This document shows positions 1 to 64,000 of a stretch of DNA of 64,000 nucleotides, one piece after another. The notes under the pieces are model-generated. The model was not told the DNA's origin. It worked only from the letters and a program-made list of their open reading frames with translations, and did no database searches. Location of the stretch: assembly GCA_017856545.1 (NCBI GenBank), contig JAFMEV010000001.1:66231-130230 (forward strand), in the 5' to 3' direction. Made by a program: the position numbers and the translations under genes. The stretch comes from Chitinophagaceae bacterium (lineage in GTDB: Bacteria > Bacteroidota > Bacteroidia > Chitinophagales > Chitinophagaceae). How positions within the stretch are numbered: position 1 is the stretch's first letter; every line of letters starts with the position of its first letter.

Positions 1-1197
1 ACCTTTGGTACAGCTCAAGTAAAATTTCAAGATATTGAAATTGAATTTGTAGGCGCTCGAAAAGAAAGTTATTCCAGAGATAGTAGAAAACCTCAAGTAG
101 CTCCTGGAACAATTGAAGATGATCAAAATAGAAGAGATTTTACCATTAATGCCTTGGCTGTTGAATTATCTGATGCACATTTTGGAACCATCATTGATCC
201 ATTTGGAGGATTAGCAGATTTAGAAAAAGGTATTTTAACAACGCCACTTGCTCCCGACCAAACTTTTGATGATGATCCATTAAGAATGATGCGAGCAATA
301 CGTTTTGCAACTCAATTAGATTTTACCATTACCGAAGAAACATTTCAGTCTATTAAAAGTATGGCTGGTAGAATCAAAATTGTTTCACAAGAAAGAATTA
401 CCGATGAGTTGCAAAAAATAATGTTGACCAAGAAACCTTCAAAGGGTTGGTACTTGTTAAAAGACGCAGGATTATTAGAATACATATTTCCATTGCTATT
501 GCAATTAGAAGGTGCTGAAACCATGGATGGTATTGGTCATAAAGATAATTTCTCACATACATTACAAGTACTAGATAATGTTGCTGCACAATCAGATGAT
601 ATTTGGTTAAGATGGGCAGCACTATTGCATGATATTGCAAAGCCTAAAACCAAGAAATTTGAGCAGGGTTTTGGTTGGTCATTTCATGGGCATGAAGTAG
701 TGGGTGCAAGAATGGTGCCTAAAATTTTTACCCAATTAAAATTGCCATTGAATGAGAAAATGAAAATGGTTCAAAAATTGGTAGCCTTGCATTTAAGACC
801 GATTTCATTGACCAAAGAAAACGTTACAGACAGTGCCATCAGAAGATTGTTGTTTGATGCTGGAGATGATATTGATTCTTTAATGATTTTATGTTCGGGG
901 GATATTACCAGTAAAAATCAACATAAAGTAAGAAGATATTTACAAGGTTTTGAATTGGTGAAACAAAGAATTGTAGAAGTAGAAGAAAAAGATAAAATTA
1001 GAAATTGGCAGCCACCAATCACAGGTGAATTGATCATGCAAATATTTGGTATTCCTCCTTCCAAAGAAGTGGGTATTATTAAAGATGCTATCAGGGAAGC
1101 GATTTTAGATGGAGTCATTCCAAATGCATATGAACCTGCCTATGCCTTTATGATGGAGGAGGCAGCAAAACTTGGCTTAAAACCCATTAGTGCATAA
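1..1197 (+). CDS. cca: CCA tRNA nucleotidyltransferase / poly(A) polymerase family with HD domain (5' truncated by window edge)
   Basis: Frame 1 is open from base 1 (TFGTAQVK...EFVGARKESYSRDSRKP...DQNRRDFTINAL); contains DDPLRMMRAIRFA and LLHDIAKP (HD) motifs. Confidence 0.9.
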   Translation, partial: TFGTAQVKFQDIEIEFVGARKESYSRDSRKPQVAPGTIEDDQNRRDFTINALAVELSDAHFGTIIDPFGGLADLEKGILTTPLAPDQTFDDDPLRMMRAIRFATQLDFTITEETFQSIKSMAGRIKIVSQERITDELQKIMLTKKPSKGWYLLKDAGLLEYIFPLLLQLEGAETMDGIGHKDNFSHTLQVLDNVAAQSDDIWLRWAALLHDIAKPKTKKFEQGFGWSFHGHEVVGARMVPKIFTQLKLPLNEKMKMVQKLVALHLRPISLTKENVTDSAIRRLLFDAGDDIDSLMILCSGDITSKNQHKVRRYLQGFELVKQRIVEVEEKDKIRNWQPPITGELIMQIFGIPPSKEVGIIKDAIREAILDGVIPNAYEPAYAFMMEEAAKLGLKPISA

Positions 1198-1259
1198 TTG
1201 TTGCATATTTTCATTTTCTAAGGCTAATAAATAGTAAATTAGCGCTTCAAAATCACCTT

Positions 1260-1859
1260 ATGGCCATTTTAAAGTTTAGAGTTTATTGGGAAGAGGAAGA
1301 TGCAATTTATAGAGATGTCTTGGTGAAGCATACGCAACATTTTTCTGATTTTCATCAAATCATTTTGAAAGCTTTTGAATTTGATCAAAAGCACGATGCC
1401 ACTTTTTTTAGAAGCAATGAAAAATGGCAAAGAGGAAGAGAGATTAGTAAAGAAGTGTACCAAAAAGAATATCCTGTAGCTCCATTATTGATGGATGAAA
1501 CAACTATTGGATCAGAAATAATGGATACCAATCAGCATTTTATTTACTTATACGATTTTAATAAAGCTTGGACTTTCTTGGTGGAATTAATTCAAGTAAT
1601 CAAGAATGCTGATGCAGATATGAATGCAGAATACCCACTTATATCTAGAGTTGAAGGAGTAGGTCCTATGCAATATGGAACCAAAGGTTTATTGGGTGAA
1701 AAATTTGCAGACATAGAAGAGAAATATGATTTATCTGAAGCAGATGAGGGATTTGGTGAAGAGGGGGAGGACTCCGATTCGAATGACACTGATGAAGATG
1801 AAGATACTACAGAAGACGATAATGGAGGTTTTTTTGACGATTCATCCGAAGCATATTAA
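1260..1859 (+). CDS. pRiA4b ORF-3-like / 'IS1096 passenger TnpR' family protein with acidic C-terminal tail
   Basis: 199 aa; N-terminal 'LKFRVYWEE..IYRDVLV...F.DFH..IL.AFEFD' and 'YLYDF...WTFLVEL' pattern recalled for this family; D/E-rich last ~45 aa. Confidence 0.55.
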   Translation: MAILKFRVYWEEEDAIYRDVLVKHTQHFSDFHQIILKAFEFDQKHDATFFRSNEKWQRGREISKEVYQKEYPVAPLLMDETTIGSEIMDTNQHFIYLYDFNKAWTFLVELIQVIKNADADMNAEYPLISRVEGVGPMQYGTKGLLGEKFADIEEKYDLSEADEGFGEEGEDSDSNDTDEDEDTTEDDNGGFFDDSSEAY

Positions 1860-1867
1860 ATTCTACA

Positions 1868-2767
1868 ATGTTGTCTAAAACAGTTTATATAATAGTGGGT
1901 CCTACTGCTGTTGGAAAAACTTCTTTAGCTATTCAATTGGCCAAGCATTTGCAAACAGAGATTATATCTGCAGATGCAAGACAATGTTACAGAGAACTTG
2001 ATATTGGTGTTGCTAGACCAAGTCAAGAAGAATTAAATCAGGTCCCACATCATTTTATTGCTAATCATTCTATTCATGAAATAGTGAACGCTTCCGTTTT
2101 TGAAAAGGAAGCATTAGTCATAACTGAAAAACTATTTCAGCAAAAAGACAATATAGTGATGGTGGGCGGAACAGGTTTGTATATTAAAGCCTTTTGTGAA
2201 GGTTTGGATGATATTCCTAGTATTGATCCTTCAGTAAGATCAAGCATTATTGAATCTTATGAATCCAATGGTTTGATATGGTTGCAAAATGAATTAGCAC
2301 AAAAGGATCCACTATATTGGAAACAAGCAGAGCAAGAGAATCCACATCGATTGATGCGAGCTTTGGAAGTATATGAAGGATTAGGTAAGTCTATTCTCAC
2401 ATATCAATGTCATCAAAAAAAACAAAGACCTTTTGAAATTAAACTCATTGGTTTGGAAATGGAAAGATCTTTGTTATATAATAGAATTAACAGTCGAGTT
2501 GAGCAAATGATGGCTCTTGGATTAGAAAAAGAAGTACATACTCTTTTACCTCAATTTTCACTCAATGCGCTTCAAACAGTAGGATATAGGGAATGGTTGC
2601 CGTATTTTAATCAAGAGCAAACTAAAGAACAAGTAATTGCAGCTATTCAGCAAAATACCAGACAGTATGCCAAGAGGCAAATGACCTGGTTTAAAAAAGA
2701 CCCATCTGTTCAATGGTTTAATGCATCAGCACCTGATTTACTAAATACGATAATTGCAAGCCTTTAA
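1868..2767 (+). CDS. miaA: tRNA dimethylallyltransferase
   Basis: GPTAVGKT P-loop, SADARQCYRELDIG, VGGTGLYIKA, TRQYAKRQMTWF. Confidence 0.97.
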   Translation: MLSKTVYIIVGPTAVGKTSLAIQLAKHLQTEIISADARQCYRELDIGVARPSQEELNQVPHHFIANHSIHEIVNASVFEKEALVITEKLFQQKDNIVMVGGTGLYIKAFCEGLDDIPSIDPSVRSSIIESYESNGLIWLQNELAQKDPLYWKQAEQENPHRLMRALEVYEGLGKSILTYQCHQKKQRPFEIKLIGLEMERSLLYNRINSRVEQMMALGLEKEVHTLLPQFSLNALQTVGYREWLPYFNQEQTKEQVIAAIQQNTRQYAKRQMTWFKKDPSVQWFNASAPDLLNTIIASL

Positions 2768-2835
2768 CATTATTTTATTTGCTCTAATCTGCCTTTCGTA
2801 CTAGTTTTACCCTTCAAAATTTTAAATTTTACAAG

Positions 2836-4161
2836 ATGAAAAAACAGTTTTTTTTAAGCTGTCTATTGCTATTTATTGGAGCAACGGCATTTGGACAGTC
2901 AATACAATTTGAAAAATATGTATTACCTAATGGTTTAAAAGTGATTTTGCACGAAGATCATTCTGCACCGGTAGTTGCAGTTACCGCATTATACCATGTG
3001 GGTTCTAAAAATGAAGATACAGCGAGAACAGGATTCGCGCATTTCTTTGAGCATTTATTATTTGAAGGATCTGAAAACATTAAAAGAGGAGAGTTTGATA
3101 AATATGTTACCAATGCTGGAGGTGCTTTGAATGCAAATACTTCTCAGGATAGAACTTTTTATTATGAATTACTTCCTTCTAACCAAGTAGAGTTAGGACT
3201 TTGGTTAGAAAGTGAAAGAATGATGCATGCTAAAATTGAACAAATAGGTGTAAATACACAAAGAGAAGTGGTGAAAGAAGAGAAGCGTCAAAGAATGGAC
3301 AATCGTCCTTATGGAAGTTTTTTGAACGAGATGTTGAAGAGAGCTTTTAAAGTACATCCTTATAGATGGTCACCCATTGGTAGTATGGATCATTTAAATG
3401 CTGCTAAATTAGAAGAGTTTATTCAATTCTATAAAACTTATTATGTTCCTAACAATTGTGTTCTTTCAATCGCTGGTGATTTTAATAAGGCTGAATTAAA
3501 AGAAAAGATAGCTGCTTATTTTGGATCTATTCCTAAAGGCACCATTGCTATCAATCGCCCTACTATTAAAGAACCTGCTTTGGGAGGTGAAGTGAGAGAT
3601 ATCATTTATGACAACATTCAATTGCCTGGAGTTTTTCAAGCCTATAGAGCACCCAAGCAAGGTGGTAATGAGTACTATGCTTTTAATGTATTGTCTACTA
3701 TCTTAAGTGGTGGTGAATCTTCAAGAATGAACAAAACCCTAGTAGATAAAAAACAACAAGCTGCTGCAGCGCAATCTGTTCCTTTCTTTAATGAAGATGA
3801 GGGACTGTTGATTGCTTTAGCAATTGCGAATGTTGGTGTTAAGATTGAAACATTAGAGCAAAGTATGGATAGCGTAACAGATCAATTAAAAAATGAATTG
3901 GTAAGTGAAAGAGAATTTCAAAAAGTAAAGAACCAAATTACATCTGATCTAGTTTCTAGCAAAGCTACAATGGCTGGTATTGCAGAAAGTTTGGCAAACA
4001 ATGAAGTATATTTTGGAGATGCCAACTTGATTAATACAGAATTAGAAAAATATAATAAGGTGACAAGAGAAGATGTTTTAAATGTTGCTAAAAAGTATCT
4101 AAACAAAGACAATAGAGTGGTATTGTATTATTTACCTAAGCAAAAAAGCGCTTCAAAATAA
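2836..4161 (+). CDS. Secreted M16 family zinc metallopeptidase, catalytic subunit
   Basis: Signal peptide ending AFG-Q; inverted zinc motif HFFEH; NANTSQDRTFYY and downstream LESERM. Confidence 0.9.
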   Translation: MKKQFFLSCLLLFIGATAFGQSIQFEKYVLPNGLKVILHEDHSAPVVAVTALYHVGSKNEDTARTGFAHFFEHLLFEGSENIKRGEFDKYVTNAGGALNANTSQDRTFYYELLPSNQVELGLWLESERMMHAKIEQIGVNTQREVVKEEKRQRMDNRPYGSFLNEMLKRAFKVHPYRWSPIGSMDHLNAAKLEEFIQFYKTYYVPNNCVLSIAGDFNKAELKEKIAAYFGSIPKGTIAINRPTIKEPALGGEVRDIIYDNIQLPGVFQAYRAPKQGGNEYYAFNVLSTILSGGESSRMNKTLVDKKQQAAAAQSVPFFNEDEGLLIALAIANVGVKIETLEQSMDSVTDQLKNELVSEREFQKVKNQITSDLVSSKATMAGIAESLANNEVYFGDANLINTELEKYNKVTREDVLNVAKKYLNKDNRVVLYYLPKQKSASK

Positions 4162-4188
4162 AAATTAACTTATTTCAATTATCATATT

Positions 4189-6252
4189 ATGAAAAAAATA
4201 TTCAATATAATTATCTGTTTTTTACCCCTTGCTGCCTTCGCACAAAAAATAGACAGATCTAAAGCGCCTGCTCCTGGGAAAGCTCCAATGATTCAAGTGG
4301 CGAGTCCAGTAAAATTTACTTTACCCAATGGCTTGAAAGTGTATGTTGTTAAGAATACAAAATTACCAAGAGTAATTGCTAGTATCAACTTTGATCTAGA
4401 TGGCTTCAAAGAGGGAGACAAGGCAGGATTGGCTGAAATGGCAGGACAATTAATCAAAAGAGGCACTACTACAAAAACCAAAGAACAAATTGATGAAGCA
4501 GTGGAGTATTTGGGCGGAAGTTTATCTACATCAAGCACTAGTGCAGTTGCAATTTCTTTAAAATCTAATTTCCCAACTTTATTTGGATTATTATCTGAAG
4601 TGGTGTTACATCCAGCTTTGAATGCTGAAGAATTAGAAAAAGTAAGAAAACAAACTATTTCTGGTATTGAAACGAATAAAGATGATGCAGATGCTATTGC
4701 TGATAATGTTGTAAAGAAATTGGTTTATGGTGCAAACCATCCTTTTGGTGAAATCATGACAACTAAAACAGTGAATTCAATAAAAGTAGAAGATGTGAAG
4801 GCATTTGTCAATAACTATTGGAAACCTAATATTGCTAGTTTAGTTTTTGTGGGTGATATTGAACCAATGGATGCTAAAAAATTAGCTGAAAAATATTTAA
4901 GTGCTTGGCAAAAAGGAAATGTTCCAGCGCAACAATTTGAAAAGTCTCCAAGACCAGCAAAAACTTATGTAGCTGTGGTTGATAGACCTTCATCTGTTCA
5001 AAGTGTGGTGACGATTGCTGCTCCCGTACAGTTGGTTAAAGGAGCTCCTAATGATATTCCTGCTAATGTGATGAATAATATTTTAGGAGGTGGATTCTCT
5101 GGTAGATTATTCGCTAATCTTAGAGAAAAGCATGGTTTTACTTATGGGGCATATTCTTCTTTACAATCTAATAAGTATGTAGGTATTTTTAAAGCAGAAG
5201 CTTCTGTAAGAAATGAAAAAACGGATAGCTCTATTCAAGAAACACTTGCTGAAATAAAGAAAATCCAAACTGAGAAAGTTGGAGAAGAAGAATTAGGTAG
5301 AATGAAAAATTATTTAGCGGGTGGGTTTGCAAGATCATTGGAAAATCCTTCAACTATTGCAGGCTTTGCATTAAATATTGAGAAATACAATTTACCAGCA
5401 GATTATTATCAAAAGTATTTAACCAATTTGGCTTCAGTGAGTGCAACACAGGTTCAGGATGCTGCTACTGGTTTATTACAGCTTGCTCAAATGCATATTG
5501 TTATTGTAGGAGATGCTAAGCAAGTTGCAAAAGGGTTAGAAAAATATGGAGAAGTAAAGTATTTTGACGTGGAGGGTAATGAAGTGGCTGCTCCAAAAGA
5601 AGTAAAAGCAGATGCATCCTTGACCGTAGACGTTTTAATCAATAAAACGGTAGAAGCAATGGGTGGTAAAGCATCTATTGAAAAGATCAAAGATGTTCAA
5701 TTAAATGGTAAAGTAGGAGTGATGGGGCAGTCCATTGACGTGGTTCAAAAAATCATCCAACCAGGAAGTGCTGTTATGTTAATGTCTATGGGTGGTATGG
5801 TAATTTCAAAGCAAGCAGTAGTTGATGGGAAATATGAAGTAAGTCAACAAGGCATGCAAGCGCCTATTACAGATGATTTGAAAGAGGGATTAGATGAGTC
5901 TGCATATTTGGTTCCAGAATTAATGTATCAGCAAAAAGGGTATACATTAAATATTGTAGGCATTGAACAAGTAGATGGTAAAGATGCCATTGATGTTGAA
6001 TTAACTGCACCTTCTGGTAAAAAATCACATAGATTCTATGATAAAGAAACTTATTTATTGGTAAAAACAACCAAAGTAGAGAAAGGGCCACAAGGTCCGG
6101 TTACTCAACAACAATATTATAAGAACTATCAAAAAGTAGATGGAGTAGCTTTCGCAAAAGAATCAGTGATGGATTTAGGACAATTTAAAATGAATCTAAA
6201 TTTTGAAACGATCAAAGTAAATCAGGGTTTAAAATTAGAAGACCTTAAATAA
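4189..6252 (+). CDS. Secreted M16 family non-catalytic partner subunit with extra ~230-aa C-terminal domain
   Basis: Signal peptide AFA-Q; M16 fold motifs (LPNGLKV, LGGGFSGRLFANLREKHGFTYGAYS) but no HxxEH; C-terminal extension beginning LINKTVEAMGG. Confidence 0.8.
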   Translation: MKKIFNIIICFLPLAAFAQKIDRSKAPAPGKAPMIQVASPVKFTLPNGLKVYVVKNTKLPRVIASINFDLDGFKEGDKAGLAEMAGQLIKRGTTTKTKEQIDEAVEYLGGSLSTSSTSAVAISLKSNFPTLFGLLSEVVLHPALNAEELEKVRKQTISGIETNKDDADAIADNVVKKLVYGANHPFGEIMTTKTVNSIKVEDVKAFVNNYWKPNIASLVFVGDIEPMDAKKLAEKYLSAWQKGNVPAQQFEKSPRPAKTYVAVVDRPSSVQSVVTIAAPVQLVKGAPNDIPANVMNNILGGGFSGRLFANLREKHGFTYGAYSSLQSNKYVGIFKAEASVRNEKTDSSIQETLAEIKKIQTEKVGEEELGRMKNYLAGGFARSLENPSTIAGFALNIEKYNLPADYYQKYLTNLASVSATQVQDAATGLLQLAQMHIVIVGDAKQVAKGLEKYGEVKYFDVEGNEVAAPKEVKADASLTVDVLINKTVEAMGGKASIEKIKDVQLNGKVGVMGQSIDVVQKIIQPGSAVMLMSMGGMVISKQAVVDGKYEVSQQGMQAPITDDLKEGLDESAYLVPELMYQQKGYTLNIVGIEQVDGKDAIDVELTAPSGKKSHRFYDKETYLLVKTTKVEKGPQGPVTQQQYYKNYQKVDGVAFAKESVMDLGQFKMNLNFETIKVNQGLKLEDLK

Positions 6253-6264
6253 TCTAATCATCTA

Positions 6265-6309
6265 TACCATAAAAAAACGCTCCAAAATTTGGAGCGTTTT
6301 TTTATGGTA
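6265..6309. terminator. Bidirectional intrinsic terminator
   Basis: Perfect 22-bp inverted repeat taccataaaaaaacgctccaaa / tttggagcgtttttttatggta between convergent genes. Confidence 0.9.
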
Positions 6310-6325
6310 GTAAGTTGAATAAAAA

Positions 6326-7837
6326 TTAAAATTTGATTCCGTATCCGATACTTAAAATTATTCTGTTGCTTTTTTGTTCAGCATAATAATTGTCTTTATC
6401 AATTAATCTATAAGGGAATAAAGCGTCTTTTGATGAGATATTCATAATGGTAATATCAATTAATTGATTGCCCATTCTGTATCCTAAGCCCCCGCTTATG
6501 CTCATAATAGATGCACTAATGGAATTATCTTTATAGGGCGAACCATAATATGCTGCGCCACCTCTTGCTAACCAAGCGTTAGATAATTTAAGTTCGGAGC
6601 CAATTTTAAAATTGATAGCATTTTTATGATTGTTTTTAATGATACTGTTTAAATCTTGGTAATAATTAATAACAGATTGATCATTATCTAAAGTATAGTA
6701 CTTCGTGCCAGCATAATTTACAAACTCTACATCTGCGCTGATAAAACCAAGTGGTTGTGTTGGTTTACTTGGACTAGCAAAAAAGTAACTACCACTTAAG
6801 ATAGCTTTTGAAGGAGTACGTAAATTATAAGTGCTAAATCTTGGGTAAAAATTATCAGTAAATTCATTTCTTAAATCTCCTGAGCCGATACCATCCGGGA
6901 ATTCGTTACTATACATAGAAGCATTTACAGCATCGCTGAAGCTGATGAGTTGTGGCGTATGAACCGTTAAACCCATTCTAAAAAATGGCTCAGGCTTGTA
7001 AATTAATCCCAACTTTGCACCAATACCAAAACCTTTTGAACTGTAATTTTCAAAAAAATCAAAAATTCCTTGGTTATTGGAAGAATAAGATTCCGTATAG
7101 TTTAGAGAGCTACTATAGTTAATCATTGGCAATACAATTGATCCTCCTAGATACAATTTATCTTGCGTATTACTTGCCCAGGTAAAACTCATTTCATTAT
7201 AACTTCCTGTGGTAGTTGCATCATAAAACTGATTTACATTTCCCTTGGCAATCGCTTGATAGTCTGTCACATCTTTATTATTATCAAATATAGGTACTAC
7301 CAATTTTGATAAATAGGCTAAAGAACTTCCGTAGATATAATTTTGTTGTGCTTGAGTTAAGTTCGCGCCATCATAATACAATTGATCTGCAAATTTTTCC
7401 AAATAACTGCTAAAGTTATTCTGCCCCTTAAAGCTAAAGCTATTGTTATAATCTGCCAGCTTAGTATAACTTATAGAGAAATTATTCTTCTTATATTTAT
7501 TTCTTCTATTTTCATCAGCGAATACTACACCAGCAATTCCTAAATTCATGTTATTATTATCAATACTAGTTTTGTTACCAAAATAGTTAAATTGATTTTT
7601 GTTAGAATTAAAGTTTGGGGAGATATAGAACTCGTTTGTTTTATATAATCCTAAGCCAGCTGGGTTAATACTTGTTGCAGATAAGTCTCCTCCTAAAGAA
7701 CCCATTGCACCACCTAATGCATTACTCCTAGGTGTTCCGTTTGGCATAAGCCAAGAATATCTTAATGCATCTTCTGGAGTTTGAGCACTTATTTGTGTTG
7801 CCACACTCAATGATACTAAGAATAAAAATTTCTTCAT
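6326..7837 (-). CDS. OmpP1/FadL-family outer membrane transporter
   Basis: Signal peptide ISA-Q; N-terminal GTPRSNALGGAMGSLGGDLSATSINPAGLG hatch motif typical of FadL/OmpP1; C-terminal GYGIKF beta-signal. Confidence 0.8.
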   Translation of the reverse strand: MKKFLFLVSLSVATQISAQTPEDALRYSWLMPNGTPRSNALGGAMGSLGGDLSATSINPAGLGLYKTNEFYISPNFNSNKNQFNYFGNKTSIDNNNMNLGIAGVVFADENRRNKYKKNNFSISYTKLADYNNSFSFKGQNNFSSYLEKFADQLYYDGANLTQAQQNYIYGSSLAYLSKLVVPIFDNNKDVTDYQAIAKGNVNQFYDATTTGSYNEMSFTWASNTQDKLYLGGSIVLPMINYSSSLNYTESYSSNNQGIFDFFENYSSKGFGIGAKLGLIYKPEPFFRMGLTVHTPQLISFSDAVNASMYSNEFPDGIGSGDLRNEFTDNFYPRFSTYNLRTPSKAILSGSYFFASPSKPTQPLGFISADVEFVNYAGTKYYTLDNDQSVINYYQDLNSIIKNNHKNAINFKIGSELKLSNAWLARGGAAYYGSPYKDNSISASIMSISGGLGYRMGNQLIDITIMNISSKDALFPYRLIDKDNYYAEQKSNRIILSIGYGIKF

Positions 7838-7876
7838 AATGATTTATTTAAACAATTGCTTTTATCAAAAGATAGG

Positions 7877-8998
7877 TTAGCGACCTCCGCCACCTCTTCT
7901 ACCGCCTCCAACAAAATTACCTCCGCCACTACTTCCACCACTAAAGCCACCTCCGCCTCCGCCACCATTGAAACTTGGGCTGCTATTGGATCTAACTGGA
8001 GCTGAATTAAAGTTATTGTTGTTAGAAAAACGAGAAGGTCTTTCTAGTGAATTAGCATTATTTGTTCTGTTATTGTAAGCAGCATTGCTACTCACGGCTC
8101 TTCTCATTAAACTTCCAAAATTATTGTTGTTTACAGTAGCGCTATTGATATTTCTTGACCTTCCACTATTCAAATTTGTATTTGGTCTAAAGCTACTGCC
8201 ATTAAAACTTCTATTATTGTTATTGTAACCTGCAAGATTGGTTCTACTTGGCTGCATTGGAATTCGCTCTCTGAATCTTACCACATTATTTGGGAAACCG
8301 ATGCCACCTCCGTTAAATATTGGTCCATATGGATTCCAGTAACCAGCAAAATAGGGGTTCCATCCCCATCCACCGAAACCACCCCATCCACCAAAACCTC
8401 CCCATCCACCGAAACCACCGCCCCAACCGCCAAATCCACCAAACCATGGATTCCATCCGCCGAAGCCGCCCCATCCTCCAAAACCACCAAACCATGGATC
8501 CCAAGCCCAACTATTCCAACCTCCGAATCCTCCTAATCCCCAACCACCAAAACCTCCCCATCCACCGAATCCACCGCCCCAACCGCCAAATCCACCTCCC
8601 CATCCACCGAACCATGGATCCCATCCCCAACCAATATTTCCAAAACCCCATCCACCAATTCCCATACCATAACCCATTGCCAAACTCATTCTATAGCTTG
8701 GGTTATTCCAGTAGCCAAAATCGTCAATGGTATTCCATCTATTTCTGTTAGCTACTTTTAATCTTAAAAAACGATCGTCTTGATAGTTTTGGTATTCTTG
8801 ATAATTTTCTTCTTGTGCAGTATTTGTATTTACTTCAACCTCATTGGATACTTCTCTTGTTGGGGTATCGTATAAGTCATCTTTTGCAATGCTCGCAGTA
8901 GTTTGTTGTAAACTTGTACAGCTTGTTTGCAATAAACTAAATGCCAATAAGCCAAAGCTTAAGATGCCAAAATGGATGTTAGTTTTTAGATTTTTCAT
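7877..8998 (-). CDS. Lipoprotein with Gly/Trp/Phe-rich repeat domain and Asn/Gly/Arg-rich tail (alternative start 9040)
   Basis: Lipobox LQTS-C, DDLY motif after the Cys, 12 GGW units, C-terminal GGGRRGGGGR; co-oriented 39 bp upstream of the FadL-like gene. Confidence 0.8.
   Translation of the reverse strand: MKNLKTNIHFGILSFGLLAFSLLQTSCTSLQQTTASIAKDDLYDTPTREVSNEVEVNTNTAQEENYQEYQNYQDDRFLRLKVANRNRWNTIDDFGYWNNPSYRMSLAMGYGMGIGGWGFGNIGWGWDPWFGGWGGGFGGWGGGFGGWGGFGGWGLGGFGGWNSWAWDPWFGGFGGWGGFGGWNPWFGGFGGWGGGFGGWGGFGGWGGFGGWGWNPYFAGYWNPYGPIFNGGGIGFPNNVVRFRERIPMQPSRTNLAGYNNNNRSFNGSSFRPNTNLNSGRSRNINSATVNNNNFGSLMRRAVSSNAAYNNRTNNANSLERPSRFSNNNNFNSAPVRSNSSPSFNGGGGGGGFSGGSSGGGNFVGGGRRGGGGR
8366..8656 (-). 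repeat. Coding tandem repeats (FGGW x11, GGW x12) including a 53-bp direct repeat pair (8388-8440 and 8544-8596, 1 mismatch)
   Basis: Read directly: recurring cca-tcc-acc / ccccaaccgcc units; ccaccaaaacctccccatccaccgaa(a/t)ccaccgccccaaccgccaaatccacc occurs twice, 156 bp apart. Confidence 0.9.
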
Positions 8999-9133
8999 GT
9001 TACGATATTTTTTGGTTTTAATATGCCCCTGATTTAGCATACTTTTGACAACCTAAAGGTACAAAAGTTTAATATATAGAGCGTTTTTCGTAGATGAATT
9101 GTTACTACTAAAAATGTTAATATTTTATCAATT

Positions 9134-10612
9134 ATGGCAAAGGAATTAATGACAAGAGCACAAGACTATTCTCAATGGTACAATGACCTAATTATTAAAG
9201 GTGATTTGGCAGATTATAGCGCAGTAAGAGGTTGTATGGTAATCAAGCCATATGGTTATGCATTATGGGAAAATATGCAACAAACATTAGACAAAATGTT
9301 TAAAGACACAGGACATCAGAACGCCTATTTTCCATTGTTTGTTCCTAAGTCTTTGTTTGAGGCGGAAGAAAAGAACGCAGAAGGTTTTGCAAAAGAATGT
9401 GCGATTGTAACCCATTATCGTTTAAAAACAGATCCCAATAATAAAGGAAAATTGATGGTGGATCCTGAAGCAAAATTGGAAGAAGAATTAATTGTTCGTC
9501 CTACCAGTGAAGCGATCATATGGAATACCTATAAAACATGGATTCAGTCATACAGGGATTTGCCCATTTTAGTGAATCAATGGGCCAATGTGGTGAGATG
9601 GGAAATGAGAACAAGATTGTTTTTAAGAACAGCAGAATTTTTATGGCAGGAAGGTCATACTGCACATGCTACCAAAGAAGAAGCTATTGAAGAAACAAAA
9701 ATGATCTTGGATTTATATGCAGACTTTGCAGAGAATTGGATGGCGATGCCAGTGATCAAAGGAGTGAAAACACCTAATGAAAGATTTGCTGGCGCAGAAG
9801 ATACTTATTGTATTGAAGCTTTAATGCAAGATGGTAAAGCATTACAGGCAGGTACTTCTCATTTCTTAGGTCAAAATTTTGCAAAAGCATTTGATGTAAA
9901 GTTCAGTGATAAGAGTAATCAATTAGATTATGTTTGGGCAACTAGTTGGGGTGTGAGTACAAGATTAATCGGAGGATTGGTCATGACGCATAGTGATGAT
10001 CAAGGTTTAGTTTTACCACCAAAGATTGCACCATTACAAGTAGTGATTGTTCCTATTTATAAAGGAGAAGAGCAAAAAGCTTTGATTGATGTTAAAGTAA
10101 AAGAATTCATGCAATCATTTAAAGCGGCTGGAATTAGAGTAAAATATGATGATTCAGATAATCAAAGACCAGGATGGAAGTTTGCAGAATATGAATTGAA
10201 GGGTGTGCCTGTAAGAATTGCTATTGGTGCAAGAGATTTAGAGAATAACCAAGTGGAGATAGCAAGAAGAGATACCAAAGAAAAATCTTCCGTTTCAATG
10301 GATGGATTAACCAATACCGTAAGTGCGTTATTGGAAGCCATTCAAACCAATTTATTTGAAAGAGCCAAGCAATATAGAGATGAACATATCACCAAGGCAG
10401 ACACTTGGGATGAGTTTGTTCAAATCTTAGATACAAAGGCTGGATTTGTTTCTGCACATTGGGATGGCAGTGCTGAGTCAGAGGATAAAATTAAAGAATT
10501 AACTAAAGCTACTATTCGTTGTATTCCATTGAATAATACACAAGAAGCAGGTAAGTGTATTTTAACGGGCAATCCTTCTACACAAAGAGTATTGTTTGCA
10601 AGAGCTTATTAA
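9134..10612 (+). CDS. proS: Proline--tRNA ligase (archaeal/eukaryotic-like type)
   Basis: [52 protein letters not shown]-terminal VLFARAY. Confidence 0.97.
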
Positions 10613-10624
10613 TGTGTTGCCAGA

Positions 10625-11350
10625 ATGGGCCTAAAACAAAAACCAATACCAGCTGCTTTAACACCTTTTTTGGAAGGGAAGGTTTTGTTATTAGATAAGC
10701 CCATTGGATGGACTTCATTTAATATGGTGCAGAAAGTACGTCACTTAACCAAGGTCGCCAAAGTTGGACATGCAGGTACTTTAGATCCCTTAGCTACAGG
10801 TTTGTTAATTATTTGTACAGGAAAATTCACCAAGCAAATTAATACCTATATGGGCATGACCAAAGAGTATACTGGCTCGATGGTAATAGGGGCGACTACT
10901 CCTACCTATGATTTAGAATCTGAGCCTGAAAATTTCCAATCTATTGATCATATTACAGAAGAACAAATTAAGGATGCTACAAGACAATTTATTGGGGAAA
11001 TATTACAAATGCCTCCTCAACATTCTGCCATTAAAAAAGATGGGAAAAGATTGTATGAATCAGCAAGACAGGGAATAGAAGTAAAAGTAGATCCAAGGCC
11101 CATTACTATTGAAAGTTTTGAGATCACTCATATTCAATTACCTCAAATAGATTTTAAAGTGGTGTGTTCTACCGGTACTTATATAAGAAGCTTGGTTAAA
11201 GATTTTGGAGATGCACTAGGTGTAGGTGCATATATGAGTGCACTTAGAAGAACAAAGATTGGAGCGTTTAATGTGGATGATGCAATGCAATGGGAAAATT
11301 TGCAAAAAGACATTGAGCAATTGTTGGCTAATGACTTTTTAGAAGGGTAA
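10625..11350 (+). CDS. truB: tRNA pseudouridine(55) synthase
   Basis: DKPIGWTS, KVGHAGTLDPLATGLL, CSTGTYIRSL, LRRTKIG. Confidence 0.96.
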   Translation: MGLKQKPIPAALTPFLEGKVLLLDKPIGWTSFNMVQKVRHLTKVAKVGHAGTLDPLATGLLIICTGKFTKQINTYMGMTKEYTGSMVIGATTPTYDLESEPENFQSIDHITEEQIKDATRQFIGEILQMPPQHSAIKKDGKRLYESARQGIEVKVDPRPITIESFEITHIQLPQIDFKVVCSTGTYIRSLVKDFGDALGVGAYMSALRRTKIGAFNVDDAMQWENLQKDIEQLLANDFLEG

Positions 11351-13720
11351 TCCAATACCAAATTGCCAAGCATAATTATTTACCTTAAGATTATTTTTCT
11401 TTATCTCAGACCATTGCATGTTTCTGAGATCTAACCATCCATTATTGGTTGTTCTTGTAGGATCTTTCATTTTTAAAGCATAATCAATTCTGACAATAAA
11501 ATAATTAAAGTCGAATCTTAATCCAGTACCTACACCAATGGCAAGATCTTGATACAATCTATTAAATTTAAATCCAGCCTTTGCATCTGAATCCGTATCT
11601 CTAGCATTCCAGATATTACCCATATCTGCAAAGAGCGCACTACCTAATTTATAAGATCCCCATTGAAATAAGTTAAATCTATATTCAATATTAGCTTCTA
11701 ATTGAACATCGCCAAAACGATCAAAATTAACATTGGCGGTACTTGTGTCGTAAAAATTGGAACTTCCCAAGCCCAATTGTCTTAAACCCCAAGCTCGCAT
11801 ACTATAAGGTCCACCTGCAGTAAATTGCTTGAAGAAAGGTAGAGCCCCACCCAGTCTTTTATCTTTACTATAATTATTTCCATAGCCTCCCATCAATCTA
11901 AAAGCCCATTCTGAATAGGAAGACTTAATAGATTTACGCAATTCTATTTCGGCTTTGATATAAGTATAAATATTTTTATTGAGTGATGGAATTAAGTTGG
12001 TTATTGCGCCAGCTTCTTCTATTCCAATCTTGATAAAATTGAATTGGTTAGAGAATTTTTTGGAAGGGGCTGCATGTGTGAAGGTAAATGTTTGACTCAT
12101 TACATTCCCGTCATTAAATGAAGATCTTAAGAAAGGGTTAAGAAAAAGTAAATCATCCAGTTTTGCAAATTTATTTAATTGATAAATTTCTATATTGATT
12201 GGTTTATAGATGAAATTCTTTTCTGAGGTATTGTTAATACTTTTCCATTCATACCCCCAACTGGTTGTAAAAGATTTTAATTGGTAATATTCTAATCTGT
12301 TAATACTTGAACCGTTCAATAAGAAATTAGATTTAGTAGCGTATTTTCTTGCGTGTTGATGTTTAAAAAAAGGAATCAAAATATTAGGAAAACTATAAGT
12401 GTGTCCAACATTAAATAATAAAGTTTGAGCAAATTGATCTCTAATATTATTTAAATTTAATTCTACTCCTGTTCTAAAGCTTGTAATACTTGGTATAGAT
12501 TTTTTTGCAACATTTTTATCTCTATAAGTTAAACTGGTTGAAAGTCCCAGTAAATTACCTCCCCCTAGCTGAGCAGAGTTTTTACTACCCTCAATGTCTG
12601 CGCTAATACTTCTTCTTAAGCTTGGAACTAACAAGTAATGTAAATAAACGCTATCATTTTTTATGTTAGTTCTTGAGTCAATTTGCTGCCATGCCCCTAA
12701 GCCACTAAAATTATTTAAAGTTTGAAAAAATTTTGCTTCATTATAAGGCTCTCCAACTTTGATAAAAGATTGTTCTTCAAAAATGCTTGTTTTAAAGAGG
12801 GGTTTTTTATAGAGATGTACAATGGATTTGTATTCAATTGTATTTGGACTAATTTGAGTTATTACAGAGTCTGGATTGTCATTCATACTTAAGTCACTAT
12901 AAAATAATTGCTTTCCTACCGGATATACTTTATTTGAATTACTATTTGTATTTCTTAATTGAATACTTATTTTCCATTTTGGATTGGATAAATTGAGCTG
13001 ATTCGCTGAAATCACTTGATCCATCTGAAGCAAGGGATCCAAATTCACCTCCATTAATGAAGGATCTAGGGTATCAATTTCTGCAAATATTTTTTCCTTA
13101 GTAAAATTGTAATATCCATTATTTCGAAATAACTCAACCAATCTATCTAGTTCATTATTGATTATTTGATTTGAGTAGGTATTCCCTTTTTTCAAAAAGG
13201 ATTGTGCTAAATTGGCTTTTGCAATTTTTTGTAAATTAGGGTCTGATAGTTCATAAAATACAGAATCAATAATTGTTTTTAATTGCAAATTCACCTTCAT
13301 TTGAACGGTTGTTCGGTATTCATTTTTTATTGTATCGATAAAGTAATGAGGTGTAATAATGGCATTATTGTAACCTTCGGAAGCTAAATAAGCTTGCATG
13401 TAGTTGATAGATCTTGGAATTCTATCAGCATGAAATTCGACCGGCTGTAAGAGGGTTTTAAAAAAACCAAATTGTCTGATATAGTTTGCTTTTAAACTAT
13501 CATCCCAATATTCCTCTAAAGCAAATTTCATTTCTTTTTGGAATTGTTTACTTTGTTGTCCTTCAATAATGATTTCGTTTTTGTAAACAAAAGGAGTTTC
13601 TTTTGGATAATCATGCACGATGGCCTTTTTGAGGTCAGCGCAGCTGTTTAATAAAAATAGTAGGCCGAATAGGCAATATCTTGAGTAGAATCTAATATTT
13701 TTATTGTTCAGTAACGACAT
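11339..13720 (-). CDS. BamA/TamA-family outer membrane protein, lipoprotein type (TamL-like)
   Basis: Lipobox LLNS-C, POTRA-like N-terminus, FTAGGPYSMRAW, LEANIEYRF, GTGLRFDFNYFIVRIDY, C-terminal IGLPF; ATG at 13720 preferred over the ORF-track start at 13747. Confidence 0.85.
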   Translation of the reverse strand: MSLLNNKNIRFYSRYCLFGLLFLLNSCADLKKAIVHDYPKETPFVYKNEIIIEGQQSKQFQKEMKFALEEYWDDSLKANYIRQFGFFKTLLQPVEFHADRIPRSINYMQAYLASEGYNNAIITPHYFIDTIKNEYRTTVQMKVNLQLKTIIDSVFYELSDPNLQKIAKANLAQSFLKKGNTYSNQIINNELDRLVELFRNNGYYNFTKEKIFAEIDTLDPSLMEVNLDPLLQMDQVISANQLNLSNPKWKISIQLRNTNSNSNKVYPVGKQLFYSDLSMNDNPDSVITQISPNTIEYKSIVHLYKKPLFKTSIFEEQSFIKVGEPYNEAKFFQTLNNFSGLGAWQQIDSRTNIKNDSVYLHYLLVPSLRRSISADIEGSKNSAQLGGGNLLGLSTSLTYRDKNVAKKSIPSITSFRTGVELNLNNIRDQFAQTLLFNVGHTYSFPNILIPFFKHQHARKYATKSNFLLNGSSINRLEYYQLKSFTTSWGYEWKSINNTSEKNFIYKPINIEIYQLNKFAKLDDLLFLNPFLRSSFNDGNVMSQTFTFTHAAPSKKFSNQFNFIKIGIEEAGAITNLIPSLNKNIYTYIKAEIELRKSIKSSYSEWAFRLMGGYGNNYSKDKRLGGALPFFKQFTAGGPYSMRAWGLRQLGLGSSNFYDTSTANVNFDRFGDVQLEANIEYRFNLFQWGSYKLGSALFADMGNIWNARDTDSDAKAGFKFNRLYQDLAIGVGTGLRFDFNYFIVRIDYALKMKDPTRTTNNGWLDLRNMQWSEIKKNNLKVNNYAWQFGIGLPF

Positions 13721-13724
13721 AAAG

Positions 13725-14456
13725 ATGATTAGTAAGAATGAGCTCAAATATATCCAATCTTTTGCCCATAAAAAACAATGGGCCCAAGAATCTGTGTTTA
13801 TCGTTGAAGGACCTAAATTGGTAGAAGAACTTTTAGATTCAGATTGGGAACTTGAAGCCGTTTATTGTATAGAGCCCTGGTTGAAACAATGGAGTCAACC
13901 CATGCCACATGTAACCATTGTTTCCGAACAAGAATTAGAAAGAATAAGTTTACTTCAGCAGCCTAATCAAGTACTAGCTATAGTAAAAAAGAAACAATAT
14001 AATGCTCCCTTAACATTCAAAGGCAACCTCACTTTGGTATTAGATGGCATACAAGATCCAGGAAACCTGGGTACGATCATTCGCACTTTTGATTGGTTTG
14101 GTGGAAAACAAATTATTGTCACTGAAGATACTGCAGGCTTATTTAACCCAAAAGTTATTCAAAGTACAATGGGTAGTTTTCTGAGAGTAAGGGTAGAAGT
14201 TGTTCATGATATTCCAAGTTTATTGAAGAGCCAAGATTTGCCTGTGTATGGTGCCATCTTGAAAGGATCATCTATTTATCAAACAACATTTAAGCAAGAA
14301 GGGTTTTTAATTATTGGTAACGAATCAAAGGGTATAAGAGAGGATTTGATTTCTTTAATTGATCATGCTATTGCTATTCCTCAATTTGGGGGTGCTGAAT
14401 CATTAAATGCTGCAGTTGCAACTGGAATTTTACTATCTCATTGGAAAGGGCAATAA
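13725..14456 (+). CDS. TrmH/SpoU family RNA methyltransferase
   Basis: FIVEGPKLVEEL, LDGIQDPGNLGTIIRT, IIGNESKGI, AESLNAAVATGI. Confidence 0.93.
   Translation: MISKNELKYIQSFAHKKQWAQESVFIVEGPKLVEELLDSDWELEAVYCIEPWLKQWSQPMPHVTIVSEQELERISLLQQPNQVLAIVKKKQYNAPLTFKGNLTLVLDGIQDPGNLGTIIRTFDWFGGKQIIVTEDTAGLFNPKVIQSTMGSFLRVRVEVVHDIPSLLKSQDLPVYGAILKGSSIYQTTFKQEGFLIIGNESKGIREDLISLIDHAIAIPQFGGAESLNAAVATGILLSHWKGQ
13745..13752 (-). promoter_or_regulatory. Candidate -7 promoter element (TATATTTG) for the tamL-like gene, inside the trmH CDS
   Basis: Forward caaatata = TAnnTTTG on the minus strand, 24 nt upstream of the ATG at 13720. Confidence 0.55.
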
Positions 14457-15644
14457 TTAATCAAATCTGATGGTCTTAGCAGGGCTTATTTTATTGATCC
14501 AAATCGTAGGGATCAAGAAGGAGATATAGCTAATCATTAATGTTCCAATAATTACCATTATAATCTGTAATGGAACCATTTTTATTGGTAATGTTTTCAT
14601 GAAATAAGCAGTCTCATCTAATTGAATCCATCCTGTATAGTATTGCAGTAGGGATAGGCCAATACCAATAACAGATCCTATGGCTATGCCCATCCAATTA
14701 ATAAAACTTACTTGGTATAAAAATACCTTTCTAATAAACTGTTCATTGGCACCCATTGCGCTCAGTGTACCAATCATATGTACCCTTTCCAAGATTAAAA
14801 TAAATAAACAGGTAAGTAAGTTCACTACAGCGATAATTAACATAATGGTTACCGCTACATTTCTATTGACTGTTTGTACTCCTATCCAATCAAAAATTTG
14901 CGGGTAATCTTCTTCTATGCTTGTTGCCACTGTATTTGGAGGACAAAGCGATTGTATTTTTTGAATTAAATTGGGCAGATCTGAGTTTTCATTGATATGA
15001 ATACTGTAGCCACTTATCTCCCTGCTACCTGAGTTTAAAAATTGCAAAACGCCTAAATCAATATAAATAAATTCCGCATCGTATTCTTCTATTCCTGAGT
15101 GATATATGCCTTTCACTAAAAATCTTCTTTCTTGAACTTTACCATTTTGTAAAAAGTTGACTCTCACTACAGAGCCAATAGTGGCTCCAATTTTATTGGC
15201 AATTTCTTGGGATAAGACAGTTTCATTACTCTTTTCGATAAACAACTGGTTCAAATTTGAACTCATATGTAGAAAAGGGATAGCTTGCCCCTTGTTAATT
15301 CCTTTAACAATGATGCCTTCCATTTCTTTTTGATAAGCAATTACAGCAGTTTGAGTAGCATAAGGTTCGACTTGCTTAATTTCAGGCAATTGTTGAATAG
15401 CATTTACTAATTGGGGAGATTCATTTAACACATTGCCATTGATAGCATTGATTCTTACAGTACCCCAAAATTGGTAAACTTTTTGTGCAATTTGTTCTTG
15501 AAAACCATTGACAATCGAAAGTGTAAGTATAATGGCTGCTATGCTTATTGAAGTTGCAGCAATAGAAAGTTTAACAATAAAACTGGTATTGCTTTTGCTT
15601 TTTTGGAAGCTCATTCTTTTTGCTATTTCAAAAGCAGTATTCAA
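14457..15644 (-). CDS. LolC/LolE (FtsX/MacB-like) ABC transporter permease
   Basis: AIILTLSIVNGFQEQI, periplasmic domain, ILILERVHMIGTLSAMGA; four predicted TM segments. Confidence 0.85.
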   Translation of the reverse strand: MNTAFEIAKRMSFQKSKSNTSFIVKLSIAATSISIAAIILTLSIVNGFQEQIAQKVYQFWGTVRINAINGNVLNESPQLVNAIQQLPEIKQVEPYATQTAVIAYQKEMEGIIVKGINKGQAIPFLHMSSNLNQLFIEKSNETVLSQEIANKIGATIGSVVRVNFLQNGKVQERRFLVKGIYHSGIEEYDAEFIYIDLGVLQFLNSGSREISGYSIHINENSDLPNLIQKIQSLCPPNTVATSIEEDYPQIFDWIGVQTVNRNVAVTIMLIIAVVNLLTCLFILILERVHMIGTLSAMGANEQFIRKVFLYQVSFINWMGIAIGSVIGIGLSLLQYYTGWIQLDETAYFMKTLPIKMVPLQIIMVIIGTLMISYISFLIPTIWINKISPAKTIRFD

Positions 15645-15731
15645 ATGGTTTATTTTTTTTCAAATCTAACTTATTTATCATTATATATTATGAAATATGG
15701 CCTAGTTTCGTATTCAATTAAATACATAGGA

Positions 15732-17003
15732 ATGAAAAAGGCCTTGATTTTTTTATGGATTCTTTTAATGCAGACTAGTTTGTTTGCACAATTCAATCCA
15801 GATCAAAACATGGATAGTTCCATTCATACCATCTTGGTTCACCCAGAAGGAAGGCCAAGAGATTTGCCCATCATAGGATTAAACGATCCTACAGCTTTGA
15901 CGGTTAGCTTTGATGATTTTAATTTTAGTTACCAGAACTATTTTTACAGTATTGAATTAGTGGATGATCAATGGCAGTCTGTTCCATTGACTCCATTTGA
16001 GTATACAACTGGTTTTGCTCAAAATAAGATCAATACTTTTAATATTTCATCCATTGCATTTCAACCATATTATCATTATCAATTCAATCTTCCCAATCCA
16101 CAATGTAAGCCAACAAAAGCCGGTAATTATATTCTAAAGGTTTTTAAAGATGGTGATCCATCCAAAATCATTTTTACTAGAAGATTTTATGTAGTGAATT
16201 CACTGGTTGGTGTTTTTGGTTCTGTTCAAGAACCTTTTGATGGCGCCATTTCTAGAACCCACCAGAAAATTCAGTTAAGTTTGGATGTAAAGCAATTATC
16301 TTTTTTTCAACCTGATCAAATAAAAGTGGTGGTTATACAAAATCGTCGTTTAAATGATGCTAAAGTAATCACAGAGCCAAGTTTTATTAGAGGTAACAAC
16401 ATGGAATATAATAGTGATAGGGACTTGGTTTTTCCAGGAGGCAATGAGGCAAGGTGGTTGGATTTGCAAAGCTTAAGATTAAGGTCGGATAGGGTACAGC
16501 AAATTGATGTAGTAGATGGCTTGACTAGGGTTATTGTAAAACCTGATTTTTCTAAATCCCAAACACCATATTTTACTTTTAATGATTTAAATGGCGCATT
16601 TATTATTAGTAATACAGAATCATTGCAAAGTGAATTTCAAAATGATTATGCTAAAGTACATTTTACCTATAAGCCTCCCAATGGGATACCCTACGTTGGA
16701 GAAAAATTATACCTAATTGGTGATATAACTCAAAATAAATTGAATAAGGAATCATTAATGCAGTTTAATGTTTTAAAAGGGGTGTATGAAAAGACTATGC
16801 TTTTAAAACAAGGTTATTATAGTTACCACTATATTTTAAGAGATATAGAAAAGCCAATACCTATGGATGATTACAAGGAAACAGAGGGAGATCATTGGGA
16901 AACAGAGAATAGTTATACCATCTTTGTTTATTATACAGCGCCTGGTGCTAGGTATCCTATGATTGCAGGATTTTCGACCATAAATTCAAGGCAAAATTGG
17001 TAG
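15732..17003 (+). CDS. DUF5103 / type IX secretion system plug-like protein
   Basis: Signal peptide LFA-Q; SFDD..YFYSI, AGNYILKVF, FTRRFYV, FPGGNEARWLD, LLKQGYYSY, GDHWETENSY motifs recalled for this family; ATG at 15732 preferred. Confidence 0.75.
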   Translation: MKKALIFLWILLMQTSLFAQFNPDQNMDSSIHTILVHPEGRPRDLPIIGLNDPTALTVSFDDFNFSYQNYFYSIELVDDQWQSVPLTPFEYTTGFAQNKINTFNISSIAFQPYYHYQFNLPNPQCKPTKAGNYILKVFKDGDPSKIIFTRRFYVVNSLVGVFGSVQEPFDGAISRTHQKIQLSLDVKQLSFFQPDQIKVVVIQNRRLNDAKVITEPSFIRGNNMEYNSDRDLVFPGGNEARWLDLQSLRLRSDRVQQIDVVDGLTRVIVKPDFSKSQTPYFTFNDLNGAFIISNTESLQSEFQNDYAKVHFTYKPPNGIPYVGEKLYLIGDITQNKLNKESLMQFNVLKGVYEKTMLLKQGYYSYHYILRDIEKPIPMDDYKETEGDHWETENSYTIFVYYTAPGARYPMIAGFSTINSRQNW

Positions 17004-17033
17004 GTTAATCACTTGTCTTTTAGTACCTTCGCA

Positions 17034-17132
17034 GCGGCAGGTCTTGCACGACCAGCTCCTGCTGAACCTCCCCAGGACAGGAATGTAGCAAGGATAGGCG
17101 GTTGTAGCGGTGCGATGTAAGTAGCCTGCCAC
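17034..17132 (+). ncRNA. ffs: Signal recognition particle RNA (small bacterial type, 4.5S)
   Basis: Domain IV core CCCAGGACA-GGAA-TGTAGCAAGG (GGAA tetraloop, CAGG/AGCA symmetric loop); terminal helix ggcagg/cctgcc; upstream TACCTTCG -7-like element at 17024-17031; followed by a T7 tract. Confidence 0.9.
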
Positions 17133-17159
17133 TTTTTTTCATATTATAAACCTACCCAT

Positions 17160-17810
17160 ATGAAATTTTTTATCGACACTGGTAATTTGGCACAAATCAA
17201 AGAAGCCAATGAACTAGGTATCTTAGACGGTGTAACTACCAACCCTTCATTAATGGCCCAAGTGGGTGTTAAAGGAGAAGCTGCCATTGCTGCACATTAT
17301 AAAGCTATTTGTGAAATCGTTAATGGTGATATTAGTGCCGAGGTATTGTCTACTGATTTTGCTACCATGGTTGAAGAAGGGAAGAAATTAGCTGCTATTC
17401 ATCCAAATATTGTGGTGAAAGTACCTATGATTAAGGATGGTATTAAAGCGATTAAATGGTTTACTGATAATGGAATTCGTACAAACTGTACATTAGTATT
17501 CTCTGCTGGTCAAGCTATTTTAGCTGCCAAAGCAGGTGCAACATATGTATCTCCATTTATAGGAAGAATTGATGATAGCTCTTGGGATGGAATGGAATTA
17601 ATTAGCCAAATCCGTCATATCTATGATGTACAAGGTTTTCAAACACAAATTTTAGCAGCTTCTATTAGAAATGCTTTACATATTGTAAAAGCTGCTGAAG
17701 CTGGTGCAGATGTTTGTACATGTCCATTAGATTCTATCTTAGGATTACTTAAACATCCTTTAACAGATATTGGATTAGCAAAGTTCTTGGAAGATGCTAA
17801 GAAGATGTAA
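17160..17810 (+). CDS. fsa: Transaldolase / fructose-6-phosphate aldolase (small type)
   Basis: MKFFIDT, DGVTTNPSL, NIVVKVPM, NCTLVFS, YVSPFIGRIDD, ILAASIR. Confidence 0.93.
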   Translation: MKFFIDTGNLAQIKEANELGILDGVTTNPSLMAQVGVKGEAAIAAHYKAICEIVNGDISAEVLSTDFATMVEEGKKLAAIHPNIVVKVPMIKDGIKAIKWFTDNGIRTNCTLVFSAGQAILAAKAGATYVSPFIGRIDDSSWDGMELISQIRHIYDVQGFQTQILAASIRNALHIVKAAEAGADVCTCPLDSILGLLKHPLTDIGLAKFLEDAKKM

Positions 17811-17858
17811 TTTATAAGCGCTTATTTTGAAAGATAAAAGCAAAAAAAATTATATATA

Positions 17859-17894
17859 AAAAGAGAGGGCTCCTTTACGGAGTCCTCTCTTTTT
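17859..17894. terminator. Bidirectional intrinsic terminator
   Basis: aaaagagagggctcc...ggagtcctctctttt stem with A/T tails between convergent fsa and yitT. Confidence 0.85.
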
Positions 17895-17911
17895 ATTTAC
17901 AGGTGAAACTT

Positions 17912-18823
17912 CTAGTATTTATGTACTTTCTTTTTAATCATACCACCCTTTGTATCTTTTACAGAATTCATTACCACAAAAGCTGTCGGCGTAATTTTCT
18001 CAATTTCTACATTCAACTTATTCATTTCAAGTCTAGTAATTACGGTATATATAATATCTATATCTTCTCTTTCACCTCTTTTGCCAATTCCTTTTTTTCC
18101 TTGATAAGTTGTAACACCTCTACCCATGGTATTTACGATCATTTCTTGAATTTCTTTAGAATGAGATGAAATAATGGTTACGCCAACATATTCATCAATG
18201 CCATCAATCAAAAAATCTAGAAATTTGGAGGCAGCAAAATAAGTAATTAGGGAATATAAAGCTGATTCAATTGAAAGTAAAAATGCTGCAGATCCAAATA
18301 TAAAAATATTCACAACAATAATTATATCACCAATTGTTACACCTATTTTTTTACTTAAGTAAATAGCTAGTACTTCTGTTCCGTCAATGACACCTCCGCC
18401 ACGAATTGTCAATCCAATTCCGGCTCCCAAAAATATTCCTCCAAACACTGCTACCAATAGTTTATCATTCGTAATATTGGGAAATTCCACCATGGCCAAA
18501 CAAAGTCCTAGACCAATAATTGCAAAGCCAGTTTTAAAAGCAAAATGCTTTCCTAATGTAAAATAACTCATTATCACAAACGGAATATTGATCAATACAA
18601 TCAAAATTGAAACAGGAAATTTCGTGGTTTCTGAAATTAATAAGGAGATACCTGTTACACCTCCGTCAATAAAATGATTAGTTAATAAAAAACCTTTAAA
18701 TCCAAAACTTGCTGAGAATATACCTAAAACAATCAATACGATACTCTTGGTTTCCGATTTTATGGTAATCCATGATTGTAGATATCGCTTCGCTGCTCTA
18801 TAACTTGATTCTGGATGATTCAT
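17912..18823 (-). CDS. YitT family membrane protein (DUF161/DUF2179)
   Basis: DGGVTGISL, LINIPF, GGIFLGAGIGL.IRGGG..DGTEVLA, GRGVT...G..G. Confidence 0.9.
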   Translation of the reverse strand: MNHPESSYRAAKRYLQSWITIKSETKSIVLIVLGIFSASFGFKGFLLTNHFIDGGVTGISLLISETTKFPVSILIVLINIPFVIMSYFTLGKHFAFKTGFAIIGLGLCLAMVEFPNITNDKLLVAVFGGIFLGAGIGLTIRGGGVIDGTEVLAIYLSKKIGVTIGDIIIVVNIFIFGSAAFLLSIESALYSLITYFAASKFLDFLIDGIDEYVGVTIISSHSKEIQEMIVNTMGRGVTTYQGKKGIGKRGEREDIDIIYTVITRLEMNKLNVEIEKITPTAFVVMNSVKDTKGGMIKKKVHKY

Positions 18824-18824
18824 A

Positions 18825-19496
18825 TTAACAATGTTTTAATGCTTCTTTCTTGGAAAGATTATTCAATAATGGATGTGCCTTTACAAACTGAACCACCCAT
18901 TTTTTATTGGTATAAGCATACGCGCGTAATGCCCATCCAATGGCTTTTCGTACAAAGAAGTCTTCGTGCAATTGACTGTTCTCAATATACCTACTTAATA
19001 AATTTGTATCGGTCTTTGTTTTGTAAGTGAGTTGAAATAAAATACTCATTCTAATCAGCCATTTATTGCTAGATTGATTCCATTTGCTTGTACACGCATC
19101 AATATGTTCTGGATGCAATAAAAAAAACTTACTAATTACATGAGTGTTTGTACTATCTACTGAATCCCACCAACTTTGATGGGTAATCATCCATTCAATT
19201 AAAGGAATCGTTTTGATAGACCATATTTTTTTATGGTGTCCAAGTAATTCTATAGCAAAATAATGCAATTCTCTTTGAGGTTCATTAAAACACTCTTTGA
19301 TAAGCTTGCTTAATTCAGTATGATCTTTAATTGGATGCGTTTTATAAAAAGCCTTACAAAGTTGTCTTCTCAAAGGTGTTTTAATTCCATAAAATTCAAA
19401 CTGATTCAATAAATAAGCTTTTGCTTCTTTGGCAATAAGTTGATCACCATTTGCTAAAAATATTTTTTGAATCTCTTTTAAATAGGGGTGCGGCAT
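18825..19496 (-). CDS. DNA alkylation repair protein (AlkD-like HEAT repeat)
   Basis: FYGIKTPLRR, WWDSVD, WLIRMSILFQL, DFFVRKAIGWALR. Confidence 0.88.
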   Translation of the reverse strand: MPHPYLKEIQKIFLANGDQLIAKEAKAYLLNQFEFYGIKTPLRRQLCKAFYKTHPIKDHTELSKLIKECFNEPQRELHYFAIELLGHHKKIWSIKTIPLIEWMITHQSWWDSVDSTNTHVISKFFLLHPEHIDACTSKWNQSSNKWLIRMSILFQLTYKTKTDTNLLSRYIENSQLHEDFFVRKAIGWALRAYAYTNKKWVVQFVKAHPLLNNLSKKEALKHC

Positions 19497-19505
19497 ATTA
19501 TACAA

Positions 19506-20543
19506 TTATAATCCAACCACTCTTTTATTGAAAGCACTGTTTCTTGCAGCTTCTAAAATTCTAATGATGTTTTTTCCTTCCTGTGCAGATGTAGGCACTT
19601 CGGCATTATTTAAAATTGCATCCGCCATTTTTTCATAAAAGATTCCATAATTACCAGCCTTACTTGGAATCACTCTATGTGAAATCAATCCATCATTATC
19701 TGTATATAAAGTACCATAATCCTCTTTTGATTCAACACCCCAATGATCTGCTCCTGGTATCTTGCCAGCAATCAAATCTGCTTCTTGCACATCCGATCTG
19801 TTTTTAATAAAACAACCTTTTGTGCCATATATTTTATAGCCAGCTAATTGCGTCATAAATACCATGCCACTGGTTAAGGTAATACGATGTCCTGGATAAT
19901 ACAATATCAAATGGAAATAATCATCTACAATACCTACTTTTCTAGTAATTCTAATATCTGCAAATACTGCTAAAGGCATACCTGATAATAGTATTGCTTG
20001 GTCTACTAAATGAGGGCCTAGGTCATATAAGAGTCCTGCTCCAGGTGTTACTGATTCTTTATGCTTTTTAGGGCTTAAGGTTGTTCTATATCTTTCAAAA
20101 GAAATTTGAACATCTAAAAAGTCTCCAATGGCATCTTCTTTGATTAATTGTTGAATGGTCAAAAAATCTGCATCGTATCTTCTGTTGTGGTAAACGGCTA
20201 ATTTCAATCTTTTTTGTTTAGCGATATCATCTAGCTCTTGTGCTTCCGCTGCTGTGATCGTAAATGCTTTTTCACACACCACATGTTTGCCTGCTAACAA
20301 TGCTTGTTTAGTGTAAGTGTAATGTGAATCGTTTGGACTATTTACTACAATTAAATCAATGGAAGCATCTGATAAGATTTCTTCATAACTAGAATAAGAC
20401 TTGGTACCAGGGTAGGCTGCTTCAATATTTTTTGAAGAACGCTCCCAACTGCCTACTAATGTAAAATGAGGGTTGCTTGCAATAAATGGCGCGTGAAAGA
20501 CTTTTCCGCTCATACCAAAGGAAACCAATGCTGTTTTTATCAT
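19506..20543 (-). CDS. Gfo/Idh/MocA family oxidoreductase (YdgJ/IolW-like)
   Basis: FGMSGKVFHAPFI, GKHVVCEKAF, YHNRRYDADF, GLLYDLGPHLVDQA. Confidence 0.92.
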   Translation of the reverse strand: MIKTALVSFGMSGKVFHAPFIASNPHFTLVGSWERSSKNIEAAYPGTKSYSSYEEILSDASIDLIVVNSPNDSHYTYTKQALLAGKHVVCEKAFTITAAEAQELDDIAKQKRLKLAVYHNRRYDADFLTIQQLIKEDAIGDFLDVQISFERYRTTLSPKKHKESVTPGAGLLYDLGPHLVDQAILLSGMPLAVFADIRITRKVGIVDDYFHLILYYPGHRITLTSGMVFMTQLAGYKIYGTKGCFIKNRSDVQEADLIAGKIPGADHWGVESKEDYGTLYTDNDGLISHRVIPSKAGNYGIFYEKMADAILNNAEVPTSAQEGKNIIRILEAARNSAFNKRVVGL

Positions 20544-20547
20544 AATT

Positions 20548-20588
20548 CAAATTTAAGGAAAAATGAGTCCTTATTTAGAGACTCATTT
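20548..20588 (-). promoter_or_regulatory. Promoter (TAAATTTG, 20548-20555) with an overlapping palindrome AAATGAGTC-N10-GACTCATTT (20561-20588)
   Basis: Canonical -7 box 4 nt upstream of the ATG at 20543; 9-bp inverted repeat located between the -7 and expected -33 positions. Confidence 0.55.
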
Positions 20589-20616
20589 AAAGAATAAGTT
20601 AAGGGTTATATAAAAC

Positions 20617-20646
20617 AAAAACCCTCTGAATTTTCAGAGGGTTTTT
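20617..20646 (-). terminator. Intrinsic terminator downstream of aconitase
   Basis: Perfect 14-bp inverted repeat aaaaaccctctgaa / ttcagagggttttt. Confidence 0.88.
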
Positions 20647-20665
20647 AAAAATCGTTAGAGTGTAC

Positions 20666-20703
20666 TTTTTATAGGCTTTAAATTTCAATTAAGCCTATAA
20701 AAA
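20666..20703. repeat. 13-bp inverted repeat in the aconitase 3' UTR (not terminator-shaped)
   Basis: tttttataggctt-N12-aagcctataaaaa; the T-run precedes the stem on both strands. Confidence 0.7.
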
Positions 20704-20705
20704 TA

Positions 20706-22973
20706 CTATCCCGCAACTTGCTTTCTGATAATGTTCAATGCACCACCTGCTTTAAACCACTCAATTTGTTGTTGGTTGTAAGTATGGTTTGCTTTAATAG
20801 TATCAGTAGATCCGTCTTTATGTGTTAACACCAACGTTAAAGGAGTGCCTGGCGCGAAGCTAGTTAAACCTGTTACATCAATGCTATCATCTTCTTGGAT
20901 CTTATCGTAATCTGCTTTATCTGCAAATGTTAATGCCAACATTCCTTGTTTCTTCAAGTTTGTTTCATGGATTCTTGCAAATGATTTTGTTAATACCACG
21001 CGAACACCTAAATGTCTTGGCTCCATAGCTGCGTGCTCACGAGAGCTACCTTCTCCGTAGTTTTCATCACCTACTACGATAGTTCCAACGCCTGCTGCTT
21101 TATAAGCTCTTTGTGTATTTGGAACGGTATCGTAATTACCAGTTAATTGGCTCTTCACATTATCTGTCTTCTCGTTAAAGAAGTTGACTGCACCAATTAA
21201 TAAGTTGTTAGAGATATTATCTAAGTGGCCACGGAATTTTAACCAAGGACCAGCCATAGAGATATGGTCTGTGGTACATTTTCCTTTAGCCTTAATCAAT
21301 AATCTTAAAGATTTTAAATCAGTTCCTTCCCATGCTGTAAATGGATCTAATAATTGTAAACGCTTAGATGCTGGATCAACTGCTACAACTACTTTTGAAC
21401 CATCTTCAGCTGGCGCTTGGTATCCTGCATCTTCCACAGCAAAACCTTTTACTGGCAATTCGTCTCCTGTTGGAGCATCTAATTTAACTTGCTCACCTTT
21501 ATCGTTGGTTAAAGTATCTGTTAAAGGATTGAATGTTAAATCTCCTGCAATCGCTAATGCAGTTACTAGTTCTGGAGAACCCACAAATGCATAAGTATTT
21601 GGATTACCATCTGCACGCTTTGCAAAGTTTCTGTTGAAAGAGTGAACAATGGTATTTTTTTCTTTTTTCTCTGCACCAACACGCTCCCACATTCCAATAC
21701 AAGGTCCACAGGCATTCGCAAATACTTTAGCACCAATTTGACTGAACACATCTAAGAAACCATCTCTTTCAATAGTATATCTTACTTGCTCAGAACCTGG
21801 AGTAATCATGTATTCTGCCTTAGTGGTTAAGCCTTTTTGAGCAACTTGTTTTGCTAAGCTCACAGCACGGCTAATATCTTCGTAAGAAGAATTCGTACAG
21901 CTTCCAATTAAACCTACTTCCACTTTGGTAGGCCATCCGTTAGCAGCTGCTACTTCTTTCATTTTTGAAATAGGAGTAGCCAAGTCTGGAGTGAAAGGTC
22001 CGTTTAAGTGTGGTTCTAAAGTATCTAAATCAATTTCAATTACTTGATCGAAATATTTTTCAGGGTTTGCATATACTTCTGCATCTGCAGTTAAGTGTTC
22101 TGCTACTGCATCTGCTAAAGCAGCCACATCAGCACGACCTGTTGAACTTAAATATCTGCTCATGCTTGCATCGTAACCAAATGTAGAAGTGGTAGCACCA
22201 ATTTCTGCACCCATGTTACAAATAGTTCCTTTACCAGTACAACTCATGCTAGTTGCACCTTCACCAAAATATTCTACAATTGCACCAGTACCACCTTTTA
22301 CAGTTAAGATACCAGCTACTTTTAAAATCACATCCTTAGGAGCAGTCCATCCGTTCAATTTGCCTTTTAATTTAATACCAATTAATTTAGGCCATTTTAA
22401 TTCCCAAGCTAAACCTGCCATTACATCACAAGCATCAGCACCACCCACACCAATTGCTAACATACCTAAACCACCAGCATTTACTGTGTGAGAATCGGTA
22501 CCAATCATCATACCACCAGGGAATGCATAATTTTCTAAAACTACTTGGTGAATGATACCAGCACCAGGCTTCCAGAAACCTAAACCATATTTATTTGAAA
22601 CAGAAGCTAAGAAATCATATACTTCTTTACTTTCTGTTGTTGCTACTTGTAAGTCTTGTTTTGCTTCTACTTTTGCAGAGATTAAGTGATCGCAATGCAC
22701 TGTACTTGGTACAGCAACTTTAGGACGACCTGCTTGCATAAATTGCAATAAAGCCATCTGTGCAGTAGCATCTTGCATTGCCACACGGTCTGGAGCAAAA
22801 TCAACATAAGAACCACCTCTTTCGAAGCCTTCTAATTTTTGGTCACTATGTAAATGAGAAAATAAAATCTTTTCAGATAAAGTAAGAGGACGTCCTAACA
22901 TTTTACGAGCCGCTTCCACTTTCGCTGGCATTTCAGCGTATACTTTTTTGATCATTTCGATATCAAACGCCAT
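20706..22973 (-). CDS. acnA: Aconitate hydratase (mitochondrial-like type)
   Basis: [59 protein letters not shown]. Confidence 0.96.
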
Positions 22974-23002
22974 AGTTGTAAATTTTAATTTTTAAGCTGG
23001 TG

Positions 23003-23010
23003 CAAAGGTA
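23003..23010 (-). promoter_or_regulatory. -7 promoter element TACCTTTG for aconitase
   Basis: Exact Bacteroidota TAnnTTTG match 29 nt upstream of the ATG. Confidence 0.7.
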
Positions 23011-23092
23011 ATAAAAATGAATCCCGCAGCCTTCAAAAAAGTACAAATAATGTCCACTTTTTTTGATAGATTTGGTTATAAATCAACCGGGA

Positions 23093-23314
23093 ATGATTCA
23101 AAAATTCAGAGATTTCTTAGAATTACATGCTTTTGGGGTTTGTTCCGCCCTGGGCGAGCGCTTGGGGATTGCCAGTGCCAAGATTAGAATGTGGTTTATC
23201 TATATCTCTTTTTTGACCCTGGGTTCTCCAGTAGTCCTCTATTTTGTGTTGGCTTTTGTTAGAAGTATCAAGCATTATATACTATTGGGCAAAAGAAACC
23301 CGATCAAGTACTAG
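23093..23314 (+). CDS. Small PspC-domain membrane protein
   Basis: 73 aa; FGVCSALGERLGIASAKIRMWFIYISFLTLGSPVVLY matches the PspC GVC.GL...G motif followed by a TM segment; ATG at 23093. Confidence 0.8.
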   Translation: MIQKFRDFLELHAFGVCSALGERLGIASAKIRMWFIYISFLTLGSPVVLYFVLAFVRSIKHYILLGKRNPIKY

Positions 23315-24135
23315 ATCACTGCTTTTCTTAATCTTACTAGTTTTTCCAATAATGGTTCTAATAAATCTAATGGTAACATATTAGCGCCATCACTTTTAGC
23401 TACAGAAGGGTTAGGATGGGTTTCAATGAATAATCCATCTGCACCAGTGGCAATAGCTGCTTTCGCAATGGTTTCAATTAAAGCAGGATTACCTCCCGTT
23501 ACACCACTAGTTTGATTAGGTTGTTGTAAGGAGTGTGTACAATCCATAATTACAGGCACATTGTTCTCTGCCATGGCAGGAATATTTCTGTAGTCGACTA
23601 CTAAATCTTGGTATCCAAATGTATTACCTCTTTCGGTCAACATAATTTTTTCGTTTCCTGCCAATCTAATCTTGTCTACTGCAAATTTCATAGAGGCGCC
23701 ACTTAAGAATTGTCCTTTTTTTACATTTACAATTTTACCAGTGGCTGCAGCAGCTACTAATAAATCTGTTTGTCTACATAAGAATGCAGGAATTTGCAAT
23801 ATGTCGATAAACTCAGCTGCCATAGCTGCTTCATCATGTGCATGAATATCAGAAGTAGTAGGCAAGTTAAATGTTTGTCCTACTTTTTTGATTAAAGATA
23901 ATCCGTTGTCATCACCAATACCTGTAAATGAATTAGCACTAGTTCTATTGGCTTTTCTATAGCTTGCTTTAAATACATAAGCAATTCCTAGATTTTTACA
24001 AATGCTAGAGACTCTTTCTCCAATTTCCATCACTAATTCTTCGCTTTCCACCACACAAGGTCCAGCAATTAGAAAGAATTGATTAGGATCGTAAGATTGA
24101 GTTTTAAAATGATCTTGTAAATAAGAAGGAATCAT
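23311..24135 (-). CDS. kdsA: KDO-8-phosphate synthase
   Basis: LIAGPCVVES, KASYRKANRTS, QIPAFLCRQTDL, NVKKGQFL, ERGNTFGY; TACCTTTG box at 24155-24162. Confidence 0.96.
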   Translation of the reverse strand: MIPSYLQDHFKTQSYDPNQFFLIAGPCVVESEELVMEIGERVSSICKNLGIAYVFKASYRKANRTSANSFTGIGDDNGLSLIKKVGQTFNLPTTSDIHAHDEAAMAAEFIDILQIPAFLCRQTDLLVAAAATGKIVNVKKGQFLSGASMKFAVDKIRLAGNEKIMLTERGNTFGYQDLVVDYRNIPAMAENNVPVIMDCTHSLQQPNQTSGVTGGNPALIETIAKAAIATGADGLFIETHPNPSVAKSDGANMLPLDLLEPLLEKLVRLRKAVI

Positions 24136-24173
24136 GCTATTTGTTTTTCGACTTCAAAGGTACGCAATTAAGC

Positions 24174-24935
24174 CTAAAATCTTAAGCCAAGCGTTAAACC
24201 ACCGCCTCTAATTCCAGCCCAAGGACCTTCCATATCAGCTATAGCCCCAGTCGGCGTTACTGTTGCAGTAACTTTAAATGGATTGGCATTGATATTGTTT
24301 AGGTTTTTTTGTAATGCTGCTTGTGCTTCTGCTGGGAATTTAGCACCTGGCAATGGAGTGAATTCCAACTTGCCATTAGAGCTACCATAGTGCCCGCCAA
24401 TCATCCAAAAATCAAGAACTAGTTTAGTGGCCAATTGAAATTGCATACCTACATATACTCCCATACTTTGAGATCGGATAGTCCCTTCTAATGTAGCTGT
24501 TTTATTTTCTACAATAGGTTGTAAAGTAGTCGTTGAAATAGAATTATAAGAATAGTTTACTGGAATAGATAAATCAAAATTGGCAAACCTTGTGTAAGGT
24601 GCTATATAAAAGCCAGACATTTTCTGAATACCTAAGTAAAACCTTCCTTCAAAAGTCAATGCTGTATTACCCACTTGGAAATTATCAAAATTAATATCAT
24701 CACTTTTAATAAATTGCTTAGCCAAGCTTTTTAAAGGAAGTGCAGTTTTGGGCATGCTTCTATAACTTGCTGCAATAGAAACAAATGGGAGTACATTTTT
24801 TTCAAAAGTTAAATTGTAGTTCTTTAAGGCAACAGAGGAAAGATTGGTTTTTAAAATATGGTTTCCTCCAATTAATTTTTGAGCAGTAGCATTCAAGTTG
24901 ATGAATACTAGTAAAACAACAATTATTTTTTTCAT
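24174..24935 (-). CDS. Outer membrane beta-barrel protein (DUF3575-like)
   Basis: Signal peptide ATA-Q; ILKTNL.., GRFYLG..SGFYIAPY, terminal LGLRF. Confidence 0.65.
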   Translation of the reverse strand: MKKIIVVLLVFINLNATAQKLIGGNHILKTNLSSVALKNYNLTFEKNVLPFVSIAASYRSMPKTALPLKSLAKQFIKSDDINFDNFQVGNTALTFEGRFYLGIQKMSGFYIAPYTRFANFDLSIPVNYSYNSISTTTLQPIVENKTATLEGTIRSQSMGVYVGMQFQLATKLVLDFWMIGGHYGSSNGKLEFTPLPGAKFPAEAQAALQKNLNNINANPFKVTATVTPTGAIADMEGPWAGIRGGGLTLGLRF

Positions 24936-24967
24936 TGTAGCATTTATTTTAGCAGCGGAAGGGTTCT

Positions 24968-25387
24968 TTATTTTTGTTTCTTAAAAGCCAAGTCAGCAAC
25001 AGTTCTTTTGTCCAAAACAGATAATGTGTGATCTCTTACTTCAGCCATTACTTTATTGATACCACATTTCTTCTCATTACAATCGCTGCATTTTTCATAA
25101 AAATGTAAGCTTACGCATGGTAACAATGCAATAGGTCCTTCGATGGTTCTAAAAATTCCGGATAATTTAATTTTACTTGGAGGGGTAGCAAAAAAATAGC
25201 CTCCATGCTTTCCTTTCTTACTCTCCAAAAAACCTGCTTTCTTTAATTCTAAAAGAATGTTCTCTAAAAACTTTAATGGAATATTTTTATGGGTAGCAAT
25301 ATCCGCAATCAAAATAGGGGACTCCGAATTTTGTTCGGCCATATAAGTTAAGGCTTGCAGCGCATATTGTGTTTTCTTAGATAACAT
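24968..25387 (-). CDS. Rrf2 family transcriptional regulator
   Basis: TQYALQAL, IPLKFLENILLELKKAGFLESKKGKHGGY, EGPIALLPC; four Cys in the C-terminal part. Confidence 0.93.
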   Translation of the reverse strand: MLSKKTQYALQALTYMAEQNSESPILIADIATHKNIPLKFLENILLELKKAGFLESKKGKHGGYFFATPPSKIKLSGIFRTIEGPIALLPCVSLHFYEKCSDCNEKKCGINKVMAEVRDHTLSVLDKRTVADLAFKKQK

Positions 25388-25396
25388 AGTTTCAAC

Positions 25397-26113
25397 TTAT
25401 AATCCTAGTACTTCCTTCATGGTAAAGATACCATTTTTTTGAATGGCGAACTCGGCAGCTAATACCGCTCCACTAGCAAATCCTTTGCGTGTATGTGCTG
25501 TATGGATGATTTCAATATCATCAATTGAAGAGCTGTATTTTACTTGATGGGTACCAGGAGCAGGATCAATTCTTTCTGAATGAATCAGTAATTGGTTAGG
25601 CGCTGCAGTTGGATGATTGATCCATTGATCTTTTCTGCGTAGATTAGCTAAGATTTGCTCGGCTAAAGATATGGCAGTTCCACTAGGAGCATCTTTCTTT
25701 TCTGTATGATGGATTTCTGTCATGCTCACATCATAATCTGCGTAGGGGTCCATTAATTTGGCCAAGTATTTATTCAATTCAAAAAACAAATTCACTCCAA
25801 TACTATAATTGCTGGAATATACTAAGCAGCCATTTTTTTCTTTACAGGCTGTTTCAATTTCATTCCAATGTTCTAACCAACCAGTAGATCCGGAAACCAC
25901 AGGAACGCCATATGCAATACACTTTTTGAGATTGTCCAATGCACTATGGGGTCCAGTAAATTCAATTGCTACATCTGCTTTTTGGATATTATCTGCAGTA
26001 AAATCTTGTGCATTGCTTACATCAATTTTAAGCACAATTTCATGCCCCTTTTGTAAAGCAATCTCCTCAATAGCTTTACCCATTTTCCCGTAACCAATTA
26101 ATGCTATTTTCAT
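25397..26113 (-). CDS. dapB: 4-hydroxy-tetrahydrodipicolinate reductase
   Basis: IGYGKMG, SNYSIGVN, EIHHTEKKDAPSGTA, FASGAVLAA. Confidence 0.96.
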   Translation of the reverse strand: MKIALIGYGKMGKAIEEIALQKGHEIVLKIDVSNAQDFTADNIQKADVAIEFTGPHSALDNLKKCIAYGVPVVSGSTGWLEHWNEIETACKEKNGCLVYSSNYSIGVNLFFELNKYLAKLMDPYADYDVSMTEIHHTEKKDAPSGTAISLAEQILANLRRKDQWINHPTAAPNQLLIHSERIDPAPGTHQVKYSSSIDDIEIIHTAHTRKGFASGAVLAAEFAIQKNGIFTMKEVLGL

Positions 26114-26125
26114 AAGAAAGATTTA

Positions 26126-26707
26126 TTATTTAGAACTATGATTTTTAAAATGCAATTGAAGGGATAAACCAGCTTGTCTGAATTGTGGCTGATAATTTGG
26201 CTGAATTTTTAAACTCAAATCATTATTAATATCAAATTCTTTCAAATGTCCAGAGACAGTTGCATCTAAAACATTCAATCCCCATCCCAGTATAAACCAC
26301 ATGATAGAGTAGTCTCTATCTTTTCTGAATATATTTCTATAACTCTGTAAACTCGCTAAACCTAAATTTTTTAAAGCAGGATCTATTTTAGATATATCAG
26401 CGTTATCGCCCATAGATTCTTTGAATCTAGCTTCGTACGCGAATTTTGCTTTGCTATATAAATCGGCATTGTATTGATATGTAGCAGCAGGGATGGCTAA
26501 TACACCATAAACAAGCGGTATTTTCCAATACTGTTTATTATATATCTGTCCCCAACCTGGAATCATGGCTGATCTTTGTGTTGCTATTCTAGGTATATGT
26601 CTTTTAATAGAAATAGCAATGGTAGAATCTGATGTGCTAACTTTTTCTTGTCCAAAAAGGGATGCATGAATAAGGCACAATAAGAGTATAGAAAAAAAAG
26701 CTTTCAT
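26126..26707 (-). CDS. DUF5683 family protein
   Basis: SAMIPGWGQIYNKQYWKIPLVY motif; position between parB and dapB. Confidence 0.8.
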   Translation of the reverse strand: MKAFFSILLLCLIHASLFGQEKVSTSDSTIAISIKRHIPRIATQRSAMIPGWGQIYNKQYWKIPLVYGVLAIPAATYQYNADLYSKAKFAYEARFKESMGDNADISKIDPALKNLGLASLQSYRNIFRKDRDYSIMWFILGWGLNVLDATVSGHLKEFDINNDLSLKIQPNYQPQFRQAGLSLQLHFKNHSSK

Positions 26708-26708
26708 C

Positions 26709-27623
26709 TTAGCTGATGCTTAGTTGCATTGCTTCTAAAATTTTGTTCAAGCCATTTAGGTCAGCATACTCAACGGTGATTTTTCCACTTCCATTTTTTT
26801 GATGTTGCAAATGCACTTTAGAAGAGAAATGATCACATAATTTATCTTCCAACTTTTTATACACTGGAGATAATTGGTTGGGGTTTGCTTTTGGGCCATT
26901 TGTTTTATTGGGGATTACTTGCTTTAACAATGCTTCAGCTTGTCTAACAGTCAATCCCTTGTCCATGATTTCTTTGAAAATAAACAACTGCTTGTCTACC
27001 TCTCTTCCAATCAATAGCTTCGCTAGGCTTACACTTAACTGACCGCTTCTAACTGCTGCTTGTATGCTTGGCGGTAATTCTAATAAACGAATATAGTTCG
27101 CAATGGTGGATCTGTCTTTACCCATTCGCTCTGCTACTTGCTCTTGTGTATAGCTTAATTCATCCATCATGCGTTGATAGCTTAACGCAATTTCAATTTC
27201 ATTTAAATCAACTCTTTGTAGATTCTCTAATAAAGCTAATTCAAGTAATTCTTTATCATTAACTTGTCTTATGTAAGCAGGTACATCTAATAGGCCAGCT
27301 AACTTTGCTGCACGAAATCTTCTTTCACCAGCAATCAATTGATATTTACCATCACTTAATGAAGAGACTGTTAAGGGCTGAATAATATCATGTAACTTAA
27401 TAGAGTTTGCAAGTTCTTGCAATGCTTTCTGATCAAAATCTTTTCTAGGATTTTTTGGATTGACAACAATATTTGCCAAAGCCACTCTATTGGTTGCAAC
27501 TGCTTTTTCAATGGCAGCAGGTTGTACTTTGCCAGCAGGATTTTTATATTCTGCATCCATGTTTTGCAAAAGGGAACGTAGGCCCTTTCCAATCAAATCT
27601 TTATTGGGTATACTCTTGCTCAT
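26709..27623 (-). CDS. parB: Chromosome partitioning protein ParB
   Basis: GKGLRSLL, NPRKDFD, LIAGERRFRA, LENLQRVDLNEIEIA, KDRSTIANYIRLL. Confidence 0.95.
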   Translation of the reverse strand: MSKSIPNKDLIGKGLRSLLQNMDAEYKNPAGKVQPAAIEKAVATNRVALANIVVNPKNPRKDFDQKALQELANSIKLHDIIQPLTVSSLSDGKYQLIAGERRFRAAKLAGLLDVPAYIRQVNDKELLELALLENLQRVDLNEIEIALSYQRMMDELSYTQEQVAERMGKDRSTIANYIRLLELPPSIQAAVRSGQLSVSLAKLLIGREVDKQLFIFKEIMDKGLTVRQAEALLKQVIPNKTNGPKANPNQLSPVYKKLEDKLCDHFSSKVHLQHQKNGSGKITVEYADLNGLNKILEAMQLSIS

Positions 27624-27625
27624 GA

Positions 27626-28426
27626 TTAGTCAATTATGCGCTCGGCATTACTCATATTAGTCATGCCATTTTTTTGTAAAATTTCTTTAGCCAAGTTTAA
27701 ATAGTTTACAGTGCCTTTACTATCCGCATCATATAAGATAACTGGCTTCCCAACACTAGGCGCTTCACTTAATCTGGTATTTCTATGAATAATGGTAGAG
27801 AATACCATATCATCAAAATGCTTTCTTACTTCACTTACTACTTGATTGCTTAATCTTAATCTACCATCATACATAGTCATTAAAATTCCTTCAATTTGTA
27901 ATTCTGGATTTAACCTGCTTTGAACAATTTTTACTGTATTCAATAATTTACCTAAACCTTCTAATGCAAAAAATTCACATTGAACTGGAACAATGACACT
28001 GTCAGATGCTACCAAAGCGTTCACTGTAATTAAACCCAAAGAAGGCAAACAATCAATAATGATGAAATCATATTGGTTTTGAACCGGCGACAATAAATTC
28101 TTTAAAACGTTTTCTCTATTAGGTAGATTCACTAATTCAATTTCCGCACCCACTAAATCAATATGAGAAGGGATTAAATCCAAATGTGGAATCTCTGTTT
28201 TTAAAATGATGTCAGACAATGGAGTTTGATTGATCATTCCATCATATAAACTTGTGGTGATATTATGTAAATCAAAACCAACACCTGTTGTACTATTTGC
28301 TTGAGGGTCAGCATCAATCAATAAGGTCTTGTACTCTAAAACAGCCAAGCTTGCAGCAATATTGATTGCAGAAGTGGTTTTTCCAACACCCCCTTTTTGA
28401 TTTGCTATACCTATAATTCTTGCCAT
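27626..28426 (-). CDS. parA: Chromosome partitioning ATPase ParA/Soj
   Basis: [10 protein letters not shown] deviant Walker [30 protein letters not shown]; TATTTTTG box at 28451-28458. Confidence 0.95.
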
Positions 28427-28539
28427 AAAACTGGAATCCTTAATTTCTGCCAAAAATAAGGTATAAATGGTAACATTTTGGGATTAAATTAACCCATTCT
28501 AGGCCTTTTAGAACTAATTTTGAGCTCTTAATTCCAACT

Positions 28540-29778
28540 ATGCGTAGCCCCATTTTTATATTCGTCTTTGTATTGATATTGATTCTCATTGATTTTTACA
28601 TTTATCAGGTTTTAAAGACCCTTAGTCAGGGTGCTTCATCCCAGCTAAAGTCCATCATTTTTGTAGTCTATTGGGCATTATGTCTCATCAGTCTAAGCAG
28701 TTTTTTGCTCTTCCCCTTTATCAATAATCCATATTTTAGGCAATATATCTTTTCAATAAGCATTGGCTGGGTGCTAACACAGGTTACGATGGTGATGTTC
28801 TTTTTGTTAGATGATGTAAGAAGAGGTACTTTTTGGACAGTGGGTCAAATTAGTTCAGCAACCGGGGCACAATTTTTAAATACAGAGAAGGGTATTCCTA
28901 GATCTACTTTTTTAAGTTGGTTGGGGGTTGGCTTGTCTTCTACTTTATTTTTTTCCTTGTTATATGGTTTCGGTAATAAATACAATTACCAATTAGTTCG
29001 TCAAAAAATAAAACTTAAGAATTTACCAGATGCATTCAAGGGTTTTAAGATTATTCATATTAGTGATATTCATAGTGGAAGTTTAAAAGAAAAAGAAGCG
29101 GTACTAAAAGGTATTCAATTAATCAATCAACAAGAAGCCGATTTAGTATTGTTTACTGGAGATTTAGTGAATGATCGTGCAACAGAAATGCATGATTGGA
29201 AGGATGTGTTTAGTCAAATCAAGGCAAAAAATGGAGTTTATAGTACCTTAGGAAATCATGACTATGGTGATTATGTTCAATGGGATTCTGTGGAAGCTAA
29301 GCAACAAAATTTAAGAGATTTAGCCAATGTGCATGAGCAAATGGGATGGAGATTGTTGATGAATGAAAATGTTGCTATTGAGAAAGATAATGCTACCATT
29401 AGATTGGTGGGTATCGAAAACTGGGGCGCCAAAGCAAGATTTCCAAAGTATGGTAAAATGGATTTAGCTATGCAAAATGTAGATCCCACAGAGACTATTA
29501 TTTTATTAAGCCATGATCCAAGCCATTGGGAGGCACAAGTGCAAAAGCAATACCCACAAGTGGATTTAATGTTATCTGGCCACACACATGGCATGCAATT
29601 TGGGTTAGAAAATCCTTATTTCAAATGGAGTCCAGTTCAATGGGTATACAAACAATGGGCAGGAGTGTATCAACAAGCAGATCAACAATTGTATGTAAAT
29701 AGAGGATTTGGATTTTTAGGCTATCCTGGAAGAGTGGGTATTATGCCAGAAATTACGTTAATTGAATTAACCTCGTAA
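28540..29778 (+). CDS. Membrane-anchored metallophosphoesterase
   Basis: N-terminal TM segments; SDIH, TGDLVN, LGNHDYG, LLSHDP, SGHTHG motifs. Confidence 0.9.
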   Translation: MRSPIFIFVFVLILILIDFYIYQVLKTLSQGASSQLKSIIFVVYWALCLISLSSFLLFPFINNPYFRQYIFSISIGWVLTQVTMVMFFLLDDVRRGTFWTVGQISSATGAQFLNTEKGIPRSTFLSWLGVGLSSTLFFSLLYGFGNKYNYQLVRQKIKLKNLPDAFKGFKIIHISDIHSGSLKEKEAVLKGIQLINQQEADLVLFTGDLVNDRATEMHDWKDVFSQIKAKNGVYSTLGNHDYGDYVQWDSVEAKQQNLRDLANVHEQMGWRLLMNENVAIEKDNATIRLVGIENWGAKARFPKYGKMDLAMQNVDPTETIILLSHDPSHWEAQVQKQYPQVDLMLSGHTHGMQFGLENPYFKWSPVQWVYKQWAGVYQQADQQLYVNRGFGFLGYPGRVGIMPEITLIELTS

Positions 29779-29825
29779 CATTTTACTTGTTTTTTCGTTA
29801 TTACTATAAATTAAATATTCATTTT

Positions 29826-30413
29826 ATGAAAAAGTATATTCTTTTTTCATTTTTATTTATTTCATATGCCAGTTTTGGACAAGAACATGTCAATTTTGGT
29901 GTTAAGGTTGGACAAAACTTTACTAAAATAGATAATGTAGTTGCTGATAGAACAAAAGCATCTTTTCATATTGGTGCAATTGCAAATATTCGATTAACGA
30001 ATTTATTAAGCCTTGCGCCTGAAGTTATTTTATCTCAAACAAAATTAGAAGCAGATCCAACATTGATGGATTTAGTGGGTAGTAATAATTTGCAACCAGA
30101 AACCTATCATTTAAATTATCTATCCTTCCCAGTGCTATTACAGGTAAAGCCAACTAATAAATTGGCTATTGAGCTAGGACCTCAATACAGTGTTTTGATG
30201 AGTCAATCCAAGGATGGCAAAGAATTAGCTTCTATGGCTTTTAAATCTGGTGAATTTGCATTTATCGGGGGTGCCAGAATTCAGTTTTCTGGAATTGCAG
30301 CATACGGTAGATATGTAGTGGGTATGCAAGATATCAATGCATTACAAGAACAGCAACATTGGAAAACCAGACAATGGCAATTAGGTATAAGCTTGAACTT
30401 ATTTGGTTTTTAA
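29826..30413 (+). CDS. Outer membrane beta-barrel (porin/PorT-like) protein
   Basis: Signal peptide SFG-Q; FGVKVGQN, LNYLSFPVLLQ, GPQYSVL, GRYVVG; terminal aromatic residue. Confidence 0.7.
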   Translation: MKKYILFSFLFISYASFGQEHVNFGVKVGQNFTKIDNVVADRTKASFHIGAIANIRLTNLLSLAPEVILSQTKLEADPTLMDLVGSNNLQPETYHLNYLSFPVLLQVKPTNKLAIELGPQYSVLMSQSKDGKELASMAFKSGEFAFIGGARIQFSGIAAYGRYVVGMQDINALQEQQHWKTRQWQLGISLNLFGF

Positions 30414-32612
30414 TTGCTTTTTTAAATCAGTAATGGTTGTTGTTATATCTTGGAGTATGGCTTGTTGCTCGAGTATAAAGCTGTTGTTATCAATTTTCCC
30501 AATCACCTTATTCATTTCTTCTTCGTTTTCGTAAACCATTTTTCTATATGGATTTTTGTAATCCTTAGATCTTGTAAATAAAATGCTCTCAGTGATATTG
30601 GTTTTAATAGCCAAGTATTTATCCAATAAATCAACCAGTGTGGTTGTTTTAAAGCTCTCCAATTTTTTTCCGGTGATTAACTCTAAAGCAGCTAAGGCAT
30701 GTGCTGTTTTTTGTTGAGTGTATTTAGAAGAAGCTGTTTGATAAAAATCATGTACTTCATCCCATGAGCTAATTTGATCGTTTTTAATTTGATTCAATAA
30801 ATTTTGAACCGTCTTAGTTTGCATGAGTTGTCCACCAACATTGGTCCATTGCATATCTTTTGCGCCTGATTTTAAGCCATTCACAGCAGCTATGATAGAT
30901 TTATGTTTCTTAGAGCTTAACTCATTCACTAGTGCGTCCATTCCATACATTAAAATCATCTTTTCAAACATATGGTAAGCGTCATACACTTTCACCAATC
31001 TGGTTTTTCGCTTGCTGTTTTCAAATCCTTCGACAAAAATTTCTAAACTATCAATTTCTTTCTTTGTTCTTGTATGCAAGAGTTTCTTTCCTAACTCGAT
31101 AATTGCTTTATCTGAGTTTTGTTGTAATTTTTTGTCTTTAGCAATCGCAGCTTTAGCCACTGCATTGGCTAAAATATCTAAAGAATTGATTAATTCATTC
31201 ACCGAGTCAGGTGCTAAATAATTGTATTCAAAAATAGGTGTCTTGTCAATTCTTTTATCTCTATCAATATATTTCCAGGCATTTCTTGCTAAAGCATAAA
31301 AATTATATAAAAACCAATAGCCTGGCATAATCAATAATTCATCATTCTTTGGGTCATTACTGATTAAAGAGAAGGGTAGAGGTATATTTAATTCATATGC
31401 ATAATCCCCCTTATTCAATAAAGCGAAACTTGCAAAAATGGAATTATGTTTAATGCTTACACATAAACCTGGCCAAAAGCCTCTGCCCATAATCACTTCA
31501 CCATCTGCTCCTCTACTATTATGGTTGGATCCTAATGTTGCACCAGCGGCAATATTGGATTGACCCATTACCAATGCAGCACATAAGAATGAATTATTAT
31601 GATGTTGTTCGTGTGCAGGGAAGATCAAAGAGTTTAACACTTCACAACAAGAGATAGTTGCATTGGTTCCTAAGTAGGAGTTGATTAATCTTGCACCATA
31701 TTTTAATTGTGAATAGTCAGAAAGTACAAATCTTACCGCTTTGATTCCATAGAATACTCTACAACCATATCCAATAATACCATTCACTAATTCACAGCCT
31801 TCTCCAATTTGTGTTTTTGCTTGAGGATCAGAATTAATGGTTACATTCTTTATTTTATTGGCACCTTTCAAATAAGCGTCCGGTCCAATCCAAACATCTT
31901 TGATGATTTTACAATTCTTAATTACTGTTCTATCACCAATCTTACCATAATATCCCAATTTATTATCATAGCGCTTATCAGTTAATTCAATAAACTTCTT
32001 TTGTAAAATATCATCCTGTCTATTTCTGGTCCACAGATAGGCATCAGCAGCTGTCATGCCATTAAAAGGCAATACTTTTCTACCAGTATTCTCATTGCAA
32101 AGCTCCATCCAAATTCTTACATCAGATGATTCTCCTTTTTTAAGTATACCATTTCCAAATTTGGAATGATTGGTAGCAACTATCTCATTTACGTTGGTGA
32201 TAATTACTTCGTTTCCTAAAATATAATGAGATAAATAATTCACATTATGTATAGCAACATTATTGCCAAAATCACAACTAATAATGGTAGAGTTGTAAAT
32301 ACCAACTGGTACAATTAAATCGCTAAAGCATAAACAATGATTTTCTAATTCACCAATTCGTATCAAACCAAAAAAAGCACAATTCTTCACTAGCTCTGGG
32401 TTGAACTTAGAAGATACCAATATCTTTGTCCAATCATCACTTGTATTTCCGTTACGTACAAGAATCTCAATCTCCAATGCAGAAAGACTTCTGTATTGAA
32501 TACCACTTCTGTTTTGCTTATCTCTTAAATAGTATTCGTTCTTACCCTTAGGAGGTTCTGGTATAAACCCATAACCTAGTTGATTGATGGGTAATTTCTT
32601 AATAATGTTCAT
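30399..32612 (-). CDS. DUF4954 family protein (left-handed beta-helix-like)
   Basis: 737 aa; LVRNGNTSDDW, GIYNSTIISC, GARLINS, CCEVLNSLIFPAHEQHHNNSFL, GATLGSNHNSR motifs. Confidence 0.8.
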   Translation of the reverse strand: MNIIKKLPINQLGYGFIPEPPKGKNEYYLRDKQNRSGIQYRSLSALEIEILVRNGNTSDDWTKILVSSKFNPELVKNCAFFGLIRIGELENHCLCFSDLIVPVGIYNSTIISCDFGNNVAIHNVNYLSHYILGNEVIITNVNEIVATNHSKFGNGILKKGESSDVRIWMELCNENTGRKVLPFNGMTAADAYLWTRNRQDDILQKKFIELTDKRYDNKLGYYGKIGDRTVIKNCKIIKDVWIGPDAYLKGANKIKNVTINSDPQAKTQIGEGCELVNGIIGYGCRVFYGIKAVRFVLSDYSQLKYGARLINSYLGTNATISCCEVLNSLIFPAHEQHHNNSFLCAALVMGQSNIAAGATLGSNHNSRGADGEVIMGRGFWPGLCVSIKHNSIFASFALLNKGDYAYELNIPLPFSLISNDPKNDELLIMPGYWFLYNFYALARNAWKYIDRDKRIDKTPIFEYNYLAPDSVNELINSLDILANAVAKAAIAKDKKLQQNSDKAIIELGKKLLHTRTKKEIDSLEIFVEGFENSKRKTRLVKVYDAYHMFEKMILMYGMDALVNELSSKKHKSIIAAVNGLKSGAKDMQWTNVGGQLMQTKTVQNLLNQIKNDQISSWDEVHDFYQTASSKYTQQKTAHALAALELITGKKLESFKTTTLVDLLDKYLAIKTNITESILFTRSKDYKNPYRKMVYENEEEMNKVIGKIDNNSFILEQQAILQDITTTITDLKKQLKTK

Positions 32613-32651
32613 ATACTATTGGATGAATAATTAGCTATAACAAAGATAGGA

Positions 32652-33932
32652 TTACCTGCCTGATTTCGAATTGCTATGTCTTCTTTTTTGACCTCCTTTC
32701 GCACCAAAACCACCAGCATGTTGAGCTGCACGACCTCTGGTATTTTTAGGTTTTCCCCATCCTGCGTCTTTGGAACTCTTGTTGGCATGAAATTGTTGCA
32801 TGGGATAAGGATGTTCTGCAATAACAGGAACTTTCTTTCCAATGAGTTTTTCGATATCTGCTAAATAAGCTTTCTCTTCAAAATCGCAAAAAGACAATGC
32901 GGTACCCGCTGCTCCAGCCCTCCCTGTTCTACCAATTCTATGCACATAGGTTTCTGGAATATTGGGAATGTCAAAATTGATTACATGTGCTAATTCGTCC
33001 ACGTCAATTCCTCTTGCCGCGATATCTGTGGCCACTAAAACTCTGGTGCTTTGTTCTTTAAAATTACTCAATGCTCTTTGTCTAGCATTTTGAGATTTAT
33101 TTCCATGAATAGCTTCTGCAATAATATTATTCTTGGTTAATAATTGGACTACTTTGTCAGCACCATGTTTGGTTCTTGTAAAAACCAATGCTGTTTTAAT
33201 AGCAGGATTTTTTAATACTTCTACCAATAATGCATTTTTATTGACTTTATCAACTAAATAAACTGATTGGTCAATAATTTCAACTGTAGAGGATACAGGC
33301 GTCACCGTTACTTTTTCTGGATGATGCAAAATGCTATTGGCCAATTGCACAATTTCAGGAGGCATGGTTGCAGAGAAAAATAAAGACTGTCTTTTTTTAG
33401 GAAGAACTGCTAATAATTTTCTTACATCATTAACAAAACCCATATCTAACATTCTATCTGCTTCATCCAATACAAATATCTCTACTTCTCTTAAACTGAT
33501 AAAACCTTGGTTCATTAAATCCAATAAACGACCTGGTGTTGCAATCACTACATCTACACCACTCTTTAATGCAGTTACTTGTGGCCCTTGTCCAACGCCA
33601 CCAAAAATCACCGTACAATTTAATTGGGTATGTCTTCCATATGCGTTGAAGCTCTCGGCAATTTGAATAGCCAACTCACGCGTTGGTGTAACGATTAAGC
33701 TCTTGATTCTTTTTCTTTTCTCTACAGGTTTGGCAGAAAGTAATTGTATAATAGGGAGGGTAAAAGCTGCTGTTTTTCCTGTTCCAGTTTGTGCACATCC
33801 TAATAAATCCTTTCCCTCTAATACAATAGGGATGGATTGTTCTTGAATAGGAGTGGGGTTGGTATAGCCTTCTTCGAATAATGCCATTAAAATGGGCTCA
33901 ATCAAACCTAGCTCTTTAAAATTTGTACTCAT
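32652..33932 (-). CDS. rhlE: DEAD-box RNA helicase (RhlE-like)
   Basis: [44 protein letters not shown]; basic Gly-rich tail. Confidence 0.9.
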
Positions 33933-34098
33933 AATAGACCGCAAGGTACGCAATTTAAATTTGAGCCATAATTAGACTGTTTATCAATACACTGTCTAAA
34001 TTTTATGGAAGCGAAGCATTCAACCATATTAAGGTATTCAACATAAATAATTTGTACTTTTTTATTTATTCCATATCTTATGATATAAATTAAATTGT

Positions 34099-35001
34099 AT
34101 GAAACAGCTATTCGCATTGCTTGTCATTTTCACGTTATTTATTACAAGCTCCATACAGGCTCAGGGGCCAAAAGTTTTGGTTGTTACTGCTCATCCAGAT
34201 GATGAAACAGTATTTTCTGTTACGATGTTTAAAATTACCCACGAACTAAAGGGAGTAGTTGATATGGCTGTGATGACAGATGGAGGTGGAGGTTTTGCAG
34301 ATGCTCAGTTAGGTGCTATGTATTATGGATTGCCCCTAACAGATTCAATTATTGCTCGTACAAATCTTCCAATGATTAGAAAGCAAGAGATACTGAATGC
34401 TGGAAAAGTGATGGGAGTAAGGAATATTTATTTTATGGAACAACCAGATGATTTTTATAGTACGGATATTAAGCCATACATTTCTGGGAAAAACTGGGAT
34501 ATAGAATATGTAGAAAAACGAATGGATAAATTATTGGCTGAACGTCAATATGATTTCATCATTACCATGTTGCCTCATGCTGGACAGCATGGTCATCATA
34601 AGACGGCTACATTGATGGCATTAAGAGCCGTAGGTCGTTTCAATGGTTCAAGTAAACCAATTATTATTGCCGGGACTTCAATAAGTTCAAATGATCAGCA
34701 AAGCGACTTTAATATGTTAGAAGGCTATCCTGAAACAAAGCTTAAGCCCAATGCACCCAAATTTATCCTGAACAGGGCATTTCGTTTCAAGGAAAATGAT
34801 AAAATAAGTTATAAGATTGTTGCAGATTGGGTTATATCAGAATACAAATCACAGGGGGCCATACAAGAAAACGGAATTCATCAAACAGACAAAGAAATCT
34901 ATCATTACTTTGATATGAATGATGCAAATGGTGTTGCAAGGGTTCAAAAATTATTTGATGATCTTGCAAAAAGCGGATTTGCTGCTCCAAAAAATAAGTA
35001 A
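34099..35001 (+). CDS. Secreted PIG-L family deacetylase
   Basis: Signal peptide IQA-Q; AHPDDE metal motif; HGHH. Confidence 0.85.
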   Translation: MKQLFALLVIFTLFITSSIQAQGPKVLVVTAHPDDETVFSVTMFKITHELKGVVDMAVMTDGGGGFADAQLGAMYYGLPLTDSIIARTNLPMIRKQEILNAGKVMGVRNIYFMEQPDDFYSTDIKPYISGKNWDIEYVEKRMDKLLAERQYDFIITMLPHAGQHGHHKTATLMALRAVGRFNGSSKPIIIAGTSISSNDQQSDFNMLEGYPETKLKPNAPKFILNRAFRFKENDKISYKIVADWVISEYKSQGAIQENGIHQTDKEIYHYFDMNDANGVARVQKLFDDLAKSGFAAPKNK

Positions 35002-36840
35002 CTATTCCACGGTAACGGACTTAGCAAGATTTCTTGGCTTATCTACATCAATACCTTTTGCTACTCCAACGTAGTAACTTAATAATTGCAATGGAATAAC
35101 ACTTAAAAGAGGTGCAATCACTTCATCTATCTCAGGCACAAACATGATATCTTCAGACATGGTTGGCAAAACACTGTCTCCAACAGTAGCTACGGCAATG
35201 ACTTGTCCTTTTCTTGCCTTAATTTCTTGAATATTAGAAACTACTTTTTCGTAGTACATATCTTTTGTTGCAACAAATACGACTGGTAATTTTTCATCCA
35301 CCAATGCAATGGGTCCATGCTTCATTTCTGCAGCAGGATAGCCTTCTGCATGGATATAAGTGATCTCTTTTAATTTTAAAGCGCCTTCTAATGCGATTGG
35401 GAAATTGTATCCTCTACCTAAATACAAGAAATCTGAAGCGTCTTTATATTTTTTAGCAATATTTTCAATCACAGAAGTATCTGCTAAAATTTCTTTTACT
35501 TTTTCTGGAACTGAGGCTAATTCGTTCAATAAGTGAATGTATCGATCATCAGAAATACTTCCTTTTGCTTTAGCAATTTTCAATGCCATCATAGTCAATA
35601 CAGCTAATTGTCCTGTAAATGCTTTTGTACTAGCCACGCCTATTTCTGGTCCAGCATGTGTATAAGCTCCAGCATGTGATAGTCTAGCGATACTGCTTCC
35701 TACTGCATTCACTACGCCAAAAATAAAAGCACCTTTTTCTTTTGCACTTTCTAATGCTACTAAGGTATCTGCTGTTTCACCACTTTGAGAAATGGCAATG
35801 ATAACATCGCCTGGATGAATGACAGGATTTCTGTATCTAAATTCAGAAGCGTATTCAACTTCTACTGGGATTCTGCATAATTCTTCAATCATGTATTCTG
35901 CTACCAAGCCAGCATGCCAGCTAGTCCCACAAGCAACTATCATGATTCTAGAAGCTTTGGTTAAAGCTTCTAAATGATTGTCAACTCCCGCCATCACAAT
36001 TTGTTGTTGTTCTTGCAATAATCTTCCTCTTAAACAATCAAAAATAGTTGCTGGTTGTTCAAACACTTCTTTTAGCATAAAATGGTCATAGCCGCCTTTT
36101 TCAATAGCCGCTAATTCCATATCTAATTTTTGTATAAAAGGGGTTTGCTTTTCGTTTCCTAAGTTCTTTAAGATTAATTCATCTTTTTTAACAATCGCTA
36201 TTTCATAATCATTTACATACACTACTTCTTTTGTATACTCAATGATTGGAGATGCGTCACTTGCTAAAAAGTGTTCATCTTTTCCAATACCAATGACTAA
36301 TGGACTTCCTTTTCTTGCAGCGATAATGGTTTCTGGATCTGCTTGGTCAATTAATAAAATACAATAAGCACCCACAATTCTCTTTAACGCAATTCTTAAA
36401 GCTTCTTCTAAACTTCCCTTATTGTTTTCATGAATGTCTTGAATAAAATTCAATAAAACTTCTGTATCGGTATCACTTTTGAATGTATAACCCTTATTGG
36501 TCAATTCAGTTTTGATTTGTGCATAATTCTCAATTATACCATTATGTAACATGGCCAATTGACCGTTATTTGATAAATGAGGATGTGCATTTCTATCAGA
36601 TGGTTCACCATGGGTTGCCCATCTAGTATGTCCAATACAAATATTAGAATGCATATTTTTACCCACCACCGCTTCTTCTAATTCTGCTACTTTTCCTTTT
36701 TTCTTATGTATCTGTAAATCGCCCTCTTGGATAATCGCAACACCTGTACTGTCATAACCACGATATTCTAAACGTTTTAAACCTTTTAATACAATTGGAT
36801 ACGCTTCTCTATGACCAATATAACCTACAATTCCACACAT
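35002..36840 (-). CDS. glmS: Glutamine--fructose-6-phosphate transaminase
   Basis: MCGIVG, LEYRGYDS, GHTRWATHG, SQSGETAD, EMKHGPIAL, PRNLAKSVTVE; TATTTTTG box at 36876-36883. Confidence 0.98.
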   Translation of the reverse strand: MCGIVGYIGHREAYPIVLKGLKRLEYRGYDSTGVAIIQEGDLQIHKKKGKVAELEEAVVGKNMHSNICIGHTRWATHGEPSDRNAHPHLSNNGQLAMLHNGIIENYAQIKTELTNKGYTFKSDTDTEVLLNFIQDIHENNKGSLEEALRIALKRIVGAYCILLIDQADPETIIAARKGSPLVIGIGKDEHFLASDASPIIEYTKEVVYVNDYEIAIVKKDELILKNLGNEKQTPFIQKLDMELAAIEKGGYDHFMLKEVFEQPATIFDCLRGRLLQEQQQIVMAGVDNHLEALTKASRIMIVACGTSWHAGLVAEYMIEELCRIPVEVEYASEFRYRNPVIHPGDVIIAISQSGETADTLVALESAKEKGAFIFGVVNAVGSSIARLSHAGAYTHAGPEIGVASTKAFTGQLAVLTMMALKIAKAKGSISDDRYIHLLNELASVPEKVKEILADTSVIENIAKKYKDASDFLYLGRGYNFPIALEGALKLKEITYIHAEGYPAAEMKHGPIALVDEKLPVVFVATKDMYYEKVVSNIQEIKARKGQVIAVATVGDSVLPTMSEDIMFVPEIDEVIAPLLSVIPLQLLSYYVGVAKGIDVDKPRNLAKSVTVE

Positions 36841-36902
36841 ATTTTGATAATTTGAGTATTAATCTATAATTTAAGCAAAAATAAACATTAATATTTTAAT
36901 GT

Positions 36903-37511
36903 ATGTTAGGTTTGAAATCTTTTGATCCACAAGAAGACTATATTTTAGAAGATGAACGCGTTTTATTGAGACCCGTAAAGGAAGATGATTGGAGTAATTT
37001 TGCCAATTTGCCAGAATCATCTCCTGAAATTTGGCAATATTCTTTGATGGCTATCCAAAAAACAGAAGATTTAAAAGCCTATTTTCAAGAAGCAATGATT
37101 CATAGAAAGAACGGGAATAGCTATGCATTCATTGTATTTGATAAATTAACACAATCCTTTGTAGGCTGTACAAGATTTTACGATATACAATTAAAATACC
37201 AAAGTACTCAGCTGGGGTATACTTGGTACAAAACATCTGTATGGGGTTCAGGCTTAAATGCGCATTGTAAATATTTACTTCTTCAACTCGCCTTTGAGCA
37301 ATTGGGTTTTGAAAGAGTAGAATTTAGGGCAGACAATGATAATAAAAGAAGTATTGCAGCAATGCAAAAAATTGGCTGTACCATTGAAGGAATTTTGAGA
37401 AGTCATTTACCAAAGCCCAATGGAGAAAGAAGAGACTCCATCGTATTGAGCATCTTGAAAAAAGAATGGCAAGAAAAAATTAAAGAAGATTTATTGCTTC
37501 AATTAAAGTAA
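36903..37511 (+). CDS. GNAT family N-acetyltransferase (RimJ/RimL-like)
   Basis: VGCTRF, QLGYTW, GSGLNAHCKYLLL..AFE.LGFERVEF, N.RS..A..KIG...EGILR. Confidence 0.88.
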   Translation: MLGLKSFDPQEDYILEDERVLLRPVKEDDWSNFANLPESSPEIWQYSLMAIQKTEDLKAYFQEAMIHRKNGNSYAFIVFDKLTQSFVGCTRFYDIQLKYQSTQLGYTWYKTSVWGSGLNAHCKYLLLQLAFEQLGFERVEFRADNDNKRSIAAMQKIGCTIEGILRSHLPKPNGERRDSIVLSILKKEWQEKIKEDLLLQLK

Positions 37512-38906
37512 GGTTCCTTGTAAGAAATAGAAGGCCAGTCCGAAATAGATTAAAATAGCAGTTACGTCTACCAATGTAGCAACAAATGGAGCAGAAGAGA
37601 CTGCAGGGTCAGCGCCTAATCTTTTTAATAACATAGGAAGCATTGATCCAGTGATGGTTCCCCAAATCACTACCCCCACTAAAGTGAAACCTATCGTAAT
37701 GGCAATCAACATCCAATGTTCACCATAAAATCCAGGAACAATCATATGCCAAACAGCCACTCTAAAAAATCCAATAATTCCTAATACAATTCCTAATAAT
37801 AATCCACTCAAAATCTCTCTTCTTAAAATGCGCCACCAGTCTTCAATGGTGATTTCACCCACAGACATGGCTTGAATAATTAAAGTAGAAGCTTGTGAAC
37901 CTGTATTTCCACCACTTGATAAAATCAAAGGAATAAAAGTAGCAAGCACCAAAACTTTTGATAATTCACCTTCGAAATAACCCATTGCAGTGGCTGTTAA
38001 CATCTCACCTAAAAATAAAACCACTAACCAAGTGATACGCTTTTTGAATAAATTAAAAATAGAAATATCCAAATAGGGTTCATTCAATGCTTCGGTACCT
38101 CCCATTTTCTGCATATCCTCTGAGAACTCTTCGTTAGCAACCCATAAGATATCATCAATGGTTACGATACCTAATAATATATCATTGTCATCCACTACAG
38201 GAATGGCCGTTCTATTATTCATTTTGAATACCTGACTGGCTTGTTCTTGGTCGTCGTAAACATTTAAAGCAACGTATCTTCCATCTATGATTTCACCAAC
38301 AATATCTTCGGGTTTTGCCAATAGCAAATCTCTGATTCTAATATCATCAATCAAATGGCCCAGTTCATCAATAATATAAATTACATCAATGGTCTCTGAG
38401 TTCTTACCGTATTTACGAATATTATCCAACACCTGTGCTACAGAATAATGAGGGTGAACATATACATAATCTGGTGTCATCAAACGGCCCACACTATCCT
38501 CAGGATAACCTAATAAAGAAAGGGTAATTTTTCTTTCTTCTGGATCCAATAATTTAATTAAATCTCTTATCGCTGCTTTTGGTAATTCTTCTAAAAAGTC
38601 TGTTCTATCATCTGGAGGAAGTTCATTCAATATTTTTGCTGTTTTACGAGCAGGTAATTCTTTGATGATATCCTTTTGTTGATTGATGTCTAAAATTTTG
38701 AAAACACTTACCGCTCTGTGCACGGTCATATGATCAATGATATTGGCTTCTTGTTCTGGGAATTCATTCACCAGTTCTACCACATCACTAATATTCTGCT
38801 CGTCCAAGAATTCCTTCAATAGACGGCTGTCATTCTTGGATAATATCTCCGAGAATACTTCTGATAAGTTTATTTCATCCTTTTCTATTTCTACTACTTC
38901 AGACAT
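37503..38906 (-). CDS. mgtE: Magnesium transporter MgtE
   Basis: YPEDSVGRLMT, CBS pair, GIVTIDD, SGGNTGSQAS, DPAVSSAPFVATLVDV. Confidence 0.96.
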   Translation of the reverse strand: MSEVVEIEKDEINLSEVFSEILSKNDSRLLKEFLDEQNISDVVELVNEFPEQEANIIDHMTVHRAVSVFKILDINQQKDIIKELPARKTAKILNELPPDDRTDFLEELPKAAIRDLIKLLDPEERKITLSLLGYPEDSVGRLMTPDYVYVHPHYSVAQVLDNIRKYGKNSETIDVIYIIDELGHLIDDIRIRDLLLAKPEDIVGEIIDGRYVALNVYDDQEQASQVFKMNNRTAIPVVDDNDILLGIVTIDDILWVANEEFSEDMQKMGGTEALNEPYLDISIFNLFKKRITWLVVLFLGEMLTATAMGYFEGELSKVLVLATFIPLILSSGGNTGSQASTLIIQAMSVGEITIEDWWRILRREILSGLLLGIVLGIIGFFRVAVWHMIVPGFYGEHWMLIAITIGFTLVGVVIWGTITGSMLPMLLKRLGADPAVSSAPFVATLVDVTAILIYFGLAFYFLQGTLL

Positions 38907-38951
38907 GGCTGCAAGTTAATAAAAATCCCAGGGATGCCCTATATTTATGGC

Positions 38952-39338
38952 ATGATTCTTCCATTCTTAACAATCGCTTCATCTTCCAATAGAGGTAGGG
39001 GCGTATTTACCACTGAAAAAATTGAAAAAGGCACTATCATTGAAATTGCTCCTGTGATTGTTTTGAATCCTGAAGAAAGGGCCCATGTAGAGAAGACCTT
39101 ATTATATGATTATATATTTGAATGGGGTACTGATCATCAAAGCGCAGCAGTGGCATTGGGGTATGTTTCTATTTATAATCATATTGCAGATCCAAACTGT
39201 GCATATCAAATGGATTTTGAAGAACAAACTATTACTATTACAACCATCAAAGATATTTTGATAGGGGAGGAATTGTTGATAAACTATATGAATCCAGAAG
39301 GGGCTTCAGATAAATCTGTTTGGTTTGATACTTTTTAA
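38952..39338 (+). CDS. Stand-alone SET-domain protein (alternative start 38934)
   Basis: RGRGVFT, YNHIADPNC (NHS..PN-like), KDI..GEEL.INY. Confidence 0.85.
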   Translation: MILPFLTIASSSNRGRGVFTTEKIEKGTIIEIAPVIVLNPEERAHVEKTLLYDYIFEWGTDHQSAAVALGYVSIYNHIADPNCAYQMDFEEQTITITTIKDILIGEELLINYMNPEGASDKSVWFDTF

Positions 39339-40447
39339 AAAAGTACTAAGCAAACTGGCATCGAAACTTTAATTTGATGACCTGTGTCTACTAAATCTCC
39401 ATTAGTAGGATTGATTTTAAATACGATGATATTATCTGAATCTTGGTTGGCAACCAATAACCATTTTCCATCTTTACTAATGGTAAAATTTCTTGGCTTT
39501 ACTCCTTTGGATGAAAAGTAGTTATTTTTCTCTGCGTTAATTAATCCGTTTTCGAGTAATGGTAATTTGACAATATTGTTTTCGTTTCCTCTATTAGAAA
39601 CGTATAAATATTTTTCGTCTGGTGAAAGATGCATATCTGCACTACTTGCTTGTCCAGTAAAATTAGTTGGATGTGTAGAAACGGTTTGTAGTTTCTTGCT
39701 CATTCCTTTTTGAATTTGATAAACTGAAACAGTTCCTGTTAATTCTTCAATTACATAAATCAGTTTTCCATTTTTCGAAAAGCTCATATGTCTTGGTCCA
39801 GCGCCAGGATTGGCATTTAAAACAATTTGTTTCTCTACTTGTAATACAGGATTTGCATTCACTTTATAAGGATATGCAGTTATTTGATCCATACCTAAGT
39901 CTGGCGTAAATAAGTAATTCCCCTCTTGATTAAAAAATGCGCCATGCACATGCGCTTTTTCTTGTCTTTCTTTATTAATGCTAGATCCTTTGTGCTGAAT
40001 GATTAATCTTGCATTAGAGATTCTTCCGTCTGCAAATCTGTAAAATTGTGCAATGTTTCCTCCTGAGTAGTTGGCTACAAATATGTTTTTTTGATCGGGA
40101 CTTATAGAAATATAACAAGGATGTGCACCTTTACTTTCAATTTTTTGTAAAGCTTTTAATGAATTATTTTTAAAACTAAAACTAGTAACGCCTCCCTCTA
40201 CATCTTCATTTACAGCGTATACATTTTGTTTGTCTTTTGTAATAGCTAAAAAGGAGGGATTGGATACATTGTTCGTATGGCTCAATTCAATTGCTTTGCC
40301 AGTAGCGGTATCAAAATGGTATACATAAATACCTTTACTGCCTTTTTGAGTGTACGTACCAATCAATAAATTAGCCTCTTGTGCATAACAATTCAGTGAA
40401 ATCAGTATTGCGCAACCAAAGAATATTTTTTGATATAAGCTTTGCAT
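39335..40447 (-). CDS. Secreted lactonase (6-phosphogluconolactonase/cycloisomerase beta-propeller)
   Basis: Signal peptide CYA-Q; GTYT, NPSFLA, PCYIS, VANYSGG, HVH, PDLGMD, GPRHM, SNRG, PRNF. Confidence 0.88.
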   Translation of the reverse strand: MQSLYQKIFFGCAILISLNCYAQEANLLIGTYTQKGSKGIYVYHFDTATGKAIELSHTNNVSNPSFLAITKDKQNVYAVNEDVEGGVTSFSFKNNSLKALQKIESKGAHPCYISISPDQKNIFVANYSGGNIAQFYRFADGRISNARLIIQHKGSSINKERQEKAHVHGAFFNQEGNYLFTPDLGMDQITAYPYKVNANPVLQVEKQIVLNANPGAGPRHMSFSKNGKLIYVIEELTGTVSVYQIQKGMSKKLQTVSTHPTNFTGQASSADMHLSPDEKYLYVSNRGNENNIVKLPLLENGLINAEKNNYFSSKGVKPRNFTISKDGKWLLVANQDSDNIIVFKINPTNGDLVDTGHQIKVSMPVCLVLF

Positions 40448-40450
40448 ATT

Positions 40451-41317
40451 TTATTGATAAACTCTAACATAATCTACTTCCATTCTTACAGGAAAAATAC
40501 TATCGTCAATTGTTGATCCGCCGAAGTTTCCACCAATAGCCAAATTCATTAGTAAATATTGTGGTGCAATAAATGGATAAAAATCAACTCCTCTTCCATC
40601 ATTATTTACAGTGAAATAAAGCACATCGTCAATATAAAATTGTAAACGCTCTTTAGTCCAGTCTAATTTAAAAACACGAAAATCATTAGATATACCATTG
40701 ACTCTTTTACTAAATGTTTGTTGTGTTCCTAATGTCCAGTTAAGTCTTTTTGTATGTATGGACCAAAACATAACATCTTGATCTTTACCAACATGTTCCA
40801 TGATATCAATTTCACCACAAGCTGGCCATCCAACTGAATTGATATTCTCTCCTAACATCCATATTGCTGGCCAAGTTCCAAACCCTTTTGGAATTTTAGC
40901 TCTCACTTCAATTCTACCATAGGTCCAAGTTGTTTTTCCTAAGGTGATTAATCTTGCTGAAGTATATGACTTCCCTCCTCTATTTTCTTTTCTTGCTTCA
41001 ATGATTAATTTACCATTTTCTATTCTTGCATTGGTTAATTCATTGGTATAAAATTGAGCTTCGTTATTGCCCCATCCATTTGAGCCAGTACCGATATTAT
41101 ATGCCCACTTTGTAGAATCTGGTGCACCATCCTTACTGAACTCATCAGACCAAACTAATTTTCTAGTTGTATCAGTGGTTGGAGTAGGTGGAGTTGGTGT
41201 AGTCGGGACAGTTGGTGTGGTAACTTCTGCAATAGGAGGAGGTGCAGGGGTTTCTTTTTGAGCACAAAAGCTTACTGAAACAATACAAATAATTAAACTA
41301 AATGGTAGTAATCTCAT
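40451..41317 (-). CDS. GH16 beta-glucanase (laminarinase-like), probable lipoprotein with Pro/Thr linker
   Basis: WSDEF, GWGNNE, YTSARL, WPAIWML, catalytic EIDIME, MEVDYVRVYQ; Cys18 after a hydrophobic signal. Confidence 0.9.
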   Translation of the reverse strand: MRLLPFSLIICIVSVSFCAQKETPAPPPIAEVTTPTVPTTPTPPTPTTDTTRKLVWSDEFSKDGAPDSTKWAYNIGTGSNGWGNNEAQFYTNELTNARIENGKLIIEARKENRGGKSYTSARLITLGKTTWTYGRIEVRAKIPKGFGTWPAIWMLGENINSVGWPACGEIDIMEHVGKDQDVMFWSIHTKRLNWTLGTQQTFSKRVNGISNDFRVFKLDWTKERLQFYIDDVLYFTVNNDGRGVDFYPFIAPQYLLMNLAIGGNFGGSTIDDSIFPVRMEVDYVRVYQ

Positions 41318-41411
41318 AGATCTGTGTATTTTAATAGTCGAGTTTATGTTATTATAATCTACAATTTATGTAAAAACCTTGTTTTTTGTTGCTTAATTTA
41401 TAAAAGCTGCC

Positions 41412-41419
41412 TAAATTTG
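41412..41419 (+). promoter_or_regulatory. his operon -7 promoter element TAAATTTG
   Basis: Exact TAnnTTTG match 4 nt before the leader ATG. Confidence 0.75.
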
Positions 41420-41423
41420 CGCC

Positions 41424-41474
41424 ATGAACTTAAACAAACATATCCATCATCATCATTTGCTATCCAAAAGGTAA
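41424..41474 (+). CDS. hisL: his operon leader peptide MNLNKHIHHHHLLSKR
   Basis: ATG...CAT ATC CAT CAT CAT CAT...TAA (5 His, 4 consecutive) directly upstream of a terminator and hisG; too short for the ORF track. Confidence 0.9.
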   Translation: MNLNKHIHHHHLLSKR

Positions 41475-41540
41475 GCTGGGATGTAGGTATGTATATACTA
41501 TATTTAACCAAAGGGCTTACTAACTAGTAAGCCCTTTTAA
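41470..41540 (+). promoter_or_regulatory. his transcriptional attenuator (antiterminator plus terminator)
   Basis: Terminator stem aaagggcttacta / tagtaagcccttt (41510-41537, 13 bp); competing helix ggtaagct (41470-41477) with ggcttact (41514-41521). Confidence 0.85.
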
Positions 41541-41557
41541 TTTATAATGAAACGAAC

Positions 41558-42412
41558 ATGAAACTAAAATTAGCTATTCAAAAATCCGGAAGATTGCAAG
41601 AAGACTCTATGAGACTTTTGAAGGAATGTGGTATTGATATAGGTGCTGGTGTAAATAAGCTAAAAGCAGAAGCAAACAATTTTCCAGTGGAGTTGTTTTT
41701 TTTAAGAGATGATGATATTCCTCAATATGTAGAAGATGGGGTTGCTGATATTGGATTTGTGGGAGAGAATGTTGTGTTTGAAAAAAATAAAAAAGTAGAC
41801 ATTGCCTATGCTTTAGGATTTGGAAAATGCAGATTAAGTTTTGCGGTAAGAAAAGATGAAAATTATACCGGTGCTTCTTTTTTACAAGGCAAAAAAATTG
41901 CAACAAGTTATCCTGTTATTGTACAGAACTACTTGGATAATAATAATGTTAAAGCAGAGATACATGAAATTAGCGGGAGTGTCGAAATTGCTCCAGGTAT
42001 TGGACTAGCAGATGTGGTTTGTGATTTAGTAAGTAGTGGCTCTACCTTATTTATGAACGGGTTAAAAGAAGTGGAAACTATTTTACAATCTCAGGCTGTC
42101 TTGATAAAAAGAAAAGAGTTAAGTGTTGAGGCAAAATTAATATTAGAAAGTTTATTGTTTAGAATTGAATCAGTTAAAAAGGCTAATAAAAATAAATATG
42201 TGTTATTGAATGCTCCTAATGATCAATTGCCTAAAATTATTTCTTTATTACCTGGTATGAAAAGTCCAACTGTATTGCCTTTAGCATCACCTGGATGGAG
42301 TAGTGTTCACAGTGTCATTGCAGAAAGTGATTTTTGGGAAATCATAGAGCAATTAAAAGCAGCAGGAGCTGAAGGTATTTTAGTTATTCCTATTGAAAAA
42401 ATGATATTATAA
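41558..42412 (+). CDS. hisG: ATP phosphoribosyltransferase, long form
   Basis: AIQKSGRL, LRDDDIP, DIGFVGEN, IATSYP, GSVEIAP, DLVSSGSTL, C-terminal regulatory domain. Confidence 0.97.
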   Translation: MKLKLAIQKSGRLQEDSMRLLKECGIDIGAGVNKLKAEANNFPVELFFLRDDDIPQYVEDGVADIGFVGENVVFEKNKKVDIAYALGFGKCRLSFAVRKDENYTGASFLQGKKIATSYPVIVQNYLDNNNVKAEIHEISGSVEIAPGIGLADVVCDLVSSGSTLFMNGLKEVETILQSQAVLIKRKELSVEAKLILESLLFRIESVKKANKNKYVLLNAPNDQLPKIISLLPGMKSPTVLPLASPGWSSVHSVIAESDFWEIIEQLKAAGAEGILVIPIEKMIL

Positions 42413-42413
42413 A

Positions 42414-43706
42414 ATGAATCTTGTCATCAATCCGCCGAAGAAAGAATGGTCTGAAATTATACAAAGACCAGTATTTGATGCTAAAAGCTTAATGCCAATG
42501 GTGCAGGAAGTATTGAACGCCATTCAGGAAAAGGGAGATCAGGCGGTTAAGGATTATACGCTTTCTTTTGATCAAGTAAATTTATCGTCTATACAATTAA
42601 ATGAAGATCAAATTAATCAAATAGCTTCTACATTGGACAGTCATGTAAAGAAGGCCATTGAAGTAGCTAAAATTAATATTGAAAAATTTCACCAAACCCA
42701 ATTACAAAAAGTAGAAAAAATTGAAACCATGCCAGGGGTGTGGTGTTGGAGAAAATCTATTGGTATTGAAAAAGTTGGAATGTATATTCCTGGAGGAACT
42801 GCTCCGCTTTTTTCAACAGTTTTAATGTTGGGTATACCAGCTAGCATTGCGGGATGTAAAGAAATTATTTTATGTACTCCGCCGAATAAAGATGGAAAAA
42901 TAGATGCAGCTATTGCTTATGCTGCACAATTAATTGGTATCAAAAATATCTACACCATTGGTGGAGTTCAAGCCATAGGTGCAATGGCTTTTGGTACGGA
43001 ATCCGTTCCTAAAGTATATAAGATTTTTGGACCTGGGAATCAGTATGTAACAGCTGCTAAACAATTGGTTCAACAGTATGGAACTGCTATTGATATGCCT
43101 GCTGGTCCGAGTGAAGTTTGTGTTTGGGCAGATGAAACAGCGATACCTTCTTTTGTTGCTGCGGATTTATTATCTCAAGCAGAACATGGTGCAGATAGTC
43201 AGGTTTTATTAGTAGCTAGTGAAGAAAAAATCGTCGAACAAGTCAAGCAAGCTTTGAATGAACAATTGCTTCTCTTGCCAAGAAAAGATTTTGCAGAAAA
43301 GGCATTGGCTAATTCTAAAGCAATTGTAATACATGAAACTGAACAAGCTTTAGCATTGATCAACGAATATGCGCCAGAACATTTAATTTTATCCATACAG
43401 CAAGCAGAAATGATGGCAGAAAAAGTATGGAATGCAGGATCGGTATTTATTGGCAATTATTCTCCAGAATCAGTAGGAGATTATGCAAGTGGAACCAATC
43501 ATACCTTGCCAACCAATGGGTATGCAAAAGCGTATAGCGGGGTTAGTGTAGATAGCTTTGTGAAAAAAATTACTTTTCAGCAATTAACAGAAAGAGGCTT
43601 AACCAATATCGCTCAAACAGTAATGGATATGGCCAAAGCGGAAAGTTTAGATGCGCATTCAAAAGCAGTTCAAATAAGAGTAGATCATATCAACAATAAC
43701 AAATAA
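42414..43706 (+). CDS. hisD: Histidinol dehydrogenase
   Basis: GMYIPGGTAPLFS, GPGNQYV, DMPAGPSE, DLLSQAEHG, APEHL, GDYASGTNHTLPT. Confidence 0.97.
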   Translation: MNLVINPPKKEWSEIIQRPVFDAKSLMPMVQEVLNAIQEKGDQAVKDYTLSFDQVNLSSIQLNEDQINQIASTLDSHVKKAIEVAKINIEKFHQTQLQKVEKIETMPGVWCWRKSIGIEKVGMYIPGGTAPLFSTVLMLGIPASIAGCKEIILCTPPNKDGKIDAAIAYAAQLIGIKNIYTIGGVQAIGAMAFGTESVPKVYKIFGPGNQYVTAAKQLVQQYGTAIDMPAGPSEVCVWADETAIPSFVAADLLSQAEHGADSQVLLVASEEKIVEQVKQALNEQLLLLPRKDFAEKALANSKAIVIHETEQALALINEYAPEHLILSIQQAEMMAEKVWNAGSVFIGNYSPESVGDYASGTNHTLPTNGYAKAYSGVSVDSFVKKITFQQLTERGLTNIAQTVMDMAKAESLDAHSKAVQIRVDHINNNK

Positions 43707-43712
43707 GTACTT

Positions 43713-44777
43713 ATGGCATTTGATATTTTAAAAGTGGTGAGACCTAATATTGCAAATCTAAAACCATATTCCTCTGCAAAAGATGAATATAGTGGGGAAG
43801 CAAAAATATTGTTGGATGCCAATGAAAATGCATTGGGTTCTCCTTTGACTAAATGGTATAACAGATATCCAGACCCTTATCAAAAGCAAGTAAAGGATAA
43901 AATTTCTTTTATAAAACAGGTTCCGACGAACCAAATTTTTTTAGGAAATGGGAGTGATGAAATTATCTCCTTGTTGTTCACTGCTTTTTGTGAACCTGGG
44001 AAAGATAATATAATTATTTGCCCCCCTACTTATCCAATGTATGAAGTAAATGCAAATATTCATAATATTGAAATTAAGTCAGCACCTTTATTACCCGATT
44101 TTCAATTAAATATTGCACATATTGAACAGTTGGTCAATGCGAACACTAAAATTATATGGATCTGTTCACCCAATAATCCAACGGGCAATTCATTAGATAG
44201 AATTGATATTGAAACTGTGTTAAATCATTTCGATGGTTTAGTAGTGGTTGATGAAGCATATATTAATTTTTCGAAGCAAAAATCTTTTTGTCAATCATTA
44301 ATTGATTATCCTAATCTAGTAGTATTGCAAACCTTGAGTAAGGCATGGGGTTTGGCAGGATTAAGGTTGGGTATGGCTTTTGCTAGCGAAGCAATTGTGG
44401 GGTATTTAAATAAAGTCAAAGCGCCTTATAATATTAATTTACCGGCCCAAGAACTCACATTAAAAGCATTAGAAGAAGTAGGACAAGTAAATGACATGAT
44501 TCAAGAGTTGGTTCAATTAAGGATTGCATTGGCTGGTGTATTTGAAGAAATGCCCATAGTAGAAGTAGTGTATCCTTCAGATACGAATTTCTTACTGATA
44601 AAAATCCCCAATGCGACAAAATTGTATCAATTTCTTCTCACTAAGGGAATTGTGGTAAGGGATCGTTCCATTTTACCTAATTGTGCGGATACTTTGAGGA
44701 TTACCGTGGGTACAGAACAAGAAAATACTGCCTTAGTGGATGCCATGATTGAATGGATGGAACAACAATTAACTTAA
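43713..44777 (+). CDS. hisC: Histidinol-phosphate aminotransferase
   Basis: LDANEN, NRYPDP, GNGSDE, CSPNNPTG, VDEAY, TLSKAWGLAGLRLG. Confidence 0.96.
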   Translation: MAFDILKVVRPNIANLKPYSSAKDEYSGEAKILLDANENALGSPLTKWYNRYPDPYQKQVKDKISFIKQVPTNQIFLGNGSDEIISLLFTAFCEPGKDNIIICPPTYPMYEVNANIHNIEIKSAPLLPDFQLNIAHIEQLVNANTKIIWICSPNNPTGNSLDRIDIETVLNHFDGLVVVDEAYINFSKQKSFCQSLIDYPNLVVLQTLSKAWGLAGLRLGMAFASEAIVGYLNKVKAPYNINLPAQELTLKALEEVGQVNDMIQELVQLRIALAGVFEEMPIVEVVYPSDTNFLLIKIPNATKLYQFLLTKGIVVRDRSILPNCADTLRITVGTEQENTALVDAMIEWMEQQLT

Positions 44778-44809
44778 TTATTTGTTAACTTGCTATATAA
44801 ACATTGAAA

Positions 44810-46057
44810 ATGAAAAAAATACAGAACCTATTTTTATTATCCATCATCATGATGGCTTGTACAGTAAATGCACAAGACAATGCTGGTTTAAGATTGCCAG
44901 CTGGTTTTTCAGCAACTTTATTTGCCAATAATATTGGTAGTTCAAGACATATCAGTATAACAAAATCTGGTATTGTTTTTGCCAAATTAAATGCTCCAAA
45001 CAAAGAAGGTAAAGCCATTATTAGACTAGAAGATGCTAATAAAGATGGTATTGCAGATAAGATAAACGGATGGGGAAATTATGGTGGAACAGGTATTTAT
45101 GTAAGAGATAAAAATTTATATGCAAGTTCTGATCAAGGAATATTCTTGTATCAATTAAATGATCAAGATGAAGTAGTGAATCCAACAACTCCTAAAGTCA
45201 TTGTAAAAGATTTAATTGACAGAAGACAACATTCTTCTAAATCTATTACTTTGGATCCACAAGGAAATATTTATGTGAATATTGGTGCTTATTCTAATGC
45301 TTGTCAAGAAAAAGATAGAATGCCAGGTTCAAAAGGAATGATGCCTTGTCCTATCTTAGATTCTGCGGGTGGTATTTGGAAATTTGATGGACAAAAAGAA
45401 AACCAAGTTTATGGTGACGGGAAGCGTTACGCTACTGGTTTAAGAAATGTAATTGGGTTAGATTGGAATACACAGACCAATAGTTTATTTGTAACGCAAC
45501 ATGGAAGAGATCAATTGAATTCTTTTTATCCTCAATATTATAGTGACAACCAAAATGCTGAATTACCTGCAGAAACAATGTATGAGGTAAAAGAAGGTGA
45601 TGATTGCGGATGGCCTTATGTATATTATGATCCTTATCAAAAGAAAAAAATATTATCTCCAGAATATGGTGGAGATGGTAAAAAAGAAGGCGCTCCAAAT
45701 GCGTTAAATCCAACGATGTCATTTCCTGCGCATATGGCACCAATGTCTTTGTTATTTTATAAAGGAACCCAGTTCCCAGAAAGATATCAACAAGGTGCAT
45801 TTATTGCTTTCCATGGTTCTTGGAACAGAGCGCCATTACCACAAGAAGGTTATTTTGTAGCTTTTGTGCCTTATAAGAATGGTAAACCATCAGGAGAATG
45901 GGAAATTTTTGCAAACGGGTTTGCAGGTACTGAAATTGTCACAAATCCAAGATTAGCGAAAGCAAGACCTTGTGGTTTAGCTGAAGGGCCTGATGGTTCA
46001 TTATATGTGTGTGATGATAACAAGGGTGCCATTTTTAAAATCAGTTTTAATAAATAA
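44810..46057 (+). CDS. Secreted PQQ-dependent sugar/sorbosone dehydrogenase (beta-propeller)
   Basis: Signal peptide; TGLRN, TQHGRDQL, LPAE, GWPY, HMAPM.L.FY, AFHGSWNR.P..GY, RPCGLA.GPDGSLYV.DD; TAACTTGC promoter-like box at 44786-44793. Confidence 0.85.
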   Translation: MKKIQNLFLLSIIMMACTVNAQDNAGLRLPAGFSATLFANNIGSSRHISITKSGIVFAKLNAPNKEGKAIIRLEDANKDGIADKINGWGNYGGTGIYVRDKNLYASSDQGIFLYQLNDQDEVVNPTTPKVIVKDLIDRRQHSSKSITLDPQGNIYVNIGAYSNACQEKDRMPGSKGMMPCPILDSAGGIWKFDGQKENQVYGDGKRYATGLRNVIGLDWNTQTNSLFVTQHGRDQLNSFYPQYYSDNQNAELPAETMYEVKEGDDCGWPYVYYDPYQKKKILSPEYGGDGKKEGAPNALNPTMSFPAHMAPMSLLFYKGTQFPERYQQGAFIAFHGSWNRAPLPQEGYFVAFVPYKNGKPSGEWEIFANGFAGTEIVTNPRLAKARPCGLAEGPDGSLYVCDDNKGAIFKISFNK

Positions 46058-46059
46058 GC

Positions 46060-46455
46060 ATGAAGTATTTGATTCAATGTTGTTTCATTGGTTTATTAAG
46101 CTTTTCTGCACAAAAAGCTACTGCACAAAATATGGCCAATGGTAAAAAAATATATGAAACAAGATGTTTGGTATGCCATCAAGCAGACGGAGGTGGGGTA
46201 CCCAATATGAATGCACCATTAGATGGAGCAAGCAATGTGGTGGGTAATGATATAGCTAGATTGGTCAAAATCATTCGTAATGGATATAATGAAAGAGTTG
46301 CTTTAGATGGGTATTATTATAGCAATGCAATGACGGCTAATCCAGATTTAAAGGATGCAGATATAGCAGACGTATTATCTTATATAAGAAATAGCTGGAC
46401 TAATAAGGCATCTAAAATAACGCTTGCTCAAGTGCAAAAAGTAAAAAAGAAATAA
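46060..46455 (+). CDS. Periplasmic monoheme c-type cytochrome
   Basis: Signal peptide ATA-Q; CLVCH heme motif; distal Met in NAMTA; ADVLSYIRNSW. Confidence 0.92.
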   Translation: MKYLIQCCFIGLLSFSAQKATAQNMANGKKIYETRCLVCHQADGGGVPNMNAPLDGASNVVGNDIARLVKIIRNGYNERVALDGYYYSNAMTANPDLKDADIADVLSYIRNSWTNKASKITLAQVQKVKKK

Positions 46456-47585
46456 TGAGACCCATACTTTTTATTGATAGAGATGGCGTGATTTTAGAAG
46501 AACCCAAAGCGGATTTTCAAATTGATCATATTGATAAAACAGTATTTGTTAAAGGGGCTATTTCTACCTTGAAACAAATTGCGGAAGAGTTTGGTTTTTA
46601 CAAAGTAATGGTTACCAATCAGGATGGTTTAGGAACTGATGCTTTTCCTTTTTCCGATTTTGAACCTTATCAATCTTTAATGATAAGAACACTTGCGGGA
46701 GAAGGTTTTGTATTTGACGAGGTATTTGTAGATAAAAGTTTTGCAAAAGATAATCAACCAACAAGAAAGCCTGGTACTGGTATGTTGACTGCTTTATTGA
46801 ACAATGAGTCTTTTGATTTGGCTAACTCATATGTGATTGGCGATAGATGGTCAGATATAGCACTGGCAAAAAATATTGGTTGTAAAGCCATTTATTTAAA
46901 ATCTCCCTTACACCAATTAACGGCTGAGCAGGAATTAGCATTGAGACCTTTTATTGCTTTTGAAACAGATCAGTGGAATGCTATTTATAGTTTTCTCAAA
47001 ATAGGCTTGAGAAAAGTATTACATGAAAGGAATACCAAAGAAACCAAAATTCAAATCGAATTGAATTTAGATGGAAATGGGAATGCACAAATACATACAG
47101 GTCTAGGTTTTTTTGATCATATGCTGGAACAAATTGCCAGACATGGTGGATTGGATTTAAGGATACAATGCGATGGTGATTTGCATATTGATGAACATCA
47201 TACTATTGAAGATGTAGGTATTGCTTTAGGTGAAGCATTCGGAAAAGGACTTATAGATAAAAGAGGTATGGAGCGATATGGTTTTGCATTACCCATGGAT
47301 GAAGCAGCGGCTAAAGTATTGATTGATTTTGGAGGTAGAAATTGGTTGGTTTGGGATGCTCATTTCAAAAGAGAAAAAATTGGAGATATGCCAACAGAAA
47401 TGTTTTTTCATTTCTTTAAATCTTTTAGTGATGCCGCTAAGGCCAATGTAAATATCAGTTGTCAAGGTGATAATGAGCATCATAAAATTGAAGCTATTTT
47501 TAAAGCTTTTGCCAAAGCGATTAAAATGGCAGTAAAGCGAAATCCTTATAGCGATGCTTTGCCGAGCACTAAGGGAGTATTATAA
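46455..47585 (+). CDS. hisB: Bifunctional histidinol-phosphatase / imidazoleglycerol-phosphate dehydratase
   Basis: HAD motifs FIDRDG, TNQDG, RKP, GDR; IGPD motifs FFDHML, DEHHTIED, NEHHKIEA; TAATG overlap with the cytochrome gene. Confidence 0.96.
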   Translation: MRPILFIDRDGVILEEPKADFQIDHIDKTVFVKGAISTLKQIAEEFGFYKVMVTNQDGLGTDAFPFSDFEPYQSLMIRTLAGEGFVFDEVFVDKSFAKDNQPTRKPGTGMLTALLNNESFDLANSYVIGDRWSDIALAKNIGCKAIYLKSPLHQLTAEQELALRPFIAFETDQWNAIYSFLKIGLRKVLHERNTKETKIQIELNLDGNGNAQIHTGLGFFDHMLEQIARHGGLDLRIQCDGDLHIDEHHTIEDVGIALGEAFGKGLIDKRGMERYGFALPMDEAAAKVLIDFGGRNWLVWDAHFKREKIGDMPTEMFFHFFKSFSDAAKANVNISCQGDNEHHKIEAIFKAFAKAIKMAVKRNPYSDALPSTKGVL

Positions 47586-47661
47586 TGGCTAAGATTTGGT
47601 AGAATAGGGTGTTTTTTGAAGTATTTTTTCAATTTTTTGGGCATCTAAAGCATAAAATGAG

Positions 47662-47669
47662 TAAATTTG
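47662..47669 (+). promoter_or_regulatory. trp operon -7 promoter element TAAATTTG
   Basis: Exact TAnnTTTG match 7 nt before the leader ATG; TTTG at 47636-47639. Confidence 0.75.
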
Positions 47670-47676
47670 CTCTGCA

Positions 47677-47733
47677 ATGAAAACAATAAACAATTTTTGG
47701 TGGTGGCATACAAACTCCGTTGGGGTATTGTAA
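47677..47733 (+). CDS. trpL: trp operon leader peptide MKTINNFWWWHTNSVGVL
   Basis: ATG...TGG TGG TGG CAT...TAA upstream of a terminator and trpE. Confidence 0.92.
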   Translation: MKTINNFWWWHTNSVGVL

Positions 47734-47797
47734 TGACATAGCCATTATTGTCAACTTATACATAAACCCCGACATATTTGTCGGGGTTTATTTTTTT
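47719..47797 (+). promoter_or_regulatory. trp transcriptional attenuator (antiterminator plus terminator)
   Basis: Terminator ataaaccccgaca-tatt-tgtcggggtttat plus T-tract (47762-47797); competing helix gttggggt (47719-47726) with accccgac (47766-47773). Confidence 0.9.
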
Positions 47798-47817
47798 AAT
47801 GAAGAAATTGGAGCTGA

Positions 47818-49224
47818 ATGCAAAAAAAGATGATACATACGGAAGTGACTCAATTATTGGCAGATACCTATACGCCAGTGGGTATTTATTTGAGATTGAG
47901 AGATCGATTTAGAGATACAATTCTATTGGAAAGTACCGATTCGCATGCTTCTGAGAATAGCTATTCCTTTATTGCAGTGAATGCAATTGGTGGAATAGAA
48001 ATTTCTTCGATGAATGAGATTGAGTATAAATATCCTCAGCAAGCACCAATTAAAGAAAGTATACAAGAAATTCAATCTGCTCCAGATAGATTATGGGCAT
48101 ATATGAAAGAGTATACATTTTCTAGTAGTACCAAAGAAGCTAAATATGCTCAAGGCTTATATGGATATACAGCCTATGATGCAATTCCATTTTTTGATTC
48201 CATTGAATTTAAAGAAGGGTCGCCTATCATTCCCTTAATGCGTTACAGATTATATCAATATGTATTAGCATTTAATCACTTTAAAGATGAGTTGTATATC
48301 TGTGAAAATAAGATGGAGGGTATCGAATCTGAACTAGATGCTTTAGTGGGCTACATTAAAAATAAGGATGTTCCACAATATCCTTTTTCCCTAATTGGTC
48401 AAGAAAGCTCTAATCAAACAGATGATCAATACAGAGAAGCTGTTAAAAAAGGCATTCAGCATTGTATGAGAGGAGATGTTTTTCAGATGGTATTAAGTAG
48501 AAGGTTTCAGCAATCTTTTCAAGGTGACGAGTTTAATGTATACAGATCATTAAGAAATATTAATCCGTCTCCTTATTTATTCTTTTTTGATTATGGTGAT
48601 TATAAATTAATGGGATCTTCTCCTGAAGCACAAATAATTATCAATAATGGGAAAGCCATAGTTCATCCAATCGCAGGTACATTTAAAAGATCTGGAGATG
48701 AGGCATTGGATGCAACAATGACCCAAAAATTATTAGATGATCCTAAAGAAAATGCTGAACATGTGATGCTTGTTGATCTAGCTAGAAATGATTTAAGTAG
48801 AGTTTGTACAAAAGTGAGTGTAAAAGCATATAGACAAGTACATTATTATAGTCATGTGATTCATTTAGTAAGTGAAGTGGTAGGTGATGTTACTGAAGGG
48901 TCAAATCCTTTTCAATTGATTGCAAAAACTTTTCCAGCCGGAACTTTAAGCGGTGCACCAAAATTTAAAGCTATGCAATTAATTGATGCTATTGAACCCA
49001 CCAAGCGATCCTATTATGGGGGTTGTATTGGTTTTGTAGGTTTTGATGGTTCTTGTAATCAAGCAATCATGATTCGTACTTTTTTAAGCAGGCATAATAC
49101 CTTAATCTATCAGGCGGGTGCAGGTGTGGTTGCGGCAAGTGTTCCAGAAAGCGAATTACAAGAAGTCAATAACAAACTGAATGCATTAAAAAACGCAATG
49201 CTTCTTGCAGAAAATATACATTAA
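47818..49224 (+). CDS. trpE: Anthranilate synthase component I
   Basis: ADTYTPV, ILLES, GDVFQMVLS, NPSPY, GSSPE, PIAGT, KENAEHVMLVDLARND, FPAGTLSGAPK, QAGAGVV. Confidence 0.96.
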   Translation: MQKKMIHTEVTQLLADTYTPVGIYLRLRDRFRDTILLESTDSHASENSYSFIAVNAIGGIEISSMNEIEYKYPQQAPIKESIQEIQSAPDRLWAYMKEYTFSSSTKEAKYAQGLYGYTAYDAIPFFDSIEFKEGSPIIPLMRYRLYQYVLAFNHFKDELYICENKMEGIESELDALVGYIKNKDVPQYPFSLIGQESSNQTDDQYREAVKKGIQHCMRGDVFQMVLSRRFQQSFQGDEFNVYRSLRNINPSPYLFFFDYGDYKLMGSSPEAQIIINNGKAIVHPIAGTFKRSGDEALDATMTQKLLDDPKENAEHVMLVDLARNDLSRVCTKVSVKAYRQVHYYSHVIHLVSEVVGDVTEGSNPFQLIAKTFPAGTLSGAPKFKAMQLIDAIEPTKRSYYGGCIGFVGFDGSCNQAIMIRTFLSRHNTLIYQAGAGVVAASVPESELQEVNNKLNALKNAMLLAENIH

Positions 49225-49245
49225 TCAACATTGAATTTATAAATA

Positions 49246-49812
49246 ATGAAAATATTAGTTTTTGATAATTATGATTCCTTTACTTACAATTTGGTGCAAA
49301 TGATCAATGAGTTGACTACTGCATCGGTTGATGTGTATCGAAATGATGAAATAGCATTAGAAAAGGTGAAACTATATGATAAAATATTGCTTTCTCCCGG
49401 TCCAGGTGTTCCTTCTGAATCAGGTTTATTATTGCCCATCATTAAAGAGTATGCAGCTACAAAATCAATTTTTGGAGTTTGTTTAGGACAACAAGCCATT
49501 GCTGAATCTTTTGGAGGAAGTTTAAGCAACTTAAGTAAAGTGTATCATGGTATTGCCACAGATGTTCAATTAACGAATCCATCAACTTTATTTGAAGGAT
49601 TACCAACTACTTTTAAAGTGGGTAGGTACCATAGTTGGGTAGTGAATGAACATGACTTACCTAAAGATTTAATCATTACATCAAAAGATGAAGATGGATA
49701 TATTATGTCTTTAGAGCATACTCGTTTTGATGTAAAAGGAGTTCAATATCATCCGGAAAGTGTTTTGACGCCAGAAGGGTCGCAGATTATTTCCAATTGG
49801 TTAAAAAATTAG
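49246..49812 (+). CDS. trpG: Anthranilate synthase component II (glutamine amidotransferase)
   Basis: DNYDSFTYNL, LSPGPG, GVCLGQQ, GRYHSW, GVQYHPES. Confidence 0.96.
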   Translation: MKILVFDNYDSFTYNLVQMINELTTASVDVYRNDEIALEKVKLYDKILLSPGPGVPSESGLLLPIIKEYAATKSIFGVCLGQQAIAESFGGSLSNLSKVYHGIATDVQLTNPSTLFEGLPTTFKVGRYHSWVVNEHDLPKDLIITSKDEDGYIMSLEHTRFDVKGVQYHPESVLTPEGSQIISNWLKN

Positions 49813-49830
49813 TAGTAGAAAATATAATAG

Positions 49831-50823
49831 ATGAAAAAAATATTACAATATTTATTTGAGCATAAGACGCTAAGTCAAGAAGAAGCAAGGAATGTGTTGA
49901 TACAGATTTCAGAAGGCAAATATTCAGAGCATGAAGTAACTTCTTTTGTTACCGTTTTCTTAATGCGAAGTATCACTATACAAGAATTATTGGGCTTTAG
50001 AGATGCTTTGCTTTCTTTAGCTGTGAAAGTGCATCTTGGAGTGGATGATGCTATTGATATTGTTGGAACGGGTGGCGACGGAAAAGATACTTTTAATATT
50101 TCCACATTAGCCTGTTTTATTGTCGCAGGTACCGGACAAAAAGTAATTAAGCATGGTAATTATGGTGCATCTAGTGTAAGTGGTGCGTCTAATGTGATGG
50201 AAAAAATGGGGTATCAATTTAAAAACGAAGAAGCTGTTTTAACTCAAGAACTAAAAGAAGCGGGTATTTGTTTTTTACATGCTCCCTTATTCCATCCGGC
50301 ATTAAAAGCAGTTGGTCCAATGAGAAGAAACATGGGAGTAAGAACTTTTTTTAATATGCTAGGCCCAATTGTGAATCCAGCTCAACCTAAATACCAATTG
50401 ATTGGCGTCTATAATGTTGAAATGGCTAGAATATATAATTATGTATTACAAAGTTTGAATAAAGACTTTACTTTAATTCATAGTTTGGATGGGTATGATG
50501 AGATTTCTTTGACTGCAGATACAAAAGTGGTGACCAATAAAGGAGAGTTTATTAAATCTCCCATAGAATTAGCAAATTTAAATGTCCGTCAAGAAGATTT
50601 ACATGGGGGAGACACGGTGGATGCGGCAGCAGCTATATTTAAAAATATATTAGAGGGTAAAGGAACCAAATCGCAAAATGCGGTGGTATTAGCCAATGCT
50701 GCTATGGCATTAATGGTGACTGGTAAGTATCAACAATATCAGGATGCATTTGATGCTGCTTCTACAAGTTTGACATCAGGTGCAGCCAATACATGTTTAC
50801 AAAAACTAATTAACCTGCAATGA
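49831..50823 (+). CDS. trpD: Anthranilate phosphoribosyltransferase
   Basis: DIVGTGGDG..TFNIST, KHGN, RTFFNMLGP..NP, DGYDEIS. Confidence 0.96.
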   Translation: MKKILQYLFEHKTLSQEEARNVLIQISEGKYSEHEVTSFVTVFLMRSITIQELLGFRDALLSLAVKVHLGVDDAIDIVGTGGDGKDTFNISTLACFIVAGTGQKVIKHGNYGASSVSGASNVMEKMGYQFKNEEAVLTQELKEAGICFLHAPLFHPALKAVGPMRRNMGVRTFFNMLGPIVNPAQPKYQLIGVYNVEMARIYNYVLQSLNKDFTLIHSLDGYDEISLTADTKVVTNKGEFIKSPIELANLNVRQEDLHGGDTVDAAAAIFKNILEGKGTKSQNAVVLANAAMALMVTGKYQQYQDAFDAASTSLTSGAANTCLQKLINLQ

Positions 50824-51602
50824 GTAACAATATATTAAATACGATTATTCAACATAAACTAGTCGAAGTAGCAGCTAGAAAAAAAGAGGTTTCTTTTGCT
50901 CAATTGGAAGCTATGCCAAGGTTTGAACAGAAGCTAGTCTCTTTAAAAGCATCTATTCAACAAGTAGATAAAAAAGGGATCATTGCAGAATTCAAAAGAC
51001 AATCTCCAAGTAAAGGAATCATCAATGCTCAAGCAGATGTAGAAACGGTAACTACTGCTTACGAACAATTTGGTGCCTCTGGAATTTCGGTATTAACTGA
51101 TCAGTCTTTTTTTGGAGGAAGCTTAGCTGATTTAAGTATTGCTGTTGAAAGAACCATTCCAGTATTAAGAAAAGAATTTATGGTGGATGAGTTTCAAATA
51201 GTAGAGGCCAAAGCATATGGTGCATCTGCCATTTTATTGATCGCCGCTTGTTTAACAGCTGAGCAAACCAAAGTATTTGCTACGCAGGCAAAATCATTGG
51301 GATTAGAAGTTTTATTGGAATTGCATGACGCATCAGAATTGGATCATATTTGTGACGAAGTAGATCTAGTGGGTATTAATAATAGAAGCTTGAAATCTTT
51401 TGAGGTCAATATTGAACATAGTCTTCAATTGAAAGCTCGATTACCAAAAGAGAAGTTGAGTATTGCAGAAAGTGGTATTTATGATGTAGAGACATTTAGA
51501 CTGTTAAAAAAAGAAGGTTTCGATGGATTTTTAATGGGAGAATATTTTATGAAACAAGCCAATCCTGCAGCAGCTTTTGAGGCATTTACTCAATTGATTT
51601 AA
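50820..51602 (+). CDS. trpC: Indole-3-glycerol phosphate synthase
   Basis: IAEFKRQSPSKG, SVLTD, LRKEF, VGINNRSL, AESGI, LMGEYFM. Confidence 0.96.
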   Translation: MSNNILNTIIQHKLVEVAARKKEVSFAQLEAMPRFEQKLVSLKASIQQVDKKGIIAEFKRQSPSKGIINAQADVETVTTAYEQFGASGISVLTDQSFFGGSLADLSIAVERTIPVLRKEFMVDEFQIVEAKAYGASAILLIAACLTAEQTKVFATQAKSLGLEVLLELHDASELDHICDEVDLVGINNRSLKSFEVNIEHSLQLKARLPKEKLSIAESGIYDVETFRLLKKEGFDGFLMGEYFMKQANPAAAFEAFTQLI

Positions 51603-51615
51603 TAAAATAAATTGT

Positions 51616-52245
51616 ATGCAAGTTAAAGTGTGTGGAATAACAGATATAAGTCAAGCTAAGGCATTAGATGCCTTGGGGGTGCACTTTATTGGGTTTATTT
51701 TTTATCCATCCTCTAAGCGGTATGTTTTAAACAATTTAAGTTTAACAGATCTTCAAGATTTTAAAACAACAAAAGCAAAAAAAGTGGGCGTGTTTGTGAA
51801 CGAACCGTTGGAATCTTTGTTGAGTATAGTGAAAGCAGCGGATTTGGATATGGTACAATTACATGGAGATGAAGATCTTGCATATTGTACAAAACTGAAG
51901 GGAATCGTATCGGTAGTAAAAGTATTTAGGGTGGGAGCACTCGTTCCTAACATGGATGGCTTTGATCAGGTTACGGATTATTTTTTATTTGATACAGATA
52001 GTCATTTGTATGGAGGTAGTGGCCAGCACTTTAATTGGGAGATCATTAAAAATCACTCAATGGCTAAGCCTTATTTTTTGAGTGGTGGAATTGGTCCAAA
52101 CGATATTAAAGGTTTGGAAGTGATGCTAACTACCAAAGCAGGTAAACAATTATTGGCAGTGGATTTAAATAGCCAATTTGAAATAAGTCCAGGAAATAAA
52201 GATGTAGAAAAAATTAAAACATTTATAGATGCAATTATTCGATAA
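51616..52245 (+). CDS. trpF: Phosphoribosylanthranilate isomerase
   Basis: VKVCGIT, GFIFY..SKR, GVFVN, VQLHGDE, LFDT, GGSG..FNW, LSGGIGP. Confidence 0.95.
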
Positions 52246-53434
52246 AACAGCAGAATACCAAGAACCTAATCAAGAAGGGTACTATGGTGAGTTTGGCGGC
52301 GCATATATTCCAGAAATGTTGTTTGGCAATGTGGAGGAATTAAAGAACCAATATTTGGATATCATGAATGATCCTGATTTTCAAATTGAATTTCATGCAT
52401 TATTAAGGGATTATGTTGGAAGGCCTACACCTTTATTTTATGCAGAAAGATTGAGTAAAGAAATTGGAACTACAGTTTATTTGAAAAGAGAGGATCTATG
52501 TCATACTGGAGCGCATAAAATTAACAATACCATTGGACAAATTTTATTAGCACAGCGTTTAGGAAAGACAAAAATTATTGCGGAAACCGGAGCTGGTCAA
52601 CATGGTGTTGCTACTGCAACAGTTTGTGCTTTAAAAGGCATGGAGTGTGTGGTGTATATGGGCGAAAAAGACATTGAACGCCAGGCGCCCAATGTGGCAA
52701 GAATGAAATTATTGGGTGCTAAAGTAGTTCCTGCAACAAGTGGAAGTAAAACATTGAAAGACGCTACCAATGAAGCCATTCGAGCATGGATCAATGAACC
52801 AGACACAACACATTATATTATTGGCAGTGTTGTAGGGCCACATCCTTATCCAGATATGGTTGCCAAATTTCAAAGTGTGATCAGCGATGAAATTAGAAAA
52901 CAATTAAAAGAGAAGACAGGTGCTGAATTACCTACCCATGTGGTGGCTTGTGTGGGTGGAGGCAGTAATGCCGCAGGTGCTTTTTATCATTTTTTAAATG
53001 AACCAACAGTGGATTTAGTTGCAGTGGAAGCTGCAGGTCATGGGGTTTATTCAGGCATGAGTGCTGCTACTACGCAATTAGGTACAACAGGTATTTTGCA
53101 TGGAAGTAAAAGTATTTTAATGCAAACCAAGGATGGACAAGTAGTAGAACCACATAGTATTAGTGCTGGATTGGATTATCCAGGTATTGGTCCTTTACAT
53201 GCTTATTTATTTAAAAGTGGGAGAGGAACTTTTACAAGTGCAACAGATGAGGAAGCATTAGAATGGGCATCTCATTTATCTAAAATTGAAGGAATCATTC
53301 CAGCATTAGAAACTGCACACGCATTTGCTATTTTACCAAAAATGAATTTTAAACCTACAGATATAGTAGTTGTTTGTTTGAGTGGAAGAGGAGATAAGGA
53401 TTTGGCTACATATATGTCTAATATTAAAATGTAA
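52229..53434 (+). CDS. trpB: Tryptophan synthase beta chain
   Basis: [55 protein letters not shown]. Confidence 0.98.
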
Positions 53435-53439
53435 AAAAG

Positions 53440-54213
53440 ATGATGTCCAGATTGAAGCATTTATTTGATCAAAAAAGCACAAGGGTGCTGAATGTATATT
53501 GTACTGCAGGTTTCCCACAATTGAATAGTACTTTGGAAGTGATGGAATCTTTGCAAGCCAATGGTGCAGACATTATTGAATTGGGTATGCCTTATAGCGA
53601 TCCATTAGCAGATGGTGAAGTGATTCAATCAAGTAGTTTGGTGGCTTTGGGTAATGGTATGACTATCGAATTATTATTTGAGCAATTAGCATCTATGAGA
53701 AAGTCTATTCATATTCCTGTTATTTTAATGGGGTATATGAATCCTATATTACAATATGGTTTTGAGCGTTTTTGTAAAGCTGCAAAGGAAGTTGGTGTGG
53801 ATGGATTAATCTTGCCTGATTTACCTTTATTTGAATTTGAAACAATTTATGGCAGCGCTATTCAAGCAAATGGTTTAGATTTTATTTTTCTGGTAACTCC
53901 CGAAACTTCAGAAGAGCGTTTGAAAAAATTAGATAGTTTAAGTTCAGGTTTTTTATATGCAGTTAGTTCATCTGCTACAACAGGAAAGGATAAAGATTTT
54001 TCAAAAGTTGCCATGTATTTAAAGCGACTTAAAGCTTTTGGATTAAAAAATCCATTTTTAGTTGGATTTGGTATCAAAGACAAAGAAAGTTTTAATGCTG
54101 TGAATGAATACGCTAATGGTGCTATTATAGGGTCTGCATATATTAAAGCTCTATCGTCTGGATCTGATGTGAATGCTATTACCAAAACATTTTTGGAATC
54201 TATTTTAAAATAA
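53440..54213 (+). CDS. trpA: Tryptophan synthase alpha chain
   Basis: IELGMPYSDPLADG.VIQ, LMGYMNP, DGLILPDLP, VGFGI, GAIIGSA. Confidence 0.97.
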   Translation: MMSRLKHLFDQKSTRVLNVYCTAGFPQLNSTLEVMESLQANGADIIELGMPYSDPLADGEVIQSSSLVALGNGMTIELLFEQLASMRKSIHIPVILMGYMNPILQYGFERFCKAAKEVGVDGLILPDLPLFEFETIYGSAIQANGLDFIFLVTPETSEERLKKLDSLSSGFLYAVSSSATTGKDKDFSKVAMYLKRLKAFGLKNPFLVGFGIKDKESFNAVNEYANGAIIGSAYIKALSSGSDVNAITKTFLESILK

Positions 54214-54216
54214 ACA

Positions 54217-54807
54217 ATGAGTACAGTGATCATTCAATATAACGCAGGTAATATACAATCGGTCTTGTATGCCTTAGAGCGTTTGGGCGTTGCAGCATTG
54301 GTAACAGATGATCCAATTAAAATTAAGACTGCTGATAGGGTTATTTTTCCTGGAGTAGGTGAGGCAAGTACAGCTATGCAGTATTTAAAAGAACGACAAT
54401 TAGATATTTTAATTCAAAATTTAAAACAACCCGTATTAGGTATTTGTTTAGGGATGCAATTAATGTGTACTTATTCAGAAGAAAACAATACCAATTGTTT
54501 GGGCATATTTAATGAGCAAGTAAAACAATTTAGGCCAGAAAATAATTCAATAAAAGTGCCTCAGATGGGTTGGAATACCATTACTCATTTACAAACTCCT
54601 TTATTTAAGGGAGTAGAAGAAAATAGTTATGCTTATTTTGTACATGGCTACTATGCATCCATTGGGGAGCATACTATTGCGCAAACCAATTATATTCTGG
54701 ATTATAGCTCGGCCTTACATAAAGATAATTTTTATGGAGTACAATTTCATCCGGAAAAATCAGCAAAGGCAGGAGAACAAATTATTCAAAACTTTTTATC
54801 CATATAG
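54217..54807 (+). CDS. hisH: Imidazole glycerol phosphate synthase glutaminase subunit
   Basis: GNIQSV, FPGVG, LGICLGMQL, PQMGWN, YFVHGY, GVQFHPEKS. Confidence 0.96.
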   Translation: MSTVIIQYNAGNIQSVLYALERLGVAALVTDDPIKIKTADRVIFPGVGEASTAMQYLKERQLDILIQNLKQPVLGICLGMQLMCTYSEENNTNCLGIFNEQVKQFRPENNSIKVPQMGWNTITHLQTPLFKGVEENSYAYFVHGYYASIGEHTIAQTNYILDYSSALHKDNFYGVQFHPEKSAKAGEQIIQNFLSI

Positions 54808-54809
54808 AG

Positions 54810-55523
54810 ATGCAAATAATACCTGCTATAGATTTGATTGATGGTAAATGTGTAAGATTAACAGAGGGGGATTATGCCCAAAAGAAAATCTACAATGAAG
54901 ATCCATTGGAAGTAGCCAAGGCATTTGAGGGCATTGGATTAATGCGTTTACACCTAGTGGATTTGGACGGTGCGAAAGCAGGTGAAGTGGTGAATTGGAA
55001 GGTTTTAGAAAAAATTGCCCATCAAACCCAATTAAAGATTGATTTCGGTGGGGGTATAAAAAAAGAAACCACATTGAAAACTGTTTTTGATACAGGAGCA
55101 AGCTATGCTACTATAGGAAGTTTGGCAGTAAACAATAGACTTGTATTTGAAGAATGGATTGAACGTTTTGGTGCAGATGCTTTTATGTTGGGAGCAGATG
55201 TTTTTGAAGAAAAAATTGCCATTGGTGGATGGATAGAAAAAACCAATATAGATGTATATGAATTTATTGAATCTTATATGAGTAAAGGGATTGCTCAAGT
55301 TTTTTGTACCGATATTCAAAAAGATGGAAAATTGGCTGGGCCTTCCATTGATTTGTATAAAAAAATCATGGACCAATTTCCAAAGCTACAATTAATAGCA
55401 AGTGGGGGCGTGAGTAATATGGAAGATTTACATACACTTCGAACTATTGGTTGCGCTGGAGCTATTGTGGGGAAAGCTATTTATGAAAACAGAATTACTT
55501 TAAAAGAATTAGCATCATTTTAA
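54810..55523 (+). CDS. hisA: ProFAR isomerase
   Basis: [56 protein letters not shown]. Confidence 0.96.
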
Positions 55524-55527
55524 TACT

Positions 55528-56286
55528 ATGTTAACTAAGAGAATCATACCTTGTTTAGATATTAAAGATGGCAGAACAGTTAAGGGGATCAACTTTGAGC
55601 AAATCAGAGATGCGGGTGATCCAGTGGAATTAGCTGCATTGTATGCACAGCAAGGAGCAGATGAATTGGTATTCTTAGATATTACCGCTACTGTTGAAAG
55701 AAGAAAGACATTAAGCGAATTGGTGAATAAAATTGCCCATAAAATCAATATACCATTTACAGTTGGTGGAGGGATACAAACAGAAGAAGATGTTTCTATA
55801 CTTTTGCAAAATGGTGCTGACAAAATCTCCGTTAATTCAGCAGCATTTAAAAATCCTTCTATCATTCAAAGTTTTGCTACCAACTTCGGAAGTCAATGTG
55901 TGGTATTGGCAATTGATGCAAAATGTGAAGAGGATGGTAGATGGTATGTTTATTTAAATGGAGGAAGAATAAAAACGGATAAATTGGTGGAAGAGTGGGC
56001 TAAAGAAGCGGTGGACTTAGGTGTAGGAGAAATTTTACTCACTAGTATGAATCATGATGGGACCAAACAAGGCTTTGCTTTAGATATAACAGCAAAGTTA
56101 TCTGAAACATTATCCGTACCCATAATTGCTTCAGGGGGTGGAGGCAATGCGCAACATTTTTATGATGTCTTTGCCAAAGGGAAAGCAGATGCAGCATTAG
56201 CGGCAAGTATCTTTCATTATAAGGAAGTAAGTATTCCAGAATTAAAAAATTATTTATATCAACAACAAATTCCAGTAAGACTTTAA
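55528..56286 (+). CDS. hisF: Imidazole glycerol phosphate synthase cyclase subunit
   Basis: [54 protein letters not shown]. Confidence 0.97.
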
Positions 56287-56316
56287 AAATTATACAATCA
56301 TTAATCCTTGATTCAA

Positions 56317-56916
56317 ATGAATATTCAATTTTCAAAATACGCAGATGGCTTGGTGCCTGCCATTATACAAGACAATCAAACCGGTAAAGTATTGATGTTG
56401 GGTTTTATGAACCAAGAGGCAGTTGATGCAACTATGTCTCAACAAAAAGTCACTTTTTTTAGCCGTACTAAAAACAGATTATGGACCAAGGGAGAAGAAA
56501 GCGGACATTATTTAGCATTGGTCAATATGCAATTAGATTGCGATAACGATACTTTATTGATTAAGGCGATTCCAAATGGTCCGGTTTGTCATACAGGTTC
56601 AGATACATGCTGGGGGGAACTGAATTCAAATAGCACGGATTTTTTATCAAAATTAGAAGGGATAATTGCTAGTAGGAAAACAGCTGCACCTGAAAGTTCA
56701 TATGTTGCATCGCTTTTCCAAAAGGGAATTAATAAGATCGCTCAAAAAGTGGGAGAGGAGGCAGTTGAAACTATAATTGAGGCAAAAGATAAGAATAATG
56801 ATTTGTTTGTTGGAGAGGCAGCAGATTTATTGTTCCATTACCTCATCTTGCTTCAGGCAAAAGGGTTTACTTTATCCGATATTACTAAAGAATTGGAGAA
56901 AAGGCATAAAGCATAA
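56317..56916 (+). CDS. hisIE: Bifunctional phosphoribosyl-AMP cyclohydrolase / phosphoribosyl-ATP pyrophosphatase
   Basis: GLVPAIIQD, SRTKNRLWTKGEESG, DCDNDTLL, CHTG...C, KVGEEAVE, ADLLFH. Confidence 0.96.
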   Translation: MNIQFSKYADGLVPAIIQDNQTGKVLMLGFMNQEAVDATMSQQKVTFFSRTKNRLWTKGEESGHYLALVNMQLDCDNDTLLIKAIPNGPVCHTGSDTCWGELNSNSTDFLSKLEGIIASRKTAAPESSYVASLFQKGINKIAQKVGEEAVETIIEAKDKNNDLFVGEAADLLFHYLILLQAKGFTLSDITKELEKRHKA

Positions 56917-56947
56917 TTGCTTATATTTGATCATTCAATATAATAAA

Positions 56948-58027
56948 ATGAAAAAAATACTATTCGGATTTTTAGCCATTGTAAGTTTTCAAAACATCAT
57001 GGCACAGGGTTTGCAAATCAAAGGAAATCTTAAAAATATACCAGATAATACTACAGCAAGTTTAATGGATGGCATGGCCAATAAAGTGGTAGATTCTGCT
57101 AAAGTAGTAGGAGGTGTATTTCAGTTAAAAGCTACAGTAGATAATCCAGGCATTTTTGTATTATCTTTTAATGGTATCCCTGCAAAAATTCCCATGTTTG
57201 TAGGCAACGATCAGTTGAGCATTACAGGTGATGTACAAGATGCAAATAAATTGGAGTATAAAGGCTCTGCTACACAAGATTTATATATTGAATACATGAA
57301 AGTGCTTACACCTCAAATTGAAGGATTGTTTGGCGCAAAAAATGTAGGAGCTACTGCTTCAGGTAATACAAAAGATTCTGCATTAAAGCAAGTAACTGTG
57401 AGAGAAACTAACATCTCCAATTCGTTGGCTGCATTAATGAAGGCCAATAGTCAATCGCCTGTATCAACTTTATTCTTATTGCAAGTAGCTAATTTTGTTC
57501 CTGCAGTTAAAGATAATATGGCAACTTACTATGATGTATTAAGTGGCGCTGCTAAAACTGGTCCATTTGCGGATTATATCTCCAAAACAATTTCTACAGC
57601 AAGTATTGGTAATATTGGAACGGTATTACCAGATTTTAAGCAAAATGATGTCAATGGAAAATCTGTAAGTTTAGCTTCATTTAGAGGCAAGTATGTATTG
57701 ATTGATTTCTGGGCAAGTTGGTGTGGACCGTGTAGAGCAGAAAATCCGAATGTGGTAAAAACCTACAACGCGTTTAAAAATAAAAACTTCACTGTTCTAG
57801 GAGTTTCTTTGGATCAAGATAAGGCAAGATGGTTAGAAGCAATTAAGAAAGATGGCTTAACATGGACACATGTAAGTGATTTAAAATATTGGAACAATGC
57901 GGTGGCTGTTCAATTTGGTATTCAAAGTATACCAGCAAGTTTCTTGATTGATCCTAATGGCGTAGTGATTGGAAGAGATTTAAGAGGGGAAGATTTAACC
58001 AGAGTTTTATCAGAGAAGATTAAATAA
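56948..58027 (+). CDS. Periplasmic TlpA-family thiol-disulfide oxidoreductase with DUF4369-like N-terminus
   Basis: Signal peptide IMA-Q; DFWASWCGPCRAENP; GVSLD; TATATTTG box at 56922-56929. Confidence 0.9.
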   Translation: MKKILFGFLAIVSFQNIMAQGLQIKGNLKNIPDNTTASLMDGMANKVVDSAKVVGGVFQLKATVDNPGIFVLSFNGIPAKIPMFVGNDQLSITGDVQDANKLEYKGSATQDLYIEYMKVLTPQIEGLFGAKNVGATASGNTKDSALKQVTVRETNISNSLAALMKANSQSPVSTLFLLQVANFVPAVKDNMATYYDVLSGAAKTGPFADYISKTISTASIGNIGTVLPDFKQNDVNGKSVSLASFRGKYVLIDFWASWCGPCRAENPNVVKTYNAFKNKNFTVLGVSLDQDKARWLEAIKKDGLTWTHVSDLKYWNNAVAVQFGIQSIPASFLIDPNGVVIGRDLRGEDLTRVLSEKIK

Positions 58028-58045
58028 GCTTTTACGCATACACAT

Positions 58046-58076
58046 AAAAAAGCCCTGGTTATTTCAGGGCTTTTTT
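58046..58076. terminator. Bidirectional terminator overlapping the 3' end of the arsC-like CDS
   Basis: aaaaaagccctg-N7-cagggctttttt (12-bp stem). Confidence 0.85.
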
Positions 58077-58409
58077 GTATTCAGTCTCATCAAAACCGAG
58101 TACAATGATTTTACCATTTTCTTCAATCAAAGGTCTTTTAATGATGGAAGTTTTTTCTATCATCAAAGCAATGGCAGCTTTTTGAGTAGTGATGCTTTCT
58201 TGTATTTCTTTGGGCAATTGTCTCCAAGTAGCTCCTTTTTTATTGATCAATGTTTCCCAGCCAATCTGCTTGGACCAATGGGTTAATTGAGTTGCTGTAA
58301 TTCCTTTTTTCTTGTAATCATGAAATTCTACAGCCACTTTATTTTTTTTTAACCAATCCAAGGCTTTCTTAACGGTATTGCAATTAGGTATTGCATAAAC
58401 TGTTTTCAT
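58059..58409 (-). CDS. ArsC/Spx/MgsR family protein (YffB-like)
   Basis: YAIPNCNTVKKALDWL, FHDYKK, LINKKGATWR, IIKRPL. Confidence 0.9.
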   Translation of the reverse strand: MKTVYAIPNCNTVKKALDWLKKNKVAVEFHDYKKKGITATQLTHWSKQIGWETLINKKGATWRQLPKEIQESITTQKAAIALMIEKTSIIKRPLIEENGKIIVLGFDETEYKKALK

Positions 58410-58413
58410 ATGG

Positions 58414-58917
58414 TTATTTTAAATATTTTTTTCCTAACCAGCTATCTTGGATGGGTTGCATCCAATCAGTTTCCATAGCCGATTTATTATTGACTAAATT
58501 ATTAAAGTATAAAGTTGTAGGGGATAGCATACCATTTTCTAAAGCGTATCCAACTTGTGCTAATGGTATTGTTTGTACTTTATCTTTTACCCAAAATGCT
58601 AATAATTCTCTATTAAACATTTGAACACCTGTCATTTTCTCAATTTCTTTAATCACTCTTACAGAGCTATCGGTACTGCATCCACTAACAGTCGTAACAG
58701 CTTCATCTGCCATCATAACAATAAACTGTCCGTATAAGGCAGTAGCAAAACCTTTTACATCTGTGCCATGACTTTTCCAGTTATCTACAAAAGCTTCCAA
58801 TACAGGTTCTATTTCAAAAAGCTCTCCCATAGTGAAAGTTCTATTGGATTGGTACACCCATAGTTTGGATTGTGGATGAAAATCTTCTGGTAGTACAGTT
58901 GCTAAGTCAACAATCAT
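58414..58917 (-). CDS. Conserved Bacteroidota hypothetical protein
   Basis: SKLWVYQSNR, NWKSHG, DE....SGCSTDS motifs; within an operon with the Fe-S genes. Confidence 0.75.
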   Translation of the reverse strand: MIVDLATVLPEDFHPQSKLWVYQSNRTFTMGELFEIEPVLEAFVDNWKSHGTDVKGFATALYGQFIVMMADEAVTTVSGCSTDSSVRVIKEIEKMTGVQMFNRELLAFWVKDKVQTIPLAQVGYALENGMLSPTTLYFNNLVNNKSAMETDWMQPIQDSWLGKKYLK

Positions 58918-58961
58918 TTTCTATTCAATTTTTTAGTAATCATCTTTAAATTAAATGCTCA

Positions 58962-59741
58962 TTACTTAATGGCTTGTGCAACAATTTCAGCAATATCAAG
59001 TACATCCATTTTTATTTCTTCATTTCTATTTTTAATACCATCTGTCATCATTGTATTACAAAACGGACAAGCGCTTGCTACCATCGAAGCCTTTGTTTCA
59101 ATTGCTTCATCTGCTCTTTCAGTATTAATTCTTTTATCTCCTTTTTCTTCTTCCTTAAACATTTGTGCACCACCTGCGCCGCAACAAAGCCCTTTTGATT
59201 TACAACGCTTCATTTCACGAAGTTCCATGTCTAAACTTTCTAATACTTTTCTTGGCGCTTCATAAATATCATTCGCCCTACCTAAATAACAACTATCGTG
59301 ATAAGCAATGGATTTTCCTTTCCATTCGTTGCTATCCGTAAATTGTATTTTACCTTGTTCAATTAATTCTTGCAAGAAAGTGGTATGATGAATTACATCA
59401 TAGTTACCCCCTAAAGCCGGGTATTCATTCTTCAATACATTAAAACAATGTGGGCATGTAGTCACTATCTTCTTAATATTATAAGCATTCATTACTTGTA
59501 TATTCTGATAGGCCATCATTTGAAACATAAATTCATTACCAGCTCTTCTTGCAGGATCGCCAGTACATGCTTCTTCTTTTCCTAGTATTGCATATTCAAT
59601 ACCTGCTTTTTCCAGAATGGTGGCAAAAGCTTTTGTAATTTTTTGCGCTCTTTGATCAAAGCTGCCCGCACATCCTACCCAAAACAATACCTCTGGTTCT
59701 TTTCCCGCAGCTAAAAATTCTGCCATTGTTGCTACTTTCAT
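58962..59741 (-). CDS. CCG-domain (Fe-S)-binding oxidoreductase subunit
   Basis: WVGCAG, CTGDPARRAGNE, TTCPHC, YHDSCYLGR, CCGAGG, ACPFC; ATG at 59741 preferred. Confidence 0.88.
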   Translation of the reverse strand: MKVATMAEFLAAGKEPEVLFWVGCAGSFDQRAQKITKAFATILEKAGIEYAILGKEEACTGDPARRAGNEFMFQMMAYQNIQVMNAYNIKKIVTTCPHCFNVLKNEYPALGGNYDVIHHTTFLQELIEQGKIQFTDSNEWKGKSIAYHDSCYLGRANDIYEAPRKVLESLDMELREMKRCKSKGLCCGAGGAQMFKEEEKGDKRINTERADEAIETKASMVASACPFCNTMMTDGIKNRNEEIKMDVLDIAEIVAQAIK

Positions 59742-59751
59742 ATAATAAATA

Positions 59752-61026
59752 TTAGGCTTGATTTGTCCAGGCATCTCTATCGTCTGGAGAGAATTTCCAT
59801 GGAGCAAAATTATTTTCAATATTACTAAACATGCCATTCCATTCAGATGGGGCATTACTTTCTTCCATAATTAAAGACCTTCTTAATTCAATGATAATGT
59901 CTAATGGAGAAATGCTCACTGGACATTCTTCCACACAGGCATTACAAGTGGTACAAGCTCTTAATTCTTCTACCGAAATATAATCGTGTAATAAAGATTT
60001 GCCATCTGCCTTCCAATTGGAATCTTTTTGAATTTGCATGCCAACTTCTTCTAGTCTATCTCGGGTCTTCATCATGATACTTCTAGGACTTAATAATTTT
60101 CCAGTAAGGTTAGCGGGACATGCAGCAGAACATCTACCACATTCTGTACAACTATAAGCATCCATTAAATTTTTCCAGCTTAAATCCATAACATCTTTTG
60201 CACCAAATTTATCAGGAGCTGCGGCACCCGCTGGAGCTAGTTCTGGTTGCATAGCATACAATACTTCATTTTGTACAGATTCCATATTATGCATTTTGCC
60301 CTTTGGTTCTAAAGAAGCATAGTAAGCATTTGGGAAAGCTAGAATAATATGTAAATGCTTTGAATAAGGCAAGTAATTCATGAAAGCATAAATGCCAAGG
60401 ATATGCAACCACCATGCTGTGTGTTCAATGGTAGCCAATTGATTTTCATTAAAACCATTGAATAGTGGTTTTAAATGTGCAGATAGAATGAAATGGGTTG
60501 AAGGGTCAGCAGCATTCATGGTTAAAAACAAACCCATTAAGACCACTTCAATAATTAAAATAATATTGGCATCAGATCTTGGCCAGCCATTCAAATCTTT
60601 ACTAATCAATCTTTTGATGGCCAAGAAATTTCTTCTAATAAAGAAAATGATTACGGCAAATAATACTAAACCTGCAAGTATTTCAAAACTATTGATGAGC
60701 CATGCGTAACAGTCTCCTAATAAGGGCGCAAAAGCTCTGTGCTTTCCAGTTAAGCCATCTACAATAATTTCTACAAGTTCAATATTGATAATTATAAATC
60801 CTACATAAACAAATAAATGCAAGATGGCTACCAATGGATTGCTAAACATCTTTTTTTGCCCAAAAGCAAGCAGGGCAACCTGCTTCCATCTTTCGGCAGT
60901 ATTTCCTGAAAAATCAGTTGGTTTTCCCAATAAAATATTTTTTCTAATGGCCCATAAATTCTTTCCAAATAAAAAGAAGGACCCTAATGTAATTAGACCA
61001 AAAATGATCTCAGCAATCCATGCCAT
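59752..61026 (-). CDS. Membrane (Fe-S)-binding oxidoreductase subunit (NarI/HdrE-like TM domain plus 2x 4Fe-4S)
   Basis: TM helices carrying His residues; CTECGRCSAACP and CTTCNACVEECP ferredoxin motifs. Confidence 0.88.
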   Translation of the reverse strand: MAWIAEIIFGLITLGSFFLFGKNLWAIRKNILLGKPTDFSGNTAERWKQVALLAFGQKKMFSNPLVAILHLFVYVGFIIINIELVEIIVDGLTGKHRAFAPLLGDCYAWLINSFEILAGLVLFAVIIFFIRRNFLAIKRLISKDLNGWPRSDANIILIIEVVLMGLFLTMNAADPSTHFILSAHLKPLFNGFNENQLATIEHTAWWLHILGIYAFMNYLPYSKHLHIILAFPNAYYASLEPKGKMHNMESVQNEVLYAMQPELAPAGAAAPDKFGAKDVMDLSWKNLMDAYSCTECGRCSAACPANLTGKLLSPRSIMMKTRDRLEEVGMQIQKDSNWKADGKSLLHDYISVEELRACTTCNACVEECPVSISPLDIIIELRRSLIMEESNAPSEWNGMFSNIENNFAPWKFSPDDRDAWTNQA

Positions 61027-61175
61027 AAGCTGTTTTTAATTGTAATGAACAACAATGACAAAATTAACCCATTTTAGCAAGCAATAAAGCCAAAATACCC
61101 TCAAATAATACACAACTTTAAAGGGAATTATTTAATTTGCCGCTATTACCAGTAAATGTCTATAAACCATAGAAT

Positions 61176-62903
61176 ATGAGTCCAGAAACAACACAGAAAA
61201 TTGCCACTTGGTTAAACGGAAATTATGATGAGGCAACTAAAAATACCATCAAGGATTTACAAAATTCCCATCCAACAGAATTAGAAGAGTCATTTTATAA
61301 GAATTTAGAATTCGGCACTGGTGGATTAAGAGGTATTATGGGTGTTGGGACCAATAGAATTAATAAATACACCATTGGAATGGCTACGCAGGGTTTTGCG
61401 AATTATTTATTAAAGACCTATCCTAATGAATCGATCAGTGTTGCCATTGGACATGATAGTCGTAATAATGCTAGATTTTTTGCAGAAACAACTGCGCAGG
61501 TATTTGCAGCGAACGGAATCCAAGTACATATTTTTGAAACCCTAAGACCAACTCCTGAATTAAGTTTTGCTATCAGACATTTGGGATGTAAAGCAGGGGT
61601 AGTTTGTACTGCATCTCATAATCCTAAAGAATACAATGGCTATAAAGCCTATTGGAATGACGGTGGTCAATTAGTGCCTCCCCATGATAAAAACGTTATC
61701 AAAGAAGTAGAAGCTATACAATCCGTAGATGATGTAAAATGGACTGGTGGAGATGCGAATATTCATTTGATGGGCACTTCAATGGATGATGCTTACATCA
61801 AGATGGTTAAATCTTTGAGTGTTTATCCTGAAGTGATTGCTGCACAAAAAGATTTAAAAATTGTATACACTCCAATTCATGGAACAGGGATTACGTTGGT
61901 TCCAAGAGTGTTGAGTGAGTTTGGCTTTACCAATGTAACGATAGTAGAAGAGCAGTCAAATCCAGACGGAAATTTTCCAACTGTTGGCTATCCCAATCCA
62001 GAAGAAAGCGAAACCATGGCGATTGGTTTAGCAAAAGCGAAAGCTTTGGATGCAGATATTTTACTAGGTACCGATCCAGATGCGGATAGAGTAGGTATTG
62101 GTGTAAAGAACCATAAAGGAGAATGGGTTTTAATGAATGGTAATCAAACCGCGGTGCTTGCTTTTGCTTATATGATGGAAGCTAGAAAGGCGAAAGGCAT
62201 TGCACAGCCCAATGATATGGTAATTACCACCATTGTAACTTCTGAGATGATTAATCAAGTAGCAAAACAGAACCAAGTGAATTGCTACAATGTTTTAACA
62301 GGTTTTAAATGGATCGCTGAATTGATCAAAGAAAAAGAAGCCAAAGAAAATTATATCATTGGTGGAGAAGAAAGTTTTGGTTTAATGATTGGAGACCAAA
62401 TTAGAGACAAGGATGCAGTAAGTGCAGTGGCATTACTTTGTGAAATGGCTGCCTATGAAAAGAGTAAGGGTAGAACCTTGTTTGATAAAATGATTGACTT
62501 ATATGTTCAATATGGTTTTTATTATGAGCATCTAATAAGCATCACTAAGAAAGGTATGAATGGTCAGCAAGAAATTGCAGCCATGATGGAAGGTTACAGA
62601 AAAAATCCTCCAGCGCAAATCAATGGAGTAAAAGTGGTTAGTCTATTAGACTATGAATTACAAAAGGGCACTAATTTAATTACTGGAGAAACTTGGGCTA
62701 TTCAGTTACCCAAAAGCAATGTATTGCAATTTATAACAGAAGATGGAAGTAAGATTTCTGCAAGACCTAGTGGAACAGAGCCAAAGATTAAGTTTTACTT
62801 TAGTGTGAATACTACACTTGATCATAAAGCCGCGTTTGATGAAAAATTCAATCAGTTGGAAGGTAAAATTCATGGCATCATAAAAAGTATGCAATTAAAT
62901 TAA
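61176..62903 (+). CDS. pgm: Phosphoglucomutase/phosphomannomutase
   Basis: FGTGGLRG, TASHNP (phospho-Ser), DPDADR, GGEESFG, RPSGTEPKIK. Confidence 0.93.
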   Translation: MSPETTQKIATWLNGNYDEATKNTIKDLQNSHPTELEESFYKNLEFGTGGLRGIMGVGTNRINKYTIGMATQGFANYLLKTYPNESISVAIGHDSRNNARFFAETTAQVFAANGIQVHIFETLRPTPELSFAIRHLGCKAGVVCTASHNPKEYNGYKAYWNDGGQLVPPHDKNVIKEVEAIQSVDDVKWTGGDANIHLMGTSMDDAYIKMVKSLSVYPEVIAAQKDLKIVYTPIHGTGITLVPRVLSEFGFTNVTIVEEQSNPDGNFPTVGYPNPEESETMAIGLAKAKALDADILLGTDPDADRVGIGVKNHKGEWVLMNGNQTAVLAFAYMMEARKAKGIAQPNDMVITTIVTSEMINQVAKQNQVNCYNVLTGFKWIAELIKEKEAKENYIIGGEESFGLMIGDQIRDKDAVSAVALLCEMAAYEKSKGRTLFDKMIDLYVQYGFYYEHLISITKKGMNGQQEIAAMMEGYRKNPPAQINGVKVVSLLDYELQKGTNLITGETWAIQLPKSNVLQFITEDGSKISARPSGTEPKIKFYFSVNTTLDHKAAFDEKFNQLEGKIHGIIKSMQLN

Positions 62904-62907
62904 TCGC

Positions 62908-63570
62908 ATGCGAAAATTAGAAGACGCCTACTTGCATAAAGGATTGAGAAACCAATTGGTTGGATTGCTAAAAGAAAAAGGCATTACAGATACTGCTGTA
63001 TTAGATGCAATAGGGTCCATTCCACGACATTTCTTTTTAGATTCTGCATTTGATAGAATTGCCTATGAAGACAGGGCGTTCCCAATTGCTGCAGACCAAA
63101 CTATTTCACAGCCTTATACAGTTGCTTATCAAACACAATTATTGGATATTCAACCAGGGGATAAAGTATTGGAAATAGGAACGGGTAGTATGTATCAAAC
63201 AACTGTATTGGCACAAATGGGCGCAACCGTATTTACAATTGAAAGACAGAAACAATTATTTGATCAAACAGCTAAGTATATTTTTAGAGAACAATATCCC
63301 ACCATTTATTTTCATTTTGGTGATGGATTTGAAGGTTTGCCAGAATTTGCTCCCTTTGATAAAATTTTAATTACTGCAGCAGCACCTGCTGTTCCTGAAA
63401 AGTTATGGCAACAACTGAAAACAGGAGGTAAGATGGTGATTCCTTTGGACGAATCAGATGCTACACAAAGGATGTTAAGACTAACAAAGAAAAGGGATGG
63501 AAAAGAAAAAAGAGAATCCTTTGATGAATTCTCTTTTGTTCCAATGCTGGAAGGTAAGACCCAGAAATAA
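62908..63570 (+). CDS. pcm: Protein-L-isoaspartate O-methyltransferase
   Basis: PRH.FL, AYED...PI...QTISQPYTVA, VLEIGTGS.YQ, GDG..G.PE.APFD.I..TAAAP, FVPML. Confidence 0.95.
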   Translation: MRKLEDAYLHKGLRNQLVGLLKEKGITDTAVLDAIGSIPRHFFLDSAFDRIAYEDRAFPIAADQTISQPYTVAYQTQLLDIQPGDKVLEIGTGSMYQTTVLAQMGATVFTIERQKQLFDQTAKYIFREQYPTIYFHFGDGFEGLPEFAPFDKILITAAAPAVPEKLWQQLKTGGKMVIPLDESDATQRMLRLTKKRDGKEKRESFDEFSFVPMLEGKTQK

Positions 63571-63999
63571 TTACTGAGGGATTTGATCCATGCCGCCTCC
63601 GCCTTCTTGCATTTTATTACTTTTTCTTCTTAATAGGTTCACATCAAATTTACCAAATCGATAAGAGAAGTTCAATCTAAAAAATTGTTGGTCTCTGATT
63701 CTTGATACATTTTGAACAAAATACAAACTCTCTGAATAAGTTTGAATCATTCTTGTTTTAAATACGTCACTTACACTTAAAGTAAGCGATGCGGTTTTCC
63801 CATCCTTCAAACTCCAATCTTTTCTGAGGGCCATATCAAATTCATAATTGGGGAAATTAAACCCTTGAGCAGTTGATTGTGGTCCACCGAATCCACCTCC
63901 ACCGCCTCCACCAAATCCGCCACCTCTTCCACCGCCTCCGCCACCAGAGTTTCCACCAGGAGGTAGGATGGTTTTAGCTTGATATTGTCCACTAAATTG
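63571..63999 (-). CDS. C-terminus of an outer-membrane beta-barrel / TonB-receptor-like protein (5' part outside the window)
   Basis: Frame open to the window edge: QFSGQYQAKTILPP-(Gly-rich)-PQSTAQG...DMALRKD..LSVSDVFKT...RLNFSYRFGK. Confidence 0.8.
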   Translation of the reverse strand, partial: QFSGQYQAKTILPPGGNSGGGGGGRGGGFGGGGGGGFGGPQSTAQGFNFPNYEFDMALRKDWSLKDGKTASLTLSVSDVFKTRMIQTYSESLYFVQNVSRIRDQQFFRLNFSYRFGKFDVNLLRRKSNKMQEGGGGMDQIPQ

Positions 64000-64000
64000 A

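Follow-up and report, generated by a model that had tools for sequence, protein, structure and literature searches.

A predicted disordered lipoprotein and a FadL-type outer-membrane barrel form an expressed gene pair that recurs across Bacteroidota

The window (the whole 64,000-nucleotide stretch of Chitinophagaceae DNA that was analysed) carries a gene for a low-complexity lipoprotein followed directly by a gene for an outer-membrane barrel of the FadL superfamily, and the two genes are one real, expressed operon. The best explanation as a whole, which we judge to have about an even chance of being right, is a conserved envelope pair in which the barrel docks a periplasm-facing, disordered lipoprotein. 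The pair likely has a basic function in the outer membrane of Bacteroidota, given its phylum-wide adjacency to proS, its retention in this streamlined freshwater genome of 1.87 Mb and its expression at about the level of proS. The pair is nameless, the lipoprotein has no Pfam or NCBIfam family, and the only literature found on the two genes is a passing mention in one study, on TamL (PMC12045153). As a docking pair, it would join PorV and BamG as a third type of module in the phylum that combines a FadL-fold barrel with a partner. Its partner would be unusual among bacteria, as an envelope protein that is disordered nearly throughout.

Operon structure and transcription

The lipoprotein coding sequence (7877..8998, minus strand) encodes 373 aa from the second ATG of its open reading frame. 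The ORF list begins at the first ATG, at 9040, which yields an ORF of 387 aa (7877-9040, minus strand). Translation really begins at the second ATG (8998), since homologues start with MKNLK and the RNA contigs end at about 9036-9039, leaving 9040 untranscribed. Contigs of X25 stop here at positions 9036 and 9039, and the one at 9039 continues into adaptor sequence; they put the operon transcript's apparent 5' end at 9036..9039 (minus strand).

The barrel gene (6326..7837, minus strand) lies 39 bp downstream, as originally read from the ORFs. The intergenic spacer (7838..7876, minus strand) is transcribed through, being crossed by the RNA contigs X27 (7107-8219), X25 (7828-8989) and X28 (7815-8352). 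As contigs from metatranscriptomes bridge this spacer and also cover the repeat of the lipoprotein gene in full, both operon and repeat array are real, and the co-transcription on which the original prediction depended is observed. RNA depth is similar for the two genes, and similar to that of proS (prolyl-tRNA synthetase, identified by Pfam; 9134..10612, plus strand), the divergent neighbour that marks the conserved synteny.

Downstream of the barrel gene lies a palindromic hairpin (CGCTCCAAA-A-TTTGGAGCG, with A7/T7 flanks; 6271..6303), which likely terminates transcription from both sides, serving the convergent M16 peptidase gene as well. The operon RNA contigs stop at 6306-6381 and none of them passes through the hairpin. 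It is absent from the output of the consensus (sigma-70) scan for promoters and terminators, a scan of no informative value in this phylum. Scanning for TAnnTTTG gave no clean -7 box correctly spaced from the apparent 5' end.

Conservation across Bacteroidota

A low-complexity protein, often a lipoprotein, followed by a barrel of about 500 aa and usually divergent from proS is found across Bacteroidota, and the window pair has this same gene order. In relatives, the pair stays together where the flanks differ. Of the named Chitinophagaceae loci, 66 include enough upstream DNA; every one of them has the ORF there, with a lipobox in 63. With only three candidates scored per genome, the barrel profile matches at least 199 of the 401 Bacteroidota genomes. 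In a set of 20 loci, each from a different genus, an aromatic-rich ORF of 300-500 aa lies directly upstream of the barrel in 19 and a reduced one of 195 aa in the remaining locus. Some family members carry an ordinary signal peptide without a lipobox; lipid anchoring is therefore not obligatory.

A conserved but uncharacterised pair beside proS in other Bacteroidota was part of the original prediction, and this holds: proS adjoins the pair in 13 of the 20 diverse loci, and Flavobacterium johnsoniae has the same arrangement. There, Fjoh_4939 is proS, Fjoh_4940 an SPII ‘periplasm-facing lipoprotein’ and Fjoh_4941 a FadL homologue (PMC12045153). The likeness covers the order proS, lipoprotein and FadL-like barrel of about 55 kDa, as well as an SPII lipoprotein without the lipoprotein export signal (LES). 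Six Fjoh_4941 peptides match the barrel of a close Flavobacterium relative (L069), LDLAYSYLER being identical and the others differing at 2 to 6 positions, and this L069 barrel belongs to the same family as the window barrel (30% identity, E 2e-40). Orthology of the window pair with Fjoh_4940 and Fjoh_4941 is the best explanation. The two systems differ in the core of the lipoprotein, which is Tyr/Trp/Gly-rich in flavobacteria (L065, L069) and made of FGGW repeats in the window.

Upon depletion of TamL, Fjoh_4940 rises 2.6-fold and Fjoh_4941 5.6-fold (PMC12045153), a single proteomic observation which could be a general stress effect. A linkage of the pair to tamL was also considered and rejected. 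Here and in close relatives, tamL is found two genes from the pair; it is adjacent in none of the 20 diverse loci, so the linkage is lineage-specific.

The FadL-type barrel

The 503-aa product of the downstream gene is assigned to the FadL superfamily of 14-strand outer-membrane barrels on the basis of AF2, Foldseek, a family profile and the PF03349 matches of its relatives. The AF2 model (pLDDT 78, pTM 0.76) has the 14-strand beta-barrel fold, and Foldseek matches it to FadL, TbuX, TodX and BamG with E values from 1e-12 to 1e-14, the top hits being FadL, TbuX, TodX and CymD (E 1e-11 to 1e-14). The family profile reaches FadL homologues in the PDB, weakly (3DWO, TbuX), while PDB sequence searches with the window barrel and with a Flavobacterium orthologue returned nothing. 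The window barrel has no Pfam match at E<=0.1, and its PF03349 score of 19.5 bits is below the gathering threshold of 29.7 bits. Orthologues do pass PF03349 (FadL/Toluene_X), among them L065 (47.8 bits), L070 (59.6 bits) and most other relatives found. Hence, the FadL-type barrel named in the original prediction stands by way of the relatives' Pfam matches and the predicted fold, not by its own Pfam score.

Barrels of the family were taken to have about 480-540 aa and the mature N-terminus x3-5-DALRYS, and the window barrel agrees, its mature chain starting with QTPEDALRYSW. The hatch motif INPAG occupies residues 57-61, of which N58, P59 and A60 are invariant in alignments A3 and A4. Across 14 diverse barrels, DALRYS is present or closely approximated in 11 and ...NPAG is present in 13. 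The NPA motif falls at mature residues 40-42, compared with 33-35 in E. coli FadL, whose numbering was taken from PDB mutant names. Predicted fold and hatch motif are thus shared with the FadL, TodX and TbuX channels; however, identity to these is only 10-14%, and the window barrel is some 60-80 residues longer. Unlike them, it has the invariant DALRYS extension at its N-terminus and is obligatorily paired with the gene of a disordered partner.

An uptake function was weighed for the pair, with the barrel as a FadL-type channel for hydrophobic compounds and the lipoprotein capturing, gating or handing on ligands, e.g. as a greasy periplasmic acceptor. Fold and hatch NPA motif are kept as in true FadL transporters, and the relatives pass Pfam Toluene_X. 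Hydrophobic compounds could bind to a core in which about 35% of the residues are aromatic, and the F. johnsoniae orthologues rise when TamL is depleted, TamL being part of the TAM module, for which lipid transport is likely as well (PMC12045153). We nevertheless consider uptake unlikely: retention throughout the phylum beside a housekeeping gene, even in a genome of 1.87 Mb, is more in keeping with a core role in the envelope than with substrate-specific uptake, swings of the core between Tyr-rich and Trp/Phe/Gly-rich in sister species argue against a tuned binding site, and the lack of a surface-export signal makes capture at the cell surface improbable.

Relation to BAM and PorV

Partner docking has precedents in the phylum: its other characterised FadL-type barrels named in the two BAM papers, PorV and BamG, dock partners and are not transporters (PMC12611786, PMC12578637). 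In the FadL-family barrel BamG, the N-tail is extended and conserved; BamG docks the lipoprotein BamH, a surface-exposed protein with a folded two-domain body; the genes of BamG2 and BamH2 form an operon (PMC12611786, PMC12578637). The window pair is alike in its 14-strand FadL-superfamily barrel, conserved extended N-tail and lipoprotein partner, and shares the operon arrangement with BamG2-BamH2.

The window barrel is not BamG itself. It does not match NCBIfam NF053685 (cut-off 250 bits; the best relative scores 39.5 bits), and the same genome encodes a separate BamG of 460 aa (G000:C56:39733-41031), which matches NF053685 end to end at 240.7-241 bits and adjoins coaX and lptC. An identity of the lipoprotein with BamH was likewise rejected, as it has no LES, a mean pLDDT of 38 without any domain and no sequence match in the PDB. 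PorV and PorQ of the type IX secretion system are, similarly, FadL-like barrels of this phylum that hold partners, with weak NCBIfam similarity to the window barrel. Against NF033709, NF033710 and NF052325, the window barrel reaches 21.6 bits (PorV2) where the cut-off is 325 bits, and its relatives reach 34-42 bits for PorV_fam, all PorV-type scores being far below cut-off. The window barrel is not PorV either; this genome has its PorV-like barrel elsewhere, on contig C75, behind a porU-like gene.

As a further and very improbable reading, the pair would belong to the Bacteroidota BAM machinery as an accessory or alternative module, in the manner of BamG2-BamH2. The docking of a lipoprotein by BamG, with its conserved N-tail, and the BamG2-BamH2 operon agree with it, and Foldseek scores the BamG chains about level with FadL; Fjoh_4941 also drops upon BAM depletion, though this is expected of any BAM client. 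The window barrel, however, exceeds the BamG chains by about 100 residues and lacks the NF053685 match that the genome's full-length BamG has, and its partner is disordered, without LES and unrelated to the folded surface lipoprotein BamH. According to their text, published BAM preparations did not co-purify the lipoprotein (PMC12611786, PMC12578637).

The lipoprotein

The signal peptide ends in the lipobox LLQTS-C27 (8918..8998, minus strand), which agrees with the lipobox noted originally. The LES requires a minimum of two acidic residues in the six positions after the cysteine (PMC12578637). Here these positions read TSLQQT, with no acidic residue, and 65 out of 65 close homologues with a recognised lipobox (73 examined) have none either. 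Judged by this rule, the window lipoprotein is without the Bacteroidota export signal. It probably faces the periplasm, the two grounds for this orientation being the absent signal and the published prediction for Fjoh_4940. Both count against a ligand-capturing mesh on the cell surface.

The three-part layout of the family, consisting of DD[VIL]Y close to the N-terminus, a neutral core with at least 30% aromatics and a basic tail ending in Gly/Arg, is present in the window protein. A conserved N-terminal module (residues 27-112; 8663..8920, minus strand), defined by the invariant columns of alignment A1, is built of short linear motifs in the order CTSLQQ..DDLY, an acidic spacer and YQEYQNYQDDRFLRLKVANRNRW..IDDFGYWNNP, DDLY being residues 40-43. 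It occurs in 102 cluster representatives among 1.84 billion proteins and is N-terminal every time. AF2 predicts a single helix in it (74-89, low pLDDT). After the core comes a basic, Asn/Ser/Arg-rich segment (7964..8326, minus strand; from alignment A1, charge and AF2), where NFGSLMRR and LERPSR are small motifs conserved in alignment A1, with a short helix (296-303) predicted by AF2 in an otherwise disordered stretch. The C-terminal tail (GGGGGGGFSGGSSGGGNFVGGGRRGGGGR; 7880..7963, minus strand) is first Gly/Ser- and then Arg/Gly-rich, includes GGGRRGGGGR and was delimited from alignment A1 and diverse families. Tails of the Arg/Gly type are conserved phylum-wide, ...GGR..R endings occurring in families from several classes. 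The N/R/S-rich segment and the Gly/Arg tail of the original prediction were thus recovered.

Net charges of the three parts are -5, -2 and +15, the C-terminal part carrying the +15, and 16 of 18 diverse members have the same acidic, neutral-aromatic and basic pattern. The AF2 model has a mean pLDDT of 38 and no domain, by which the lipoprotein is predicted to be fully or almost entirely disordered, in line with the disorder prediction suggested earlier. It has no match among PDB sequences, and six diverse lipoproteins of the family matched no Pfam or NCBIfam family.

Could the barrel instead export or display this disordered protein, with the aromatic/Gly and Asn-rich parts forming a surface amyloid, gel or matrix? 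A fully disordered chain could pass a narrow channel, members with ordinary signal peptides have no lipid anchor, and the Asn-rich, aromatic-rich composition is that of self-associating sequences. The N-terminal hatch that plugs barrels of the FadL fold is conserved here, though, the LES is absent, Fjoh_4940 is classed as periplasm-facing, and FadL-type proteins are not known to secrete polypeptides. Export is therefore very unlikely.

The Gly/Trp/Phe core and the FGGW array

Between these parts lies a core of 114 aa (residues 111-224; 8327..8668, minus strand), recognised by composition, motif counts, repeats and RNA contig coverage. It is 80% Gly, Trp and Phe (49% G, 18% W, 13% F), with aromatics at 36 per 100 residues. 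Its exact motif counts are 11 for FGGW and four for W[DN]P[WY]F[GA]G (residues 126, 166, 182 and 213), so that the counts given at first, together with DDLY and the stretch of about 100 aa of G, W and F, were correct. Glycine codons are mixed (GGT 26, GGA 23, GGC 7), and G+C is 55% in the repeat compared with 35% in the window. With the DNA units (tandem and direct repeats) merely 60-92% identical to each other, the array is more regular as protein than as DNA. Mixed codons and divergent units support the protein-level selection proposed for the repeat.

It is hardly credible that assembly produced the repeat as an artefact, or that it is a low-complexity insertion in decay and without function. 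The metatranscriptome contig X25 7828-8989 spans the whole array with three substitutions and no indel, and an independent MAG (locus L078) has a similar array of nine FGGW units; as one RNA contig covers everything and a second genome has its own array, it is no assembly artefact. Moreover, the frame stays open over 114 residues where G+C is 20 points above the genome, and 66 of 66 related species keep an aromatic/Gly core. What speaks for artefact or decay is that the short-read Logan contigs break inside the array, with a 9-bp deletion and a 97-nt skip as minor variant paths, and that the orthologous gene is frameshifted within the repeat in one complete Flavobacterium genome.

A survey of synteny and repeat number, as suggested with the original prediction, found the synteny kept and the repeat variable. 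Near-identical strains have lipoprotein alleles of 309, 321 and 373 aa, lengths taken from short-read metagenome assemblies, in which repeats can be collapsed. FGGW-rich cores are present in 13 of 63 related species, and the barrel tree forces at least six changes (gain or loss). At the near-sister loci L103 and L110, whose barrel tips are 0.037 and 0.018 from their shared node, the core is (GGWGGGF)x9 in the former and Tyr-rich in the latter, with flanks almost the same. Most relatives have the Tyr-rich state, and FGGW arrays come and go between sister species. In the FGGW array, the aromatic/Gly core of the family has taken a young, local and fast-evolving form; the array itself is not what is conserved. 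Tyr-rich and FGGW cores in sister species, together with length alleles within a population, provide natural variants for the question of composition.

Proposed role of the pair

In the docking arrangement that we favour, the lipoprotein would be anchored in the inner leaflet of the outer membrane, facing the periplasm. Its acidic N-terminal part, which carries DDLY followed by DDRFLRLKVANRNRW..IDDFGYWNNP, would bind the barrel through these conserved motifs, and the barrel would be its dedicated membrane docking partner, as PorV and BamG are for theirs. By this analogy, a physical complex of lipoprotein and barrel seems somewhat more probable than two proteins acting apart. The aromatic core and the basic tail may either extend into the periplasm or follow the membrane interface, and there could self-associate or bind anionic envelope material. 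The core would work through bulk composition (aromatic plus Gly) and length, the FGGW array being no special domain. The pair may serve outer-membrane homeostasis rather than niche nutrient uptake, a role to which we give a little less than an even chance.

A bolder reading, distinctly unlikely in our view, is a lipid-anchored periplasmic gel or condensate of aromatic stickers set in glycine, with the Arg/Gly tail, nucleated on the barrel and obeying the sequence grammar of FUS-type and FG-nucleoporin proteins. If true, the swaps between Tyr-rich and Trp/Phe-Gly cores would be the signature of a material property and not of a binding site. With glycine-set aromatics, predicted disorder and an Arg/Gly tail, the lipoprotein resembles FUS-type sequences ([G/S]Y[G/S] plus RGG), FG-nucleoporins and the PrP octarepeat in composition. 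Of the prion-like and FG-nucleoporin-like character originally proposed, this compositional resemblance and the predicted disorder remain. The window core has no homology to FG-nucleoporins or PrP, no hydrophilic spacers between its FG units and, in its ‘GGGW’, no His as in the octarepeats. Unlike the eukaryotic aromatic/Gly low-complexity sequences, the window lipoprotein is predicted to be extracytoplasmic and lipid-anchored. F. johnsoniae, with Fjoh_4940 and Fjoh_4941 both detected in proteomes, is a tractable host for the pair.

Gene pair and expression

Read from its first ATG, the lipoprotein ORF spans 7877-9040 on the minus strand, and the barrel ORF (6326-7837, minus strand) follows it at a distance of 39 bp, as the original prediction had stated. 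As all homologues open with MKNLK and RNA contigs end upstream of the gene at 9036-9039 (one entering adaptor sequence), the start is placed at the second ATG (8998), giving a product of 373 aa. The two genes form an expressed operon, with RNA contigs of three metatranscriptome runs crossing the 39-bp spacer (X27, 7107-8219; X25, 7828-8989; X28, 7815-8352). RNA depth is similar over the lipoprotein gene, the barrel gene and proS (9134-10612, plus strand). Downstream of the barrel, a perfect palindromic hairpin with A7/T7 flanks (6278-6296) is shared with the convergent M16 peptidase gene, and none of the operon RNA contigs from the metatranscriptomes reads through it. A Bacteroidota-type -7 box, TAATTTTG (7912-7919, minus strand), falls within the 3'-terminal part of the lipoprotein gene, some 75 nt before the barrel ATG, and could be a second, internal promoter for the barrel.

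The FGGW repeat

The signal peptide ends in the lipobox LLQTS-C27 and is followed by DDLY (residues 40-43) and an acidic stretch rich in Glu, Gln and Tyr, after which the core begins. Residues 111-224 consist of Gly (49%), Trp (18%) and Phe (13%) for the most part. An exact count returned the eleven FGGW units claimed for this region and the four W[DN]P[WY]F[GA]G motifs claimed for the protein, and the described segment rich in Asn, Ser and Arg is found downstream of the core, followed by the C-terminal tail GGGGGGGFSGGSSGGGNFVGGGRRGGGGR.

At the DNA level, Gly codons in the repeat are mixed (GGT 26, GGA 23, GGC 7), the nucleotide units are only 60-92% identical and the G+C content is 55%, against 35% for the window. 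The regularity is thus greater in the protein than in the DNA and opposes the genome's mutational bias, which bears out the suggested selection at the protein level. One 66-nt unit occurs twice, 156 nt apart and with 92% identity, and offers a substrate for changes in repeat number. The array being an artefact was excluded, since a single RNA-derived contig (X25, 7828-8989) covers it entirely with three substitutions and no indels, and a relative at species level (locus L078) has nine FGGW units. In other frames and on the opposite strand, the repeat also gives rise to spurious long ORFs (8320-8751, plus strand, and 8278-8510, minus strand), rich in His/Pro/Asn or in Trp/Arg/Met, which are by-products and not genes.

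A third lineage of FadL-type barrels

The barrel has no match in Pfam, and its NCBIfam similarity, to the PorV2 model, reaches only 21.6 bits. Scoring 8,000 candidates yielded more than 1,250 homologues, and PF03349 (FadL/Toluene_X family) is present in most of the 120 homologues listed. The AF2 model predicts a 14-strand barrel (pLDDT 78), for which Foldseek retrieves FadL, TbuX, TodX and CymD, with BamG chains from three BAM structures scoring about equally (all with E 1e-11 to 1e-14 and 10-14% identity). Hallmarks of the lineage are a size of about 480-540 aa and DALRYS or a close variant 3-6 residues past signal cleavage, the latter in 11 of 14 diverse barrels. A third hallmark is the position of the hatch NPA motif at mature residues 40-42, 7 residues deeper than in E. 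coli FadL as numbered from the mutant names N33A and P34A.

As reported in PMC12611786 and PMC12578637, BamG, likewise a barrel of the FadL type, docks a lipoprotein. A BamG identity of the window barrel was therefore tested, and it was rejected because the NCBIfam BamG model (NF053685) gives no match and a full-length BamG is present elsewhere in the genome. This true BamG (460 aa; contig C56, 39733-41031; locus L077, 1426-2808) matches the model end to end with 240.7-241 bits, just below the cut-off of 250 bits. It is flanked by coaX (a type III pantothenate kinase-like gene) on one side and lptC on the other, with no BamH-like lipoprotein gene adjacent. A PorV-like barrel is encoded on contig C75, after a porU-like gene. 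Given the missing BamG-model match and the separate BamG and PorV-like barrel, the window barrel belongs to a third FadL-superfamily lineage. The pair might act as an accessory of BAM, whose BamG chains score about as well as FadL against the modelled fold, but this is one of the less likely readings.

Conservation of the pair and its Flavobacterium counterparts

The statement that similar pairs adjoin proS in other Bacteroidota held up: in a diverse set of 20 loci from 20 genera and 17 family codes, proS is divergently placed beside the pair in 13. An aromatic-rich ORF of 300-500 aa directly precedes the barrel in 19 of these loci, and the twentieth has a reduced upstream ORF of 195 aa. Within Chitinophagaceae, the pair is kept despite differing flanks, and each of the 66 named loci at species level whose DNA extends far enough upstream has the upstream ORF. 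At phylum scale, at least 199 of 401 genomes and at least 130 of 178 genera have a match to the barrel profile (a lower bound, with three candidates scored per genome). Some members of the lipoprotein family have an ordinary signal peptide, with DD[VI]Y at the predicted mature N-terminus or no more than about 5 residues from it. In the window genome and close relatives, tamL (11339-13747, minus strand), encoding an Omp85-family lipoprotein, is two genes away, in the order tamL-truB-proS-lipoprotein-barrel (proS to tamL, 9134-13747). This linkage is lineage-specific, as none of the 20 diverse loci shows it.

According to PMC12045153, depletion of TamL in Flavobacterium johnsoniae raises the FadL homologue Fjoh_4941 5.6-fold and the adjacent lipoprotein Fjoh_4940 2.6-fold, and its authors suggested a functional link; the supplement lists Fjoh_4939 as proline-tRNA ligase. 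In addition, six peptides of Fjoh_4941 (A5FA29, 55 kDa) are reported in the proteomics of the BAM paper. Both F. johnsoniae proteins are made. Compared with the barrel of a close Flavobacterium relative (L069), which falls in the family of the window barrel, one peptide is identical and the others have 2 to 6 differences. Together, the peptide matches, the shared barrel family and the proS neighbour make the pair orthologous to Fjoh_4940/4941. Beyond those reports, the searchable literature contains nothing more on the two proteins. In L069 (complete genome G339), the orthologous lipoprotein gene (3044-4041) is frameshifted within a Tyr/Gly repeat: frame 0 runs to GWGYPSYW, and another frame goes on with GPGWGYPGYWGGGYYG to a GGGGGGRR end. 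A sequencing error, a pseudogene or a site prone to slippage may account for it.

A predicted disordered, periplasm-facing partner

AF2 predicts no fold for the lipoprotein (mean pLDDT 38), with low-confidence helices only at residues 74-89 and 296-303. Searches of Pfam, NCBIfam and the PDB gave no family for it or for five diverse relatives. Instead, the family conserves short motifs and a three-part pattern of charge and composition, seen in 16 of 18 members from many families: an acidic N-part, a neutral core with 31-46 aromatics per 100 residues and a basic C-part (+8 to +59). Among 1.84 billion proteins, 102 cluster representatives carry the N-terminal module of the window's subfamily. 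The module is always N-terminal in them, in proteins of 80-390 aa, mostly 200-300 aa.

In the window protein and 65 close homologues with a recognised lipobox, the first six residues that follow the lipidated Cys include no acidic one. The export-signal rule quoted in PMC12578637 thus excludes the protein from the surface lipoproteins. Its counterpart in F. johnsoniae is catalogued as a 'periplasm-facing lipoprotein'. The best-supported reading is that the FadL-type barrel would dock its co-encoded, predicted disordered lipoprotein on the periplasmic side of the outer membrane, and that this complex may serve envelope homeostasis. Export or display of the disordered protein by the pair is less likely. 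Within the phylum's theme of a FadL-fold barrel plus partner, the pair forms a distinct variant that has no name, and its kind of partner, an almost wholly disordered aromatic/Gly lipoprotein, is without a described family.

Turnover of the core

Most relatives have a Tyr-rich core, with medians per 100 residues of W 9, Y 14, F 11 and G 30 in 73 close homologues, compared to W 20, Y 2, F 14 and G 50 in the window protein. In a barrel tree of 63 species, 13 have at least five FGGW units; given the well-supported branches, such cores must have been gained or lost at least six times, and parsimony gives eight. The near-sisters L103 and L110 (0.037 and 0.018 from barrel tip to common node) have nearly equal N- and C-terminal parts around a (GGWGGGF)x9 core in L103 and a Tyr-rich one in L110. 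Since wholesale replacement of the core is tolerated, these comparisons point to its composition and length, not its sequence, as what is selected. It had been proposed that the lipoprotein captures hydrophobic ligands for the barrel; this is possible, but it is weakened by the missing export signal, by the barrel's invariant BamG-like N-tail and by the ease with which core types are exchanged.

Alleles in the window's 90% cluster (309, 321 and 373 aa) differ only in repeat number, as read from short-read assemblies that may collapse repeats. DNA contigs also contain minor variant paths through the repeat. In run X10, one 3x contig omits 97 nt at 8440-8538 with one base inserted (96 nt, in frame) and another is without 9 nt at 8526, which suggests minor repeat-length variants inside one river population. 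Finally, P0074 (229 aa), an unrelated PF13590 lipoprotein from the homologue search, has an insert, GFGGFGGIGGFGPGWGWNPYWGGFGGGFGGWGGGFGGFGGGFGG, closely resembling the FGGW/WNPY core, which may reflect convergence or shuffling of low-complexity sequence in a different family of envelope lipoproteins.

What the first reader, a model, noticed from the sequence alone, without database searches (positions are those of the whole stretch)
41412..56916. trp operon nested inside the his operon: hisH-A-F-IE placed behind a Trp-sensing attenuator
Seen: the order is hisL-hisG-hisD-hisC-[dehydrogenase-cyt c]-hisB-trpL-trpE-G-D-C-F-B-A-hisH-A-F-IE, all on +. Only 3 nt separate trpA (stop 54213) from hisH (54217), and I found no TAnnTTTG/TTGC box in the last ~216 bp of trpA. 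No strong terminator follows hisB, but any read-through must still pass the trp attenuator terminator (47762-47797). Established: Trp-leader attenuators terminate transcription when Trp-tRNA is abundant. Inference: the second half of His biosynthesis would be switched off by tryptophan excess unless an unseen promoter or cross-control exists, so this may be a dual-input His/Trp superoperon. The trp leader has a His codon immediately after WWW, which could let His starvation also stall the ribosome there and open the terminator.
Basis: partly seen in the sequence, partly recalled or inferred. Interest (0 to 1): 0.8.

Follow-up and report, generated by a model that had tools for sequence, protein, structure and literature searches.

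The report
Tryptophan operon nested in histidine operon
In this freshwater Chitinophagaceae bacterium the whole tryptophan operon, with its own tryptophan-sensing switch, sits in the middle of the histidine operon; the gene order was already published, but the switch peptide always carries a histidine codon next to its tryptophan codons, so it may sense both amino acids.

Summary
The order is hisL-hisGDC-[dehydrogenase-cyt c]-hisB-trpL-trpEGDCFBA-hisHAFIE, all on the + strand. The trpA-hisH gap is 3 nt. Both leader peptides and both terminators are present.

The arrangement is not a one-off. All 78 informative relatives keep trpA-hisH adjacency. It occurs in 40 genera of four Bacteroidia families. 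Del Duca et al. 2021 (PMC8305728) already reported it for two Chitinophagaceae, without analysing regulation.

Seven freshwater metatranscriptomes all show early his > trp > late his RNA depth. None shows a rise at hisH, while depth jumps 3-11x at the next promoter (tlpA). RNA contigs bridge hisB-trpL, trpL-trpE and trpA-hisH. No conserved internal promoter was found. hisHAFIE are therefore most likely the tail of the trp transcript, behind the Trp attenuator.

The dual-sensing idea survives its own refutation test. A His codon lies within -1..+2 of the Trp run in 40/40 nested genera, against 12/47 non-nested. Both CAT and CAC are used, and the flanking codons drift. However, one non-nested family also carries WWWH, the statistics are not corrected for phylogeny, and no experiment exists.

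Verdict: known architecture, classical attenuator, and a plausible new hybrid Trp/His variant.

The parts
41412..41419 (+). P_his: Bacteroidota-type -7 box TAAATTTG
41424..41474 (+). hisL leader peptide MNLNKHIHHHHLLSKR with stop (5 His codons, no Trp codon)
   Evidence: sequence read directly
41510..41543 (+). his attenuator terminator (12-bp stem plus T-rich tail)
   Evidence: fold z = -4.0
41558..44777 (+). hisG, hisD, hisC
   Evidence: TIGR00070, TIGR00069 and TIGR01141, all above their cut-offs
44804..46455 (+). PVC-type haem-binding/propeller protein plus cytochrome c, inserted between hisC and hisB
   Evidence: weak family matches; conserved in relatives
46455..47585 (+). hisB (bifunctional histidinol-phosphatase / IGP dehydratase)
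   Evidence: NF003937, 495 bits
47662..47669 (+). P_trpL: -7 box TAAATTTG, with TTTG 22 nt upstream
   Evidence: A TAnnTTTG lies 150-200 nt upstream of trpE in 40 of 51 relatives.
47677..47733 (+). trpL leader peptide MKTINNFWWWHTNSVGVL with stop. Trp codons are at 47698-47706 and the His codon CAT at 47707-47709.
   Evidence: conserved in relatives
47707..47735 (+). Attenuator regions 1 (47707-47718) and 2 (47719-47735). The 1:2 hairpin includes the His codon. Region 2 (GUUGGGGU) can instead pair with 47767-47774 as the antiterminator.
   Evidence: Own-versus-swapped duplex energies across relatives are -12.8 against -10.2 kcal/mol.
47762..47798 (+). trp attenuator terminator (13-bp stem, 6 G-C pairs, T7)
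   Evidence: A similar terminator is present in 36/40 nested genera.
47818..54213 (+). trpE, trpG, trpD, trpC, trpF, trpB, trpA
54217..56916 (+). hisH, hisA, hisF, hisIE (late his genes), starting 3 nt after the trpA stop
   Evidence: There is a single hisH in the genome.
56922..56929 (+). Promoter box TATATTTG of the next unit (tlpA-like thiol:disulfide oxidoreductase); marks the end of the composite operon
   Evidence: RNA depth jumps 3-11x here.

Best explanation
This is a conserved composite his-trp operon with two leader-peptide attenuators in series.

P_his and hisL (His codons) control hisGDC-dh-cytc-hisB. No terminator follows hisB, so these transcripts run into trpL. A second promoter lies directly in front of trpL.

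trpL is a classical ribosome-mediated attenuator. A ribosome stalled at WWW, or at the codon just after it, covers region 1. Region 2 then pairs with the 5' arm of the terminator.

trpEGDCFBA and hisHAFIE form one transcription unit behind this attenuator. Late His enzymes are therefore made only from transcripts that pass the Trp gate.

The His codon or codons flanking the Trp run are probably kept so that uncharged tRNA-His also stalls the ribosome there. That would make trpL an OR gate (Trp or His) serving both pathways.

Status of each step:
- Shown: the anatomy, its conservation, co-transcription contigs, and the RNA depth order.
- Inferred: gating by Trp.
- Hypothesis (about 40%): a functional role for the His codon.
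For: Gene identities and signals.

Conservation:
- trpA-hisH adjacency in 78/78 informative Chitinophagaceae loci, and hisB followed by trpE in all 46 loci that reach hisB, with a 177-301 nt gap in 43 of them.
- 32 genera of a 76-genus family sample.
- Three further families: f13, f38, f67.

The attenuator is conserved. 36/40 nested genera have a terminator 24-49 nt after the leader stop. Antiterminator pairing is better with a leader's own terminator arm than with swapped or shuffled ones: -12.8, -10.2 and -7.3 kcal/mol.

RNA:
- 7/7 metatranscriptomes show early his > trp > late his. The late-his/trp ratio is 0.22-0.80.
- Depth jumps 2.8-11x at the tlpA promoter, which serves as a positive control.
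- A run of unknown, DNA-like type shows no early-his > trp > late-his decline.
- Contigs span 47456-47688 (hisB into trpL), 47706-48311 (through the terminator into trpE) and 53985-54427 (trpA into hisH).

No TAnnTTTG lies between trpL and hisA. A box in the 3' part of trpA occurs in only 19/78 relatives, mostly at the A-S-F-D codons, and not in this genome.

His codon:
- At +1 in 37/40 nested genera, within -1..+2 in 40/40, and at -1 in 11/40 against 0/47 non-nested.
- Non-nested genera have it at +1 in 12/47 (Fisher 8e-11; within the family 0.004).
- His is the most discriminating residue near the Trp run (p = 6e-13).
- Both CAT (92) and CAC (13) are used, and the downstream codons diverge while His stays.

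From my own knowledge: in E. coli trpL, starvation for Arg, whose codon follows WW, also relieves termination (Zurawski et al. 1978).
Against: - No condition-resolved expression data exist. Logan contig depths are coarse, low (1-40x) and come from mixed populations 95-100% identical to the window.
- A weak, non-consensus promoter inside trpB or trpA cannot be excluded. Depth in hisF/hisIE is slightly higher than in hisH/hisA in some runs, and TAGATTTG (54829) and TACTTTTG (55799) lie inside hisA and hisF.
- A single regulatory codon gives low sensitivity in attenuation models (PMC1183508).
- WWWH also occurs where no his genes follow trpA: f2 4/6, f13 2/3, f33 1/1, and un-nested family members 5/11.
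- The association is not corrected for phylogeny. The nested families may share one ancestor.
- trpL starts only 7 nt after its -7 box, so on read-through his transcripts its AUG is internal. Whether it is translated there is unknown.
Confidence: 0.65

Rival explanations
1. The gating is real but the His codon is a passenger. hisHAFIE are transcribed with trp, and basal read-through of the Trp attenuator plus P_trpL supplies enough late His enzymes. The His after WWW is inherited lineage sequence with no sensing role.
For: - WWWH occurs in non-nested f2 (4/6) and persists in un-nested family members (5/11).
- The HTNS motif is shared as a block in many genera.
- One codon gives weak sensitivity in models.
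- Late his RNA is low but not zero in all seven environmental samples.
Against: - His is more conserved (37/40) than the next three positions (26, 24 and 18 of 40).
- His survives complete divergence of the downstream peptide and is written with both synonymous codons.
- The three nested leaders without His at +1 have it at -1 or +2.
- His at -1 occurs only in nested leaders (11/40 against 0/47).
- Within the family His drops to 5/11 after un-nesting.
Confidence: 0.35
2. hisHAFIE have their own internal promoter inside trpB or trpA (or hisA/hisF), so the late his genes are expressed independently of Trp. The adjacency would be only physical.
For: - 19/78 relatives carry a TAnnTTTG 120-262 nt upstream of hisH, about twice the background density.
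- TAGATTTG at 54829 and TACTTTTG at 55799 lie inside hisA and hisF.
- Depth in hisF/hisIE exceeds that in hisH/hisA in several runs.
Against: - The box is absent from this genome and its closest relatives. Where present it coincides with the conserved A-S-F-D codons, and its spacing to a TTTG is poor.
- The trpA-hisH gaps are 3-100 nt.
- No RNA depth rise occurs at hisH in any of the 7 runs, whereas the tlpA promoter gives a 3-11x rise.
- An RNA contig bridges the junction.
Confidence: 0.15
3. His-promoter transcripts never contribute to trp or late his expression. They would stop before or at the trp attenuator because trpL is translated only as a near-leaderless mRNA from its own promoter. 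hisHAFIE would then be under Trp control alone, with His supply balanced by HisG feedback.
For: - The trpL ATG lies 7 nt after its -7 box, and hisL 4 nt after its box.
- An untranslated leader folds into the 1:2 hairpin plus terminator.
Against: - An RNA contig runs from hisB across the intergenic space into trpL.
- Bacteroidota initiate translation at internal AUGs without Shine-Dalgarno sequences as a rule (my own knowledge).
- The enrichment of His codons in nested leaders would be left unexplained.
Confidence: 0.1

Closest known systems
his operon interrupted by trp genes in Thermoflavifilum thermophilum and Filimonas lacunae (Del Duca et al. 2021, PMC8305728)
   Same: Same family (Chitinophagaceae) and the same insertion of tryptophan genes into the his operon. 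The short gaps were taken there as a sign of one transcription unit.
   Different: That paper reports gene order only, in two genomes, and states that no expression data exist. It does not describe the internal trpL attenuator, the internal promoter, the His codon, or the spread to other families.
E. coli / Salmonella trpL leader-peptide attenuator
   Same: A short ORF with tandem Trp codons, a 1:2 hairpin, a 2:3 antiterminator and a 3:4 intrinsic terminator directly before trpE. In E. coli the codon after WW (Arg) also gives relief when its tRNA is uncharged (my own knowledge).
   Different: - No sequence relationship; there is no Rfam Trp_leader hit.
- Three Trp codons instead of two.
- The promoter is of the Bacteroidota type, and the leader is nearly leaderless.
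- The attenuator lies inside another operon and also controls four his genes.
- The neighbouring codon is His, the product of those genes.
Multivalent attenuators (E. coli thr leader with Thr and Ile codons; ilvGMEDA leader with Leu, Val and Ile codons)
   Same: One leader peptide reads the charging of more than one tRNA species and gates one operon.
   Different: In those cases the amino acids belong to one branched pathway and each has several codons. Here the two pathways share only PRPP, and His is represented by one or two codons.
Bacillus subtilis aro supraoperon (aroF-aroB-aroH-trpEDCFBA-hisC-tyrA-aroE)
   Same: A trp operon with its own promoter and attenuator is nested in a larger unit. 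Upstream transcripts read into it, and genes of other pathways are transcribed behind trpA.
   Different: Regulation there is by the TRAP protein. TRAP is absent from this genome. The flanking genes there belong to the aromatic pathway, not the two halves of the his operon.
Actinobacterial his-trp gene cluster with PriA (my own knowledge)
   Same: his and trp genes are physically linked.
   Different: There the link goes with a shared bifunctional HisA/TrpF enzyme. Here both hisA and trpF are present.

Membership tests
Ribosome-mediated leader-peptide attenuator (trpL type) | Short ORF with tandem codons for the regulating amino acid, just upstream of the first structural gene | tested here: met
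   18-codon ORF with WWW, ending 84 nt before trpE. Found in 52 of 54 relatives' upstream regions.
Ribosome-mediated leader-peptide attenuator (trpL type) | Intrinsic terminator between the leader ORF and the structural gene | tested here: met
   13-bp stem plus T7 at 47762-47798. Present in 36/40 nested genera.
Ribosome-mediated leader-peptide attenuator (trpL type) | Mutually exclusive antiterminator (2:3) that forms when region 1 is covered by a stalled ribosome | tested here: met
   With 47677-47717 masked and the RNA cut at 47777, GUUGGGGU pairs with ACCCCGAC. Pairing with a leader's own terminator arm beats swapped or shuffled arms. This is computational only.
Ribosome-mediated leader-peptide attenuator (trpL type) | Read-through responds to charged tRNA-Trp in vivo | not testable with these tools
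   Metatranscriptome contigs show both leader-only and read-through RNA, but the conditions are unknown.
Rfam Trp_leader (RF00513) / His_leader (RF00514) | Match to the covariance model at or near the gathering score | tested here: not met
   cmscan at E <= 1 over 40000-59000 gave only sub-threshold hits to unrelated families. The element works like these leaders but is not a sequence member.
Multivalent (multi-amino-acid) attenuator | Codons for a second amino acid inside the control region, conserved | tested here: met
   The His codon is the first codon of region 1. It is at +1 in 37/40 nested genera and within -1..+2 in 40/40.
Multivalent (multi-amino-acid) attenuator | Starvation for the second amino acid relieves termination | not testable with these tools
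   Needs His-starvation experiments with reporter fusions.
Supraoperon with a nested trp operon (B. subtilis aro type) | Read-through from the upstream operon into trp, plus an internal trp promoter | tested here: met
   No terminator follows hisB. An RNA contig spans 47456-47688. A -7 box lies at 47662. trpE depth exceeds hisB 3' depth in 5/7 runs.
Supraoperon with a nested trp operon (B. subtilis aro type) | TRAP (MtrB) protein-mediated attenuation | tested here: not met
   No PF02081 match in the genome; the B. subtilis control is positive.
his operon interrupted by trp genes (Chitinophagaceae; PMC8305728) | trp biosynthetic genes between hisB and hisH on the same strand with short gaps | tested here: met

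The most novel reading that the evidence does not exclude
The internal trpL leader is a natural two-input OR-gate attenuator. One or two His codons placed directly beside the Trp run let shortage of either charged tRNA open the same terminator. That solves the regulatory conflict created when the trp operon was inserted between the early and late his genes. The His codons would be maintained by selection only while hisHAFIE stay behind trpA.
Probability: 0.4. Interest if true: 0.7.

Novelty: new variant of a known kind. Interest (0 to 1): 0.55.

Why it matters
Leader-peptide attenuators are textbook single-pathway sensors. Here an operon rearrangement placed half of one pathway behind the sensor of another.

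The comparative record covers 40 nested and 47 non-nested genera. It suggests the sensor peptide adapted by recruiting codons of the second amino acid. If confirmed, this would be a clear natural case of regulatory logic being rewired by one or two codons after an operon fusion. It would also give a simple design rule for synthetic multi-input attenuators.

The work also shows that the published trp-in-his gene order is widespread. It occurs in four Bacteroidia families, with variants carrying a DAHP synthase or purU between trpA and hisH, and in environmental samples the cluster's RNA looks like one co-transcribed unit.

Tried and rejected
- Rfam scan of 40000-59000 at E <= 1: no Trp or His leader, T-box or riboswitch.
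- The sigma-70 consensus scan is uninformative in this AT-rich Bacteroidota genome: 66 sites found against 77 expected.
- Internal hisH promoter: the exact -7 motif is absent here. Where it occurs in relatives it is explained by conserved codons.
- RNA structure as the reason for the His codon: CAU pairs with AUG at the base of the 1:2 helix. However, CAC variants and wholly different downstream sequences keep His, so this explanation is weak.
- A simple 'His equals nested' rule is rejected. Family f2 and several un-nested genomes have WWWH.
- RNA-seq for a cultured or complete-genome relative (L138): no RNA run holds it.
- A HisH+HisA+HisF tree to judge independent origins was too poorly resolved to count events. 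It places the nested families in at least three parts of the tree and f2 beside f13.
- Two classic trp-operon reviews (PMC193870, PMC2387123) are not held.
Its hits were accepted because the own-genome hit fell exactly on trpE, and because later tblastn with the true proteins agreed in the nine 6-20 kb trp-operon and inter-gene regions fetched afterwards. The other trpE placements are supported only by a leader-like ORF in the 480-nt stretch upstream.
- Three genome-fetch requests failed for machine reasons and were repeated.
Full report
**1. Observation**

ORF listing and NCBIfam scans confirm the gene order. It is hisG-hisD-hisC, a PVC-type haem/propeller protein, a cytochrome c, hisB, a 232-nt gap, trpE-G-D-C-F-B-A, then hisH-A-F-IE. 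All genes are on the + strand.

The trpA stop is at 54211-54213 and the hisH ATG is at 54217.

The 5' leader encodes MNLNKHIHHHHLLSKR. Its ATG is at 41424, 4 nt after a Bacteroidota -7 box TAAATTTG. A 12-bp terminator follows it.

The internal gap holds four elements:
- a second TAAATTTG box at 47662-47669;
- the ORF MKTINNFWWWHTNSVGVL at 47677-47733;
- a 1:2 hairpin;
- a 13-bp terminator with a T7 tail at 47762-47798.

Folding with the ribosome footprint masked shows the alternative antiterminator, GUUGGGGU with ACCCCGAC. The His codon CAU (47707-47709) is the first codon of region 1.

The genome is a 1.87-Mb, 97%-complete MAG with a single hisH. It has no TRAP protein.

**2. Conservation**

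A hisH-anchored search returned 80 Chitinophagaceae loci. They are freshwater MAGs plus Sediminibacterium sp. C3, Niastella soli and N. yeongjuensis.
- All 78 loci that reach upstream of hisH have trpA directly in front of it, with gaps of -1 to 102 nt.
- All 46 loci that reach hisB have hisB, a leader-sized gap, then trpE.

In a class-wide sample of 60 genomes:
- 41 have hisB directly followed by hisH, the usual arrangement;
- 6 are nested, from the own family f1 and from f13, f38 and f67;
- 2 keep only a trpG/pabA gene between hisB and hisH.

In f13 and f38 a DAHP synthase lies between trpA and hisH. In f67 purU does.

A 76-genus sample of the family gave 32 nested genera and about a dozen non-nested ones. 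Later checks showed what the non-nested ones look like:
- G344 and G368 have a canonical hisGDCB-hisH and a separate trpEGDCFBA followed by tlpA. tlpA is the gene that normally follows hisIE.
- G331 keeps trpA-hisH together while the rest of the trp operon lies 282 kb away.

**3. Literature**

Del Duca et al. [quoted passage not shown] They add that no expression data exist and that the short gaps suggest one transcription unit.

The gene order is therefore known. I found no paper that treats the internal attenuator or its codon content.

**4. Transcription in nature**

Seven freshwater metatranscriptomes hold near-identical sequence. Mean contig depth falls in the order early his > trp > late his in all seven. 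The ratios are:

| Comparison | Range across 7 runs |
|---|---|
| late his / early his | 0.10-0.42 |
| late his / trp | 0.22-0.80 |
| tlpA / late his | 2.8-11 |

- The tlpA jump coincides with a consensus -7 box at 56922. It shows that the depth data can detect a promoter.
- No rise occurs at hisH.
- A run of unknown, DNA-like type shows no decline along the cluster.
- RNA contigs bridge hisB to trpL (47456-47688), trpL through the terminator into trpE (47706-48311), and trpA into hisH (53985-54427).

These are assembler depths at low coverage from mixed populations. They support co-transcription and the absence of a strong hisH promoter, but they do not prove either.

**5. Internal promoter test**

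No exact TAnnTTTG lies on the + strand between 47662 and 54829.

Among relatives, 19/78 have such a box 120-262 nt upstream of hisH, about twice the coding background. It falls on the conserved A-S-F-D codons of trpA and is missing from this genome and its nearest relatives.

As a control, a box sits at the expected place before trpL in 40 of 51 relatives.

**6. The attenuator is conserved**

- 36 of 40 nested genera have an intrinsic terminator 24-49 nt after the leader stop.
- The leader's last codons pair with the 5' arm of their own terminator better than with other genomes' arms or with shuffled sequence. The energies are -12.8, -10.2 and -7.3 kcal/mol.
- Visible compensatory changes support this, for example CGAGGC/GCCUCG and UAGGGU/ACCCUA.

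**7. The His codon**

At the level of one genome per genus:

| Feature | Nested (n = 40, four families) | Non-nested (n = 47) |
|---|---|---|
| His directly after the Trp run (+1) | 37 | 12 |
| His within -1..+2 of the Trp run | 40 | 12 |
| His directly before the Trp run (-1) | 11 | 0 |

The 12 non-nested leaders with His at +1 break down by family as follows:

| Family | His at +1 |
|---|---|
| f1 (own family) | 5/11 |
| f2 | 4/6 |
| f13 | 2/3 |
| f33 | 1/1 |
| 13 other families | 0/26 |

Further points:
- His is the residue that best separates the two groups (p = 6e-13). Fisher's test for +1 gives 8e-11 overall and 0.004 within the family. None of these is corrected for phylogeny.
- Both synonymous codons occur (CAT 92, CAC 13).
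- His persists where the downstream peptide is unrelated (HGVKLK, HGIKS, HHLRSGE, HSIHS, HTEANQ, HLNSFPGK).
- His (37/40) is more conserved than positions +2 to +4 (26, 24 and 18 of 40).
- In G082, which has lost trpE, a promoter, the leader MNIATTTFHWWHSLCSNCAV and a terminator still stand in front of trpG-hisH.

Against a simple reading:
- In f2 the trp operon is not followed by his genes, yet the leader has WWWH.
- The recently un-nested genomes keep the His codon.
- The his-gene tree could not resolve how many independent origins there are.

**8. Mechanism**

Shown: two attenuators in series, an internal promoter, no terminator after hisB, and late his genes at the tail of the trp unit.

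Inferred from the established attenuation model:
- Excess Trp terminates most transcripts before trpE, and therefore before hisH-IE.
- Under His starvation with Trp replete, P_his transcripts would stop at the trp attenuator unless something opens it.

Physically, a ribosome waiting at the CAU codon covers region 1 just as one waiting at WWW does. From my own knowledge, Arg starvation acts in this way at the Arg codon after WW in E. coli trpL.

Attenuation theory predicts low sensitivity for a single codon, converging with multi-codon designs only under severe limitation (PMC1183508).

I rate the composite-operon and gating model at about 0.65-0.75. I rate a selected His-sensing role at about 0.4.

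**9. Earlier notes of this scan**

Earlier notes describe the same layout in other genomes. One follow-up proposed the same dual-sensing idea from a genome that keeps only trpG. I used these as leads. I re-derived the layout, the remnant case and the leader statistics independently here. They are not independent evidence.

**10. Verdict**

The attenuator is classical in mechanism. The tie between nesting and His codons beside the Trp run is a new, testable variant of multivalent attenuation.

Noticed in passing
window 44804-46455: A PVC-type haem/propeller protein and a cytochrome c sit between hisC and hisB. The pair is conserved in nearly all Chitinophagaceae relatives. It is the most deeply covered part of the cluster in several metatranscriptomes (depth about 40 in X25).
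   Followed up: partly
window 41412-41426 and 47662-47679: Both leader peptides start 4-7 nt after their -7 boxes, so they are near-leaderless on transcripts from their own promoters. On read-through transcripts from P_his the trpL AUG is internal.
   Followed up: no
L089 10285-11406 (-), L138 10306-11316 (-), L129 8848-9711 (+): In two other Bacteroidia families a type-I-beta DAHP synthase lies between trpA and hisH, giving a his-trp-aro unit. In a third family the gene in that position is purU (formyl-THF deformylase).
   Followed up: partly
L136 8792-10712 (-); L095: Two genomes keep only a trpG/pabA-like gene between hisB and hisH. G082 has no trpE, yet it retains a promoter box, the leader MNIATTTFHWWHSLCSNCAV and a terminator in front of that gene.
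   Followed up: partly
L257, L261 (G344, G368): In these un-nested family members trpEGDCFBA is followed directly by tlpA, the gene that follows hisIE in nested genomes. The his operon is contiguous elsewhere. This suggests that hisHAFIE were relocated. G344 also has two tandem trpF genes.
   Followed up: partly
L255, L256 (G331): trpA-hisH adjacency is kept while trpEGDCF(B) lies 282 kb away on the same contig. The operon is split at trpB/trpA.
   Followed up: no
window 56922-58027: The tlpA-like thiol:disulfide oxidoreductase has its own TATATTTG box 6 nt after the hisIE stop. Its RNA depth is 3-11x that of the late his genes. It is conserved downstream of hisIE in most relatives.
   Followed up: partly
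window 54829-54836 and 55799-55806: Exact -7-type boxes TAGATTTG and TACTTTTG lie inside hisA and hisF. Depth in hisF/hisIE is slightly higher than in hisH/hisA in some runs, so weak internal starts are possible.
   Followed up: no
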